Shown: positions 1 through 64,000 of the stretch, piece by piece
Layout: each line of letters starts with the position of its first letter
Position numbering within the stretch: position 1 is the stretch's first letter
Origin: Hemiscyllium ocellatum
Taxonomy: Eukaryota
Direction: 5' to 3'
Length of the DNA: 64,000 nucleotides
NCBI RefSeq assembly: GCF_020745735.1
Contig: NW_026867516.1
Span: 675,144-739,143 of the forward strand
Translations under genes and position numbers: made by a program
Notes under the pieces: model-generated
Databases searched by the model: none
The model's input: the letters and a program-made list of their open reading frames with translations, nothing else
What the model was told of the DNA's origin: nothing

Positions 1-1490
1 CATATGCCTTCTAGTTTTCTTGGACTCCCCTACCCTGGGGAAAAGACCTTAGGTTTCCCCCCCCCCCTATCCATGCCCATTACAAAGGTCTATAAGTTTA
101 CCCCTCAGCCTCTGATGCTCCATGGAAAATGGGAGACCAGAACTGAACGCAGTATTCCAAAATTGGCTTAACCAACATCCTGGACAGCCACAACATGACC
201 TCCCAACTCATCTACTCGATGCTCTGACCAATAAAGGCCATCCTACCAAATGCCTCATTCATTATCCTGTCTACCTGAGACTCCACTTTCAAGGAACTAT
301 GGAACCTGCACTCCAAGGTCTCTTTGTTCTGCAACACTCCCCTTATCTCTGTCAGTCCTGCCTGAATTGCTTGACCAAAATGCAACAACTCGAATTTCTC
401 AAAATTTAATTCCATCTACCACACTTTGGCCCATCCGATCAATTCTAAGTTATAGCAAACCCTCTTTTCTCTCTCATTCCCAAGCTGAAAATCTCCAATC
501 CACACACTCTCCCTACATTCTCATTTTGCTGACCCCAATCCCTGCTGTACCTCATCCTGAATGGTCTGGTTCATGCTGATTAAAAGACCCACACTCGGGG
601 GGGGGTCTAATTGAAACATACATAATCCTGAACAGCCCAGACAGAGTGGATGTCGCGAAGATGTTTCCATTGGTAGGACAGACTCAGACCAGAGGGCAGC
701 GCTTCGAGTAAAGGGAAGTCCTTTTAGAAAGGAGAAACTTCTTCAGCCAGAGAGCGGTGAATCTGTGGAATCTATTTCCATAGAAGGCTGTGGAGGCCAG
801 GTCACTGGGGATATTTAAAACTGAGACAGATAGGTTCTTGAGTATCAAGGGTTAAAGGAGAATGGGGTTGAGAAACCTAGCAGCCACGATTGAATGGGGT
901 GATTAGACCTGATGGACTGAATGGCCTAATTTCTGCTCCTGACTTAGGGCCTCTTGCTGTCCTGGACACAGAGTGAGAGAGTTGGGAGCAAGACTAGGCC
1001 ATTCGGTCTTTCAAGTCAGCACCAGCATTGAACAATTCATAACTGGATATGAATATACCTACAGCTGGGTGGATAGGCTGGGACTTTTTTCACTGGAACA
1101 CATGAGGTTGAGATGTGACCTTAAAAGGAGGCTCATAAAATCATGGAGGGTAGATGAGGTGAACCGCAGGTGTCCTTTCCCTAGGATGGGGGTTTCAAGA
1201 TTAGGGAGCAAATGAGGAAGGTGAGTGAAGAAAGATTTTCAAAAGACTGGAGTAGCGCCTTTTTTTTGAGAGTAGTTTGTGTGTGGAATCAATGTCCAGA
1301 CACGGTGGTGGATGTAGGTACAGTAACAAGGTTTAAAAGACATTTGGATAAGTACGTGAATAGGAAAGGTTCAGAGGGATATGGGCCAAATACACACAGA
1401 TGGGACTAGTTTAGTTTGTGAACACAGCACGGTTTAGTTGGACTGAAGGGTCTGTTTCTGTGTTGTCTGACTCTGGAACTGTTCTAAACT
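1..1490. mobile_element. Nested CR1-type LINE 3' fragments (intron of a minus-strand ZNF unit)
   Basis: ORF 212-415(-) MELNFEKFELLHFG...HSSLKVESQVDR and ORF 1212-1409 match CR1 ORF2 C-terminus. The block is the reverse complement of ~61950-64000. Confidence 0.8.
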
Positions 1491-2758
1491 GGGCTTAAAA
1501 CCATTTTCTTGCCTTCCGCAATAAACATTCACTTCTTTCTTGTTCAAAAATCAGATTAACTCAACCTTGAATTTATTCAAATGACCCCCTAACTGCAGGA
1601 TGACATTCCCATCTCTGAACTCCATTCCTCTTGCTAACACACCACTTGCCATGCTCATTGCCTGCTGCACCTGTCTGACAACTGGCACAGAAGGACGCTG
1701 ATGCCCCTCTGAACATCCATGTATCATTCCTGATGAAGGGCTTGTGCCCGAAACTTCGACTGTCCTACTGCTTGGATGCACCTTGAATGAATCTACCGTC
1801 CCTACCTCTGCTGGCAATGCGTTACAGGCACCTATCACCCTCGGAGTAACGTACTTTCTGTGTGCATCTCCAACATGATGTCCCAACTCCTGAACTCAGC
1901 ATGTGAACCATGAAGGCAAGTGTGCTGAACACCTTCTTCACCCCCCTCTACCAGTGATGTAACTTTCAAGAACAATGAACCTGAACACCTCCATGTCTCT
2001 GTTCTACAACATGACCCAGGGCCCTACCATTACCTGTACAACTCTTGCCCTCCTTTATTTTAGCAAATGCAACCCCTCACTTATATCCATTCCTCTCTCA
2101 TACACACACGCTCTCTCTCAGACATACACACACACCACCCCCTCAAAACTCTCACCCTCTCGCAGACTCATACTCCATCACAATCACACTTTATCAAGCA
2201 GGCACACATGCAAAAACACACTCACAGCGCACAAACACACACACACACACACTTCCCTGAAGGGAGTTTCCCTGAAACGTCAATTTTCCTGCTCCTCGGA
2301 TGCTGCCTGACTTGCTGCTGCACCACACACTCGATCCTAAGCTTATTATCCTCTACTTCTGGACTGCCCCATCCAAAGGAAAATACCATGTTTATTTACC
2401 CTATCCATGCCCCTCATGATGATATAAAAGTGTATAAGGTCACTCCTCAGACTCTGGCAAGCTATGGAAAAAAGTCCCAACCTGAACTTCTGTCTCTCCT
2501 CACCCAGGTAACCAAGACACATACCTGAGGTCCCAAAGTCTGCTCCCTCGCTGGATTCACTCCAGTTGCTACAAGTGAGCCTGCTCCGTCATTCATTAAG
2601 ATCATGGCTGATCTATCCATCGTTTCATCTTCTCCTCCCTGCACTGTCACAAGGAACCCCTTAACTCCCCAACCAGGCCAAATCCCACCCAACTGTATCT
2701 TGAATATACTTAATGAAGCTGCCTCTATTGCTTCCTTAGCCAGTGTATTCCCTAGATT

Positions 2759-2851
2759 TTGATGAAGGGCTTTTGCCCGAAACATCGATTTTCCTACTCT
2801 CCTGATGCTGCCTGACCTGCTGTGCTTTTCCAGCACCACTCTAATCTAGAC
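2759..2851 (+). mobile_element. ~95 bp Penelope-terminus mini-element with hammerhead motif, inserted in a CR1 tail
   Basis: TGATGAAGGGCTTTTGCCCGAAAC at 2760. Flanking direct repeats TATTCCCTAGATT (2746-2758) and TATTCCATAGATT (2852-2864). Confidence 0.75.
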
Positions 2852-3966
2852 TATTCCATAGATTCACGACCCTCTGGGAAAAGCAGTTCCTCCTCATCTC
2901 TTTCTGAAAGCTACTCCCTCTAACCTTGAGGCCTAGTCTCACCCACCAGAAATTACTGGACAGGCTAGGGCTTCATCCCCACAGTGCAATGACATTGGGA
3001 AGATGTTTCCATTGGTAGGAGAGACTAGGACCAGAGGACACAGCTTTAAGAATAAAGGGAAGACCTTTAGGAACAGAGGTAAGCGATGTCTCCTTTTCTG
3101 CCGACAGCGAGGAGCATGGACAATGTACTGGTGACACCAGCGAGCAGGTGCGCTGTTGTTCACACCGAGGAGCAGACACAACGTGCTCTGTGGCGATGCT
3201 GGTGTTATTGACAGATGTTAAATGTTCAAATGCCAAGAGGAGAAATAAAGGGTAGAGCCACAGTTCTTTTTCCCCATGTGGCTCAACATTTTATCGCTTT
3301 TGTCTGGCTGCTCAACATTTTTTTTAATGTCTTTTCCCCAGAATAGGGGTGAGGTTCACAACTACAGGGCATAGGTTTAGGGTGAGAGCAGAAAGATATT
3401 AAAGGTACCTAAGGGGCAACTTTTCCATGCAGAGGATGGTGCACGTATGGAATGAGCTGCGAGAGGAAGTAGTGGAGGCCGTATAATTACAGCATTTAAA
3501 AGGCATCAGGATGGGTATATGAACCAAGTGCTGACAAATGGGACTAGATTAATTTAGGATATCTGGTTGGCATGGACAGGTTGGACCAAATGGGTGTGTT
3601 CATGTGCTGTACATCTTTATGATTCTAAATAATAAAAAGTATATTTTTCCAAATACCAAACTATCTCCATGTTAACAAGGCTTAGTGCACCACATACTTT
3701 ACTAACCATTCTCAACAGGTCCTGCCCCTTCAATAACTGAGGAACATATACATGCTGGTGCATAGTATCCTTCACTAGTATTTACACACTACCCTCAGCA
3801 ATTGCACAAGTAACAGTGAGGGGTAAACAGCACAAGGATTAAAACACAGTGAGGGGTAAACAGCACAAGCGCCAGTAAAAGCAGATGGAAAGTGAGTGTA
3901 AAATGTGACTATGACAGGACAGGCCCCACATTCCTTCCCCTCCGTCCCCCCCACAACCTGCCTCAC

Positions 3967-4218
3967 CTTTCACCTCCCGGGCCCAGTACCTTCCAGGTGG
4001 CCTCATAGTTGACACAGGGGCCGCCCCACGACCAGTAGAACTCCACCACCCAGGCGGCCGACCAGTTCCCAAACAGGCCCTTAACCCCATCCGCCTCCAG
4101 AATGGTCACCGGCTCCTGCCTGCTGTACAGCCGGCCGGTGTGGCCGTGACACAGCAGCTGCGCCAGGAAGGCGGCGGTGACCAGTGACGGGGGTCTGCCC
4201 CGGGCCGCACGGCGCCAT
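3967..4218 (-). pseudogene. Duplicated exon 1 of a quiescin sulfhydryl oxidase (QSOX family, closest to QSOX2); frameshifted, CxxC lost
   Basis: [48 protein letters not shown] matches the QSOX Trx1 N-terminus (normally FYxSWCGHC...TWKALAxDVK). ATG at 4218 (AAAATGGCG), hydrophobic leader, donor AAAG|GTGAGG at 3967/3966, two frameshifts. Confidence 0.8.
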
Positions 4219-4330
4219 TTTCCTAACGGCCGCCGCTTCCCCGCTCGAGCGACTTCTCCTCCCAACCGCCTTCACCCCCGCGTGACGTCTGCACGGGGGG
4301 ATGGGCGGGGCCGGGGGAGCCTCACCGTCA
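4219..4330 (-). promoter_or_regulatory. CpG-rich promoter of the QSOX exon copy
   Basis: CpG-dense, with CRE-like TGACGTC at 4283-4289 and GC box GGGCGGGGC at ~4303-4311. Confidence 0.55.
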
Positions 4331-4891
4331 CCAAGCAACAGCCACCTCGCGCTACAACTGCTCATTCACAAAAACAAACTCTCCTGTCTCGCTCTGCAGC
4401 TGCAGGGGGGACACTGCCACGTTTCGAGGAGCCCTGTCTACATTGGGAAAGCTCACGGCTCCATTTAAACAGATATTCCGACATCTAACGGAACGGCCTC
4501 ATATCTAAAAGAGGCAATCTGCATTTTAAAGGGACATGGACCTTTTCACGGGCTATTTCTGCAAATAAAGAGATTTAATGGACAAGAGCTCGTGGGTCTA
4601 CAGTTAAAATGCTTTAAACAACTGTTTTTTATTTCACTGCCTCCCCAGGATATAGAATTTCTCCCATCTGAAATTGTTTGCCCTGAAAAGAATCCAGCAG
4701 GAATATGATATTGGAACTATCAATAAAATGTCTAATTTGGGTCACCCAGCGTTATTAATGTAAGAATATTATCTCTTCAAGGTTCGATTTGCCCATCAAA
4801 ATTCCTTGAATTTAAGGTGTTCCATTGTTGTTTCAGTTATGATCCATTAAAAAGCAATATCCAGTCTCATCTGAGTGCAGGATCACAAAAT

Positions 4892-5018
4892 GGTAAAAAC
4901 AATGACTGCAGATGCTGGAAACCAGATTCTGGATTAGTGGTGCTGGAAGAGCACAGCAGTTCAGGTAGCATCCAAAGTGTAGAGAAAGCAACGTTTCGGG
5001 CAAAAGTCCTTCATCAGG
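4892..5018 (-). mobile_element. Hammerhead-bearing mini-element (family A)
   Basis: Minus strand CCTGATGAAGGACTTTTGCCCGAAAC. 14-bp direct repeat CAGGATCACAAAAT at 4878-4891 and 5015-5028. Confidence 0.75.
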
Positions 5019-5123
5019 ATCACAAAATAACAACTGTTACCAGCCCACAACTCATGAGTTTCCCATGGACAAAGTTAAAAATCACACAACACCAGATTGG
5101 AATCCAACAGGTTTATTTGGAAG

Positions 5124-5158
5124 CACTAGCTTTCGGAGCGCCGCTCCTTCATCAGGTG
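5124..5158 (-). ncRNA. Minimal type I hammerhead ribozyme, family B (intact core)
   Basis: CAC-CUGAUGA-A-GGAGC-GGC-GCUCC-GAA-AGCU-A-GUG: conserved core, 5-bp stem II, palindromic stem III, 3-bp stem I. Confidence 0.7.
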
Positions 5159-6299
5159 GTTGTGGAGAATTAGATCGTGATCCCGGAATTTGTAGCAAAA
5201 ACAGTCCAGTGTCATGAAAATGTGATACATTAAACAATTTTAGATTAAATCTTCCATCTTTTAGAATGGGTTTCTGCTCTGTGATATGTTAATCCCTGAA
5301 CTTGTTTTTAATTACCTTCTCAAGAATGTCATTTAAATGCAGAGTTTTTCTAATAACAGTGTGAATTCTGTCTGGGTCCCAATGTTGAGTCAGACTGACA
5401 TTTTTCTTAGAAAAGCTCTGCATTTAAATTATACTCTTGAGAAGGTAATTTATAGATTAGGGTGCAAATTAGGGTGGATTGGCTGTGCTAAATTACCTAT
5501 AGTGCCCAGGGATGTGCAAATTAGGGTGGATTATCCATGGGAAATATAGAGTAAGTGGGTAGGTATGGGTGGGATGTTCTTCAGAGGGCCAGTGTGGAAT
5601 GGATGGGCTGAATGGCCTACTTCCACATTTTCGGGATTCTATGACTCCCTAACCACACCCCTAACCAAAGGAGCATTTTATCTGTACCTATCCTGTCAAG
5701 CCCCTTTCAGAATTCTACTGATTTCAATGAGGTCACTTTTGGTTCATAGAGGTATACAACACAGAAACAACTCGTCCATGCCGAGCAGGATTCCGAAACT
5801 AAACTAGTCCCACTCACCTGCATTTGGCCCATATCCCTCTAAACCTTTCCATTCATGTACCCACCCAAATGTCTTTAAAGGTTGTAACTGTACCTGCATC
5901 TACCAGTTCCTCAGCAAGTTCAGTCCACGTGCAAACCATTCTCTGTCAAACCATTACCTGTCAGGTTCCTTTTAAATCTCTCTCCTCTCACCTTAAGGAA
6001 ATATGTCACCTAGCCTCGAGCTCATTTTTAATAACCCCTAGTTTTATGCTAAGGAAGAACCCTTTGCTATTCACCTTACCGCCACTCCTCATGATTTTAT
6101 AAATCTCAATGAGGTCACCCCTCAGCCTCCTTCACTCCAGTGAAAAAAGTCCCAGCCTCTCTAAAAAAGTACATGATCCCTCACCACCCTCCCCTCCCCA
6201 TGTCTCTCTGTTTTACAACATAACCCAGGGCCCTACCATTAACTGTACATGTCCTGCCCTTCCTGGTTTTCACAAAATGCAAGCCCTTGCTTTTATCCA

Positions 6300-6970
6300 T
6301 ACCTCTCTCATACACACGTGCTCTCTCTCAGACACACAGACATACTCCCCCCAACACATTCACAGGCTTATACTCCATCACACTCACAATTTACCTGCAC
6401 GCACACAATCTTACATGCACACACTCACATTCTCTCATGAATGCACACACATATCTCTTTGGGGTGAATTTGTATTGGCAGGATTATTCTTGCAGATACA
6501 TTCAATTTTGCTCAAAGAGCACGTAAACTGCAGGCAGTCAATCCATGTAATATTTTATACATTCCTACTTTGGAAATAGAACCGGTCTGATTCAAGATTG
6601 GGATACTGATAGACTCGAACCTCACACCTTTAAAGCATTGTCTGGACTGAGATGTCACCTATTTTTTATAAAACCTTAAGTCATCTCGAGAATGTGGTTT
6701 AAAAGATTTATATTAATGAACCAAAACCTGCAACCCATTCTAAAAGATGAAAGAGGTAACAGCAATCTCGGCTTGTTCAATATCTCCTATCAGTTGCATG
6801 ACACTGTGATCTTTTGCTATGAAATCTGTGTCTCATTACCCTGGTCCACAGCTACCCGATGAAGGAGCTGCACTCCAAAAGTGGGTGCTTCCAAATAAAT
6901 CTGTGGGCTATAACTGGTGATGTGAGATTTTTAACTCTATCCACCCCACTCCAATACCGGCTCCTCCATA
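6300..6970 (+). mobile_element. Penelope-like element 3' region (family B), degenerate hammerhead at ~6855
   Basis: Reverse complement of 46755-47560 and 58915-59690. CCGATGAAGGAGCTGCACTCCAAAAG. Confidence 0.6.
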
Positions 6971-6979
6971 TTGTATCTT

Positions 6980-9900
6980 GTGAACACAGCCCACACCTCC
7001 CGGTGCTGCCATTACACTTTACAATGTCAATGAAATGATTCAGTCTGCACTCCTGAAAAATTCCCAATTTTTCAAGATACTAGCTACTCATTCACTGCTC
7101 CATTTGATACGCGACATTGGAAACTTAGTGCAGCAGGCTGAAAGAAATGAGCAGCTTTAATACTAAAAACTCTTGGAGTTCAAAGCTTTCAATGAGAATC
7201 TGAGCCCGGTAGTAAGTTCAGGTAACCTTTATTGTGACCCAACTTTGTTACAGCTTCAGAACCACCCCCCCTCCCCCAGCAAAAAAGCGTAGAAAAAGCA
7301 CACACACTCTCCACCCATCCCACCTCACCTTCTTTACTGTTTGTCACCACCAAGCTGTCCTTTTGTAACTGGATCCTTGGTACAGCGTAACTCGAAGGAA
7401 GTATTGCCTCACTCAGCAAAAAAAAATGTCAATTCAGGGTGCAATGCAGCTTCTTGATGAACAACCTGTTAACATCTCCAGGAAGGTGGGAGCAAAATGG
7501 AACATCAAGACATTAACACCAACACACTTCAGTCAAACATTTCTGCTCCCAGTAAGGGCAAAACATCCTGAAACTCCAGTCTTCACCATCAGATTTCTGC
7601 TTTCACAGAAGACGATGAAAGTCATACAGCAGTCGGTCCAATTTGTCTGTGCCAAACAGGTATCCTAAATTAACCTACTCCAATTTGCCTGCATGTGGTC
7701 CATATCCCTCTAAATCCTTTCTATTCATGTGCCCAACCAGAAGAATTTTAAAATTCCCCTCTCACCTCAACCATACGCCCCTCTAGTTTTGGACTTCCCT
7801 ACCCTGGGGTAATGACCTTGGGTATTCACCCTATCCATGCTCCTTATGAATGTCGACATGGTCATCCTTCAGCCTTCGATGTTCCAGGGAAAATATCCCC
7901 AGTGTATTCAGCCTCTCCCTGTAGTTTAAACCCTCCAACTCTGGCTACAGGTTGTCAATCTTTTCTGACCCCTTTCAAAGTTACACAATATCTTTCCAAT
8001 AGCAGGGAGACCAGAAACAAATGCAGTCTCCCAAACATGGCCTGTACAGCTGCAGCATGACCTCCCAACTCCTATACTCAATGGTCTGACCAATAAAGGA
8101 AGCATACCAAATGCCTTCTTCACTATCCTGTCTACCAGTGACTCAATCTACAACGAACTATGAACTTGCACTCCAAGGTCTCTTTGTTCTGCAACACTCC
8201 TCTGAAGTGTGTCAGTCTTTCCTGCATTGCTTGACCAAAATGCAAACCACGCATTTTCATCTGCCACTCCTTGGCCCTTCAGCCCATCCAATCAATTCTA
8301 ATTTATAGTGAACTCTATTTCTCCTCTCTTGTTCCCTAGAATTTGAAAATCTCCATCCCACACACTCTCCCTCTATTCTCAGTTTGCTCAACCTAATCCT
8401 TCCTGTACCACAACCTGAAGGGTCTGGTTCATGCTGGTTAACAGGCCCACACTTTGGGGGGGAGAGGGGTGTTCTAATTGAAACAAACAATACTGAATCC
8501 TGAACAGCCTGAACAGAGTGGACGTTGGGAAGATGTTTCCATTGGTTGGAGAGACTAGAACCAGTGGGCACAGCCTTAGAGTAAAGGAAAGAATTTTCAG
8601 AATAGCGGTGAGTGGTGAATCTATGGAATTCACTGCCACAGAAGGCTGTGGAGGCCTGGTCATTGAGGATATTTAAGACTGAGATGGAGACTTTGAATAT
8701 CAAGGGGATAGAGGGTTACGGGGACAAAGTGAGAGAATGGGGTTGAGAAACCTATCAGCCATATTAAATGGTGGAACAGGCCTGATGGGCTGAATGGCCT
8801 AATTTCTGCTCCTCTGTCCTATGGTCTCTTGCTGTCCTGGACACAGACTGTGAGAATTGGAAGCAGGAATAAGCTATTTGGTCTTTCAAGCCTGCACCAG
8901 CATTCACCAAATCATAACTGGATATGAATCTGCCAACATCTACGTGGATAGGCTGGGACATTTTCGCTGCAACATAGAAGGCTGAGAGTTGACCTTACAG
9001 AAGTTTATAACATCACAAGAGACATAGCCGAGTTGACCGATGGGTATCCTTTCCCTTGGGTGGGGGTTTCAAGATAAGGCAGCCAATTTGAAGGTGAGAG
9101 GAGAAAGCTTTTAAAAAAGCATGAAGGGTACCTTTTGTTTTATACTCAGAGAGTAGTTTGTGTGTGGATGAATATCCAGAGGAAGTGGTGGATGCAGGTA
9201 CAGTAACAATGTTTAAAAGGCATTTGGATAAGTACATGAATAGGAAAGGTTCGGAGGGGCATGGGCCAAACACAGGCAGCTGTGACTAGTTTAGTTTGTG
9301 AATATAGTCAGCATGGACTAGTTGGTCTGAAGGGTCTGTTTCTGTGCTGTATGACTCTGTAACTGTCCTATACTGGTCTTAAAATCATTTTCTTGCCTTT
9401 CCCCATAAACATTCACTTATTTGATGTTCAAAAATCAGATGGATGCAGCCTTGGATATATTCAATGACCCCTAACTGCACGAAGATATCCCCACTTCTGA
9501 CCTCAACTCCTCTTGCTAATATAACACTTGCCTTGCCGATTGCTTGCTGCACCTGTCTGACAACTGGCAGTGACTGGTGTAGAAGGACACTGAGCTCCCT
9601 TTCTACATCCACACATCATTCCTGATGAAGGGCTCGTGCCCGAAACGTTGACTCTTCTGTTCCTTGGATGCTGCCTTACCTGCTGTGCTTTTCCAATGCC
9701 ACACTTTGACTCAGATCTCCAGCATCTGCAGTTCTCCCTTTCACAGCTTCCCAATACATCATGGTTTAAACAATACACCTCCTTTCTGCCTTTTTTTACA
9801 GCAAAGGCTATAACTTCACATTACAGCACTGTATTTACCATGTGTTGGAAATTGTGGTATTCTCTACATCGGGGAGACAGAGCATAAACATGGGAATGGT

Positions 9901-10982
9901 TCGCTGAGCATTGTAGCCGGGTTCGCAGAGGCTGACCATACCTCCCCAGGAGAGAAAGTGAGGACTGCAGATGCTGGAGATCAGAGCTGAAAGTGTGTTG
10001 CTGGAAAAGCGCAGCAAGTCAAGCAGCATCCAAGGAGCAGGAAAGTCGACGTTTCAGGCCTGAGCCCTTCTTCAGGAATGGCCCCCTAAATGCAGGAAGA
10101 TATCCCCACTTCTGAACTCAATTCCTCTTGCTAATATACCACTTGCCTTGCTGATTGCTTGCTGCACCTGTCTGACAACTGGCATTGACTGGTGTTGAAG
10201 GACGCTGAGACCCCTTTGTACATCCACACATCATTCCTGAAGAAGAGCTCAGGCCCGAAACGTCAACTCGCCTGCTCCTTGGATGCTGCATGACCTGCTT
10301 TTCCAGCAACACACTTTCAGCTCATACCTCCCCAGTCACCAATCCATTTTAATTCCTGTTCCTACGCCCTTTCTGACATGACCATCTTTGGTCTCTTGCA
10401 TTGTCACAACAAACTAAACTGCAACCTGGAGGAACGACTCCCCATCTTCCACCTGGGCAGCCTACAGCCCAGAGGACTCAACATAGAGTACCCCATTTTC
10501 AAATAACTTCATTTCCTATCCACAATTCCCTTCTCAGCCTTGACCCTTCCTTTCCACTCCTCTCTGCCACCAACCAGATTCCTTCCTCCTATTGACCCAT
10601 CAGGTCGTACCCTCCACCCGTCTTCACCTATCCCCACCTCACCATTGTGTCCCCAGCACACCCTGTCTCTGTATCTCTCCCTACATCCACCCCCAGTTAT
10701 GAACAAAGGTTACACCCAAGATGTCGACTTCTCCACCTCCTGATGTTGCCTGGCTTGCTGTGTTCTTGCAGCCTCCTGCCTGTCTATTTTTCCGATTATG
10801 ACACAGACCTGGACTAACATTTTCAGAGTCTTTCCCCTCCCGGATTCACTCCCTTTCCTTCAGTTGCTGCAAGTCAACTCCAGAATGAAAAAGAATTGGA
10901 AAAGGGGGTGAGAAAAGAAAATACCGCACTCGCAGATATTGGACAGAGGAAAGAATTTGCAATCTGGGTGAAGCTCAATCTT
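6980..10982 (-). pseudogene. Inverted ZNF-gene unit lacking core promoter and whole zinc-finger exon
   Basis: Exon-1 remnant 10934-10982 with donor mutated to GCGAGT. Intron homologous to 29345-32800. 3' UTR with AATAAA at 7233-7228. No finger codons present. Confidence 0.7.
9850..10790 (+). mobile_element. Penelope-like GIY-YIG/3' fragment interrupted by a 373-bp insertion
   Basis: CTCTACATCGGGGAGACA (LYIGET) at ~9862 and LEERL..F.LG downstream. Paralog at 29500-30035(-). Confidence 0.65.
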
Positions 10983-11074
10983 CATTGTGGCTCGACATTT
11001 TATTGCTTTTGCATTTTGTCTCGCTGCTCAACTTTTGTCCATCTTTTCCCAATGTTGAGAGAGTGTGTGCCCCA

Positions 11075-11330
11075 GTGAGCTGACTGTGGGAAGGAGCTGT
11101 AACCCGTTACACAGATTGAAGAAACGTTACACTATTCGCAGCAGAGAGTAACTGTGCACGTTTCCTGAGTGTGATCACAGTTTCACTTGCTGATCAGAAA
11201 CAAGGAGCCAAAAGGACACCACAACTGTGGAGAAGTCGTGGAAATGTGGGGACTGGGGAAAGGGATACCATTCTCTGTTGGCACCGGAGATTCATGAGCT
11301 CAGTCGCATTGGGAAGAGGCAGTTCTTCAA
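11075..11330 (+). pseudogene. Truncated C2H2 ZNF relic
   Basis: EKSWKCGDWGKGYHSLLAPEIH is a decayed first finger ([17 protein letters not shown]). Paralog at 28660-28920(-). Confidence 0.6.
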
Positions 11331-12769
11331 AACATTATTACAACATTATTTCCCATTGACAAAAATACATTCACACTGCCTGATTACCTTGAACGTATAC
11401 AAGTGCCCTGTCATAACATCTTTATTTATAGCTTTCGACATTTTCCCTATGACATATGGTAAGGGAAATGGTCTGCAGTTTCCCATTCTCTGTCTCCCTT
11501 TTTGAAGAAAAGAGTTTACACAATTTAAAGAAACCTTCCCTGAAACTAATGACGTTGTGGAAAATTAAAACCAATGCGTTAACTATTTCACTGGTTAGTG
11601 TTTCTTTAAGAGTCTTAGATGAAATCTTTCAGGTACCCGGAAGTTGTCAAATCATAGTTCCAACAGTTTACTCAGTACTACTTCCCTGGTAATTGTAATT
11701 TTCTTCAGTTACTTCCTCCCTTTCAATTCCTGATTTACAGCTAGTTCCAGGGTGTTACTTGTATCCTCCCTAGTGAAAACAGATTCAAGCTCTTTTTTAA
11801 TTCATTTGCCATCTCTTTATCCTCCGTTATTGAATCCACAGACTAATTTTCTATAGAACCAACACTTACTTTGTTAACTTTTTAAAAGAAAGCTGAAGAA
11901 ACTTTCCTACCTGTTTTTGTATTTTTGGCTAACTTTCTAACCCTAATTGCTGTGCTACTGCCTGCATTATTTCAGCTGTTTTGCCCCAGCTCTCAACTCG
12001 AGCATCAACCTCTCTGCTTCTTCTATTAAACTTACCTTGATTAAGTGTTGCAAAACACACAAGGACAAGTTTTTCCTCTCCAGAATGTCTTGGTACTTAA
12101 AATGATAAAATTCACTTTGAAATATTGTTCATTCAAACTTTACTAAGCACATCCTACAGATTCAAAATTCAACAATGAGATGCACTTTTGTTACAATCAT
12201 TCAGTTTGAAGAAAAAAACTATTAACTTTGAAGAGAAGTTTGAAAACCCAGTCATTAACTGGAAGAACAGCTCTTTTTTTTGTTTAAAAATGTGAAAACC
12301 TAATCAACAGGAGTAACTTAGCAGAATAGTGTGTATGGCATTAAATTGTAAATCTAGTTTTCTTTCCTTCCCTGCCATAGTTCCCACAAATCTTTATATG
12401 AATCTTGATAGTTCATTCACTTTTTGGGAATAGTCTAAGACAGGCAATATCTTTCTAGGATTCACTTGAATTCTTCTCAGGATTCCAAGAACATCTGGTA
12501 ATTTTATGAGGATGCCTCCATTAGCTTTTGGCTAAGTGAACTTCTAGATTTCGTTTGAGACTTCAAGGTTTAGACTGATCAGTTTGAATGTTGGTTGGAA
12601 AAACCTCTGGTTCCTCATGGCTCTTTGTACTTTTAATCTCACAGCACCTAGTGTGTGAGTGACTAAGCTGCTGCAGAACACAAACTGCTTTCTGTCAGCA
12701 ATGCAAACTCCACGGTGGGTTGTTTGAGTGTTCTTACCATCTGGAAAAATGATGGGGCAATCTCAGTCA

Positions 12770-13165
12770 GGATAGCACAACAACACTCCTTCTCAGGAGG
12801 CTCACGCAATTCGGTATATCAATAATGACCCTCACCAACTTTTACAGATGCACTATAGAAAGTGTTTTATCTGGATGTGTAACGACCTAGTCCAGCTACT
12901 GCTTTGCTCAGAATGGTAAGATACTACAGAAGGTTGTATGCACATTGCAGACCATCATGGAAGTCAACCTACCCTCCACGGTCACCACCTACACTTCACT
13001 TTGCCGCAGAAATGCTGCCAAAATCATCAAATTCTCCTCCAACCCCCTAATGCTCTCTCACAACATCTTTGGTCAGGCAGAAGATACAGAATCTGGAAAC
13101 ACATGCACCAACAGGTTCAGAAAGAGCTTCTTCCCTGCCATTGTTAGACTGATGAATGGACTCTC
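12770..13165 (+). mobile_element. Rex1/Babar LINE 3' fragment
   Basis: Decayed LRRL..FG, NFYRCTIESVLSGC and TNRFRKSFFPAIVRLMN motifs. Confidence 0.7.
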
Positions 13166-13784
13166 TTTGTACGTATGGAATGATCTGCAGATAAAGTGGT
13201 GGAGGCTGATACAATTACAATATTTATAGGGGATCTAGATGGGTGAATGAATTAGGAAGGGTTTACAGGGATGTGGGCAAATGTTGGTAAATGGGACTAG
13301 ATTTATCCAGGTTAACTGGTCAGCATGAACGAGTTAGACTGAGGGGTCTGTTCCCATGCTGGACATCTCTATGTCTCTTTGTCCAGTGCCCACTTACCGT
13401 CCCCTTCGATAACAGCATAATTGGAAGTATATGACATAGCTGCAACACACAATTACGACAATTAATTATAATCGAATGTGAGAAAACCACGAAAAGCACG
13501 TTGAATGTTTAACAATTTAATAACACTGGACAAATCTCTGACCCTTTTCACGTTCTAGTTCTGATAAATGCCATGAGGATCAGAAAGCCTTATGAGAGAG
13601 CGAATCTGAAACCCCTTCGCTTGCATTCTACACTCTCCGCCGCCAATTGGTACAAGTGTACAGTGCCTTCCCTCTTCTTTCTCCTTCCCAGGATGAGGAA
13701 TAGAAAGTGGGGGGATATTGCTTTGCTCCCAGATGTTGCTCAGAGTTGGGGGTATCAGTTTGAAACTGATCGGGCTACTTCCGC

Positions 13785-14091
13785 ATTGTGACGTTCACGT
13801 ACGAAGGCGGGACGTCCGGAGGTAGCCGGCCGATGACAATCCCGTGTTCCAAGATGGTTCTCTCCTATTGGCCACATGTCATGACATCACACAGGTCAAT
13901 TGTGAGCCAATTGGAATGCCTGGATGGCTGGAAGGCGATTGTTCCGCGTGTCAATCAGAGCCGCCGTATTGACTGACTGCGGAAGTTTGACCAGGAGCCT
14001 CTGAAGCTGATGTTACTCCTCTCCCCGCTTCCCCCCGAATTAAGGTTGAGCTTCAACTCGGACTGCAACTTCCTTTCTCTGTCCACCATCT
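13785..14091 (+). promoter_or_regulatory. ZNF promoter and non-coding exon 1
   Basis: TGACGT, CAAGATGG (YY1-like), CCAAT-type boxes, CGGAAGT (ETS). Donor ATCT|GTGAGT at 14091/14092. Acceptor TTTGCAG| at 14727. Confidence 0.65.
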
Positions 14092-15071
14092 GTGAGTACG
14101 GCACTTTCTTTTTTCACCCCCCCTTTCCATTCTGGGGTTATACTGCTCGGTTACTGACTCTTTATTCCATCCAGTCCATGCTGAACGTGATTCTAAACTA
14201 ACTAGTCTCCACCTGCCTGGAAGTGGTCTCCCATTTCAGGGAGAAATTAGGAATGTATTCCTTTCTTGTTAGTCTATGGAATGCTCCCCCACAGATAGTA
14301 ATGGAGACTGGCTCATGGAATATATTCAAGGCTTAATTGAAGAGAATTTTAAATGGCAGGGATATGAAAGGTTACTGAGAACAGCAGGAAATGGAGTGAA
14401 GGCCAAAGCAGTACTGACATGGTCTTTGGAACAGCAGAGCAAACCCCAGGAGCTGAATGGCTCACTCCTGGTTCAATCTGTGACAAGCTGTGTCCAGGGC
14501 AGGAAGAGGCGAGCATAGATCCATCAGTCAATATTTTTCAGCATTTATGGAGAATTTGGAACATGGGGCAATAATACCTAGTGAGGATGGAGGGAGACTG
14601 TGGTATTTAGATTCAAATTCTGGGGGGGAGGGAGAGCAGAAAGAATGTTCCACAGGAACCAAAACTGTCTGTTTGGAGTTTCTATCCTGCGTAGACAGTG
14701 ATGTCTTCTGTAATCTCCATTTTGCAGGATATGAGAACGGATGGAATTGCAGCCAGTAATCTCAAAACAAGATCTGATCGAGCCAATCGATTCACTGGCA
14801 CAGGAATGTTATCAGCCTTTTGAATCTCACTGGATATTTTATTTGTCTTCTGTCCTGCCTGCTTTGAAAGGTTTCAAACTTCAGTGAGACCGAAGTACAC
14901 AGACCTCAGTGAGCGTGTACCAGTGAACTGACTGTAGGAAGAGCTTTAAGCGGGTACAAAGACTGAAATAGCAACACCTCATTCGCAGCAGCAAGACATA
15001 GAACACGTTCTATTTGTGAGTGGTCCTTCAACTGGTTGTTGACACTAGAGGGCGGTGGGGATTCCCACGTG

Positions 15072-15872
15072 ATGGAGAAACAGTGGAAATGTGGGGACTG
15101 CGGGAAGGAATTCAACTTCCAGAGTTTGCGAAAGCCATCGCCACCATCACACTGGGGAGAGGCCATTCACCTGCTCAGTGTGTGGGAAGGGGTTCACCCA
15201 TTCATCTGCCCTGGTGACCCCCCAGCGGGTCCAGACGGGAGGACAAGGCCTTTCACATGCAACGTGTGTAGGAAGGCGTTCGTTCAGTTATCCACTCTGC
15301 ATAGTCACCAGCGGGTCCACTCTAGGGAGAGGCCTTTCACCTGCTGTGTATGTGGGAAAGCATTCAACCGGTCTTCCAACTTCCAGAGTCACCAGTGGGT
15401 CCACACAAGGGAGAGGCCGTACACCTGCTCTGTCTGATGGAAGGCGTTCGTTCAGTTATGCACCCTGGTTACCCACCAGCGGGTCCACACCAGGGAGAGG
15501 CCGTTCACCTCTGTGTGTGGTAAGCACTTTCAGCGCTTCATCCACCCTGCAGTGTCACCGGGGAGAGACTATTCACCTGCTCCATGTGCGGGGAGGGCTT
15601 CAATGATTCATCTTCTCTGCAGAGACACCACGGGTCCACACCGGGGAGAGGCCGTTTACATGCTCCATTGGCGGGAAGGCATTCATTCAGTCCTCCAACC
15701 TGCAGAGTCACCAACAGGTCCACACCGGGGAGAGACCATTCGCCTGCTCAGTGTGTGGGAAGGGGTTCATTGATTGGTCTTCCCTGCGGAGACACCAGCC
15801 TATCTACAAGTGCGGGAAGGGATTCAGTCAGTCATACCATCTGGTCAGACACCAATCCAGTCACACTGAGTA
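15072..15872 (+). pseudogene. C2H2 zinc-finger pseudogene (~9-10 finger units)
   Basis: [12 protein letters not shown] start and TGERPF linkers spread across three frames. In-frame TGA at 15435-15437. Confidence 0.85.
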
Positions 15873-18539
15873 GCAAACGTTTGGATGCTTTGTGGGTGTT
15901 ACTTGTATTAATATTCAAGAGGGCATACATTGCCTGGTGAGTTGAGCAACTGTTAAGACACACTTACTGATTTGGAACATGGACTGAAGTCAGGAGGTGT
16001 ATATCTGTCATGTTTGACGCTGAAGAAACCTGCCCTGTGTAAAGATTGGCTCCGGTTTCTCCGACCCCACAAGGCTGGCAGGACGATGACGTGGTGTGAG
16101 ATATTGTATTGTAGGTCTCTTTACTAACCCACTCTCAAACTCTTTCTATTAAGTCATTCATAAGTCTTTTCTAACTTGCTCACAGGAGCCCTGTATCTAA
16201 TAATATTGCATTCCCATTTCATTCACCCAACTCTTTCCTGTAACATAGCTTGCTTCATTCATTCATTCACTCACTCACTCACTCACTCACAGTTTTGTAG
16301 TATATTTTACTATTACAAAATAGAATAAGCTAAAACACTCATTACTGCTTTTTCACACCTTCATCCCTTACCAGCTCTTGCTACAAGCAGTGTTTAGGCC
16401 TATTTCTGCATCAAATGCTACCTCTCAATAACTGTCAACATGTTTTCAGAACAATACCTCCCTGCCATCTTATCACCATGAAAGAATACGATATTAATCA
16501 GCCCTTGCCAACCATCTATCAGGACCTGAATAAATACATCAATACATAAATACATCAGTTTCCCTGACTCGCAGCCACTGTCCCCTTTAAGAAGCTGACT
16601 ATCGAGACTGCGCTTCCATGAAATTGCAGGAATGAATGAAACTCTCACTGGCAAATACTAAACAAGTCTCCCAACCCAGCTGCAGTAAACAGTTTAATTC
16701 CGTTTATTCTTTTATTCAGTGCAGGTACAATGGCTAACTTATTTAGAGCACACAGGCCGAGTAATTTTACTAACATTTGCTGACTTAAAAGACAAAAGGA
16801 CTGTCACCTCTTAGTTCTGCAAGCAGACCACACAGACAATCTCAATCCCATCGGGAGTAGCAGCCAGCGTTTGTGTACAATAGATAAAACAATGGGACAC
16901 CATAGTGATGGAGTGTTAATCTCTATAAGAACTATGTGTAAAGAGGCTGCTGTAAGGATGGTATTTCGGGTTTCCATCACCACCTCAAACTTGTACAACT
17001 TGTGGTTGCTGAATAAAGAGGCTGTTTTCACCAGTTGCTGATTTTGGTCGCTATTTGAACACGATCCCACAACGGGAACAGAGAATTCTTGCCCAGTGCT
17101 GAAGGATGGATAAAAAGGAAAACTAAAGTTTCTGACGGCGGCTGACAATCCGAGTGGTGTTTGTGAGAAATGCCCAGAGCTATGTGGAAATTGTCAGGGT
17201 CTGGGTGACCCAACGATATTCCCAGGCTCTGAGCCTCACAACGAGTGGCAAGGTAGAGGACAGAATGTGGACACGGGTTATGACCCCACTATAGAGCTGG
17301 ACAGCACAGAAACTGACCTTTCCATCCAACGTGGCCATGATGGCCAGATATCTGAAATTAATCTCATCCCATTTGCGTGCAATTGACCCATATCTCTCTG
17401 AACTCACCTCTCCATCCAGATGCCTTTGAAATGTTGTAATTGTACCAGTCCCACCACTCCCTCTGGTAACTCATTCTGTACGTGCACCACCTTCTGTGTG
17501 AAAAGGTTGCCACTTAGATCCCCTTCTCTCTCTTTTCCCTCCTTCCCCCCCACCTTAAACCTATGTCCTCTAGTTTTAAACACCAATGAGTCTGATTCCT
17601 TGCTGTACAGCTCTATGACTCTTGTGTAAGTGATAATATATTGGTGGTACACACTTGATGGGCCACAGGGCCTTTTCTGTACTGTATGATTCTGTGATCA
17701 GAAAACTCCCGTTGGGTTCCACAAAAGCATGTCTCTCTGTGCCTTTCTGAAACAGACACCATTTATAACAGATTAATGCAATAATAACCTTAACATGGAA
17801 TTTAAGAACAGACATTCCATTTGAGCACGTTCCTTCTGTGCTGAAACCATTCTGTTGTTTGTGGGAGATCAGGCTGAGGAGCTTTAACTATTTAGGTTTA
17901 GATGTTACGCATATAAGTCTGGAATAACAGTAGATTAGGAATCGTGTTCAGAGAGAATAGTACTCCAAGCCTTTCTAATCCTGTTGTGTTAACGAGAGAG
18001 AGAGGATGTCGCGTCTACAGATCCGACAGAAGAGTTGTGCAGCTTGTTCGGTCAGTTGAGTTGGTTCTGCTCTCAGACAAGACTGGATGTTAATTTTGAT
18101 GGATTCCTATTAAACACTACATCAGAACACTCCAAATCCAAGGAATGTGTCATGAGCAGATCAAAGATAACATTTGGAGAAATAGGTCCTGACATTTCTA
18201 TCTTTGTGTGGGCTGGGTGGGGGGAGAAGTCTTCACATCAGGAAACATGCATGGAATGAGAAACAGTTCATGTCCAAAGTCTGATTTCACTCTTGTTCAG
18301 AACTGAATGGTGCTGGAAAATGCTCGTTTTTATGTCCTTGCCAGAGGGGAGAGTAAGAGCGAGGGTAACATGGTGAGAGTACCTAGAGCCAAAGGCAGAG
18401 ATTGGTAATGATGGTGAAGAAGCGATTGAGGTATCATATAGGTGTTAATGGAAGGGAGAAAGCATCCACACTGCTCAGAACAAAGTCAACAAGACCCACC
18501 TGTGTGGGCAAATGGAACAAAATTGGAGAAGACTAAGCA

Positions 18540-19260
18540 GGGCAGATTGATACAGTGAATGTATCAGCTGCTAAACAAATAGTCCCAGGAATGCAGCACA
18601 TAATTCCTTGAAAGTGGAGTTGGAGGAAGACAGGATTGTGAAGAAAATGCTTGCTTTCGTTGATCACAGCATTGAGGAGAGGCGTTGGGACGTCCTGTTG
18701 TGGCTGTACAGGACATTGGGATGATTACTTTTAGGACACGGCATGGCAGTCTGGTCACCATTCATTTGGAACGACCCTGTTAAACTTGAGAGGCTGCAGA
18801 AAAGATTTACAGGGATGTTGCCAGGACTGGAGGTTTTGACTTATAGGAAGATGCTGGGGCATTTTTACCCTGAGCATCGGAGTTGGAGGGGTGACCTTAT
18901 AGAGGTTTATAAAATCATGAGGGGCAAGGATATGGCAAATTGCCAAGGTCCTTTTCCCAGGGATGGGGAGTCCAGAGCTAGAGGGTATAAGTTGAAGGTG
19001 AGAGGGGGAAAAATTTACAAAGGTGCAACTTTTTCCTGCACAGGGTGGTGTGTGTGTGAAACAATCTGCCAGAGAAAGTAGTGCAGGTGGGTACAATTAC
19101 AACATTTAAAACCAAAATATTCCTCCAGTCACCTTTTAAAGGGATATGGACCAAATCCTGGAACTTGGGACTGGCTCAGATTGGGATATCTGGTCAGCAT
19201 GGATGAGTTGAACCGAAGGGTCTGTTTCCGTGCAGAGTGACTCTATAAGTCTATAACTCT
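18540..19260 (+). mobile_element. CR1 LINE 3' fragment
   Basis: WSPF..KLERLQKRFTGMLPGLE..RGDLIEVYKIMRG, with (GACTCTAT)-type tail. Confidence 0.85.
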
Positions 19261-19284
19261 ATTACCAAAACCAGACCTTTTTAC

Positions 19285-19675
19285 TGATGATCTTCCTGCT
19301 GGGTTTTTAGTGTACCCAATTTCAGGAGATTTGTGGTGGGTAAAAGTGGCACATATCCCTGATCCTGGGAATCCTGGAAAATATTAAGGGGCTGTTAAAT
19401 GTACTCCAACTTTGGGAACACTGGGTCTTGTGGAAGCTGTGCATTTGTCAAATATTTTCAGAAATTCTCTTCAACTGGCAGACTACAAACAATTTTCCCA
19501 TGGAATGTTACACAGATATTAAGAATGTTACCTTGTAAAACGTTTTCCTGAAAATGAAGAATTCAACTTGCTGACATGAAACAAATGTTGGAGAGAAAGG
19601 AAACTGCCAAGATCAAAAAAGTTGATGAAAGTCAACACTTGGATCTAGAAACACCCAGAAGAGGGGTGTCTCATA
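19285..19675 (+). mobile_element. Decayed Ty1/Copia (GalEa-like) RNase H fragment
   Basis: Frameshifted pieces AGFLVY, WESWKILR/AVKCTPTLGTLGLVEA, IFSEIL..PMECYTD and IQLADMKQMLERKETAKIKKVDESQHLDLETPRRG follow the order and pattern of GalEa RNase H motifs. Confidence 0.55.
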
Positions 19676-20589
19676 CCTATTCCTTCAATTAGTTTTGAAA
19701 TATTGTTTGTGTGACTTAATAATTAAGTCATACCCAGCACATAGAAAGATGGCTATGGGTATTGGAGGTCAGTCATCTCAGCTCCAGGACGTCTCTGCAG
19801 GAGTTCAGAGGGTAGTGTCCTTGGCCCAACCATCTTCATCAATGACCTTCCTCCATCATCAGAAGTGAAGATGTTTGCCAATAATTGCACAATGTTCAGC
19901 ACGATTTACAACTCCTCCCAAATTGAAGGAGTTCAGTTTGAAATGTGACAAGATCTTAATAATATCCAATGGGTTGGTGAGTGGCAAGTAACATGTGCCA
20001 TGCAAATGCCGAGCAATGACTCATCCACAAAAGAGAGTTTGACCACTGCCCCGTGATATTCAACAGTATTACAGTCACTAAGTGCCCCACTATCAACATC
20101 CTTGGGGTTTACTATTTACCAGAAACGCAACTCGACTAGCCACATATATATAGTGGCTAGAAGAGCAGGTCAGAGGTCAGGAATACTGCAGTGAGTAAGT
20201 CCACTCCTGACTCCCAAAACCTGTTTATCTTCGACAAGGCACAAGTCAGCAGTGTAATGGAATACTCTCCCACCAGTTTGGATGGGTGCAGCTTCAACAA
20301 CATTCAAAAAACTTGATACCATCCAGGATTACATCAATGCACATTGCTGACTATAAACTGAGAGTTTAAAACAATTCATTTTAACAAGATTACTATAGAT
20401 GTATGCTGGAGATATGGTGAATTATAAATGGAGTCTATGCCGAGCAATCTGCCTCTTGTTAATTATTGGTTAGTAGTTGTTTTCTGTGTAAATAGCAATT
20501 TCAATTATCCATTGATTTGATTTAAGGGATGAAAACAGCATAGGATTTTATTACTTTAAAAAATAATATCTAATAATTAGAAAGATCTG

Positions 20590-21710
20590 ACGTTGAATTT
20601 CTCAATGCTGGATTCTAATGGAAATGGGTCTCACTGAACTGGGAAAAAAACAACTCTGCAATCCACTTAGAATAAATGAAGATTAGAAACTTTATAGATC
20701 AAGTGAAGATTTTTTGAACTATTTTAGAAAAGTTGAATTAGCAATTTATGAAAGATGTTCCAGAGCTACTAGTAGCAGCTCAAGGCATTGGACATTCAGT
20801 TTTAATCTGTGAACCAGGACATTCAATTGATGAAATTCAGTTTTGAAACCTGTACTGAGTATCTCGCACTTTAATTGCTTACACAGCCCCTAGTGGTCAC
20901 AATCTATCATTCCATGTTAAGGTTTGAACCCAGCTAAAGCATTTAATTCTGCTCTTTTTGGGTGTAAGACTACCCTAGCTCCATGGGAAATCAAACTAAG
21001 AATTTAGTTCAAAAATAAGAAAAAGTGCAACTGGGAAAAATTGGGTTGAGACTGAGGGAATGGTGTTGAGTGGAATGCGAAGGCCGTTAGATGCTTGTTG
21101 CTTCTGATCTTTAAATAACCTAGGAATCAAAACCAATTGCAGTCTTTATCAAATTTCCATAAAACTACAATAGACAGCATTATGTACTCAGTAAGTGCTA
21201 AAGATATACAGGCGATTTAAATGAGTTATGGGAAAGAAAATGAGTGAAAACTAAAATTTAAACTGAGATTAAAAGTTATTCTCATGAGTCAAACGATTGT
21301 ATAACTGAGGAATGATAGTACGCTGTTTGTCCTGTTTAATGAGACATAGTTTTGAAGTATTGGGAAATATAACCAGAACACTGGGACAAGAGCATTTTCG
21401 CCTTGTTTAAATATTGCTGCTTATCTGGGACAGTATGTTCAGTTTAGTTACAAAAAATGGATAAATATTTTTTGGGAAATTTGGAAATGAGAGCAGCAAA
21501 TGTGAAGATGAAGGATGTGCTATGGGGAATTTTGGATAAGTATAATGTTATAGCATTAAAAAAGAGTAAGAGATACACAAGTTTAGGTTGCTAAGGAAGG
21601 ACGATCAGTTGAACTGAAGCTTGCATTTGACAAATAGGAAGCAAATATGCCAATACACAAGTCTAGGAAACTGAGATCTGTGTTAACTGAAGCCAAGTTT
21701 TTAAATACTG
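20590..21710 (+). mobile_element. Possible highly decayed GalEa-like gag-protease
   Basis: TELGKKQ, KIR, TILEKLN*QFMKD (gag-like). ALFKYCCLSGTVCS..KKWINIFL at ~21400-21480 resembles the protease AVLDxGCxxTVCGxxW pattern. Confidence 0.3.
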
Positions 21711-22439
21711 TTAGGTTGGTTGAACACATCACTGCTTAGGCTGCTTTTGGAATATTGCATGCAGTTCTGGTCTCCTTCCTATCGGAAGGATGTTGTGAAA
21801 CTTGAAAGGGTTCAGAAAAGGTTGAGAAGGATTTTGCCAGGGTTGGAGGATTTAAGCTATAGGGAGAGGTTGAATAGACTCTGGGTGTATTTCTGGGGCA
21901 TTTGAGGCTGAGGGGTGATAAAATTATGAGGGGCATGGATAGGGTGAATAGACAAGGTCTTTTCCCTGGGATGGGCAAGTTCAGAATGAGGGCAGAGGTT
22001 TAGGGTGACAGGGGAAAGATATAAAAAAGACCTAAAGGGCAACTTTTTCACTCACAGGATGATGCGTGGTTGGAATGGGCAACCATTGGAAATGTTGGAA
22101 GCTAGTACAATTGCAACATTTTAAAAGTCATCTGGAAGGGTATATGAATAGGAAAGATTTGGAGGGATATGGGCTGGTGCAGGCAGGTGGGATGAGATTA
22201 GGTTAGGATATCTGGTCGGCATGAACGAGTTGGACCGAAGGATCTGTTTTCATGCTGTACATCTCTATGACTCCATGACAAAGTAGCCTGCTTCATTGGC
22301 ACCATATCCACATACATCCACTCCCTCTGCCCCACTGTTCAGAAGCAATAGTGTCTACTATCTATAAGACGCACCACAGAAATTCACCAAAGATCCTTGG
22401 AAAATGCCTTTCAAGTCAACAACCATCTCCATCTAGAAG

Positions 22440-22635
22440 TGATTTGGAGATGCCGGTGTTGGACTGAGGTGTTTAAAGTTGAAAATCTCACAACACCAGT
22501 TTATAGTCCAACAGGTTTATTTGGAAGCACTAGCTTCATACTCCACAACCACCTGATGAAGGAGCAGCGCTCCAAAAGCTAGTGCTTCAACATATACCTG
22601 TTGGACTCTAATCTGGTATTGTGTAATGTTTAACC
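22440..22635. mobile_element. Fold-back family-B mini-element with hammerhead in the loop
   Basis: Inverted arms ~22476-22535 and ~22575-22635. CCTGATGAAGGAGCAGCGCTCCAAAAGCTA at ~22552. Direct repeat CCATCTAGAAG at 22429-22439 and 22636-22646. Confidence 0.75.
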
Positions 22636-23199
22636 CCATCTAGAAGGACCAGGACAACAGATACTTGGGAACACAACCTTTTGCAAATAACTTCCTAGCC
22701 ACTCACCATCTTGACTTGGAAACCTATTGCTGTTCCTTCAGTGTTGCTGGGTCCATGTCCTGGAATTTACCTCCCTAAAGGCATTGTGGGTCACTGTACA
22801 GTGTGTGGACCACAGCAGTTGAAGAAGGCAGGCCACCACCATCTTTTCAAGGGGAACTAAATGCTGGCTAGCCAGTGATGCCCATGTACCACGAGTAATG
22901 TTTAATAAATGATCGAAACAGAGGGTTTGAATCTGCAACCTAAAGAAAACACTAGAAAAGAGAGATAGATGGAGGGCACTGTTTCGGTCCTTACTTGAGG
23001 ACAGAGAAAGTGATATACTGACACTGAATTGGAAACAGAGTTTAGAATTAAACACTTGTAGTGTTTAACTCAGTGCATAAATCGAAACTCGATTAAAGAT
23101 TGGCTCTTGACATATACTTCACCAACACATCAATAGGATGTTAAGAAAGCATGAGGAACACTGGATTTCACCACGTTAATGGCGGCTGTAGCTCCCACA

Positions 23200-23460
23200 A
23201 TCCTATGCGGTCCAGAAATTACTATCTGCCGGCAGTGCGGATGCATGCAGTAATGGAGGTGCTGGTGCGCATGTGTGAGATCGACATAAGGCCCCGCCTC
23301 TCATTGTTTTGATGGACGGGGATTCGACCTTTGGTCAACCCTGGAGGACCGGAAGGAGATTGGTCCTCCTGCCAATCAGAGCCCCGCCCCCCATGCTGCT
23401 CTTTTTCTGAATGAAGAATAAGCTTTATCCCAGCCTTCTTCTGTCCAACATTTGTGAGCA
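23200..23460 (+). promoter_or_regulatory. Orphan ZNF promoter/exon-1 copy
   Basis: GGAGGACCGGAAG..GGTCCTCCTGCCAATCAGAG, donor weakened to GTGAGC (23454). No downstream finger exon before the next promoter. Confidence 0.6.
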
Positions 23461-24339
23461 CAATGCTCTGTTTTCTCACCCTCCCCTTCCTTTTCCATTT
23501 TTTTCTCTCCCTGGGGTTTAACTGTTGGTTTGCAGGAGCTGGAGGGAAAGCAAGTCAATCCGGAGAAGCGGATAGACGCTGGAAAATGTTGGTCCAGATC
23601 TGTGTGACAGGCTGTGTTTCCTCAACTTGACACATTTAATTGTCTCTTGATCTGCCATAAGGACAGATGCAAGTATACTGAATCTATATGAGAAATAAAG
23701 TGCTGGCCAGGAGTCAGATTCCCACTGAGGGCTGTTTGTGAGAGCATTTTGATTTGATTTAATTTGATTTATTGCCACGTGTACCACGTTCAGTTGGTAG
23801 AGTTGTGGATTGTGTGCAGGGCTGTTGTAGGTTGCAATGAGACATTGACAAGATGCATAACTGGGCTGATAAGTGGCAGATGGAGATCAACCTGGAAAAG
23901 TGTGAAGTCATTCACTGTGAAAGGTCAAATTTGAATGCAGAATACAGAGTTAAAGGCAGAATTCTTGGCAGGATGGAGGAACAGAGGGATGTATGGACCC
24001 ATGTCCACAAATCCCTCAAAATTGCCACCCAAGTTGATAGGGTTGTTAAGAAGGTGTATGTTGTGTTTGCTTTCATTAGCGAGATATTGAGTTTAAGAGG
24101 TGCAAGGTTATGTTGCAGCTCCATAGAATCCTGGTGAGACCACACTTGGAATAATGTGTTCCATTCTGGTCGCCTCATTATTGGAAAGATGTGGAAACTT
24201 AAAAAAGGTGCAGAGGAGACTTACTTGCATGCTGCCTGGGCTGGAGGGTTGAGGCAGCCAAGGCTTTTCTCACTGGAGTGAAGAAGAATGAGACATGACT
24301 TGATAGAGGTGTGCAAGATATTGGGGATGGGGGGTGTGT

Positions 24340-27040
24340 GGCGGTGCAGTGCCATCAGGTAGAGGGCTACTTCAAGGGCAGCAAGGGCTTATCTGCTGCA
24401 TGTCATGGGCTTTGGGAAGGGAGGGGACTGGGAGTGATAGATGAATGATACCGCCTACCTGACATAGCAGCTCCCAGTCCAGGATAACAGCAACCAGGGG
24501 TAGGCTTTGTGGGCACAGTTAAAATAGGTGCCATTGTAAGTTCGGAGATGGAGTGTCTGGGTCCCTGTCCAGCTGGTGAGGAAGGTGGTATTCTGGGTGA
24601 TCCTGTCAGTTTAAAATGCTGCCATCTGCAGCAGATCAGCGTGTGTGGGAGTTAGGAGCAGGGAGTCAATGCACTGGCTGCAGCCAGCCTCCCATCTGGG
24701 TGGCTGTGTGTGTTTCAAACAGATGGATCCCGCAGGTGGCCCGTGTGGGCTGGTGTCAGCAATGGTCAGGGCTGGGGGCTCATGGGAGGGGTTGTAGGCC
24801 GGGTAAAACCACTCTTTCAATTTGTCCAGGTGGTAACCAGCAGACCTCCAGCAGGCTGGGCTCTTGTCTCCATATTTGGTCGTTGCAGTGCTGTTTAGAG
24901 TGTGGTAACCTCCAGGGACCTGTCTGATTCCAGCCACCATTCCGCCTTGTCAGAGATGTTGAAAGGGATTGGGGCTAAGGGAATGCCCCCATGAGAGTGG
25001 ACAGGGACCCTAGTGCAGACCCAACAGTGGGTCTGGTTGAATCTCTGGGCATACTGATGGGCCATTCTCAGGAAGGTGTTAGCCCACAAGTCACGCCGGA
25101 TTATTAAATATCTCGCGCTTTGTCCCTGTTTACCAGCAAGTCACAGTGTGATGGTCAGGCCGAGGGTGCTGATGCTGAGGCGAGCAGCTGGATCCATCCT
25201 CGGTGGGTGGAGTAGTGTCTTCTTCTCTCTCTGGTCCGTGTTCATTGGGTTGTGGAGCCCTCTTGCAGCGGGTGGCATATGTCCATTTGAGCCGTCCTTC
25301 CAGTTTCACAGCTGTTCAAGTTGTCAGCAGGATGAGGTACGGGCCTTTCCAACTCGGGAAGAGGGAGTCCTTTTCGAGTGATGTTATCATGATGTAGTCC
25401 CTGAGTTGGAACGGATGAATGGGCACTGATTGGGATGTGGGCAATGCAGCCCTGACCTGATCATGCGTAACACTAATGCTCCTGCTAAGGGCCTGGACAC
25501 ACTGCAGGGTCTCTTGTGTCAGTATCTGTGGAGAGTTTAGGAGGCCTGGTATTGGTGGGCATAGGTCACCCCATAAGCATCTCAAAACGGGTGAGCCCAG
25601 TCATGTGGTTTGCCTGCACAGGTATAGTATACAGGGCAAGTGGCAAGGCGTCTGGCCTGGTCAGTCCTGTGTCCTGGGTGATCTTGGTCAGTGTGGTTTT
25701 AAGGGTGCTATTCATCCGCTCGACCATTCCTGATGACTGAGGTTGGTAGGGGATGTGGTGTCGCCACGGTATCCCTAGTGCCTCGCTAATGCTAGTCGTG
25801 AGCCAAGCAGTGAAGTGAGTCCCCCTGTCAATCTCTATGCTACCCGGAACTCCAAATCTGGGACTGACATCCTTTAGGAGGCATTATACTACCGTGTGTG
25901 CGTTGTCCTTTTCTTGTGGGAAATGCTTCCACGCATTTGGAGAACAACTCTATGATGACCAGGATGTACTTGTAACCCTGTTTTTGGGGCATGTGTGTGA
26001 AGTTAACCTGTAAGAGGCTGAACGGTCCTTCAGGAACTGACAGATGGTCATACTTGGCAACTGGCTTCCTGCATTGTTCTGCAGGCAGATGAGGCACTGT
26101 GATAGCAGGGCTTGAGCAGCAGCAGTGAATCCTGGTGCAAACCAGGACTGAATCAGTATGCATCATACCTTCTTGCCAGTGTGGTCAATGCCGTGGGCTG
26201 CTAGGGCCAGTGTGCGCTATTGGACAAATGATGTGGCCATCAGGGTGTATTAGCAGGTTAAGGGAAGGAGATTGTGTGGCCCCAGTGTGGGCCCAACTGT
26301 CCTTTCCCTGCTGTGGAGAAGTTTCTTGAGTAGCTCGCACTGCCTCCATGGGCTCAGGGAATACTAGGGTCTTTGCTATTCTGGGATCCTGCAGGATGTA
26401 GATGGTGGGGTGCAGTGCGACTTCCGGGCTGCTGTGTCAGCTGAGGCATTCCGGAGGGTGACCGGGTCAGTGGCAGAGGTATGGGCACGGCATTTGATAA
26501 TTGCTAGGGCTGAGGGTAACAGGACTGCTTCCAGGTGGTCAGATATCAATGCAGCGTGTTGTAGTGGCCTCCCTGCTGAAATGATGAAGTCTGCCTGTTT
26601 CCAGAATGTGCCGAAATCGTGAATGACTCCGAAGGCATATCTGGAGTCAGGATCAATGTTTGCTGTGTGTCCTTTAGCAATGACACAAGCCCTAGTGAGC
26701 ACAAACAGCACCGTAGCTTGTGCAGATGTGCCCCATCTGGTAGTGCAGCTAACTCTAGGACTGAGAAAGGAGTGCAGATGGCATACCCTGCCGGTGTGCA
26801 GTGGTCTGAGGGCCTGAAGGAGGAGCCATCTGTATCGAGTATGAGGTCAGGGTTGTCTAGAGGTGTTTCAGAGCGGTCAAGGTGCGGGGTGACGACCTGC
26901 TGGACAAGGTCTAAACAATCGTGGTCATCCGTAATGGTGGTCAGAGTTAGTGGGAGTAGGGTGGCGGGGTTCGGGGCAGGGGCACATTGTAGGGACAGGT
27001 TGGCTTTAGGTAGTAAAGTGACCCCACAGCCAGTTCTCTG
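24340..27040 (-). mobile_element. Endogenous retrovirus fragment (class I, gamma/epsilon-like): RNase H, integrase, 5' env
   Basis: TDGSS, DSRYAFG, AIIKCRAHT (RNase H). PFSLLQVNFTHMP, FSKCVEAFP, IDRGTHFTA, PQSSGMVERMN, WKGPYLILLTT (integrase). NQTHCWVC and GTYFNCAHKAYPWL..WTGSCY (env SU). Many frameshifts. Confidence 0.9.
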
Positions 27041-29084
27041 TATGGCAATGGAATGTTGCTGCTGGAAATCGAGTAATATGGTTACAATGATGTTAATTGG
27101 AAAACAGTTATCAGAGGAATGTCCTAATTCTCTACACAAAGCAACATTCTGACAGTATCGATGGATCATTTCTCTTTGCAGGGAGGTGCTAATGTCTCCT
27201 CTGAAGTGGTGAGTTGCTTCCATTATCCTGTCCTGGGAGTAGTGCTCCTGCTGGTGCCTCTCTGTCTGACCTGTCCTTTGTGTGGCTTTGGTGTTGCTGG
27301 GTTGTGAAGCTGCCCTCGGGGCTTTGGGATAGCGGTGGTGCTCTGTCTTTGTTAGTGGGTGCTTAAAGTGTACAGGTATTCCATTGTCTGCGAGTCCTGC
27401 CTAGTTTCACTTGTCAGCCTGCTTGGTCCCTGCTGAGGCATTCTGGGTGTTTTGGTACAGTTTGGCCAATTGTGGGCCTATTGTGGGTTGCCAGGGTGGC
27501 AGAACTTTTCTCACATACAATTACCAGGAATATTTGGAATCCTGAGAAGGATTCAAGTGAATTCTAGAGAGATGTTGCATGCCTTGGACTATTCCCAAAA
27601 GTGAATGAACTATCAAGATTCATGTAGATATTCGTGGGAACTCTTGCAGGGATGTAAAGAAACATAGATTTACAATTTAAGGCTATACATCCCATTCTGC
27701 TAAATTAATCCAGTTAATTGGTAATTTTTAGATGTTTCAAAATGTGAAAAATTAACGAAGAGTTCTCTCAGTTAATCACTGGGTATTCAAATGTCTCTTC
27801 AGAATTAAAGATCATAACAAAACTGGGTGTCATTGTGGGATGTTGAATCTGTAGTATGTGTTTGGTAAAATTTGGATGAACAATATTTCAAAGTGAATTT
27901 TATCATGTTAAGCACTAACACTTTCTGGAGAGGACAGATTTGCCCTTGTGTGTTTTGCAACACTTATCCAAGCTTAGTTCTCTCGACTAAGCAGACAGGT
28001 TGATGCTAGAGTTGAGAGCTGTGGCAAAACGTCAGAAATAATGTAGGCAGGAACACAACAATTAGGGTTAGAAAGTTAGCCAAAACAATAAAAACAGGTA
28101 GGAAAGTTTTGTCAGCTTTTCTTAAAAAACGTTAACAAGTAAGTGTTGGTTCTGCAGAAAATGAGTCTAGGGATTCAGTAACGGAGGATAAAGAGATGGC
28201 AGATGAATTGGAAAGAGCTTGAATTTGACTTCACTCGAGAGGATAAAAGTAACACCCTGGAACTAGCTGTAAATCAGGAATTGAAAGGAGGGAGGAACTG
28301 AAAAAATTACAATTACTAGGGAAGTAGTACTGAGTAAATTGTTGGAACTACGAGCTGACAAGTCTGATTTCATCCTCGACACTGAAAGACAAACTAGCCA
28401 ATGAAATATTTAATGTATTGGTTTTAATTTTCCAAATCTCATTAGTTTCAGGGTCGTTTCTTTAGATTAGAAAAGTCCTTTCGTAAGACCGAGAATAGGA
28501 AACTGCAGACCGTTTAACTTAACATATGTCGTAGGGAAAATGTTCAAAGCTATTATTAAAGATATTATGATAGGGCACTTGTATAAGTTCAAGGTAATCA
28601 GGCAGCGTAAATGTGTTTTTGTCAATGAGAAATAATGTTGTAATAATTTTTTTGAAGAACGGCCTCTCCGCATTGCGACTGAGCTGATGAATCTCCAGTG
28701 CCGACAGGGAATGGAATCCCTTCCCTCAGTGTCGACATTTCCACAACTTCTCCGCAGTTCTGGTGACTTTTTGACTCTGACTCTGTGTTTCAAATGAACA
28801 ATTGAAAGTGTGATCACACTCCGGAAACGTGTACAGTCACTCCCTCCTGCGAATAGTGTAATGTTTCTTCAGTCTGTGTAACTGGTTAAAGCTCTGCCCA
28901 GTCAGCTCACGGGGAGACTGTCTCAACAAGGGGAAAAGACCTACAAAAGTTGAGCAGCGAGACAAAATGCAAAAGCAATAAAATGTCGAACCACAGGGGA
29001 AAAATTATTGTGACTCTACTCCTTTTCTTCTTTTTGGCATTTGGACACTTAAAATCTGTCAGCAAGACCAGCATCTTAAAAGAA

Positions 29085-29344
29085 CATACTGCGCATGTTT
29101 TCTGGTGTCAGCAAAACACCAGATATGCTCATCGCAGTCCGCCAAAATAGGCACGCGATCTTCTTTTGATTGGCCAATAGGAAGTACTGGAGGACCGGAA
29201 GGAGTCTAGTCCTCCCGCCAATCAGAGTCACCCCATTGTCTGAATGCGGAAGTTTGACCATGAGCTTCTGAAGCTGCTGCTGTTTCTCTGAAAGAAGATC
29301 GAGCTTCACCCCAGAACCCCACTTCCTTCCTCTGTCCAATATCT
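29085..29344 (+). promoter_or_regulatory. Promoter and exon 1 of the intact ZNF gene
   Basis: TGCGCATG, ATTGGCCAAT, CCGGAAG, CCAATCAGAG, GCGGAAGT. Donor ATCT|GTGAGT at 29344/29345. Acceptor TTTTACAG| at 33823. Confidence 0.7.
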
Positions 29345-31036
29345 GTGAGTACAGGTCACTGTTTTCTCGCCGCCTTTTCCATTTTTTAAAAAAATTCAGG
29401 GTTTCAATTGACTTGCAGCAACTTAAAGGAAAGGGAATGAATCGGGGTGGAAACAGACTCTGGAAACGTTGCTGCACGTCTGTGTCGCAATTGACGAAAT
29501 AGACAGGCAGGAGGCTGGAAGAACAGAACAAGCCTGGTAACATCAGGAGGTGGAGAAGTCGACGTTTCACGTGTAACCCTTCTTCAGGATTGGGGATGGG
29601 TGTAGCGGTGTCCTGGGGGCTGGGTGGTGAAGTGGGGATAGGTGAAGACAGGTGGAGGGTCCGACTTGGTGGGTCAATGGGAGGAATAAATCTGGTTGAT
29701 GACAGGGAGGAGTAGAAATGAGGGGGAGGGGCTGAGAAGGGAGTCGAGGGGGATGGGAAGTGAGATTATTTGAGACTGGAGAACTCAATGTTGAGTCCTC
29801 TGGGCTGGAGGCTGCCCAGACGGAGGATGAGGTGTTGTTACTTCAATTTGCTGTTTGGTTCATTGTGGCAATGGAGGAGGCCTAAGATAGTCTTTTCAGA
29901 AAGGGAGTGGGAAGGGGAATTAAAATGTGTGGTGACTGGGAGGTCCCGTCAACCTCTGTGAACCTGTCTGCGAAGCTTGGCAAACCGTTCCCAACTTTAT
30001 GCTCGGTCTCCCCAATGTAGAGAAGATCACAATTGGAAAATACGTGAGAAATAGAATACAACAATGTGAAGTTGTAGCCTTTACTGTGGGGGGAAAAAGC
30101 AGAAAGGAATTGTATTATTTAAATGGTGATATACTGAGACGTGGAGAAAGTGAGATCTGCAGATGCTGGAGATTAAAGTCAGTAAGTGTGGCGCTGGAAA
30201 AGCACAGCAGGCCAGACAGCATCCGAGAGGCAGGATAGTCGATGTTTTGGGCCCAAGGGAATAGGGAATGATATGTGGATGTAGAAAGGGGGCTCAGTGT
30301 CTTTCTACACCAGTCACTGCCAGTTGTCAGACAGGTGCAGCAAGCAATCAGCAAAGCAAGTGGTATATTAACAAGAGGAATTGAGTGGGGATGTCTTCCT
30401 GCAGTTAGGGGTCATTGAATATATTCAAGGCTGAGTTCATCTGATTTTTTGAGCAACAATGAAGTGGATGTTTATGGGGGAAAGCAAGAAAATGTTTTTA
30501 AGACCAGTAGAGAACAGTTACAGTCACACAGCACATGAACAGATCTTCCAGTCCAACTAGTCCGTGCTGACTGTATTCATAAACTAATCTAGTCCTACTT
30601 GCCAGTGTTTGGCCCATATCCCTCCGAACCTTTCCTATTCATGTACTTAACCAAATGTCTTTTAAAAGTAACTATACCGGCATCCACCTTCCTCTGGACA
30701 TTCATCCCACACATGAACCACGTATTTTTTTTAAAAAAGTTGCCCCTCAAATCTTTTCAAAACCTTTCTCCTCTCACTTTTCACAATTTGCTGCGTAATC
30801 CTGAAACTCCCACCTGCGGGAAATGACAGCTGCCATTCACCTCATGTATACCTCTCATGATTTTATAAACCTCTGTACGGTCACCTCTCAACTTCCTGTG
30901 CTCCAGTGAAGAAAGTCCCAGCTTATCCACCTAGATTTTGGTAGATTCATATCCAGTTATGGTCTGTTCAATGCTGGTCCAGGTTCAAAAGACCAATTGG
31001 CCAACTCCTGCTCCCAATTCTCACGCTCTGTGTCCA

Positions 31037-31443
31037 AAGTTAAAAATCATACAGCACAGGGTTATAGTCCGACAGGTTTATTTGGGAGCACTAGCTTTTA
31101 GAGCGCTGCTCCTTCATCAAATGGTTGTGGAGAATAAGATTGTAAGACACAGAATTTATAGCAAAGGTTTACAGTGTGATGTAACTGAAATTATATTAAA
31201 AAAGAGCTGGATTGTTTGTTAAGTCTCTCATCTTTGAGAACTGAAACCAACATGGTCATTCTTTCATATGTGAATAGCAAAATTTTTTTTTAAAAGTTAC
31301 ATTCCCAATTGGTGTCACATCGTCCCAGATAATGTATTGAAGGTGTGAGTTTCCCTGTGTGAGGCTGTCTGTACCACAATGGTCAGACTGATTCTAATTT
31401 TAAAAAATGGATTAACAGAATCTTACCTGGATTCATACAGTTT
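31037..31443 (-). mobile_element. Family-B Penelope-terminus insertion
   Basis: Direct repeat TGTGTCCA at 31029-31036 and 31444-31451. Absent from paralog at ~62490. Degenerate hammerhead at ~31095-31120. Confidence 0.65.
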
Positions 31444-32867
31444 TGTGTCCAGGACAGCAAGAGACCATCAGATATAGGAGCAGAAATTAGGCCTTTTGGC
31501 CCATTGGGTCTGCTCATACCATTCGATTGTGGCTATTAAGTTTCTTATCTGCGTTCTCCTGCTTTTTCCCCATAACCCTTGATCCCCTTGATACTCAAGG
31601 ACCTATCCATCTCAGTCTTAAATATCCTCAGTGGCCTGGCCTCCACAGCCTTCTGTGGCAGTTAATTCCATAGATTCATTACTCTCTGGTTGAAGACATT
31701 TCTCCTTATGTTCAATGTAAAGGGTCATCCCTTTACTCTAAGACTGTGCCTTGAGCCTTAGTCTCTCCTCCCAATGGAAAGATCTTCCCAACGTCCACTC
31801 TGTCCAGGCCGTTCAGTATTCCGTATGTTTCAATTAGATCTCCCCTGAGTATAGGCCTGTTAATCAGCATCACCTAGACCCTTCAGGATGAGATACAACA
31901 GGGATTAGGCTCAACAAAGTGAGAAGGGAAGGAGAGTGTGTGGGATGGAGACTTTTAGCTTTGAGGGAATAAGAGAGGAAGCAGAATTGACAATAAATTA
32001 GAATTGATTGGATGGACCAGTGGGCTGAGGAGTGGCAGATGGAGTTTAATTTAGAGAAATGTGAGGTTTTGCATTTTGGTCAAGCAATCCAGACAGGACT
32101 GGTACAGTGAAGGGGAGTGTTGCCAGAACAAAGAGACCTCGGAGTGCAGGTTCATAGCTCCTTGAAAGTGGAGTCGCAGGTAGACAGGATAGTGAAGAAG
32201 GTGTTTGGTATGCTTTCCTTTATTGGTCAGAGCATTGAGTATAGGCATTGGGAAGTCATGTTGTGGCTGTACGTTGGTTAGGCCTCTTTTGGAATAGTAC
32301 GTCCAGTTCTGGTCTCCCTGCTTGAGGAAAGAACTTTCAAACTTTGAGAGGGGTCGGAAAAGATTTACAAGGCTGTTGTGAGGCTTGGAGGGTTTGAACT
32401 ACAGGGAAAGGCTGATTAGGTCAGGGATATTTTTCCCGGAGCATCAGAGGCTGAGGGCAGCCTTATAGAGGTTTATAACAGGCATGGATAGGATGCATAT
32501 CCAAGGTCTTTTCCCCAGGGTCAGGGAGGCCAAAACTAGAGGGCATATGTTTGAGGTGAGAGGGGAATGATTTGAATGGGACCTGAGGAGCAATTGTTTT
32601 CACGCAGAGGGTGGTGCATGTATGGAATGAACTGCCAGAGGAAGTGGTGAGGCTGATATAATTATATTTAAAATGCACCTAGTTGGATACATGAACAGGA
32701 ACCATAAGAGCCACATGCTGGCAAATGGGACTAGATTAATTTTGGATATCTGTTTGGCACAGACGAGTTTGACCAAAGGGTCTGTTTCCGTTCTGTGTGA
32801 CTCTAATTGTCTTGGTGAAAGCAGAAGTGTGATTGTGAAGACTGAACTTTCAAAGCAGCTTTCGTGA

Positions 32868-33175
32868 TTAGATTAGATTACTTACAGTGTGGAAACAGGC
32901 CCTTTGGCCCAACAAGTCCGCATCGACCCGCCGAAGTGCACGCAACCAGACCCGTTCCCCTGCACCTAGCACTATGGGCAATTTAGCATTTTGAATTCAC
33001 CTAACCTGCACATTTTTGGACTGTGGGAGGAAACCGGAGCACCTGGAGGAAACCCACGCAGACATGGGGAGAATATGCAAACTCCACACAGTCAGTCACC
33101 TGAGGCGGGAATTGAATCTGGGTCTCTGGCGCTGTGAGGCAGCAGTGCTGCCCACTGTGCCACCATGCCACCCAT
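32868..33175 (-). mobile_element. HE1-type tRNA-derived SINE
   Basis: Head GGGTGGCATGGTGGCACAGTGG, V-domain-like GGGTTTCCTCCAGGTGCTCCGGTTTCCTCCCAC, (AATCT)n tail. Confidence 0.85.
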
Positions 33176-34227
33176 AGATGTTTCATAGATGTTTTGCTCT
33201 TCCTAGGAGCAGAAGAAATCTTGCATTTGTGAGAGAGCAACTGAGTGAGTGTGGACATTTGGGATTTTGGTGGAAAGTGGGAATTCATTGCACTGTGGGG
33301 ATCAAGCCCTCCCTATCCAGTCATTTCAGCTGGTGGATGAGACTCAGCAGTTCATGCAGGCAGTCAATCCAGGTAATATTTTTAAAATTCCTGCTTTGGA
33401 AATAGAACCAGTCTGACTCCAGATTGGGATACTGACAAACTCTAGCCTCATCCCTTTAATGCATTGTCTGAGCTGAGATGTCACCTTTTGTTATAAAGCC
33501 TTATGTTAGCTTGAGAGGGTGCCTTACAGGAAGTTCTGGGATTTACATATTAATGATACCTGTAATCCATTGTAAAAGATGAAAGACTTAACAATCCAGG
33601 TTTGTTCAATATATCATTTCAGTGGCAGGACACAAACATCTTTCCATAAATTCTGTTCCTTATGGTCTTATTCGCCACAACCACCTGATGAAGGAGCAGT
33701 GGGATGATGCTTTCAATTTTGTGAACTAACAAAAGAAAAGGGTGTTCCACAGAAAGTAGAATAGCTTGTTCTGAATTTCTACCCTGCACTGACAGTGATG
33801 ACTTTTGTAATCTCTTTTTACAGAGTATTTGAAGATCTGAAGATGCAAGTCTCAATGAACAGATGAAGGCCTGATGCCTGAAACGTTGACTCTCCTGCTT
33901 CTCATGCTGCCTGACCCACTGTGCTTTTACAGCGCAACACTTTTTGACACTGACTCTCCCGCGTCTGCAGTCCTTATTTTCACGTCAATATCTGACAGTC
34001 ACTCAATTGATCAGGACAGCCACGATTTTTCACTATAATTCTGTGAGAAGGAGCAAACCTTTTTGGTTCCTGTTTGAGTAAGTTTTCATTATCAGTGGGC
34101 CTGGATGAGAGACCCAACTGTTGCTGCCCACTGAATGTGGAGCCTGAAACTGTTATACGGCCTGGAAAGAGGAATTCCCAGCAGTGAGGGGAAGTACATG
34201 CGTTTGATTGTAGCTGAAGCTTCGGAC

Positions 34228-35085
34228 ATGGAGAAACCGTGGAAGTGTGATAACTGTGGGAAAGGCTTCCGTACTCCGTCTGACCTGGAGATTCATCAGC
34301 GCGTCCACACAGGGGAGAGGCCGTTCTCCTGTCCTAAGTGCGGGAAGGGCTTTACCCAGGTCTCTGCCCTGCTTAGGCACCAGCGGATCCACACGGGGGA
34401 GAGGCCTTTCAGTTGCCCCGAGTGTGGGAAGGCCTTCAGCAATTCCTCCACCTTGCAGACCCACCGACGAGTCCATACGGGAGAAGGGCCCTTCAGCTGT
34501 CCCGAGTGTGGGAAGGCCTTCAGCTATTCCTACCACCTGCTGAGGCACCAGCGGGTCCACACTGGGGAGAGGCCTTTCAGCTGCCCCGAGTGCGGGAAGG
34601 CCTTCAGCAATTCCTCCACCTTGCTGACCCACCGGCGAATCCATACGGGAGAGAGGCCCTTCAGTTGTCCTGAGTGCGGGAAGGCCTTCAGCAATTCCTC
34701 CACCTTGCTGACCCACCGGCGAGTCCATACAGGAGAAGGGCCCTTCAACTGTCCCGAGTGTGGGAAGGCCTTCAGCTATTCCTCCCACCTGCTGAGGCAC
34801 CAGCGGATCCACACGGGGGAGAGGCCTTTCAGTTGCCCCAAGTGTGGGAAGGCCTTCAGCAATTCCTTCACCTTGCTGACCCACCGGCGAGTCCATACGG
34901 GAGAGAGGCCCTTCAGTTGTCCTGAGTGCGGGATGGCCTTCAGCTATTCCTCCGCCCTGCTGAGGCACCAGCGGGTCCACACAGGGGTGAAGCCCTTCAG
35001 CTGTCCCAAGTGTGGGAAGGCCTTCACCCGCTCCTCCAACCTCCGGAACCACCAGCGACTTCATGTGCCATTGCAGGGAGACTGA
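34228..35085 (+). CDS. C2H2 zinc-finger protein, 10 intact fingers, no effector domain
   Basis: Uninterrupted ORF with CxxC-x12-HxxxH repeats and TGERPF linkers. Start MEKPWKC is conserved among paralogs; in-frame ATGs also at 34135 and 34198. AATAAA at 35531. Confidence 0.92.
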
Positions 35086-36369
35086 CAGCGAGTGCCATTA
35101 TCGACTGGACTATCAACCCAGTTCTGGGATCTGTTGGGTTTGAATCTCACTGCGGCAGATGGTGGAATTGGAATTCGGTCAGAATCTAATGATGAAACCA
35201 TTTTCTGGTGTTGGGTGGGGGAGAAAACCCTAATCTGATTCACTCACGCCCTTTTTAGGGAAGGAAACTGCCGTCGTGGGAAAGGGTTCACTCCACACCG
35301 CCCCCGTTCCCGGCCCCACGGGTTAAGGTTGTACCAAGGATCCAATTACCAGGAATAAAGAGTGCTGACCAAGAGTAAAGAAAGTGGGGTGGGATGGGGT
35401 GGAGGGAGGGGGAGTGTGTGCGCTTTGACCTTGAGTTGTTTAAAAAGCAGCTGCTTTCTCTCCCCCTTTTTGCTGGGGGAGGGGGGGGGGGGGGGGGGGG
35501 AGATCTGAAGCTGTAACAAAATTGGGTCACAATAAAGATTACCTGAACTTACTGTCAGGCTCAGACTCTCATTGAAAGCTTTGAGCTCCAGATGGTCTCT
35601 GTTTTAAAGCTGCTCATTTCTTCCAGCCTCCTGCACTAAATTTCTAATGTCGTGTAGCAGATGGAGCAGCGAATGATTTGCTCATATCGTTAGAACTTGT
35701 AAATTTTTAAGGAGTACCGGTACTGCATAGTTTCATCAACATTGTAAAGGTTACTGGCAACACTGGGCGGTTTGCGCTGTGTTCACTAGTAACTCTTATC
35801 TTTAAAATTTGAGAATAGCTAAAATTATATATTCCGAAACATCATTGAAGTCTCAACGCATTTCAATTTTTAAAAAGAGCTGCTGAAATCTTTCTGAAAC
35901 TTGCACTGGAATATGTGCAGTTAGGCCACAGCTCAGGACAGGCTGGAAGGGGCGAATGACCTATTCCTCATTTTGTGAAATTGGTTTCGACTAAGTAGAC
36001 GTAGAGTCCTAGAGTTGTAGAGCCGGAAACAAACCCCTCAGTCCATATCTTAAATGAATCTAGTGACCCATTTGCCTGCATTTGGCCTATGTTCATCTGT
36101 ACCCTTCCTATTCATATCCCCTTCCAGATGCCTTTTAAATGTTGTAATTGTACCAGTCTCCACCACTTCTGCTGGCAGTACATTCCATACACGCACCACC
36201 CCCTGCGTGAAAATATTGCCCCTCAGGTCCCTTTCCCCACTCACCTTCAACCTATGCCCCTTCAGTGCTGGACTCCCCTACCTGGGGAAAGACCTTGGAC
36301 GTTCACCCTATCCATGCCCCTTACAAATGTCTATAATTTTGAGGAGGAGAAAATGAGGACTGCATATAC

Positions 36370-36940
36370 TAGACATCATTTTCCACCCCCCCCCCGACTT
36401 TATCCAAGTCCCATGCCTTCAACTCAGCACCACCCTCCTGACCTGTCCATCAACTTTTCAATCTATCAGCTCCACCCACTTCTCCAACCTATCCATCGCC
36501 AAACCGTTACTACCCGATGCCTGGAGGAGGAACGCCTCATATTCTGCCTTGCGACCCTGCAACCACACAGGATAAATTGTGGATTTCAACAGTTTCCTTA
36601 CCTCCCCCACTTTATCCCAGTCCCAAGCCTCCAACTCTGCACTGCCCTTCTGACATGTCCATCATTTTTCCTATCTATCTGCACCATAACCCCCTCCGAA
36701 CTATCATCTTGCCCCCCTCCTCCCCTCCCCCACCACCATCTCACACATACACACACCTTCATGTACCTATGGCATTCTCAGCTACCTTCTCCCCCAACCC
36801 CACCCACTTCCCATTTATCTCTCAGCACCCCCGCCCACAAACTTCGTTCCTGATGAAGGGCTGATGCCAAAACGTCAATTCGTCTGCTCCATGGCTGCTG
36901 CCTGACCTGATATGGTTTTCCAGCACCCCACACTCTCGGC
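36370..36940 (+). mobile_element. Penelope-like 3' fragment with terminal hammerhead motif
   Basis: TTRCLEEERLIFCLATLQP. CCTGATGAAGGGCTGATGCCAAAACGTC at ~36850. Confidence 0.7.
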
Positions 36941-37149
36941 ATAATTTTAAGGTAATTGGAGGAAGGTTTCGGGGAGATGTCAGAATAGGTTCTTACTCAG
37001 ATAGTGGTGGCTATGTGAAATGCTCTGTCAACAGTGGTAGTAGAGTCAGATATATTAGGGACATTTAATCGACTCTTGGATAGGTACATGAAAGTTAGTA
37101 CAATAAGTGGTATGTAGGTCAGTCTGATTTTAGACTAGGATAAAGGGCC

Positions 37150-37640
37150 GGTACTGTGCTATGTATCTAAGTGGAGTCAAAAGTTTTGTTTTATCAGCAG
37201 TACAGTCAGATCTGAGCAAACGAGGACATGCAGGTCATACTGCGCTTAGACAGAGTGAGGCGTACAGGGTTACAGCTGCACAGGAGGTGCACAGAAGCAA
37301 GGTCAACATTAGATTTCAAATTGGAGAGCTCCATTCAGCAGGCTAATAATGGCAGGGAAGAAACTATTCTTGAACCTGTTGGTGCGTGTGTTCAAGCTTC
37401 TGTATCTTCTGCCCGACAGAAGATGGTGTGAGAGATCATTCCCAGGATGGGAGGGGTCTTTGAGGTTGGCAGCCTTTCCACGACAACGAGAAGTGTAGAT
37501 GGATTCCATGGATGGTAGGTTGGCTTCCGTGATGGACCGTGCTGTGCACACAACCTTCTGTAGTTTCTTCTGGTCCTGGGCAGAGCAGTTGCCGTAGCAG
37601 GGCAAGATGCACCCAGATTCAATACTTTCTGTATTGAAAG
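37150..37640 (-). mobile_element. Rex1/Babar LINE 3' fragment
   Basis: YGNCSAQDQKKLQKVV..DPSHP..LLSGRRYRSLNTRTNRFKNSFFP. Confidence 0.8.
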
Positions 37641-37691
37641 GCTTCGGAAATGTGAAACAGAAAGGGATTGGGGAATCCCAGCTCAGGGGGA

Positions 37692-37887
37692 GGATTGTAC
37701 CATTCATTCGGGGTGGTGTGGAAAGGATCGTACCATTGAGACTTTAGAGGATTGTACCATTAATGGCTGTGGGGGAGTAAAGGATTATACCATTCAGAGG
37801 GGGACGATTGCATCATTCGAAGGTGGAGGGGCAAAAGGAAAGGGGAGGATTGTACCATTCACATCACGGGGTGTGGATTGTACCATT
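37692..37887 (+). repeat. Array of 7 GGATTGTACCATT motifs with variable spacers
   Basis: Copies at 37692, 37725, 37749, 37782, 37805 (degenerate), 37847, 37875. Confidence 0.8.
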
Positions 37888-38049
37888 CACAGGGAGAATT
37901 ATTGATTTTTATATTTCAGAATTTCCAGGATACAGGACATATGCCAATTTTACCTCCCAGAAATCGACTGAAACTAGGTACACTAAAAAAATCCAGCAGG
38001 AAGATTATCAGTTAAAAAGGTCTAGTTTCGGTCATAGCAGTTATAGCCT

Positions 38050-41000
38050 TCTAGAGTCACACCGCACAGAAACAGACACTTCAGTTCAACTCATCCATGC
38101 CGACCAGATGTTCCAATCTGACCCAGTCCCAAGTTCCAGCATTTGCTCCATATTCCTCTAAATCCGAACTATTCATCTAGACACCTTTTAAATGTTGTAA
38201 TTGTACCCACCTCCACCACTACCTCTGGCTGCTCATTCCATACACGCTCTACCTTCTGCGTGAAAACGTTGCCCCTTAGTTCCTTTTAAATCTTTCCCCC
38301 TCTCATCTGAAACTTATGCCTTCTAGTTTTGGACTCCTCCACCTTGGGGGAAAAGACCTTGGCTATTCGCCCTATCCGTGATTTTCATGATTTTATAAAC
38401 CCCTCAGGTCACCTCTCAGCCACCTCCACTCCAGGGAGAACAGCCCCAGCCTAGTCAACCTCTCTCTGTAGCTCAAATCCTCCAACCCTGGCAACATCTT
38501 TGTAAATCTTTTCTGAACCCTTTCAAGTTTCACAACATCATTCCAAGAGGAAGGATGCCAGAATTGTACACTTATTCCAAAAGTGGCCGAAACATTCTCC
38601 TGTACAGCCACAACATGACCTCTCAAATCCTATACTCAATACTCTGACCAATAAAAAAAAAGTATATCAAACACCTTCTTCACTATCCTATCTACCTGCA
38701 ACTCCACTTTCAAAGAGCTGTGAACCTGCACTCCAAGGTCTCTTTGTTCAACAACTCTCCCTTGAGCCTTACCATTAAGTGTAGATGTGCTGCTCTGATT
38801 TGTTTTTCCAAAATGCAGCACCTCGCATTCATCAAAATTAAACTCCATCTGCCACTCCTCAGCCCATTGGTACATCTGATCAAGATCCCATTGTAATCTG
38901 AAGTAACCTTCCTCGTTGTTCACTACACTTCCAATTTTGGTGTCATCAGCAAACCTACTAACTACACATCCTATGTTCACATCCAAGTCATTTGCATAAA
39001 AAATACAAAAAGTAGTGGACCTAGCACCGATCGTTGTGGTTCTCCACTGGTCATAAGCCTCCAGTTTAAAAAATAAACCTCCACCACCACCTTCTAACTT
39101 TGAGCCAGTTCTGTATCCAAATGTCTAGTTCTCTCTGTATTCCATAAGATCTAACCTTGCTAACATGTCTCCCTCGGGGAACCTTGTCAAACACCTTACT
39201 GAAGTCCATATAGATCACATCCATTGTTGCCCTCATCAATCTTCTTTGTAACTTCTTCAAAGCACTCAATCAAGTTTGTGAGACATGATTTCCCATGCAC
39301 AAAGCCATGCCGCCTATCCCTAATCAGTCCTTGCCTTTCCAAATATGTGTAAATCCTGTCTCTCAGGTTTCACTCCAACAACCTGCCCACCACCGATGTC
39401 AGGTTCCCTGGCTTTTCCTTATCAACATTCTTAAATAGTGGTACCAACGTTAACCAACCTCCAGTTTTCCGACACCTCTCGTGTGACTATCAATGATACA
39501 AATATTTTAGCAAGGGGCCCAACAATCACTTCCCGTAGCCTCCCACAGAGTTCTCGGGTACGTCTGATCAGGTCCTGGAGATTTATCCATCTTCATGTTT
39601 CAAGATATCCAGCACCACTTCCTCTGTAATATGGACATTTTTCAAGATGTTATAATCTATTTCCCTACATTTTATATTTTTTATGTCCTTCTTCAGAGTA
39701 AACATTGATGCAAAATACTCGCTTTGTATCTCCCCATCTCCTGTAGTTCCACACATTGACTGCCTTGCTCATCTTTGGTGTGCCCTATTCTCTCCCTAGT
39801 GGCCCTTTTGTCCTTAATGTATTTGTAAAAACCCTTTGGGTTCTCCTTAACCCTATTTGTCAAAGTTATCTCATATCCAGTTTTTGTCCTCCTGACTTCC
39901 CTTTTAAGTATACTCATACTACCTTTATACTCTTCTAAGGATTCACACAATGTATCCTGTCTATACCTGACATATGCTTCCTTCTTTTTCTTCACCAAAT
40001 ACTCAATTTCTCCAGTCATCCAACATTCCCTACACCTACCAGACATTCCTTTCACCCTAACAGGAATATACTGTCTCTGGACTCTCTTTATCTCATTTCT
40101 GAAGGCTTCCCATTTTCCAGCCGTCTCTTTACCTGCAAACATCTGCCACCAAACAACTTTGGAAAGTTCTTGCCTATTACGTTAAAATGAGACATTCGCC
40201 AATTTAGAATTTCAACTTTTAGATCTGGTCTATCCTTTTCCATCACTATTTTAAAATTAATGTAATTATGGTCGCTGGCTCCAAAGTGCACCCCCACTGA
40301 CACCTCAGTCAGCTGTCCTGCCTTATTTCCCAAGAGTAGGTCAAGTTTTGCACCTTCTCCATAGGTATATCCATATACTAAATCAGAAATCTTTATTGAA
40401 CACGCTTAACAAATTCGTCCCCATCTAAACCCTTAAACCTAGGGCAGTCCTGTTGGAAAGTTAAATCCCCTACCATAACCATATAAGGGGAAATGAGTTG
40501 AAAACTGGGCACAATCCTCCAGGTGCAGTTTCAGCAATGCTATGTTTGGTTGCAGCAACACTTCCTTCCCTTTATGTTCCAATCCTTTTGCGATAAGAGC
40601 AAATGCTGCATTCATTTACTTTATTATCTACTGTACCTGCATGCTAGTTTTCTGTGACTCATTAATGAGGATACCCAGATCTCTCTGCACCAGATCATCC
40701 CAAACCCTCTATTAGAAAAAAGGTTGCTTTGCTGTGTTTTTTTTGACCAAAATGCATGACCTCACACTTATCCACCTTAAACTCCATATGCCACATTTTG
40801 ACCCACTCTCCTAACCTATCTAGATCCATTTGAAAGGTTTGTATTTCCTCATTGCAACTTACCATCCTGTCTATTTATGTGTCATCCACAAATTTGGCAA
40901 ATGAGCCTTTTATCCCTGTATCCATGTCACTAATGTAGATTGTAAATAGCTGGGGTCCAAGGACCCAACCCTGTGCACCTCACTAGTTACATCTTGCCAT

Positions 41001-41430
41001 CCAGAAAAAAAGTCATCAATTCAGACTGTCTGTCTTCTGCCCATCAGCCAGTCACCTATCCAAGCTGATAAATCACCCCATGTCCCACATGATCTAACCT
41101 TGCGAATTAATGCTTTGAGTGGCACTTTAGCAAATGCCTTCTGAAAAGCCAGATATATTACATCTACATGATCCCTATTATCCACTTGTTACATCTATGA
41201 AGAACTTTGTTAAATCTGATTTGCCCATCATAAAACCATGCTGACTCTGATAGATAGAGTTTTGACTTTTCAAACGTCCTGATATTGCTTCCTTGATAAT
41301 TGACGCTAACACCTTCCCAACAACAGATGTTAAACTAACTGGTCTGCAGATTTTCACATATTGCCTGTCTCCCTTTCTGAATACAGGCATTACATTAGCA
41401 TTTATCCAATCCAAAAGGAACCATAATATC
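38050..41430 (-). mobile_element. Two adjacent CR1 LINE ORF2 fragments (junction ~40480)
   Basis: SDHN endonuclease end, NPKGFYKYI, DVIYMDFSKVFDKVP, FADDTKIG (RT), RPVSLTSVVGK, SQHGF. Confidence 0.9.
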
Positions 41431-41558
41431 CTAAGATATAGGAGCGGAAACGAAGCCATTCAATCATGGCTGAAACGTTTCTAACTCCATTCTCCCGCTT
41501 TCTCCCCAGGTCCTTTGATCACCTCGACAATCAAGGACCTGCCTATCTCTGTATTAAA

Positions 41559-42208
41559 TGTGAGAGTTGGAGTAATGATTCAAGATGTGCATAAGTATAA
41601 GGGGCAAGAAGGTGACCAAAAGAAAATGGCCGATGTATGAAATTGACTAACTTAGCTATAGCAGCAGCACTAACACATAGTAGATGGCTGAAGTAGTAAA
41701 CAAGTTGCAGCTGTTTCGAAGCAAGACCACAAGGTCAGCAGAAGTCAGAAAACAAGCAGCTAGATAGATAGCAGAATAATGAAACCCCTTGACAGATAAC
41801 AAACCAGACGATGGGCGACCTTACACATAGCAAAAACAAGTCCAGACAGCAAAACCACAAGGCCGAAAACGAACCTCGTGACTGATAACGAGGGACAAAC
41901 GTTGAGAAACAACTTGAGGTGGACAATGGGTGGTTGTCAGCTGCCTGGGAAGATTGTAAACACTTGAGGGGGAAATGTGTCCAGCTGCACTTGCAAGATT
42001 GGGGTAAACAAGTAATGGAAAAGTACCGGTTGCTCGAGATTGAGAATCACCTGACTCAACAGGGGGTGGAGTTTAAGGGTATATCAGGGGATGCTTTGTA
42101 ACGATCAGGGTCCCTTTCTTTGAGGGGTACCCAACTCTGCAGACTTGCTAATTGCTAATAAACTTTGTTTTCCTGAATTTGTCTTGAGCTGACTTTTTAC
42201 GTCTAACA
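41559..42208 (+). mobile_element. Probable solo LTR (~650 bp)
   Basis: Begins TG, ends CA, AATAAA at ~42157. Interrupts a CR1 tail with imperfect TTAAA/TTAA duplication. Confidence 0.6.
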
Positions 42209-42769
42209 TTAATAAACTCAATGAATCTTTCTCATGTCCAGGGAATTTGGGAATATTGTAACTAATGAATCCACAATCTCCGCCGTCACTTCCTTTAGTA
42301 CCCTAGGAGGGTAGGCCATCAGGCCCAGGGGATTTGTTTGCCCTCAATCCTAATAGTGTACCTATCGACGTTGATTGTTTTAAGTTCGAGCTTTTGACTT
42401 GCTCGTTCCAATACGAACGGTCCTGCTGTCCTCCACCGTGAAAACTGAGGAAAAGTATTGATTTAGCAGCTCTGCCATTTCAGTGTTCCCCTTATTAACT
42501 CACCTGGTTCATCTTCCAAGGAACCAACATTTACTTTAGCGACTCTGTTCCCTTTGACATACCAATAGAAGCTTTTGATATTTTATGCGAGGCTTCTTTC
42601 GTAATTTACCTTACCTATTTCTATTCATTTTTTAAAATCCCTTTGTTTGTGTCTGGAAGTTTCCCGATGTTTCAGCTTTCCAAAGGTCTGGAGTAACATT
42701 CCTGAACAGGCTGGAAATTAAAAAGAAACCCACCTTTCAGGAGGCTGGGGGCGGGGAAAACCAACCCCC

Positions 42770-43130
42770 ATTGTCCCCTATTGGTCGGAGGGCTCCCCAA
42801 CCACGCCCCCTCGATTGGTGACGACGTTGTCTGGACCACGCCCCCTGCGTGTTGGCGCATGTGCAGTGTAGGTCCCGCGGCCGGACAAAGACAGTGTGAC
42901 TGAGTGTGGGAGAGGAATGGCGCCGGCGGCTGAAGGAACAAGAACAGAAACCGCTGGAAAAGCTGAGCAGGTCCGGCAGCTCGTGTTGAGAGAAATGTGA
43001 GGACGTGTTTCGGGTCCGGGGATCCTTCTTCAGAACAGGACCAGGTTTCAGAAACATCCCGGGGAGGTCGCCAGGTCCGAGCGCCAAGACCCGGCTCCTG
43101 CCCCCGGGGAGAGGAGACAGTGAGACAGGG
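42770..43130 (+). promoter_or_regulatory. Alternative-type CpG promoter and probable exon 1 of the 45-kb ZNF
   Basis: Two ATTGG boxes, two CCACGCCCCC (Sp/KLF), GCGCATG, AATGGCG (YY1-like). Candidate donors at 43120 and 43130. Acceptor at 44757. Confidence 0.6.
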
Positions 43131-45157
43131 TAGGATTGGGAACCGCGGGAGGAGGGAGACTGGGGAGTTTATAAACTCCTAGGGGGAGGCCGCAGGCCGC
43201 AAATAAAAGCCCCACAGGCCCAGTGTTTACTTCACCGGGGAAGGAGCTCTCGGGTTGCCTGGCAACCAGCCGCCAGCTTTGTGAGGGTCAGGCACATGTT
43301 GTCTTGGGGCGGGGTTGTTGGATTGTTGTATAATATTGATCTCCTCTGTACTTTTAATTTTGAATGTTTATTAAATGTACATTCGCTTCAATTTATGAAT
43401 TCTAAGTACAGAAGCAAAATATAAACATCTCCTTGCATGCATCCCAACATGTGCATAGGAGCCAAGACTGCCTCAAGATTTACTGAGGTGCTGAATCAAT
43501 AGCTCTTTCCCTTTTCATTAATGAAGGTGGTGCCCAGCAGACTCCTGCTCACAGTCAGTGTCAACCTTTATGGGAAAGATAGGATAGCAAAACCGAGACA
43601 CCAATGTAGCCAAGTAATCTGAAGTCATACTTTGGTGCTTTAATCGCCTCAAACGCATGCCATTCAGAATAATGTCAAGGCTATAGTGGTACCAGGCTCC
43701 CCAAGACAGCAGGATGGATAACAAAGAGGAGAGCTGAAGTGTTATCCTTATCAAGCCTGAAACGTCTTCACAAACCTCCAGCAAGTTAGTTAAATGCAGT
43801 GTCCCCGTCAGAAATCCCATGCAGACACTTCCTACTCAATCCACCTTTCTCCATGTGACTACTAATTTTGACCAGAATAAGTATTACTGGAAGCTTCTCC
43901 ACCAAATTTAAATTGGCAGGTGGGACTAGATAGGGTTGGAATATCTGGTCGGCATGGACGGGTTGGACCGATGGGTCTGTTTCCATGCTGTACATCTCTA
44001 TGACTCTATAATTGCTGAGATTAGCATTACAACCTTTCTGAAATCAGGCTGCAGTGTTTGCAGTTCTCCAATCTTCTAGCACCTCCTCCAAGTCCATGGG
44101 AGACTGATAAATTATGGCTTCTACAATTTCTGTCGTTCCTTCCTTCAAGATTGTTGGATGCATTTCATGAGTGCCTTGTCAAACTTTAAGTACCAAATGC
44201 TTATCGAAGACTTCTTTCATGTTAATTTTGAACTCTTGGGAGGTCATGTTGCGGCTGTACAGAACATTGGTTAGGCCACTGTTGGAATATTGTGTGCAAT
44301 TCTGATCTCCTTTCAATGAAAAGATGTTGTGAAACTTGAAAGGGTTCAGAAATGATTTACAACAATGTTGCCAGGGTTGGAGGATTTGAGCTATAGGGAG
44401 AGGCTGAACAGACTGGAGCTGTTTTCCCTGGAGCGTTGGAGCCTGAGGGGTAACCGTATAGAGATTTACAAATTTATGAGGGGCATGCATATGATAAATA
44501 GACAAAGTCTTTTCCCTGGGTTTGGTCTGTTTCCATGCTGTACATCTCTATGACTCTGTTGGTTGCATCTGTAAGATCCTGAATCAGCACCTTGAGGAGA
44601 ATTAGAGCGAAGTGAGAACAGAGGCTGAGAGAGAGTGGGATGGTGCTTCCAATTTTGTGGAATAACAAAAGAAAAGTATAATCTGCAGAAAGTAGAATTG
44701 CTTGTTCAGAATTGTTACCCTGCACTGTGTGATGACTTTTGTAATCTCTTTTTACAGGTTATTTGAAGATCTGAAGAAGGAAATTTCAAAATCGACAGAT
44801 GAAGGCCTCATGCCCGAAGCATTGACTTCTGATCCTCGGATGCTGCCTGACCTACAGTGCTTTTCCAGCGTCACACTTTTGAACTCTTGTCTCCAGCATC
44901 TGCAATCCTCACTTTCACATCAATGTCTGACAGTGACACTGGGACATCGGGACTGCAACGAATTTTGTGATTCTGTGAGAAGGAGCAAAGCGTTTGCTTC
45001 CTGTTCGAATACATTTTCAGAATCCGTGGGACTGGATGAGAGACCCTACGTTGCAGCGCAGTGAGTGTGGAGCCTGAAACAGTTATACGGCCTAGAAAGA
45101 GGAATTTCACGGCAGGGTGGGGCTGTACCCACGTTTTGTGCAGCTGAAGCTTCGGCC

Positions 45158-45933
45158 ATGGAGAAACCCGAGGAGTCCCGCACTGTGAAGAAACCGTGGA
45201 ACTGTGGCGACTGTGGGAAAGGCTTCTGTGCCCCGTCTGCTCTGGAGACTCATCGGCGCAGTCACACCGGTGAGAGGCCCTTCAGCTGCCCCGAGTGCAG
45301 GAAGGGTTTACCCAGGCATCCACCGTGCTGACCCACCAGCGGGTCCACATGGGGGAGAGGCCTTTCAGCTACCATGAGTGTGGGAAGGCCTTCAGCAATT
45401 CCTTTGCCCTGCTGAGGCACCAGCGAATCCACAAGGGGGAGAGGCCACTCTCCTGCTCCGAGTGCAGGAAGGCCTTCAGTGATTCCTCCCACCGGCGGGT
45501 CCACACAGGGGAGAGGCCCTTCATCTGCTCCGAGTGCAGGAAAGCCTTCACCCAGGCCTCTGCCCTGCTGATCCACCAGCGGCTCCACACATGGAAGCGG
45601 CCCTTCAGCTGCCCAGAGTGCGGTAAAGGCTTCAGCGATTCCTCCACCCTTCAGACCCACCAGCGGGTCCACACGGGGGAGAGGCCCTTCAGCTGCTGTG
45701 AATGCGGGAAGTGCTTTACCCAGGCCTCTGCCCGGCTAAGACACCAGCGGTCCCACACCGGGGAGAGGCCCTTCAGGTGCCCCGAGTGCGGGAAGGGCTT
45801 TGCTCGGGCCTCCAACCTCCAGACCCACCAGCGGATCCACACGGGGGAGAGGCCCTTTAGTTGTCCCAGGCGCAGTAAGGTGTTCACCTGCTCCTCCCAC
45901 CTGCAGAGGCACCAGCAAGTTCACGTGCCATAG
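45158..45933 (+). pseudogene. C2H2 zinc-finger pseudogene (9 finger units)
   Basis: 1-nt deletion at ~45305, 12-nt deletion in finger 4 (AFSDSSHRRVH), lost Cys in fingers 3 and 9. AATAAA at 46493. Confidence 0.85.
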
Positions 45934-45944
45934 CAGGGGCATTG

Positions 45945-46170
45945 AAGGAGTGACGGCTGAGTGCCATTATCGACTGGAGTATTAACTCAGTTCCGGGGCC
46001 TCCCGGGTTCGAATCCTGCTGTGGCAGATGGTAAAATTGGAATTCAGTGAGTAATCTGGAGTTCCAAGTCTAATGATGAAGCCATTTTTGGGGGGAGTTG
46101 GGGTGAAGGGGGTGGGAGAAAACCCCCATCTGATTCACTCACGTCGTTTATCGGGAAGGAAACTACTGTT
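45945..46170 (+). mobile_element. tRNA-derived SINE-like sequence in ZNF 3' UTR (also ~35085-35280, ~58105-58285)
   Basis: B-box GGTTCGAATCC at ~46006 and a degenerate A-box, directly after the stop codon in three paralogs. Confidence 0.5.
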
Positions 46171-47567
46171 GTAGGAAAGGATTCACTCAGTCGTCCCAGC
46201 TGCATCCTTTACCCTGTCTGGCCTATGGTTGAATCTACCCCCCCCAATCCCCATTCTCTCCCTCATCCCAATTCTCTCCCCCACTGGGCCCCTCCCTCTC
46301 ACCAGCAAATGAACAGGGAGAAACCTACTTGGATACAGAGTATACGTTGAAATTGCTGAGTGAGGCAATACTTCCTACAGGTTAAGAAAGGGAGTGTGTG
46401 CGCTTTAACCTTGAGCTATTTTTAAATGAAAAGCTACTTTTTCTACGCCTTTTTGCTGAGGGGAATCTGAAGCTGTAACCAAGTTGGGTCACAATAAAGG
46501 GTTACCTGAACTTACCGCCAGGCTCAGATTCTCATTGAAGGCTTTGAGCTTCAAATGGTTTTTGTTTTAAACCTGTTGATTTTTTTCAGCCTCCTGCACT
46601 AATTTTCCAGTGTCGTGTATCAGATGGAGCAGTGAATGAGTAGCTAGTATTGTTGGAAATTGCAAATATTTCAGGAGTGCAGGTACTGTGTCATTTTATC
46701 GGCATTGTAAAGTTTACTGGCAGCACCAGGAGGTGTGGGCTGTGTTAATTAGAAATGATGTGGAGTTGCTGGTGTTGGACTGAGGTTGATAAAGTTAAAA
46801 TCTACACACTTCCAGGTTATAGTCCCAACAGATTTATTTGGAAGCAATAACTTTCGGAGCGCTGCTCCTTCATCGGGTAGCTGTTGAGCAGGATCGTAAG
46901 ACATAGAATTTATCGCAAAACATTACAGTGTTATGCAGTTGATAAGATTTCATGAACAAATCCAGTTGCAATTCAGTCTTTCATCTTTTAGAATGGGTTA
47001 CAGGTTTCGGTTCATTAACATGTATATCCCAAAACTACTTTTAAGTCACATTCTCCCGATGACTTAAGATTTTATAAAATTAGGTGACATCTCAGCTCAG
47101 ACAATGCAAGAAAGATGTGAGGTTCAAGTCTGTCTGTATCCCAGTCCTGAGTCTCTCACGCTCTATTTCCAAAGTAGGAATTTATAAAATATTACAAAGA
47201 TTGACTGCCTGCAGATTGTGTTTTGCTCAAATAGCACAATGTATCTGCAAATGCAAATTCACTGCATAGGTTTGTGTGTGCGCATGAGAGAGAGAGAGAG
47301 TGTGTGTTTGCATGTGCATGCTTGAGAAAGTGTGTCGATGCAATGGAGTATAAGCCTGTGAGAGGATGTCTGCATAGATTTGAGTGTGGGAGGTGTATGT
47401 GTGTGTGGGAGAGGGTCTGCGTGACTGGGTGTGTATGTGTGTGTGTGGGAGTGAGAGACAGTGTTAAGTGTAGTGTGGTCACCCAAGGTCCCGGTTGAGA
47501 CCGTCCTCATGGGTTCCAAACTTGGCAAATGCCTCTGCTTGGCCAGTAGAAACAATTCGGCAGTTAT

Positions 47568-47903
47568 TGGGTGGCGTGGTGGTTCAGTGGTTAGCAGTGC
47601 TGCCTCGCAGCACCAGGGATCCGGGTTTGATTCCACCTCAGGCAACTGTCTATGTGGAGTTGGCACATTGTCCCCATGTCTGCATGGGTTTCCTCCAGGT
47701 GCTCCAGTTTCCTCCCACAATCCAAAAGATGTGCAGGTCAGGTGAATTGGCCATGCTAAATTCCACATAGTGTTGGGTGCATTAGTCAGGGGTAAATATA
47801 AGGTAGGGGAACAGGTCTGGGTGGGTTACTCTTTGGAGGGTCAGTGTGGATATTTTGGGCCAAAGGGCCTGTTTCCATACGGTAGAGAATCGAATCTAAT
47901 CTA
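47568..47903 (+). mobile_element. HE1-type SINE (another copy at ~48478-48800)
   Basis: A-box TGGTTCAGTGG, B-box GGTTTGATTCC, V-like core, AATCT tail. Confidence 0.85.
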
Positions 47904-49199
47904 CACACACACACACACACACATTGGAGAGGGCAGGGTGAGACTTGTCTTTCACTTTGCAGAAGGTGGGAGGTTCTGGATGCTGTGATTCAGGATAAAC
48001 ACATGCTGGAAGACCTTTGGCTCACAGAGATGGAGTTGGAAGCCAGGCTGCAGACACGTCACGGGGAATGTTAACCGGACACTTTATCCAGGAGATGGTC
48101 ATTCCCCTCTGGACAGAGCCTTCTGGTTAGGTCAGTGGACAGGGTCAGAAGGGTGAGTGTGTGAATCACACAGGTAAAGGGAATCTGAGATTGGGAGGCA
48201 GGGGGAGGAGCTAACTGGCTGAGTGGTGGGGGGCGCTGGGGGTAAGGGGCAGAATATTGACAGGTGATTGTCGTCTTTCTCTGAAGTTAGCAGCAGGAGG
48301 CTAGATGGCATCGGTGTCTGTCTGGCACCAGGTTCAGGAACTGTCGTGCTCAGGACAGGAGAAGTGGGAAAGGGAAGCTGCAGTGGGTGTGGTCCACAAA
48401 TCTCAGGAGGGCAGAGCCTCTGCTGAGGGCGCGTGAGAAGTCAGAAGCTATAAAGACAAAGCAGAACATCAAAGCTCTGGGTGGCATCGTGGCTCAGTGG
48501 TTAGTACTGCTGCCTCACAGGACTGGGTTTGATTCCAGCCACAGGCAACTTTGGCACACTGTCCCCCTTGTGTCTGCGTGGGTTTCCTCCAGGTGCTCCG
48601 GTTTCCTCCCACACTCTAAAGATCTGCAGTTTAGGGTGGATCAGCTGTGCTGAAGTGTCCAGGGATATGCATTTTTGGGTGCGTAAGCCATGGGGAACTG
48701 CAGGGTTGTATGGTAAGTGGGTTGGTTTGATGGGATGCTGTTTGGAAGGTCAGTGTGAGGTGAATGGGCTGAAAGGCCTGCAGGGATTATGTGATTCTAC
48801 TGCTTTAGCCATTTTGTATATTGAGAAATGATTACTGTGGTCCTGGGGAAGGTGGGATTTGTAGTTTCACTGCCATCTGTCCATTCTCCTTCTGTTCCCC
48901 TGTCCATTTTCTCTCTGTTGACACCCTCAACTCCTCACTCCCTCAACCATTCTCTTTCCCCACCACCTGTTATTTCTCGTGCCTCCATCCCTCTTTGATC
49001 GCTGTATCAAGCTCTTCTAAGAAGAGAGAGAGACAGATGGTGATGACTCTACCTGGGAGATGGGGATGCACGAGAAATGGCTGATCTTTAACATTGAGAA
49101 TAGCATGTTCAATTCTATTTTTTTAAAAAAAAGCTGCAGACATCTTTCTGAAACTTGTGTTGAAATTTGTAAAATTTAGCCACAGTTGAGGACAGGCTA

Positions 49200-50560
49200 T
49201 GAGGAGGTTGAGAAACATTGGCACCATCTCGTGCTCCCGCGAGGAGGTTGAGCAATTCATGAACTTCACCAACACATTCCACCCTAACCTTAAATTTATC
49301 TGGACCACCTCTGACACCTCCCTCCCCTTCCTGGACCTCTCCATCTCCATTAATGATGACCGACCTGACACTGACATTTTTTTCTACAAACTCACCGACT
49401 TCCACAGCTACCTGGATTACATCTCTTCCCACCCTACCTCTTGCAAAAACGCCATCCCATATTCCCAATTCCTCCGCCACCGCCGTATCTGCTCCCAAGA
49501 GGACCAGTTCCACCACAAAACACACCAGATGGCCTCCTCCTTTAGAGACCGCAATTTCCCTTCCCACATGGTTAAAGATGCCCTCCAATGCATCTCGTTC
49601 ACATCCCGCACCTCCGCCCTCAGACCCCACCCCTCCAACCGTAACAAGGACAGAATGCTCCTGGTGCTCACCTTCCACCTACCAACCTTCGTATAAACCA
49701 AATCATCCGCCGACATTTCCACCACCTCCAAACAGACCCCACCACCAGGGATATATTTCCCTCCCCACCCCTTTAGGCCTTCCGCAAAGACCGTTCCCTC
49801 CGTGACTACCTGGTCAGGTCCATGCCCCCCTACAACCCACCCTCCCATCCTGGCACCTTTCCCTGCCACCGCAGGAACTGTAAAACCTGTACCCTCACCT
49901 CCATTCAAGGCGCTAAAGGCCCCTTCCACCTCCATCAAAGTTTTACCTGCACATCCACCAATATCATTTATTGTATCCGTTGCTCCCAATGTGGTCTCCT
50001 CTACATTGGGGAGGCTGGGCGCCTCCTAGCAGAGCGCTTTGGGGAACATCTCTGGGACACCCGCACCAATCAACCACACCGCCCTGTGGCCCAACATTTC
50101 AACTCCCCCTCCCACTCTGCCGAGGACATGGAGGTCCTGGGGCTCCTTCACCACCGCTCCCTCACCACCAGATGCCTGGAGGAAAACGCTTCATCTTCCG
50201 CCTCGGAACACTTCAACCCCAGGACATTAATGTGGACTTCAACAGTTTCCTCATTTCCCCTTCAGCCACCTTACTCTAGTTCCAAACTTCCAGGTCAGCA
50301 CTGTCCCCATGACTTGTCCTACCTGCCAATCTTCTTTTCCACCTATCAACTCCACCCTCCTCCCTGACCTATCACCTTCATCCCCTCCCCGACTCACCTA
50401 TTGCACTCTTTGCTACTTTCTCCACACCTCCACCTTCCTCTAGCTTATCTCTCCACCCTTTGGGCTCTCTGCCTTTAGTCCTGATGAAGGGCTTTTGCCC
50501 GAAATGTCGATTTTACTGTTGCCTGAACTGCTGTGCTCTTCCAGCACCAATAATCCAGAA
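49200..50560 (+). mobile_element. 5'-truncated Penelope-like element: RT C-terminus, GIY-YIG endonuclease, terminal hammerhead
   Basis: FHPNLKF..LPFLDL..YLDYISSHP..AIPYSQFLR, CHRRNCKTC, NIIYCIRCSQCGLLYIGE, RFGEH, PVAQHF. AGTC-CTGATGA-A-GGGC-TTTT-GCCC-GAAATGTC-GATT at ~50477-50513. Absent from paralog at ~60215. Confidence 0.9.
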
Positions 50561-50967
50561 AGGGGTGAGTTTCCAATTCTAATATTGTGAAATTGGTTCT
50601 GCCTGTGTAGAAATAGAGTCATGGAGCATGGAATGAAACAGTTTGGTCTGTGTCGACCAGCTATCCTAAATTATTCTATTCCTATTTGCCAACACTTGGC
50701 CCAAACCCCTTTAAACCTTCCTATTCGTACACCCATCCAGATGCCTATTAAAAGTTGTAATTGTACCAGCCTCCACTCCGGCAGCTCATTCAATACATTT
50801 ACCATCCTCTGCGTGAAACAAGTGACCCCTTAGGTCCGTTTTAAACCTTTCCCCACTCACCTTAAACTAATGTCCTCTAGTTCTGGCATTTCCTGAGGCA
50901 AATTAAATGCCACACGTCTTTTCTAATCCTTTGGTCCCTCATCTTTCCCTGAAGATTTTTCCCTCAT

Positions 50968-51005
50968 GATTCCTGAAGAAGGGCTCATGCCCGAAACGTC
51001 GATTC
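50968..51005 (+). ncRNA. Minimal type I hammerhead ribozyme, family A (intact core)
   Basis: GAUUC-CUGAAGA-A-GGGC-UCAU-GCCC-GAA-ACGU-C-GAUUC. It lies in a 111-bp insertion (50950-51060) flanked by TCCCTCATCTTTCCC at 50935-50949 and 51061-51075. Confidence 0.72.
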
Positions 51006-51319
51006 TCCTGCTTCTTGGATACTGCCTGATCTGCTGCGCTTTTCCAGCAACACTTTTTCATCCCTCATCTTTCCCCAATCAACCTAAACCTATGTCCTCC
51101 AGTTTGTGACTCCCCTAACCGAGGGAAAAGATATACAAAAGTTGAGCAGCCAGCCAAAATGCAAAAGGAATACAATGTCAAGCCACCGGGGGGTGGGGGG
51201 GGCGGGGGTGGAGGGGGTGGAGGGAAGGGGAAGGAGAGAATTGTGGTTCTACTTTTTTTTCCCTCCGATCGGCATTTGGACACTTCAAACCTGTCAGTAA
51301 CATAAGCATCTCTGAAGAG

Positions 51320-51613
51320 CATAATGCGCATGCCCATCGGTGTCAGCAAGCACTGCGCATGTCCGCTGGTGTCAGCAAAAGACTGTGCACGCTCCTGGCT
51401 GTACGCACAAACAACTCATGACCTACTTTTGATGGACCAATAGGGAACACGGGAGGACCGGAAGGTGTCTAGTCCTCCTGCCAATCAGAGCACCACTATT
51501 GTCTGAATGCGGAAGTTGGACAATGACCTTCTGAAGCAGCTGCTGCTCCTGTCTCTCTGAATGAAGATTAAGCTTTACCCCAAACTTCAACTTTCTTCCT
51601 CTGTCCAACATCT
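51320..51613 (+). promoter_or_regulatory. Promoter and exon 1 of the 57-kb ZNF gene
   Basis: Same motif set as the 29-kb promoter. Donor at 51613/51614. Acceptor at 56983. Confidence 0.7.
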
Positions 51614-51746
51614 GTGAGTACGGCACTCTCTTTCCTCGCCATCTGTTCCACTTTTTTTTTCATTCTGGCGTTCAATTGTTGACTTGCAACAACTGAAAGG
51701 AAAGGGAGTGAATTCAGGGAGGGGGACAGAGTGTAGAAATATTGGT

Positions 51747-51930
51747 CGAGAGTGTGGTGCTGGAAAAGCACAGCAGGTCAGGCAGCATCCGAGGAGCAGG
51801 AAAATCGACGTTTCGGGCAAAAGTCCTTCATCAGGAATTTTCCTGCTGCTCGGATGCTGCCTGACCTGCGTGCTTTTCCAGCACCACACTCTCGACTCTA
51901 ATCTCTGGCATCAGCAGTACTCACTTTTTT
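51747..51930. mobile_element. Fold-back family-A mini-element with hammerhead in the loop
   Basis: ~60-bp inverted arms. Minus-strand hammerhead at ~51803-51840. 14/16 direct repeat at 51731-51746 and 51931-51946. Confidence 0.75.
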
Positions 51931-54900
51931 GTCTAGAAATGTTGGTGCAGATCTGTGTCTCAATTGGCAAATACGTGGCAAATGCATGACCACAATGTGA
52001 TCATATAACCTTTGCTGTGGGAAAACAAAAGCAGAAAGGAGGTGCATTGTTTTAATGGTGATATGTTGGGATATGGAGAAAGTGAGGAGTGCAGATGCTG
52101 GAGATCAAAGTTGACAAGTGTGGCCCTGGAAAAGAACAGCGGGTCAAACAGCATCCAAGGACCAGGAAGTCGACGTTTTGGACACGAGCCGTTCATCAGG
52201 AATGTTATGTGGATGTACAAAGAGGTTTCAGTGTCTTTCTCCACCAGTCAATACCAGTTGTCAGACAGATGCAAGTAGTGTATTAGCAAGAGGAATTGAG
52301 TTCAGAGGTTGGGTGGGCCCTTCCTGCGGTTAGGGGATCATTGAATATATTCAAGGCTGAGTTCATCTGATTTTTGAACAACAATGAAGTGGATGATTAT
52401 GAGGGAACAGAAAAGATGGTTATAAGAACAGTTACAGAATCATACAGCACAGAAACAGATACTTGATTTCATGCTGACTATATTCATAAACTAAACTAGT
52501 CCTACGTTGTTTGGCCTATATATCTCTGAACCTTTCCTATTCATGTACTTATCCATAAGAGCAGAAATTAAGCCATTCAGCCCACTGGGTCTGCCCAGAC
52601 CATTCAATTGCGGCTGATAAGTGTCTCAGCCCCATTCTCCTGTTTTCTCTCTTTAACCCTCGATCCCCTTGATACTCAAGAACTGTTTCTGTCTCAGTGT
52701 TAAATATCCTCAGTTAGCTGGCCTCCACAGCCTTCTGTGGCAATGAATTCCATCAGTTCACCACTCTCTGGCTAAAGAAATTTCTCCTAATCTCCGTTCT
52801 GAAAGGTCTTCCCTTTACTCTAAGGCTGTGCCCTCGGCCGCTAGTCTCTCCTTCCAATGGAAACATCTTCCCAACATCAACTCGTCCAGGCCATTGAGTA
52901 TTCTGTTTGTTTCAATTAGATTCCCCTGAGTGTGGCCCTGTTAATCAGCATGAACCAGACCCTTCAGGATGAGGTACAGCAGGGATTAGGTTCAACAAAG
53001 TGAGAATGGTGGGAGTGTGTGGGATGGAGATTTTGAGCTTCCAGGGAATAAGAATTACAGAGAGTTTGCTATAAATTAGAATTGTTTGGATGGGACAATG
53101 GGCCAGGGAGTGGCAGATGGAGATTAATTTAGGGAAATATGATGTTTGTATTTTGGTAAGGCAATCCAGGCAGGACAGTTAAGGGAGTGTTTCAGAACAA
53201 AGAGACCTTGGAGTGCAGGTTCATTGTTCCTTGAAAGTGCAGTCTCAGGTAGCCAGAATAGTTAAGAAGGTATTTTGTATGCTTTCCTTTATTAGTCAGA
53301 GCATTGAGTATCGGAGTTGGGAGGTCATGTTGTGACTGTACAGGACATTGGTTAGGCCCCTTTTAAAATACTGCGTTCAGTTCTGGTCTCCCTGCTACAG
53401 GAAATATGGTGTGAAACTTTGAAAGAGGTCAGAAAAGTCTTAAAAGGCTGTTGCCAGAGTTGGAGGGTTTGATCTACAGAGAGAGGCTGAATCAGTCAGG
53501 GATATTTTCCTGGAGCACCAGACGCTCAGCGGTGACCTTATAAATGTTTATAAGGGGCATGGATAGGGTGAATGCAGAACTAGAGAGTATATGTTTGAGT
53601 GAGAGGGGAATGATTTAAAAGGGACATGAAGGGCAACTTGTTTCATGCAGAAGGTGGTGCATGTATTGAATGAGCTGTCGTAGGAAGGGGTGGAGCCTGA
53701 TACAATTACAGTATTTAAAAGGCATCTGGATGGGTACAAGAATAGGAAGCTGGTAAATGGGACTAGATTAAGTTAGGATATCTGGGCGGCACATATGAGT
53801 TGGACTGAAGGGTCTGTTTCTGTGCTGTATGATTGTCTGGGTCTTTGGTGAAACCAAAAGTGCCATTGCGAAGACTGGACTTTCAGAGCAGCCTTCAAAG
53901 ATGTTTTGTCCTTACTGGGAGCAGAAGGAGTTACAATGAAATCTTTCATTTATGAGACAGCACCTGAGTGAGTGAGTACATCTGAGATTTTGGTGGAAAG
54001 TGGGATTTCATTGCACTGTGGGGATGAAACCCTACCCTATCCAGTCATTTCTGCTGGTGGGTGAGACCAGACCTCAAGATTAGTTGGAGTGGATTTAGGA
54101 TAGAGATGAGGAAGAACTGCTTTTCCCAGAGAATAGTGAATCTATGTAATTCTCTGCCCAGGGAAGCAGTAGAGGCAGCTTAATTAAGTATATTCAGGAC
54201 ACAGTTAGATGGGTTTTTGCATGGTAAAGGTATTAAGGGTAGTTGGGACAATGCAGGGAGGAGAAGCTGAGACATTGGAGAGATCAGTCATGATCTAAAT
54301 GAATGGCGAAGCAGGCTCGAAGGGCTAAATGACCTACTCCTGCTTCTATTACTATGAAACTCTAACCCAGCATTTCCCATGGCTAACCCACCTAACCTGC
54401 ACATCTTTGGACACTATGAGCAATTTAGCATGGCCATTCCAAATCAAGGCCAGTAAGCAATACAGTAATGTGAAAAATGAACATCAGAGAATGACAGAAA
54501 GACATGGAGAGTAAATGTACCAGCAATCATAACTGGATTCTAAAGATCACAGAAATTGAAATTAAAAATGGTATGTCTGAATGTGTGCTGCATTGCAGCA
54601 AAAGCGAATGAATTGACTGCACACATTGAAGGGAATCATTAAAATATGGGACTCCTTACAGAGATATGGCTCCAGGATGACAAGAATTGGATCCTCAATA
54701 TTGAGAAGGTGATCAAATGGGAAGCAAGATAAAGGTAGAGGGTTAGCACAGGTAATCAAAGCACTGATCACAGGGTAATCTGGTGTCAGCTCAGGTTTCA
54801 GGTCCTGATTTCTCATGATGCTTTGATCCCCTTTTTTTTTTACACACCTTCTGGAACAATAAGTCAATCCAGACCCACAATCTCCCAGCCTGTTAACCAT

Positions 54901-57374
54901 CCAGACACTGAGTGTAGTCATAGCAGGGAATAAAACAAGAAATGTGAACCAAAATTAGAAATAAGTAGGTGCTTGTGCTTAATATTGTTCAATAGGGAGT
55001 AATCCAGAAATACTACTCTCCCAGGATTCCTACAGTGCCTTATTTGAGGAATTCTCTCACCCTTACATCGAGCTATTAGTACCTATGATGACTTACAACA
55101 ATATTTATACCAACAGAACAAAAAGTATCTGTTGTCAAATTGACATAGAGATATACAGCATGGAAACAGACTTTTTCTCTCTGTCATGCACACACACACA
55201 TGCACAAGTCCATGGGGGTGAATTTGTGTTTGCAGAATGATATTTGCATATGCATTCTATTTTCCACAATCTGCAGACAGTTAATACATCTAATATTTTG
55301 TAAATTTCACATTGGAAATAGAACCAGTCTGACTGGAGACTGGGATACAGATTCTGACCTCACGCCTTTAATGCATTATTTGAGCTGAGGTGTCTCCTTT
55401 TGTTATAAAGCTTCAAAGTTATCCTGGGAAGGTGCCTTACAGGAAGTTCTGGGATTTACATATTAATGATATCTGCAATCCATTGTAAAAGATGAAAGAC
55501 TTAATGATCCAGGGTTGTGAATATATCATTTCAATACCAGGACACTGTAATGTTTTCCCAGAAATTCTGTGTCTTATGATCTTACTCCACAACCACTTGA
55601 TGAAGGAGCAGCGCTCCAAACGCTAGTGCTTCCAAATAAACCCGTTGGACAATAACCTGGTGTTGTGTGATTTTTAACTTTGTCCAGGTAAGGTTTGATT
55701 GGCCAGGCCAAATTACCCATAGTGCCCAGGGATGTGCAGGTTAGATGTATTAGTCAAGGGGTAAATGTAGAGTAATAGGAGGAGGGGAATGGGTGTGGTG
55801 AGGTTGCCATTCGGAGGTTGGTGTGGACTTGTTAGAACAGTGAGGGTTCTCTGAAGTGAAGGGATTTTTGTTCACTGTTCAGGAAGGGAGGTGGGGGGGA
55901 GAGGGGAGAAGCAGCGTGGGGGGAGGAGGGAGGAAATGGTGTATGGGAGGAGAGGGGAGGGGTGGGTGGAGTGCGGGGGGAGGAAATTTGTTTACTTGTA
56001 GCAACTGGAGTGAACCCAGGGAGGGAGCAGACTCTGCAAACTCAGATATGTGCCTTAATTACCCGGGTAAGGAGGGTTGGAAGGATAGGGTGTTGCTGTT
56101 TTCCCTAGTGCGTCAGAGTGTGAGGGGTAACCTGATAGACTTTTTTAAAATCATGAGGGGCATGGATTGGGTAAATAGACGAGGTCTTTTCCTTGGGATG
56201 GGGAGTCCAGAACTCGAGGGTAATAGATTTAAGGTGAGGGCAGGGGGAGGGAGACTGGAAAGAGATCTAAGGGGCAACATTTTCACGCAGAGGATGGTGC
56301 ATGTATGGAATGAGCTGCCAAAGGAAGTGGTGAAGGCTGGTGCAATGACAACATTTAAAAGTCATCAGCATGAGTGTGTGAAAAGGAAGGGCTCAAAGGG
56401 ATATGGGCAAAGCGCTGGCAAATGGGACGAGATTAATTTTGGATATCTGGTTGGACACAGAAGAATTTGACCGAAATGTCTGTTTCTGTGCTGTACATCT
56501 CGATGACTCTGGCTTTCCACGAATGTTTGTCATGTCTGTATGTTCAGTTTCTGTGGTGGCGGTATCAATGCCTTGATGGTTCATTTTGCTTTCTCTCTCA
56601 CCCCCATCAGTTCCTGGGAATGTTAACCATTTTGTGTTTGGTTGTTCTTCAAGAACCTGCATTGCAGGCTCACCCCGAATTGACATTTTTTTGCTTCCCA
56701 AAATCAGACCTGCTCACTCTCAGCAATATCCCAGTGTTGTGAAAGATATTAAATTTCAGGTGGAGTTATCCAAAACTCAGATGTCAGTCTTGACGTTTTT
56801 GCTTTTCTGCCCCTATCAGATCCTGAATCAACACCTTCAGGAGAATGAGTTAGAGCGAAGGGCGGGAGAGAGAGAGAGAGGGATAGTGCTTTCAATTTTG
56901 TGGAATAACAACACAAACAAATTGCTTGTTCTGAATTTTTATTCTGGACTGACAGGAATGAATTTTCTAATCTCTTTTTACAGAGTATTTGAAGATCTGA
57001 AGACGGAAGTTTCAAAATCAACAGATGAAGGACTTATGCCCAAAATGTCGACTCTCCTGCTCTTCAGGTGCTGCCTGACCTGCTGTGCTTTTTCAGCGTC
57101 GCACTTTTCAACACTGACTCTCCAGCGTCTGCAGTCCTCACTTTGACGTCAATGTCTGACAGTCACTCAATCCATCCGGACAGCAACAATCGTTGACTGA
57201 TTCTGTGAGAAGGAGCAAAGCTTTTTGGTTCCTGTTTCAGTCCGTTTTCAGCATCAGTGGGACTGGATGAGGGACCCTACTGTTGGAGTGCACTGAGTGT
57301 GGAGCCTGAAACAGTTATAAGGCCTGGGAAGAGGAATTCACGGAGGGGAGGAGCTCTACACGTGTTGTGTGTGG

Positions 57375-58103
57375 ATGAAGCTTCGGCCATGGAGAAACCC
57401 AAGGAATCCTGCCCCATGGAGAAACCGTGGAAGTGTGGCGACTGGGAAAGATTTCCGTTTCCCATCTGCTCTGGAGATTCATCGTCGCAGTCACACCGGG
57501 GAGAGGCCATTCCCCTGCACAGACTGCGGGAAGGCCTTCAGCAATTCCTCCGACCTGGTGAGGCACCGGCGGGTCCACACCAGGGAGAGGCCCTTCAGCT
57601 GCCCTGAGTGTGGGAAGGCCTTCAGCAATTGCTCTGACCTGGTGAGGCACCGGCGGGTCCACACGGGGGAGCAGCCCTTCAGGTGCTCCACATGCAGGAA
57701 GGGCTTTACCCAGGCCTCCACCCTGTTGGCCCACCGGCAGCTCCACACTGGGGAGAGGCTGTTCATCTGCACTGAATGTGGGAAGGGCTTCAGCAATTCC
57801 TTCGCCCTGCTGACCCACCAGCGGGTCCACACGGGAGAGAGGCCGTTCCCCTGCACAGAGTGCAGGAAGGCCTTCAACAGTTCCTCCGACAGGCTGAAGC
57901 ACCAGCGGTTCCACACGGGGGAGAGGCCCTTCAGCTGCCCAGAGTGCAGGAAAGGCTTTACCCAGGCCTCTGACCTGCTGAGGCACCAGCGGGTCCACAC
58001 GGGGGAGAGGCCGTTCACCTGCTATCAGTGCGGGAAGAGCTTTAGCCGCTCCTCCCACCTGCGGAGGCACCAGAGAGTTCACATGCCATCGCAGGGGGTT
58101 TAA
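57375..58103 (+). CDS. C2H2 zinc-finger ORF with 7 intact fingers; ancestral start (57389) is frameshifted, so it may be a pseudogene
   Basis: 2-nt deletion in finger 1 (GACTGGGAAAG vs GACTGTGGGAAAG). ATG at 57375 is in frame with fingers 2-8. AATAAA at 58669. Confidence 0.55.
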
Positions 58104-61079
58104 AGCAGCGACGGCTGAGTGGCTTTATCAACCCAGTTCCAGGAGCTGCCAAGGCAGATGGCGGAATTGGAATTTGGTTCCAAATCTGGAGTTCAGAATC
58201 TAACAATGAAACCATTGTCAGGGAGGGGAGGGGGAACCCCCATCTGATTCACTCACAACCTTTTTAGGGAAGGAAACTGCTATTGTGGGAACGGATTCAC
58301 TCACTCGTCCCAGTGCATCCTTTACCCAGACCCACAGCAGTCTGGTTGAGTATTCTGCACGCCGCCTCCCCCTCTTCCCCCCCTCCCCCCCCCCCAACCC
58401 CACTCCAACTGATGAGGGGGGAAAAACCTACTTGGAGACAAGGTATGGGTTTAAATTGGTGCATGAGGCAATACTACTTCTAGTTTATGGCTATACCAAG
58501 GATCCAATTACAAAAGGACAACTCTGTGCTGACAAATAGTAAAGAAAGTGGGGGTGAGGGGGCGGGAGGAGAAGTGTGTGGGCTTTGACCTTGAGCTGTT
58601 TTAAAAAAAAATACTTTTTCTACACCTTTTTGCTGGGGGAATCTGAAGCTGTAACAAAATTGGGTCGCAATAAAGGTTACCTGAACTTACTACTGGGCTC
58701 AGACTCTCATTGAAAGCTTTCAGCTCAAGAGGTTTTTGTTTTAAAGCTGCTCATTTCTTTCAGCCTCCTGCACTGAGTTTCCAATGTTATGTATCAGATG
58801 GAGCGGTGAATGAGTAGCTAGTATTAGAAATTGTAAATGTTTTAGGAATGCAGGTACTGCGTTGTTTTATCAGCATTGTAAAGTTTCCTGGTGGAAGTGT
58901 GGGCTGTGTTCACTAGAAATGTTGTGGAGGTGTCAGTGTTGGACTGGTGTGCACAAAGTTAAAATCTCACAACACCAGGTTATAGTCCAACAGGTTTATT
59001 TGGAAGCACTAGCCTTAGGCGCGCTGCTCCTTCATCAGGTAGCTGTGGAGCAGGATCAGAAGACACAGATTTTATAGCAAAAGATCACAGTTTCATACAA
59101 CTGATAGGAGATATTGAACAAACCTTGATTGCTGTTAAGTCTTCCATCTTTTAGAATGGATTGCAGGTTTCTGTTCATTAATATGTAAATCCCAGAACTA
59201 CTTTTAATTCATGTTCTCAAGATGACTTAAGGTTTTATAAAAATAGGTGACATCTCAGCTCAGACAATACATGAAAGGTGAGAGGTTCGGTCTGTCTGTA
59301 TCCCAATCTTGAATCAGACTGGTTCTACTCCCAAAGTATGAGTTGATAAAATATGACATGGATTGATTGCCTTCATTAACTGCCTGCCGATGTTTCCACA
59401 AAAAGCACACATTGAATCTATCTGCAAATATAATACTGCAAACGTAAATTCATCCCATGGACTTGTATGTATGTGCGTGCATGAGAGAATAGTGAGTGCA
59501 TGTAAGTTTTTTCGTGTGTGTATAATGGAGTATGAGCCTGTGAGAGGGTGTGTGCAGTGATGGGTTTGTGTGTGTCTGAGAGAGACCATGTGTACGAGAG
59601 AGGGTCTGCGTGAGTATGAGAGAGTGAGATCACCCAAAGTTATCCTCATGGGTTCTGAACTTGGCCATCAACCTCTGCTCGGCCACTGGAAACAGTTAAG
59701 CAGTGACACAACACACATCGGAGAGGACAGAGTGGCACTTGTCTCACAGAAGGTGGGAGGCTCTGGATGCTATCATCCAGGGGAAACACACACTGGAGGA
59801 CCTTCGGCTCAGACAGATTCAGCTGGAAGCCAGGCTGCAGACACGGTGGTGGTGGTGGTGGTGGTGGGTGGGGGGATCTTAACCGGACACTTTATTCTGC
59901 GAGATGGTCATTCCCTTCAGGACAGTCTTCTGATTGGGTCAAGGATTGTCTCTGTTCTCTGCAGTTGCCAGCAGGAGGCCAGATGATATTGGTGTCTGCC
60001 TGGTGCCAGGATTCAGGAACCGATAAGAAGAGGGAGAGAGAATGGATGGTGCTGACTCTACCTGGGAAATGGCTTATTTTTAACATTAAGAATAGCTAAA
60101 ATGATATATTCAGAAACATTATTAAAGCATGATCAATTTCATAAAAAAGCTGCAGACATCTTTTGAAACTCGCATTGAAATATGTGCAGCTAGGCCACAG
60201 TTGAGGACGGGCTGTAATGGGTGAATGGCCTATTCCTAGTCTTGTGAAATTGGCTCTGACTACGTCGAAAAAGAATCGGAGTTGTAGAGCACAGAAGGAA
60301 GGCCTTTGGTCTGGGCTGACCAGATGTCCTAAATTCATGTCGTCTCATTTGCTAGCACATTGCCCATATCCCTGTAAACCTTCCTGTTCATGTCCCCATC
60401 CATATAAATGTCGTAATTGTACCATTTCCTCTGGCAGCTCATTCAATACACGCACCACTCTCAGCATGAAACAAGTTGCCCCATAGGACACTTTTACGTT
60501 TTCCCCTCTCACCCTAAAACTAATGTCTTCTACTTCTGGACCTTGCCACCCCAGGGGAAATACCTTGTCTATTTACATTATCTATGCACCTCATGATTTT
60601 ATAAACCTCTATAAGGTTACCCGCTCAGCCTCCAATACTCCAGGGAAAACAGGCCCAGCCTATTCAGCCTCTCCCTGGAGCTCCACCCCTAACAACATCC
60701 TTATAAGTCGTTTCTCAACCCTTTCAAGTTTCACAACAGTCTTCCCACTGAGTGATCAATAGGCTGTGAACAATCTATTTTTGTTGGGGTGTAAGAGAGG
60801 GCATTTCTTGAGGCCAATGAACTTTCACACTGTTTTTATTTCTAATCCGAGGTCCCTCCAAATCTTTCCCCATTTACCCTAAACCTTTGCCTTAAGCCTT
60901 AGGACCCCGACCCTGGGGAAAAGATATACAAAATTTGAGCAGCCAGACAAAATGCAGTAGGACTAAAAAGTCGAGCCACAGATGGGGAAAAGAAAGTGGC
61001 TCCAGCCTTTTTTTCTCCTCCTGGCATTTGGACACTTCAAACCTGTCAGTAATACCAGCTCCCAGGATCTCCAGCCTCT

Positions 61080-61353
61080 CTGTCAGCAAGCACTGCGCAT
61101 GCTCCTCGGAGTCAGCAAAAAACTGCATCAGCTGCTCGGTGTCCGCGCACACGGCTCGCGTCCTTCTTTCGATGGACCAATAGGAAGCACTGGAGGACCG
61201 GAAAGAGACTGGTCCTCCTGCCAATCAGAGCGCCCTGTTGTCTGAATGCGGAAGTTGGAACATGAGCTTCGGAAGTTGCTGTTGTTGCTCCTCTCTCTGA
61301 ATAAAGATTGAACTTCACTCTAGATTGCAACCTCCTTCCTCTGTCCAACATCT
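61080..61353 (+). promoter_or_regulatory. Promoter and exon 1 of a further ZNF unit (coding exon beyond the window)
   Basis: Same motif set. Donor TCT|GTGAGT at 61353/61354. Downstream intron homologous to the other units. Confidence 0.7.
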
Positions 61354-62894
61354 GTGAGTACGGCACTCTCTTTTCTCACCATATTTTTCGTTTCTTTTCT
61401 AAATTCTGAGCTTCAATTGTTGACTTGCAGCAACTGAAAGGAAATGGGGTGATTCGGGGGTTGGGGGAACAGACTCTGCAAACATTGGTCCAGGTCTGTC
61501 TCCATTGGCAAACGCATGAACACAATGTGATGATTTTGCCTTTGCTGTGGAAGAAAATGCCGAAAAAAGGTCATTGTTTAAATGGTTATATACTGGGATA
61601 TGGAGAAAGTGAGGGCTGCACATGCTGGAGATTAGAGTCGAAAAGTGTGGTGCTGGAAAAGCACAGCAGGTCAGGCAGTATCCGAGGAGCAGGAATGTTG
61701 GTGATTTAGTCACGAGCCCTTCATCAGGAATGATGTGTGGATGTACAATGGGGTCTCAGCGTCCTTCCACACCAGTCACTGCCTGTTGTCAGACAGGGTG
61801 TAGCAAGCAATCAGCAAGGCAAGTGGTATATTAGCAAGAGTTCAGAAGTTGGGATGGCTTTCTGTGATCAGGCAGTCATTGAATATATTCAAGCCTGTGT
61901 TCATCTGATTTCTGAACAACAAAGAAGTGGATGGTGATGAGGGAAGGTAAAAATAATGGTTTTAAGACCAGTATAGAACAGTTACAGTCATACAGCACAG
62001 AAACAGACACTTCAGTCCAGCTAGTCCATGCTGCTATATTCATAAACTAAACTAGTCCTATGTAGTTTGGCTCATATCCCTTTGAACCTTTCCTACTCAT
62101 GTACTGATCCAAATGTCTTTTAAATGTTATTACTGTACCTATATCCATCACTTCCTCAGGACATTGATTCCACACACAAACCACTGTCTTTCGAAAAAAA
62201 GGTGTTCCTCGTGTGTTTTTTAAAATCTTTCTCCTCTCCTTGAAAGTTTGCTCCCTAATCTTGAAATCCCCACCTGTAGGAAACAGCACCAGCCACTCAC
62301 CTCATTGACACCCCTCTTGGTTTTATAAACTTTATAGGTAACCTCTCAACTTCCTGTGCTTCAGTGAAAAATGTCCCAGCCTATCCACCTAGATGTAGGT
62401 ATATTCATATCCAGTTATGATCTGTTCGGTGCTGGTGCATGCTCAAAAGACCAAATGGCCTACTCCTGCTCCCAATTCTCTCTCACTCTGTGTCCAAGAC
62501 AGCAAGAGACCATAAGACAGAGGATCAGAAAGTAGGCCATTCAGCCCATCAGGTCTGCTCATATCACACAATCGTGGTTGATGTGTTTCTCAACCCCATT
62601 CTCCCACTTCCTCCCCATAACCCTTGATACTCAAGAACTTATCTATCTCAGTCTTAAATATCCTCCGTGACCTGGCCTCCACAGCCTCATGTGGCAATGA
62701 ATTCCATGGATTCACTACTCTCAGGCTGAAAAGTTTTCCCTGATCTCCCTTCTAAAAGGTCTTCCCTTTTCTAGTCTCTTTCAGGTCCTGGTCTCTCCCA
62801 CTAATGGAAACATCTTCCCAACGCCCACTTTGTTTAGGTCTTTCAATGTTCTGTATATTTCCATTAAATCTCCCCTGAGTGAGAGTGTGGCCTG

Positions 62895-63530
62895 TGTCAT
62901 GGTCTAAGCCAGACCACTCAAAACATTCTTAAGCAGGCAGCCCCAGACCATAACTTTGTAATTTGATTTGGTAAGTGTACAGTGAAAATTATCTGGAGTA
63001 AGTGAGCTCAGTTGACTAATGGATTTTAAAACAGACAAAAATTATTCTCAAAATTACACAATGCAACACAAAGATCAGAATAAAGAACGCCTACAGAACT
63101 CAGCCTATCCAACTAGACTTAGTTATGCTGTTCTGAATATACACAACAGTCCCAATAAGCCAACTCCCTTTGAAAACCATTATTAATGGAACACATGCTT
63201 ATAGGTTGAAGTTGAGAGACAGAAAAGAACGAGAGAGAGAGTTTCCACACAGCTCCCTGTTGAACTTGCAACCAGTTCAAGACTGAACTAAAACTGCTTC
63301 GGTCACTCCCTTTTCTTGATACAGGTCACTTCTAAAACATGACCAATTTGGCCTGAAGTTGCATCTGTTTACATATAAACAAAAGGCCTCTCAAAATTCT
63401 TTTCATCTCTGTTCAAACCAGACTGATCAGAACCTGGCCGGTTTATTACCTCTCTGAAAAAAGTCACGGACAGTGTCTCCTTGAGCCAGGGAAAAGCTTT
63501 TAGTCCAAAAAAGGAACTAGCTTTGTGACA
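62895..63530 (-). mobile_element. Solo LTR (Gypsy-like), 636 bp
   Basis: TGTCA...TGACA termini with 4-bp TSD CCTG (62891-62894, 63531-63534). Empty site in paralog at ~52935. Minus-strand AATAAA at ~63442-63447. Confidence 0.85.
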
Positions 63531-64000
63531 CCTGTTAATCAGCATGAACCAGACCCTTCAGGATGAGATGCAGCAGAAATTAGGTTCAACAAAGTGAGAA
63601 TGGAGGGAATGTGTGTGGGATGGAGATTTTCAGCTTCCAGGGAATAAGAGAGGAAAAAGAGTTTGCTGTAAATTAGAATTGATCGGATGGGCCAATGGGC
63701 TGAGGAGTGGCAAATGGAGTTTAATTTAGAGAAATGTGAAGTGTTGCATTTTGTTCAAGCAATCCAGGCAGGACTGACACAGTGAAGGGGAGTGTCACAG
63801 AACAGAGAGACCTTGGAGTGCAGGTTCATGGTTCCTTGAAAGTGAGTCTTAGGAGGTCATGGAGTGGCTGTACAGGACATTGGTTAGGCCACTTTTAGAA
63901 TACTGTGTTCAGTTCTGGTCTCCCTACGCCAGGAAAGATGTTGTGAAACTTTGAAAGGGTTCAGAAAGGATTTTCAAGGCTGTTGCCAGAGTTGGAGTGT

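Follow-up and report, generated by a model that had tools for sequence, protein, structure and literature searches.

A partial QSOX2 duplicate as a probable donor of a promoter and first exon

The closest described systems are partial gene duplicates of the human genome. In human segmental duplications, every 3′-truncated duplicate examined is transcribed and fusion to downstream exons is common (Dougherty et al. 2018, PMC6169893). In the NOTCH2NL-NBPF fusions and the long isoforms of ARHGAP11B, the incomplete copy retains the promoter and the 5′ exon or exons of its parent, and read-through transcripts are spliced to downstream exons, which often belong to a member of an amplified family and are mostly non-coding after fusion (Dougherty et al. 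2018, PMC6169893). HYDIN2 is reported to have arisen by incomplete duplication and gene fusion and to have gained a novel promoter in the process (Dougherty et al. 2017, PMC5345166). Donation of a promoter and first exon by a partial duplicate is a known fate and a known kind of event.

Here, a 64,000-nucleotide stretch of the genome of the shark Hemiscyllium ocellatum (the window; contig NW_026867516.1, positions 675,144 to 739,143) is compared with these systems. As judged from its sequence, the segment at 3628-4927 is a 3′-truncated duplicate of QSOX2 comprising a CpG promoter, a leader, exon 1 and approximately 340 bp of intron 1 (Table 1). Fragments of this kind form a family that probably spread together with a C2H2 zinc-finger (ZNF) cluster in hemiscylliid sharks. 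We hold with moderate confidence that the promoter of the QSOX2 fragment fires and that the exon 1 donor splices into a neighbouring ZNF unit (unit E), which would yield mostly non-coding chimeras. As in NOTCH2NL-NBPF and ARHGAP11B, a parental promoter and 5′ exon have been kept. The shark locus differs in that exon 1 alone remains and is itself non-coding, that amplification within a ZNF cluster has multiplied the fragment to many copies, and that its transcription is a prediction. The resemblance to HYDIN2 lies in unit E, a promoter-less body left by rearrangement that is predicted to be driven by the promoter and first exon of another gene. In HYDIN2, however, it is the copy that lacks a promoter, whereas in the shark the copy supplies one and the ZNF promoter was lost by local replacement. 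A literature search for QSOX2 fragments in sharks returned no paper.

Table 1. Features of the QSOX2-derived segment and ZNF unit E, in window coordinates
Feature	Position	Strand	Remarks
QSOX2-derived CpG-island promoter and 5′ leader	4219..4500	minus	GC 0.61, CpG o/e 0.92
Candidate promoter motifs	within 4219..4500	minus	GC box, CRE-like TGACGTCT, CCAAT, upstream ATG 4365
Dead QSOX2 exon 1	3967..4218	minus	ATG, signal-peptide remnant, start of Trx1 domain; WGGPC replaces WCGHC
Splice donor GTGAGG, exon end AAAG	3961..3966	minus	Intact; AAAG/GTGAGG at 3967/3966
Putative QSOX2 intron 1 remnant	3628..3960	minus	Single-copy in window; CpG o/e 0.13
Exon-like piece with strong acceptor	4641..4760	plus	Homologous to tail of H. 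ocellatum XP_060677940.1
Interspersed repeat at upstream edge of ZNF unit	3326..3626		Many copies in window
Retained upstream flank, ZNF unit E	3078..3397	minus	Alignment; blastn 71-79% to 51067-51411 and 60904-61059
Candidate acceptor A, cag/AAAAGG, exon start 3097	3085..3099	minus	Homologous to acceptor of C. plagiosum isoform X3 (P0126)
Replacement DNA	1780..3077	minus	Where CCAAT/ETS core, exon 1 and first ~270 bp of intron are expected
Intron segments I1/I2, ZNF unit E	131..1779	minus	76.8% identity with unit D (8005-9671) across 1715 bp
Candidate acceptor B, ctctctcactctgtgtccag/GACAGC, exon start 961	940..965	minus	Repeat 5′ border; TARDHKT tail of C. plagiosum XP_043562411.1
Lost I2-exon acceptor	528..547	minus	AG to GG in unit E, intact in units A-D; used by C. 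plagiosum X1 (P0125)

Identity and parentage of the QSOX2 exon 1 copy

Translation of the minus strand from 4217 to 3967 in frame 2 yields a signal-peptide-like stretch followed by the start of a thioredoxin domain. With this exon as the phmmer query against PDB, the best matches are seven QSOX1 chain sequences (E 4e-11 to 1e-8), the remaining thioredoxin-fold proteins appearing at 1e-4 or worse; the original prediction of a minus-strand QSOX exon 1 copy is borne out by these matches. The Pfam Thioredoxin model reaches 13 bits on exon 1 alone, which is below threshold, so the identity of the exon is taken from the PDB and QSOX2 comparisons.

The parent, which had been left as an unspecified QSOX, can be named more precisely. 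The window copy is 73-78% identical to the QSOX2 proteins of H. ocellatum (P0162), Chiloscyllium punctatum (P0160) and C. plagiosum (P0158), with which it has in common the start (MAPCG...), the signal peptide, the first 55 residues of Trx1 and the end of exon 1. QSOX1, represented by a skate protein at 40% identity, is rejected as the parent. By this measure, the exon descends from the QSOX2 of the sharks themselves, from which it has diverged by 22-27% at the amino-acid level. Unlike the window copy, which has WGGPC, a frameshift and no sequence past exon 1, the hemiscylliid QSOX2 proteins combine WCGHC with a complete Trx-Trx-HRR-Erv domain order (Pfam PF00085, PF18108, PF18371, PF04777).

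Promoter, leader and splice donor

The CpG island, the ATG and the GTGAGG donor all lie where they had been placed by the original prediction. The CpG o/e ratio falls from 0.92 at 4219-4500 to 0.63 at 3967-4218, with 0.26 in the flanks. The promoter motifs, read from the sequence, are candidate sites. The NCBI paralogue models P0117, P0135 and P0001 include the leader in their translation, and the first 30 codons of the leader are identical to those of the window. The donor coincides with the ancestral boundary between QSOX exons 1 and 2, after ...DVK, and the position of the DNA that follows it at 3628..3960 points to a derivative of QSOX2 intron 1. At the level of sequence, the segment displays an identifiable parent, the 5′ end only of that parent with promoter features and splice donor kept, and ZNF-unit DNA thereafter, the hallmarks of a 3′-truncated partial duplicate.

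The promoter of the fragment family has probably been unmethylated in the germ line through its history, because methylation would have eroded the island in the time that the observed amino-acid divergence took to build up. This argument concerns the history of the family, and the window copy could have arisen recently from an active copy and have been silenced since.

Loss of enzymatic coding capacity

The first thioredoxin domain has lost the CxxC motif of a functional QSOX, WGGPC standing where QSOX has WCGHC, and GGPC instead of the active-site CGHC is found in every copy of the fragment family. A sequencing error as the source of WGGPC is rejected, as all 21 paralogous models from three assemblies have it. 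Furthermore, no ORF runs from the start codon through exon 1 in the window copy: the ATG at 4218 and the upstream ATG at 4365 open one and the same frame, which runs into a stop at 4083, while the Trx-like frame has a stop at approximately 4274 and no later ATG. Relative to P0119, the nearest paralogue model at 97.5% identity, the window carries a single additional C, GGCC(C)GGGG, just 3′ of the ATG; the GAG codon in NYE is another variant specific to this copy. In a tblastn search of both strands of the 64 kb with four full-length QSOX proteins, exon 1 alone was matched, and neither a region of PF18108, PF18371 or PF04777 (second Trx, helix-rich and Erv/ALR FAD domains) nor, by blastn or tblastn, a second QSOX module was found within the window. 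On the minus strand, 3.97 kb downstream of exon 1 lie inside the window, and this DNA is ZNF-unit sequence.

Because of the GGPC for CGHC replacement, the frameshift and the missing later exons, the window copy is dead as an enzyme gene. The altered motif, the frameshift and the lack of further QSOX exons in the window were all part of the original prediction and hold. Its own counter-scenario, in which the lesions were errors and QSOX exons continued downstream, is contradicted by the shared WGGPC and the ZNF-unit DNA that follows.

The downstream ZNF unit and its candidate acceptors

Unit E lies approximately 570 bp downstream of the exon 1 copy in equal orientation, close to the predicted 600 bp. 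Its flank, from 3397 to 3078, can be aligned to the corresponding flanks of unit A (51.06-51.44 kb) and unit B (60.85-61.1 kb), and the repeat at its upstream edge holds an equivalent place in both of these units, at 50656-50885 and 60319-60552, just upstream of their flanks. Homology to the introns of units A, B, C and D peaks from 1779 to 131, with 77-79% identity across matches of 0.8-1.7 kb, and smaller intron-homologous pieces occur between 2995 and 2344. The homology breaks at approximately 3078, within 5 bp of the expected first CCAAT box, and the alignment to units A and B reveals neither of the two CCAAT boxes, nor the ETS-like CCGGAAG/GCGGAAGT sites, nor exon 1 with its donor. Measured against complete units such as A and C, unit E thus has the flank and I1/I2 and is devoid of the promoter core and exon 1/donor, as had been claimed. 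The replacement DNA, for which CR1 is a putative class, is multi-copy interspersed repeat. It is made up of repeat fragments together with a short SINE-like element (2760-2842) and a pair of segments that recur deeper in the intron of unit A. No Rfam family reached the gathering score in positions 1-12000. The window contains no minus-strand ZNF exon; the terminal exon of unit E would lie approximately 3.6-4.8 kb to the left of the window start.

In the proposed mechanism, the QSOX2-derived promoter would still fire, and transcripts would be spliced from the donor at 3967 to any downstream acceptor in the same-strand unit E. Candidate targets in the window are the acceptors at 3097 and 961, and another would be the acceptor of the ZNF terminal exon approximately 3.6 kb beyond the left edge. 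The products would be chimeric and mostly non-coding, with an upstream ORF of 45 or 94 codons. The site at 3097 has equivalents, matching the P0126 tail, in units A, B and C, and its polypyrimidine tract in the window is moderate. The I2 exon is rejected as a target in unit E, its acceptor AG being mutated to GG. The exon-like piece at 4641..4760 precedes the QSOX exon and is antisense relative to it. Unspliced transcripts could be cut short by AATAAA signals on the minus strand, which occur at 2396, 2059 and 1577.

Paralogous models in three hemiscylliid sharks

The dead WGGPC exon is present in 21 NCBI models (P0001, P0002 and P0117-P0135) from H. ocellatum, C. plagiosum and C. punctatum. 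In a set of 5.8 billion proteins, the exon was found in NCBI models alone and in no run-assembly (Logan) protein, and no protein model is identical to the window copy, the best reaching 97.5%. Models named 'sulfhydryl oxidase 1-like' or '2-like', such as XP_060677569.1, XP_043562411.1 and XP_072411751.1, have a dead exon 86-97.5% identical to that of the window, with the same donor and leader. They differ in having an in-frame ATG, which the window copy lacks, and are annotated as proteins of 86-192 aa.

All but one of the models switch sequence right after GGE(R), which corresponds to the equivalent donor, and continue into 14 different non-empty short tails or directly into a stop. The exception (P0132, isoform X7) is spliced earlier, after ...SSQEP, and a second QSOX exon is reached by none of the 21. 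One C. plagiosum locus has seven isoforms. In the NCBI pipeline, seven isoforms normally reflect transcript evidence; models derived from QSOX protein homology with ab initio extension would look similar.

Several tails map in sense orientation to ZNF-unit sequence: those of P0126 and P0129 to the edge and core of its promoter, that of P0001 to the I1/I2 repeat border and that of P0125 to an I2 exon. Two more, in P0122 (C. punctatum) and P0127 (C. plagiosum, XP_043538291.1), begin at an acceptor that precedes the start of the ZNF ORF by approximately 400 bp and is conserved in window units A, H and C. The tails of the H. ocellatum models P0117-P0119 and P0135 correspond to a repeat that is in the opposite orientation in unit E, so the annotated loci are not built exactly like the window locus. 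Tail exons of the P0117-P0119 type are rejected as targets here, the homologous repeat of unit E being on the other strand.

Alternative explanations

The arrangement could also reflect a functional promoter replacement, in which an intact ZNF exon lies approximately 4 kb to the left and the QSOX2 promoter and exon 1 act as the sole promoter and 5′ exon of a protein-making ZNF gene. The orientation and order of the parts fit, with unit E devoid of a promoter and exon 1 of its own, two sister-species models (P0122, P0127) splice the exon straight to the acceptor upstream of the ZNF ORF, and the upstream ORF of the window copy ends within exon 1, which would permit re-initiation downstream. However, the ZNF exon in question would lie outside the window, and decay is common here: in the neighbouring minus-strand unit D the ZNF exon is gone, and another, at 15.0-15.9 kb, is degraded. 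In addition, the nearer intact acceptors at 3097 and 961 would compete, and the NCBI coding sequence in the models is the short upstream ORF and not a ZNF protein. We consider such a replacement unlikely. Quite unlikely is its extension to a whole hemiscylliid C2H2 ZNF subfamily under a captured QSOX2 housekeeping CpG-island promoter, a swap across the family in which the fragment would have inserted ahead of one ZNF unit and been co-amplified with it, leaving this promoter and the dead exon 1 as the sole driver of a still-functional ZNF gene wherever the native promoter was later lost.

An inert relic, with the window copy silent, its likeness to a first exon inherited and unit E a dead ZNF pseudogene, sits poorly with the preserved CpG island and the intact donor, with the annotation of paralogues with an equivalent promoter as spliced genes in three species, and with the general transcription of 3′-truncated duplicates that keep their promoter (PMC6169893). 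It would account for the broken ORF, the mutilation of both units D and E and the loss of one homologous acceptor, and neither a model nor a transcript was found for the window copy; on balance we regard it as rather unlikely. That the exon belongs to a real QSOX paralogue, with its remaining exons to the left of the window and its lesions due to assembly errors, is extremely improbable: although first introns can be long and only 3.97 kb of downstream DNA is visible, this DNA consists of ZNF-unit flank and intron, WGGPC recurs throughout three independent assemblies without one model continuing into QSOX, and H. ocellatum already has an intact QSOX2 with WCGHC (P0162).

Implications

We infer that the window copy is probably active, a truncated QSOX2 duplicate whose promoter would drive transcripts into unit E, with the choice of acceptor predicted from the annotated splicing of its relatives. 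The suggestion of a chimeric gene is supported in part: an orphan, enzyme-dead promoter and exon 1 does stand upstream of a promoter-less, co-oriented unit E, and a working gene composed of the QSOX2 promoter and a ZNF body is a plausible, less favoured reading.

The 'sulfhydryl oxidase 1-like' and '2-like' NCBI entries of three shark genomes are not enzymes; each represents a dead first exon joined to sequence from a repeat or a ZNF unit. The locus would provide a clear non-mammalian case in which an expanding gene family receives a promoter and a first exon from a partial gene duplicate. If QSOX2-driven transcripts reach intact ZNF exons, it would show how the regulation of a tandem ZNF cluster can be changed wholesale, a CCAAT/ETS promoter being exchanged for a housekeeping CpG island with the coding exon unchanged.

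Identity and parentage of the QSOX exon

On the minus strand, one reading frame of 4218 to 3967 gives the remains of a signal peptide and, after it, the beginning of a thioredoxin domain, bearing out the QSOX exon-1 copy originally described. Compared with every chain in the PDB, the window peptide scored highest against seven sequences of QSOX1 chains (E 4e-11 to 1e-8), with thioredoxin-fold proteins other than QSOX at least three orders of magnitude behind. With the Pfam Thioredoxin model alone the exon stays under the cut-off, as expected because it comprises only a third of the domain. Searched exhaustively with HMMER, a set of 1.8 billion representatives yielded 116 matches, mostly QSOX N-termini, headed by two near-identical short proteins.

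A query with a lamprey QSOX N-terminus retrieved QSOX2 from Hemiscyllium ocellatum, Chiloscyllium punctatum, C. plagiosum and Stegostoma, together with QSOX1 from a skate. The window peptide shares 73-78% identity with the hemiscylliid QSOX2 proteins, in a match that includes the MAPCG start and signal peptide, compared to only 40% with skate QSOX1. The fragment is therefore derived from QSOX2, and QSOX1 is rejected as its parent; the NCBI labels '1-like' and '2-like' on the copies are guesses and interchangeable. The pseudo-exon has the hemiscylliid residue at four positions that distinguish hemiscylliid from Stegostoma QSOX2, consistent with the fragment having arisen on the hemiscylliid stem.

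Two QSOX2-type NCBI models from outside the window, named 'LIM/homeobox protein Lhx3 isoform X4/X2' (P0158 from C. plagiosum, P0162 from H. ocellatum), contain Pfam domains of QSOX: the complete set in P0162, and Trx domains alongside LIM and homeobox domains in P0158. Either QSOX2-LHX3 read-through or misnaming of the models would seem to account for them.

A truncated duplicate with a preserved promoter

The QSOX2 duplicate in the window is 3'-truncated, with promoter and first exon kept, and is dead as an enzyme gene. Its active-site motif is WGGPC in place of WCGHC. Translation from the ATG at 4218, or from one further upstream at 4365 in the same frame, would end at 4083, and in the thioredoxin frame a stop at ~4274 is followed by no ATG. 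Relative to the closest paralogue model, P0119 (97.5% identity over 79 residues), the window has one extra C directly after the start codon, GGCC(C)GGGG. The exon end, AAAG/GTGAGG, lies at the position of the QSOX exon 1 end (after ...DVK). Motif change, frameshift and intact GTGAGG donor had all been recognized beforehand, and the lack of further QSOX exons, also noted then, was confirmed by tblastn with four full-length QSOX proteins, which found none on either strand of the 64-kb window. Neither is there a second copy of the 1.3-kb module (about 3628-4927) within the window.

At 4219-4500 the CpG observed/expected ratio is 0.92, and in the QSOX2 exon 0.63, compared to 0.26 in the 10 kb around the module and 0.5-0.6 in native ZNF promoters. 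In a methylated CpG island, most CpGs are expected to be gone over a drift such as the 22-27% amino-acid drift of the pseudo-exon from its QSOX2 parent. Since the CpGs were kept, the promoter of the QSOX2-fragment family was probably unmethylated in the germ line throughout, which concerns the history of the family and is no proof for the window copy.

ZNF units of the window

ZNF units were delimited by alignment of repeated upstream segments. Their order is flank, core (two CCAAT boxes and CCGGAAG/GCGGAAGT sites), non-coding exon 1 (3' end ...CATCTG/GTGAGT), intron segments I1 and I2, and terminal exon. Two units, D and E, lie on the minus strand; the window contains no minus-strand terminal exon, and no ZNF exon follows unit D before the QSOX2 module. 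The anatomy originally described for unit E is correct: homology of its flank stops within 5 bp of the position of the first CCAAT box, the next 1.3 kb consist of repeat pieces, and I1/I2 then resume. The QSOX2 donor is located 570 bp upstream of this flank on the same strand. Judged from the spacing in unit A, the terminal-exon acceptor of unit E would be expected outside the window, ~3.6 kb beyond its left edge. The stretch immediately upstream of unit A, 49100-50400 (+), is GC-skewed, with long ORFs overlapping on both strands, which look like a LINE-type coding remnant.

ZNF features of the window
Feature	Position	Strand	State
ZNF terminal exon	15.0-15.9 kb (15015-15888)	+	degraded; 171-aa ORF, frameshifted finger remnants, array readable piecewise across frames
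ZNF terminal exon	34.1-35.1 kb	+	
ZNF terminal exon	45.0-45.9 kb	+	
ZNF terminal exon	57.3-58.1 kb	+	
Unit D	11.4->7.8 kb (7800-11400)	-	core (CCAAT/ETS) gone; 3' half of exon 1 with donor and I1/I2 kept
Unit E flank	3397->3078	-	aligned to <=5 bp of first CCAAT box, where homology ends
Unit E I1/I2	1779->131	-	77-79% to other units

Splicing of the dead exon in related gene models

The same dead exon occurs in 21 NCBI protein models from H. ocellatum, C. plagiosum and C. punctatum (86-97.5% identity, WGGPC in 21/21), none identical to the window copy. Searches of a 5.8-billion-protein set gave NCBI models only, with no dead exon found in run-assembly proteins. In 20 models the sequence switches directly after GGE(R), at the same donor, into one of 14 distinct non-empty short tails or an immediate stop; the exception is P0132 (isoform X7), which leaves the exon at an earlier point, after ...SSQEP. 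Seven isoforms belong to a single C. plagiosum locus.

Acceptors were located by placing these tails on the ZNF units of the window. The TARDHKT tail starts at a conserved acceptor on the I1/I2 border, intact at 961 in unit E, and the RKGVRPTFDGPIK... tail at an acceptor on the ZNF promoter edge, intact at 3097 in unit E. A longer tail comes from an I2 exon, whose acceptor is changed from AG to GG in unit E. The VFEDLKTEVSKSTD / VIENLKSKVSKTTD tail starts at ttttacag/AG; this acceptor, found ~400 bp before the ZNF ORF start (gccATGG), is conserved across units A, H and C. NCBI models from two sister species thus join the dead QSOX2 exon to the stretch leading into a ZNF ORF. Homology of the promoter-edge acceptor means that the order of QSOX2 module and then ZNF flank arose before the genera split; the state of the window copy, whose ZNF promoter was lost later, is derived.

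The repeat that supplies some of the H. ocellatum tails has the opposite orientation in the window. A short SINE-like element is present at 2760-2842, 4928-5016, 57024-57147 and >15 other sites in both orientations, and holds a CTGATGA...GAAAC motif resembling a hammerhead-ribozyme core; no Rfam family reached the gathering score in 1-12000. Every ZNF terminal exon has one copy within its 5' leader, and such a copy forms part of the tails of models P0127 and P0122. The 34-residue tail of H. ocellatum XP_060677940.1 has a homologue in an exon-like piece at 4641-4760 (+) with a strong acceptor (ctccccag/GAT). This piece lies upstream of the QSOX2 promoter, at a distance of 430 bp and on the other strand, and the XP_060677940.1 locus must therefore be arranged otherwise (inversion or convergent modules).

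Implications for transcription

Among human segmental duplicates, all the 3'-truncated ones examined were transcribed, and their fusion to downstream exons was common (PMC6169893); the QSOX2 duplicate would be expected to behave in the same way. That the window copy drives a working ZNF gene is possible, if rather unlikely. It would probably initiate chimeric transcripts, for the most part non-coding, that run from the QSOX2 exon into the promoter-less ZNF unit E.
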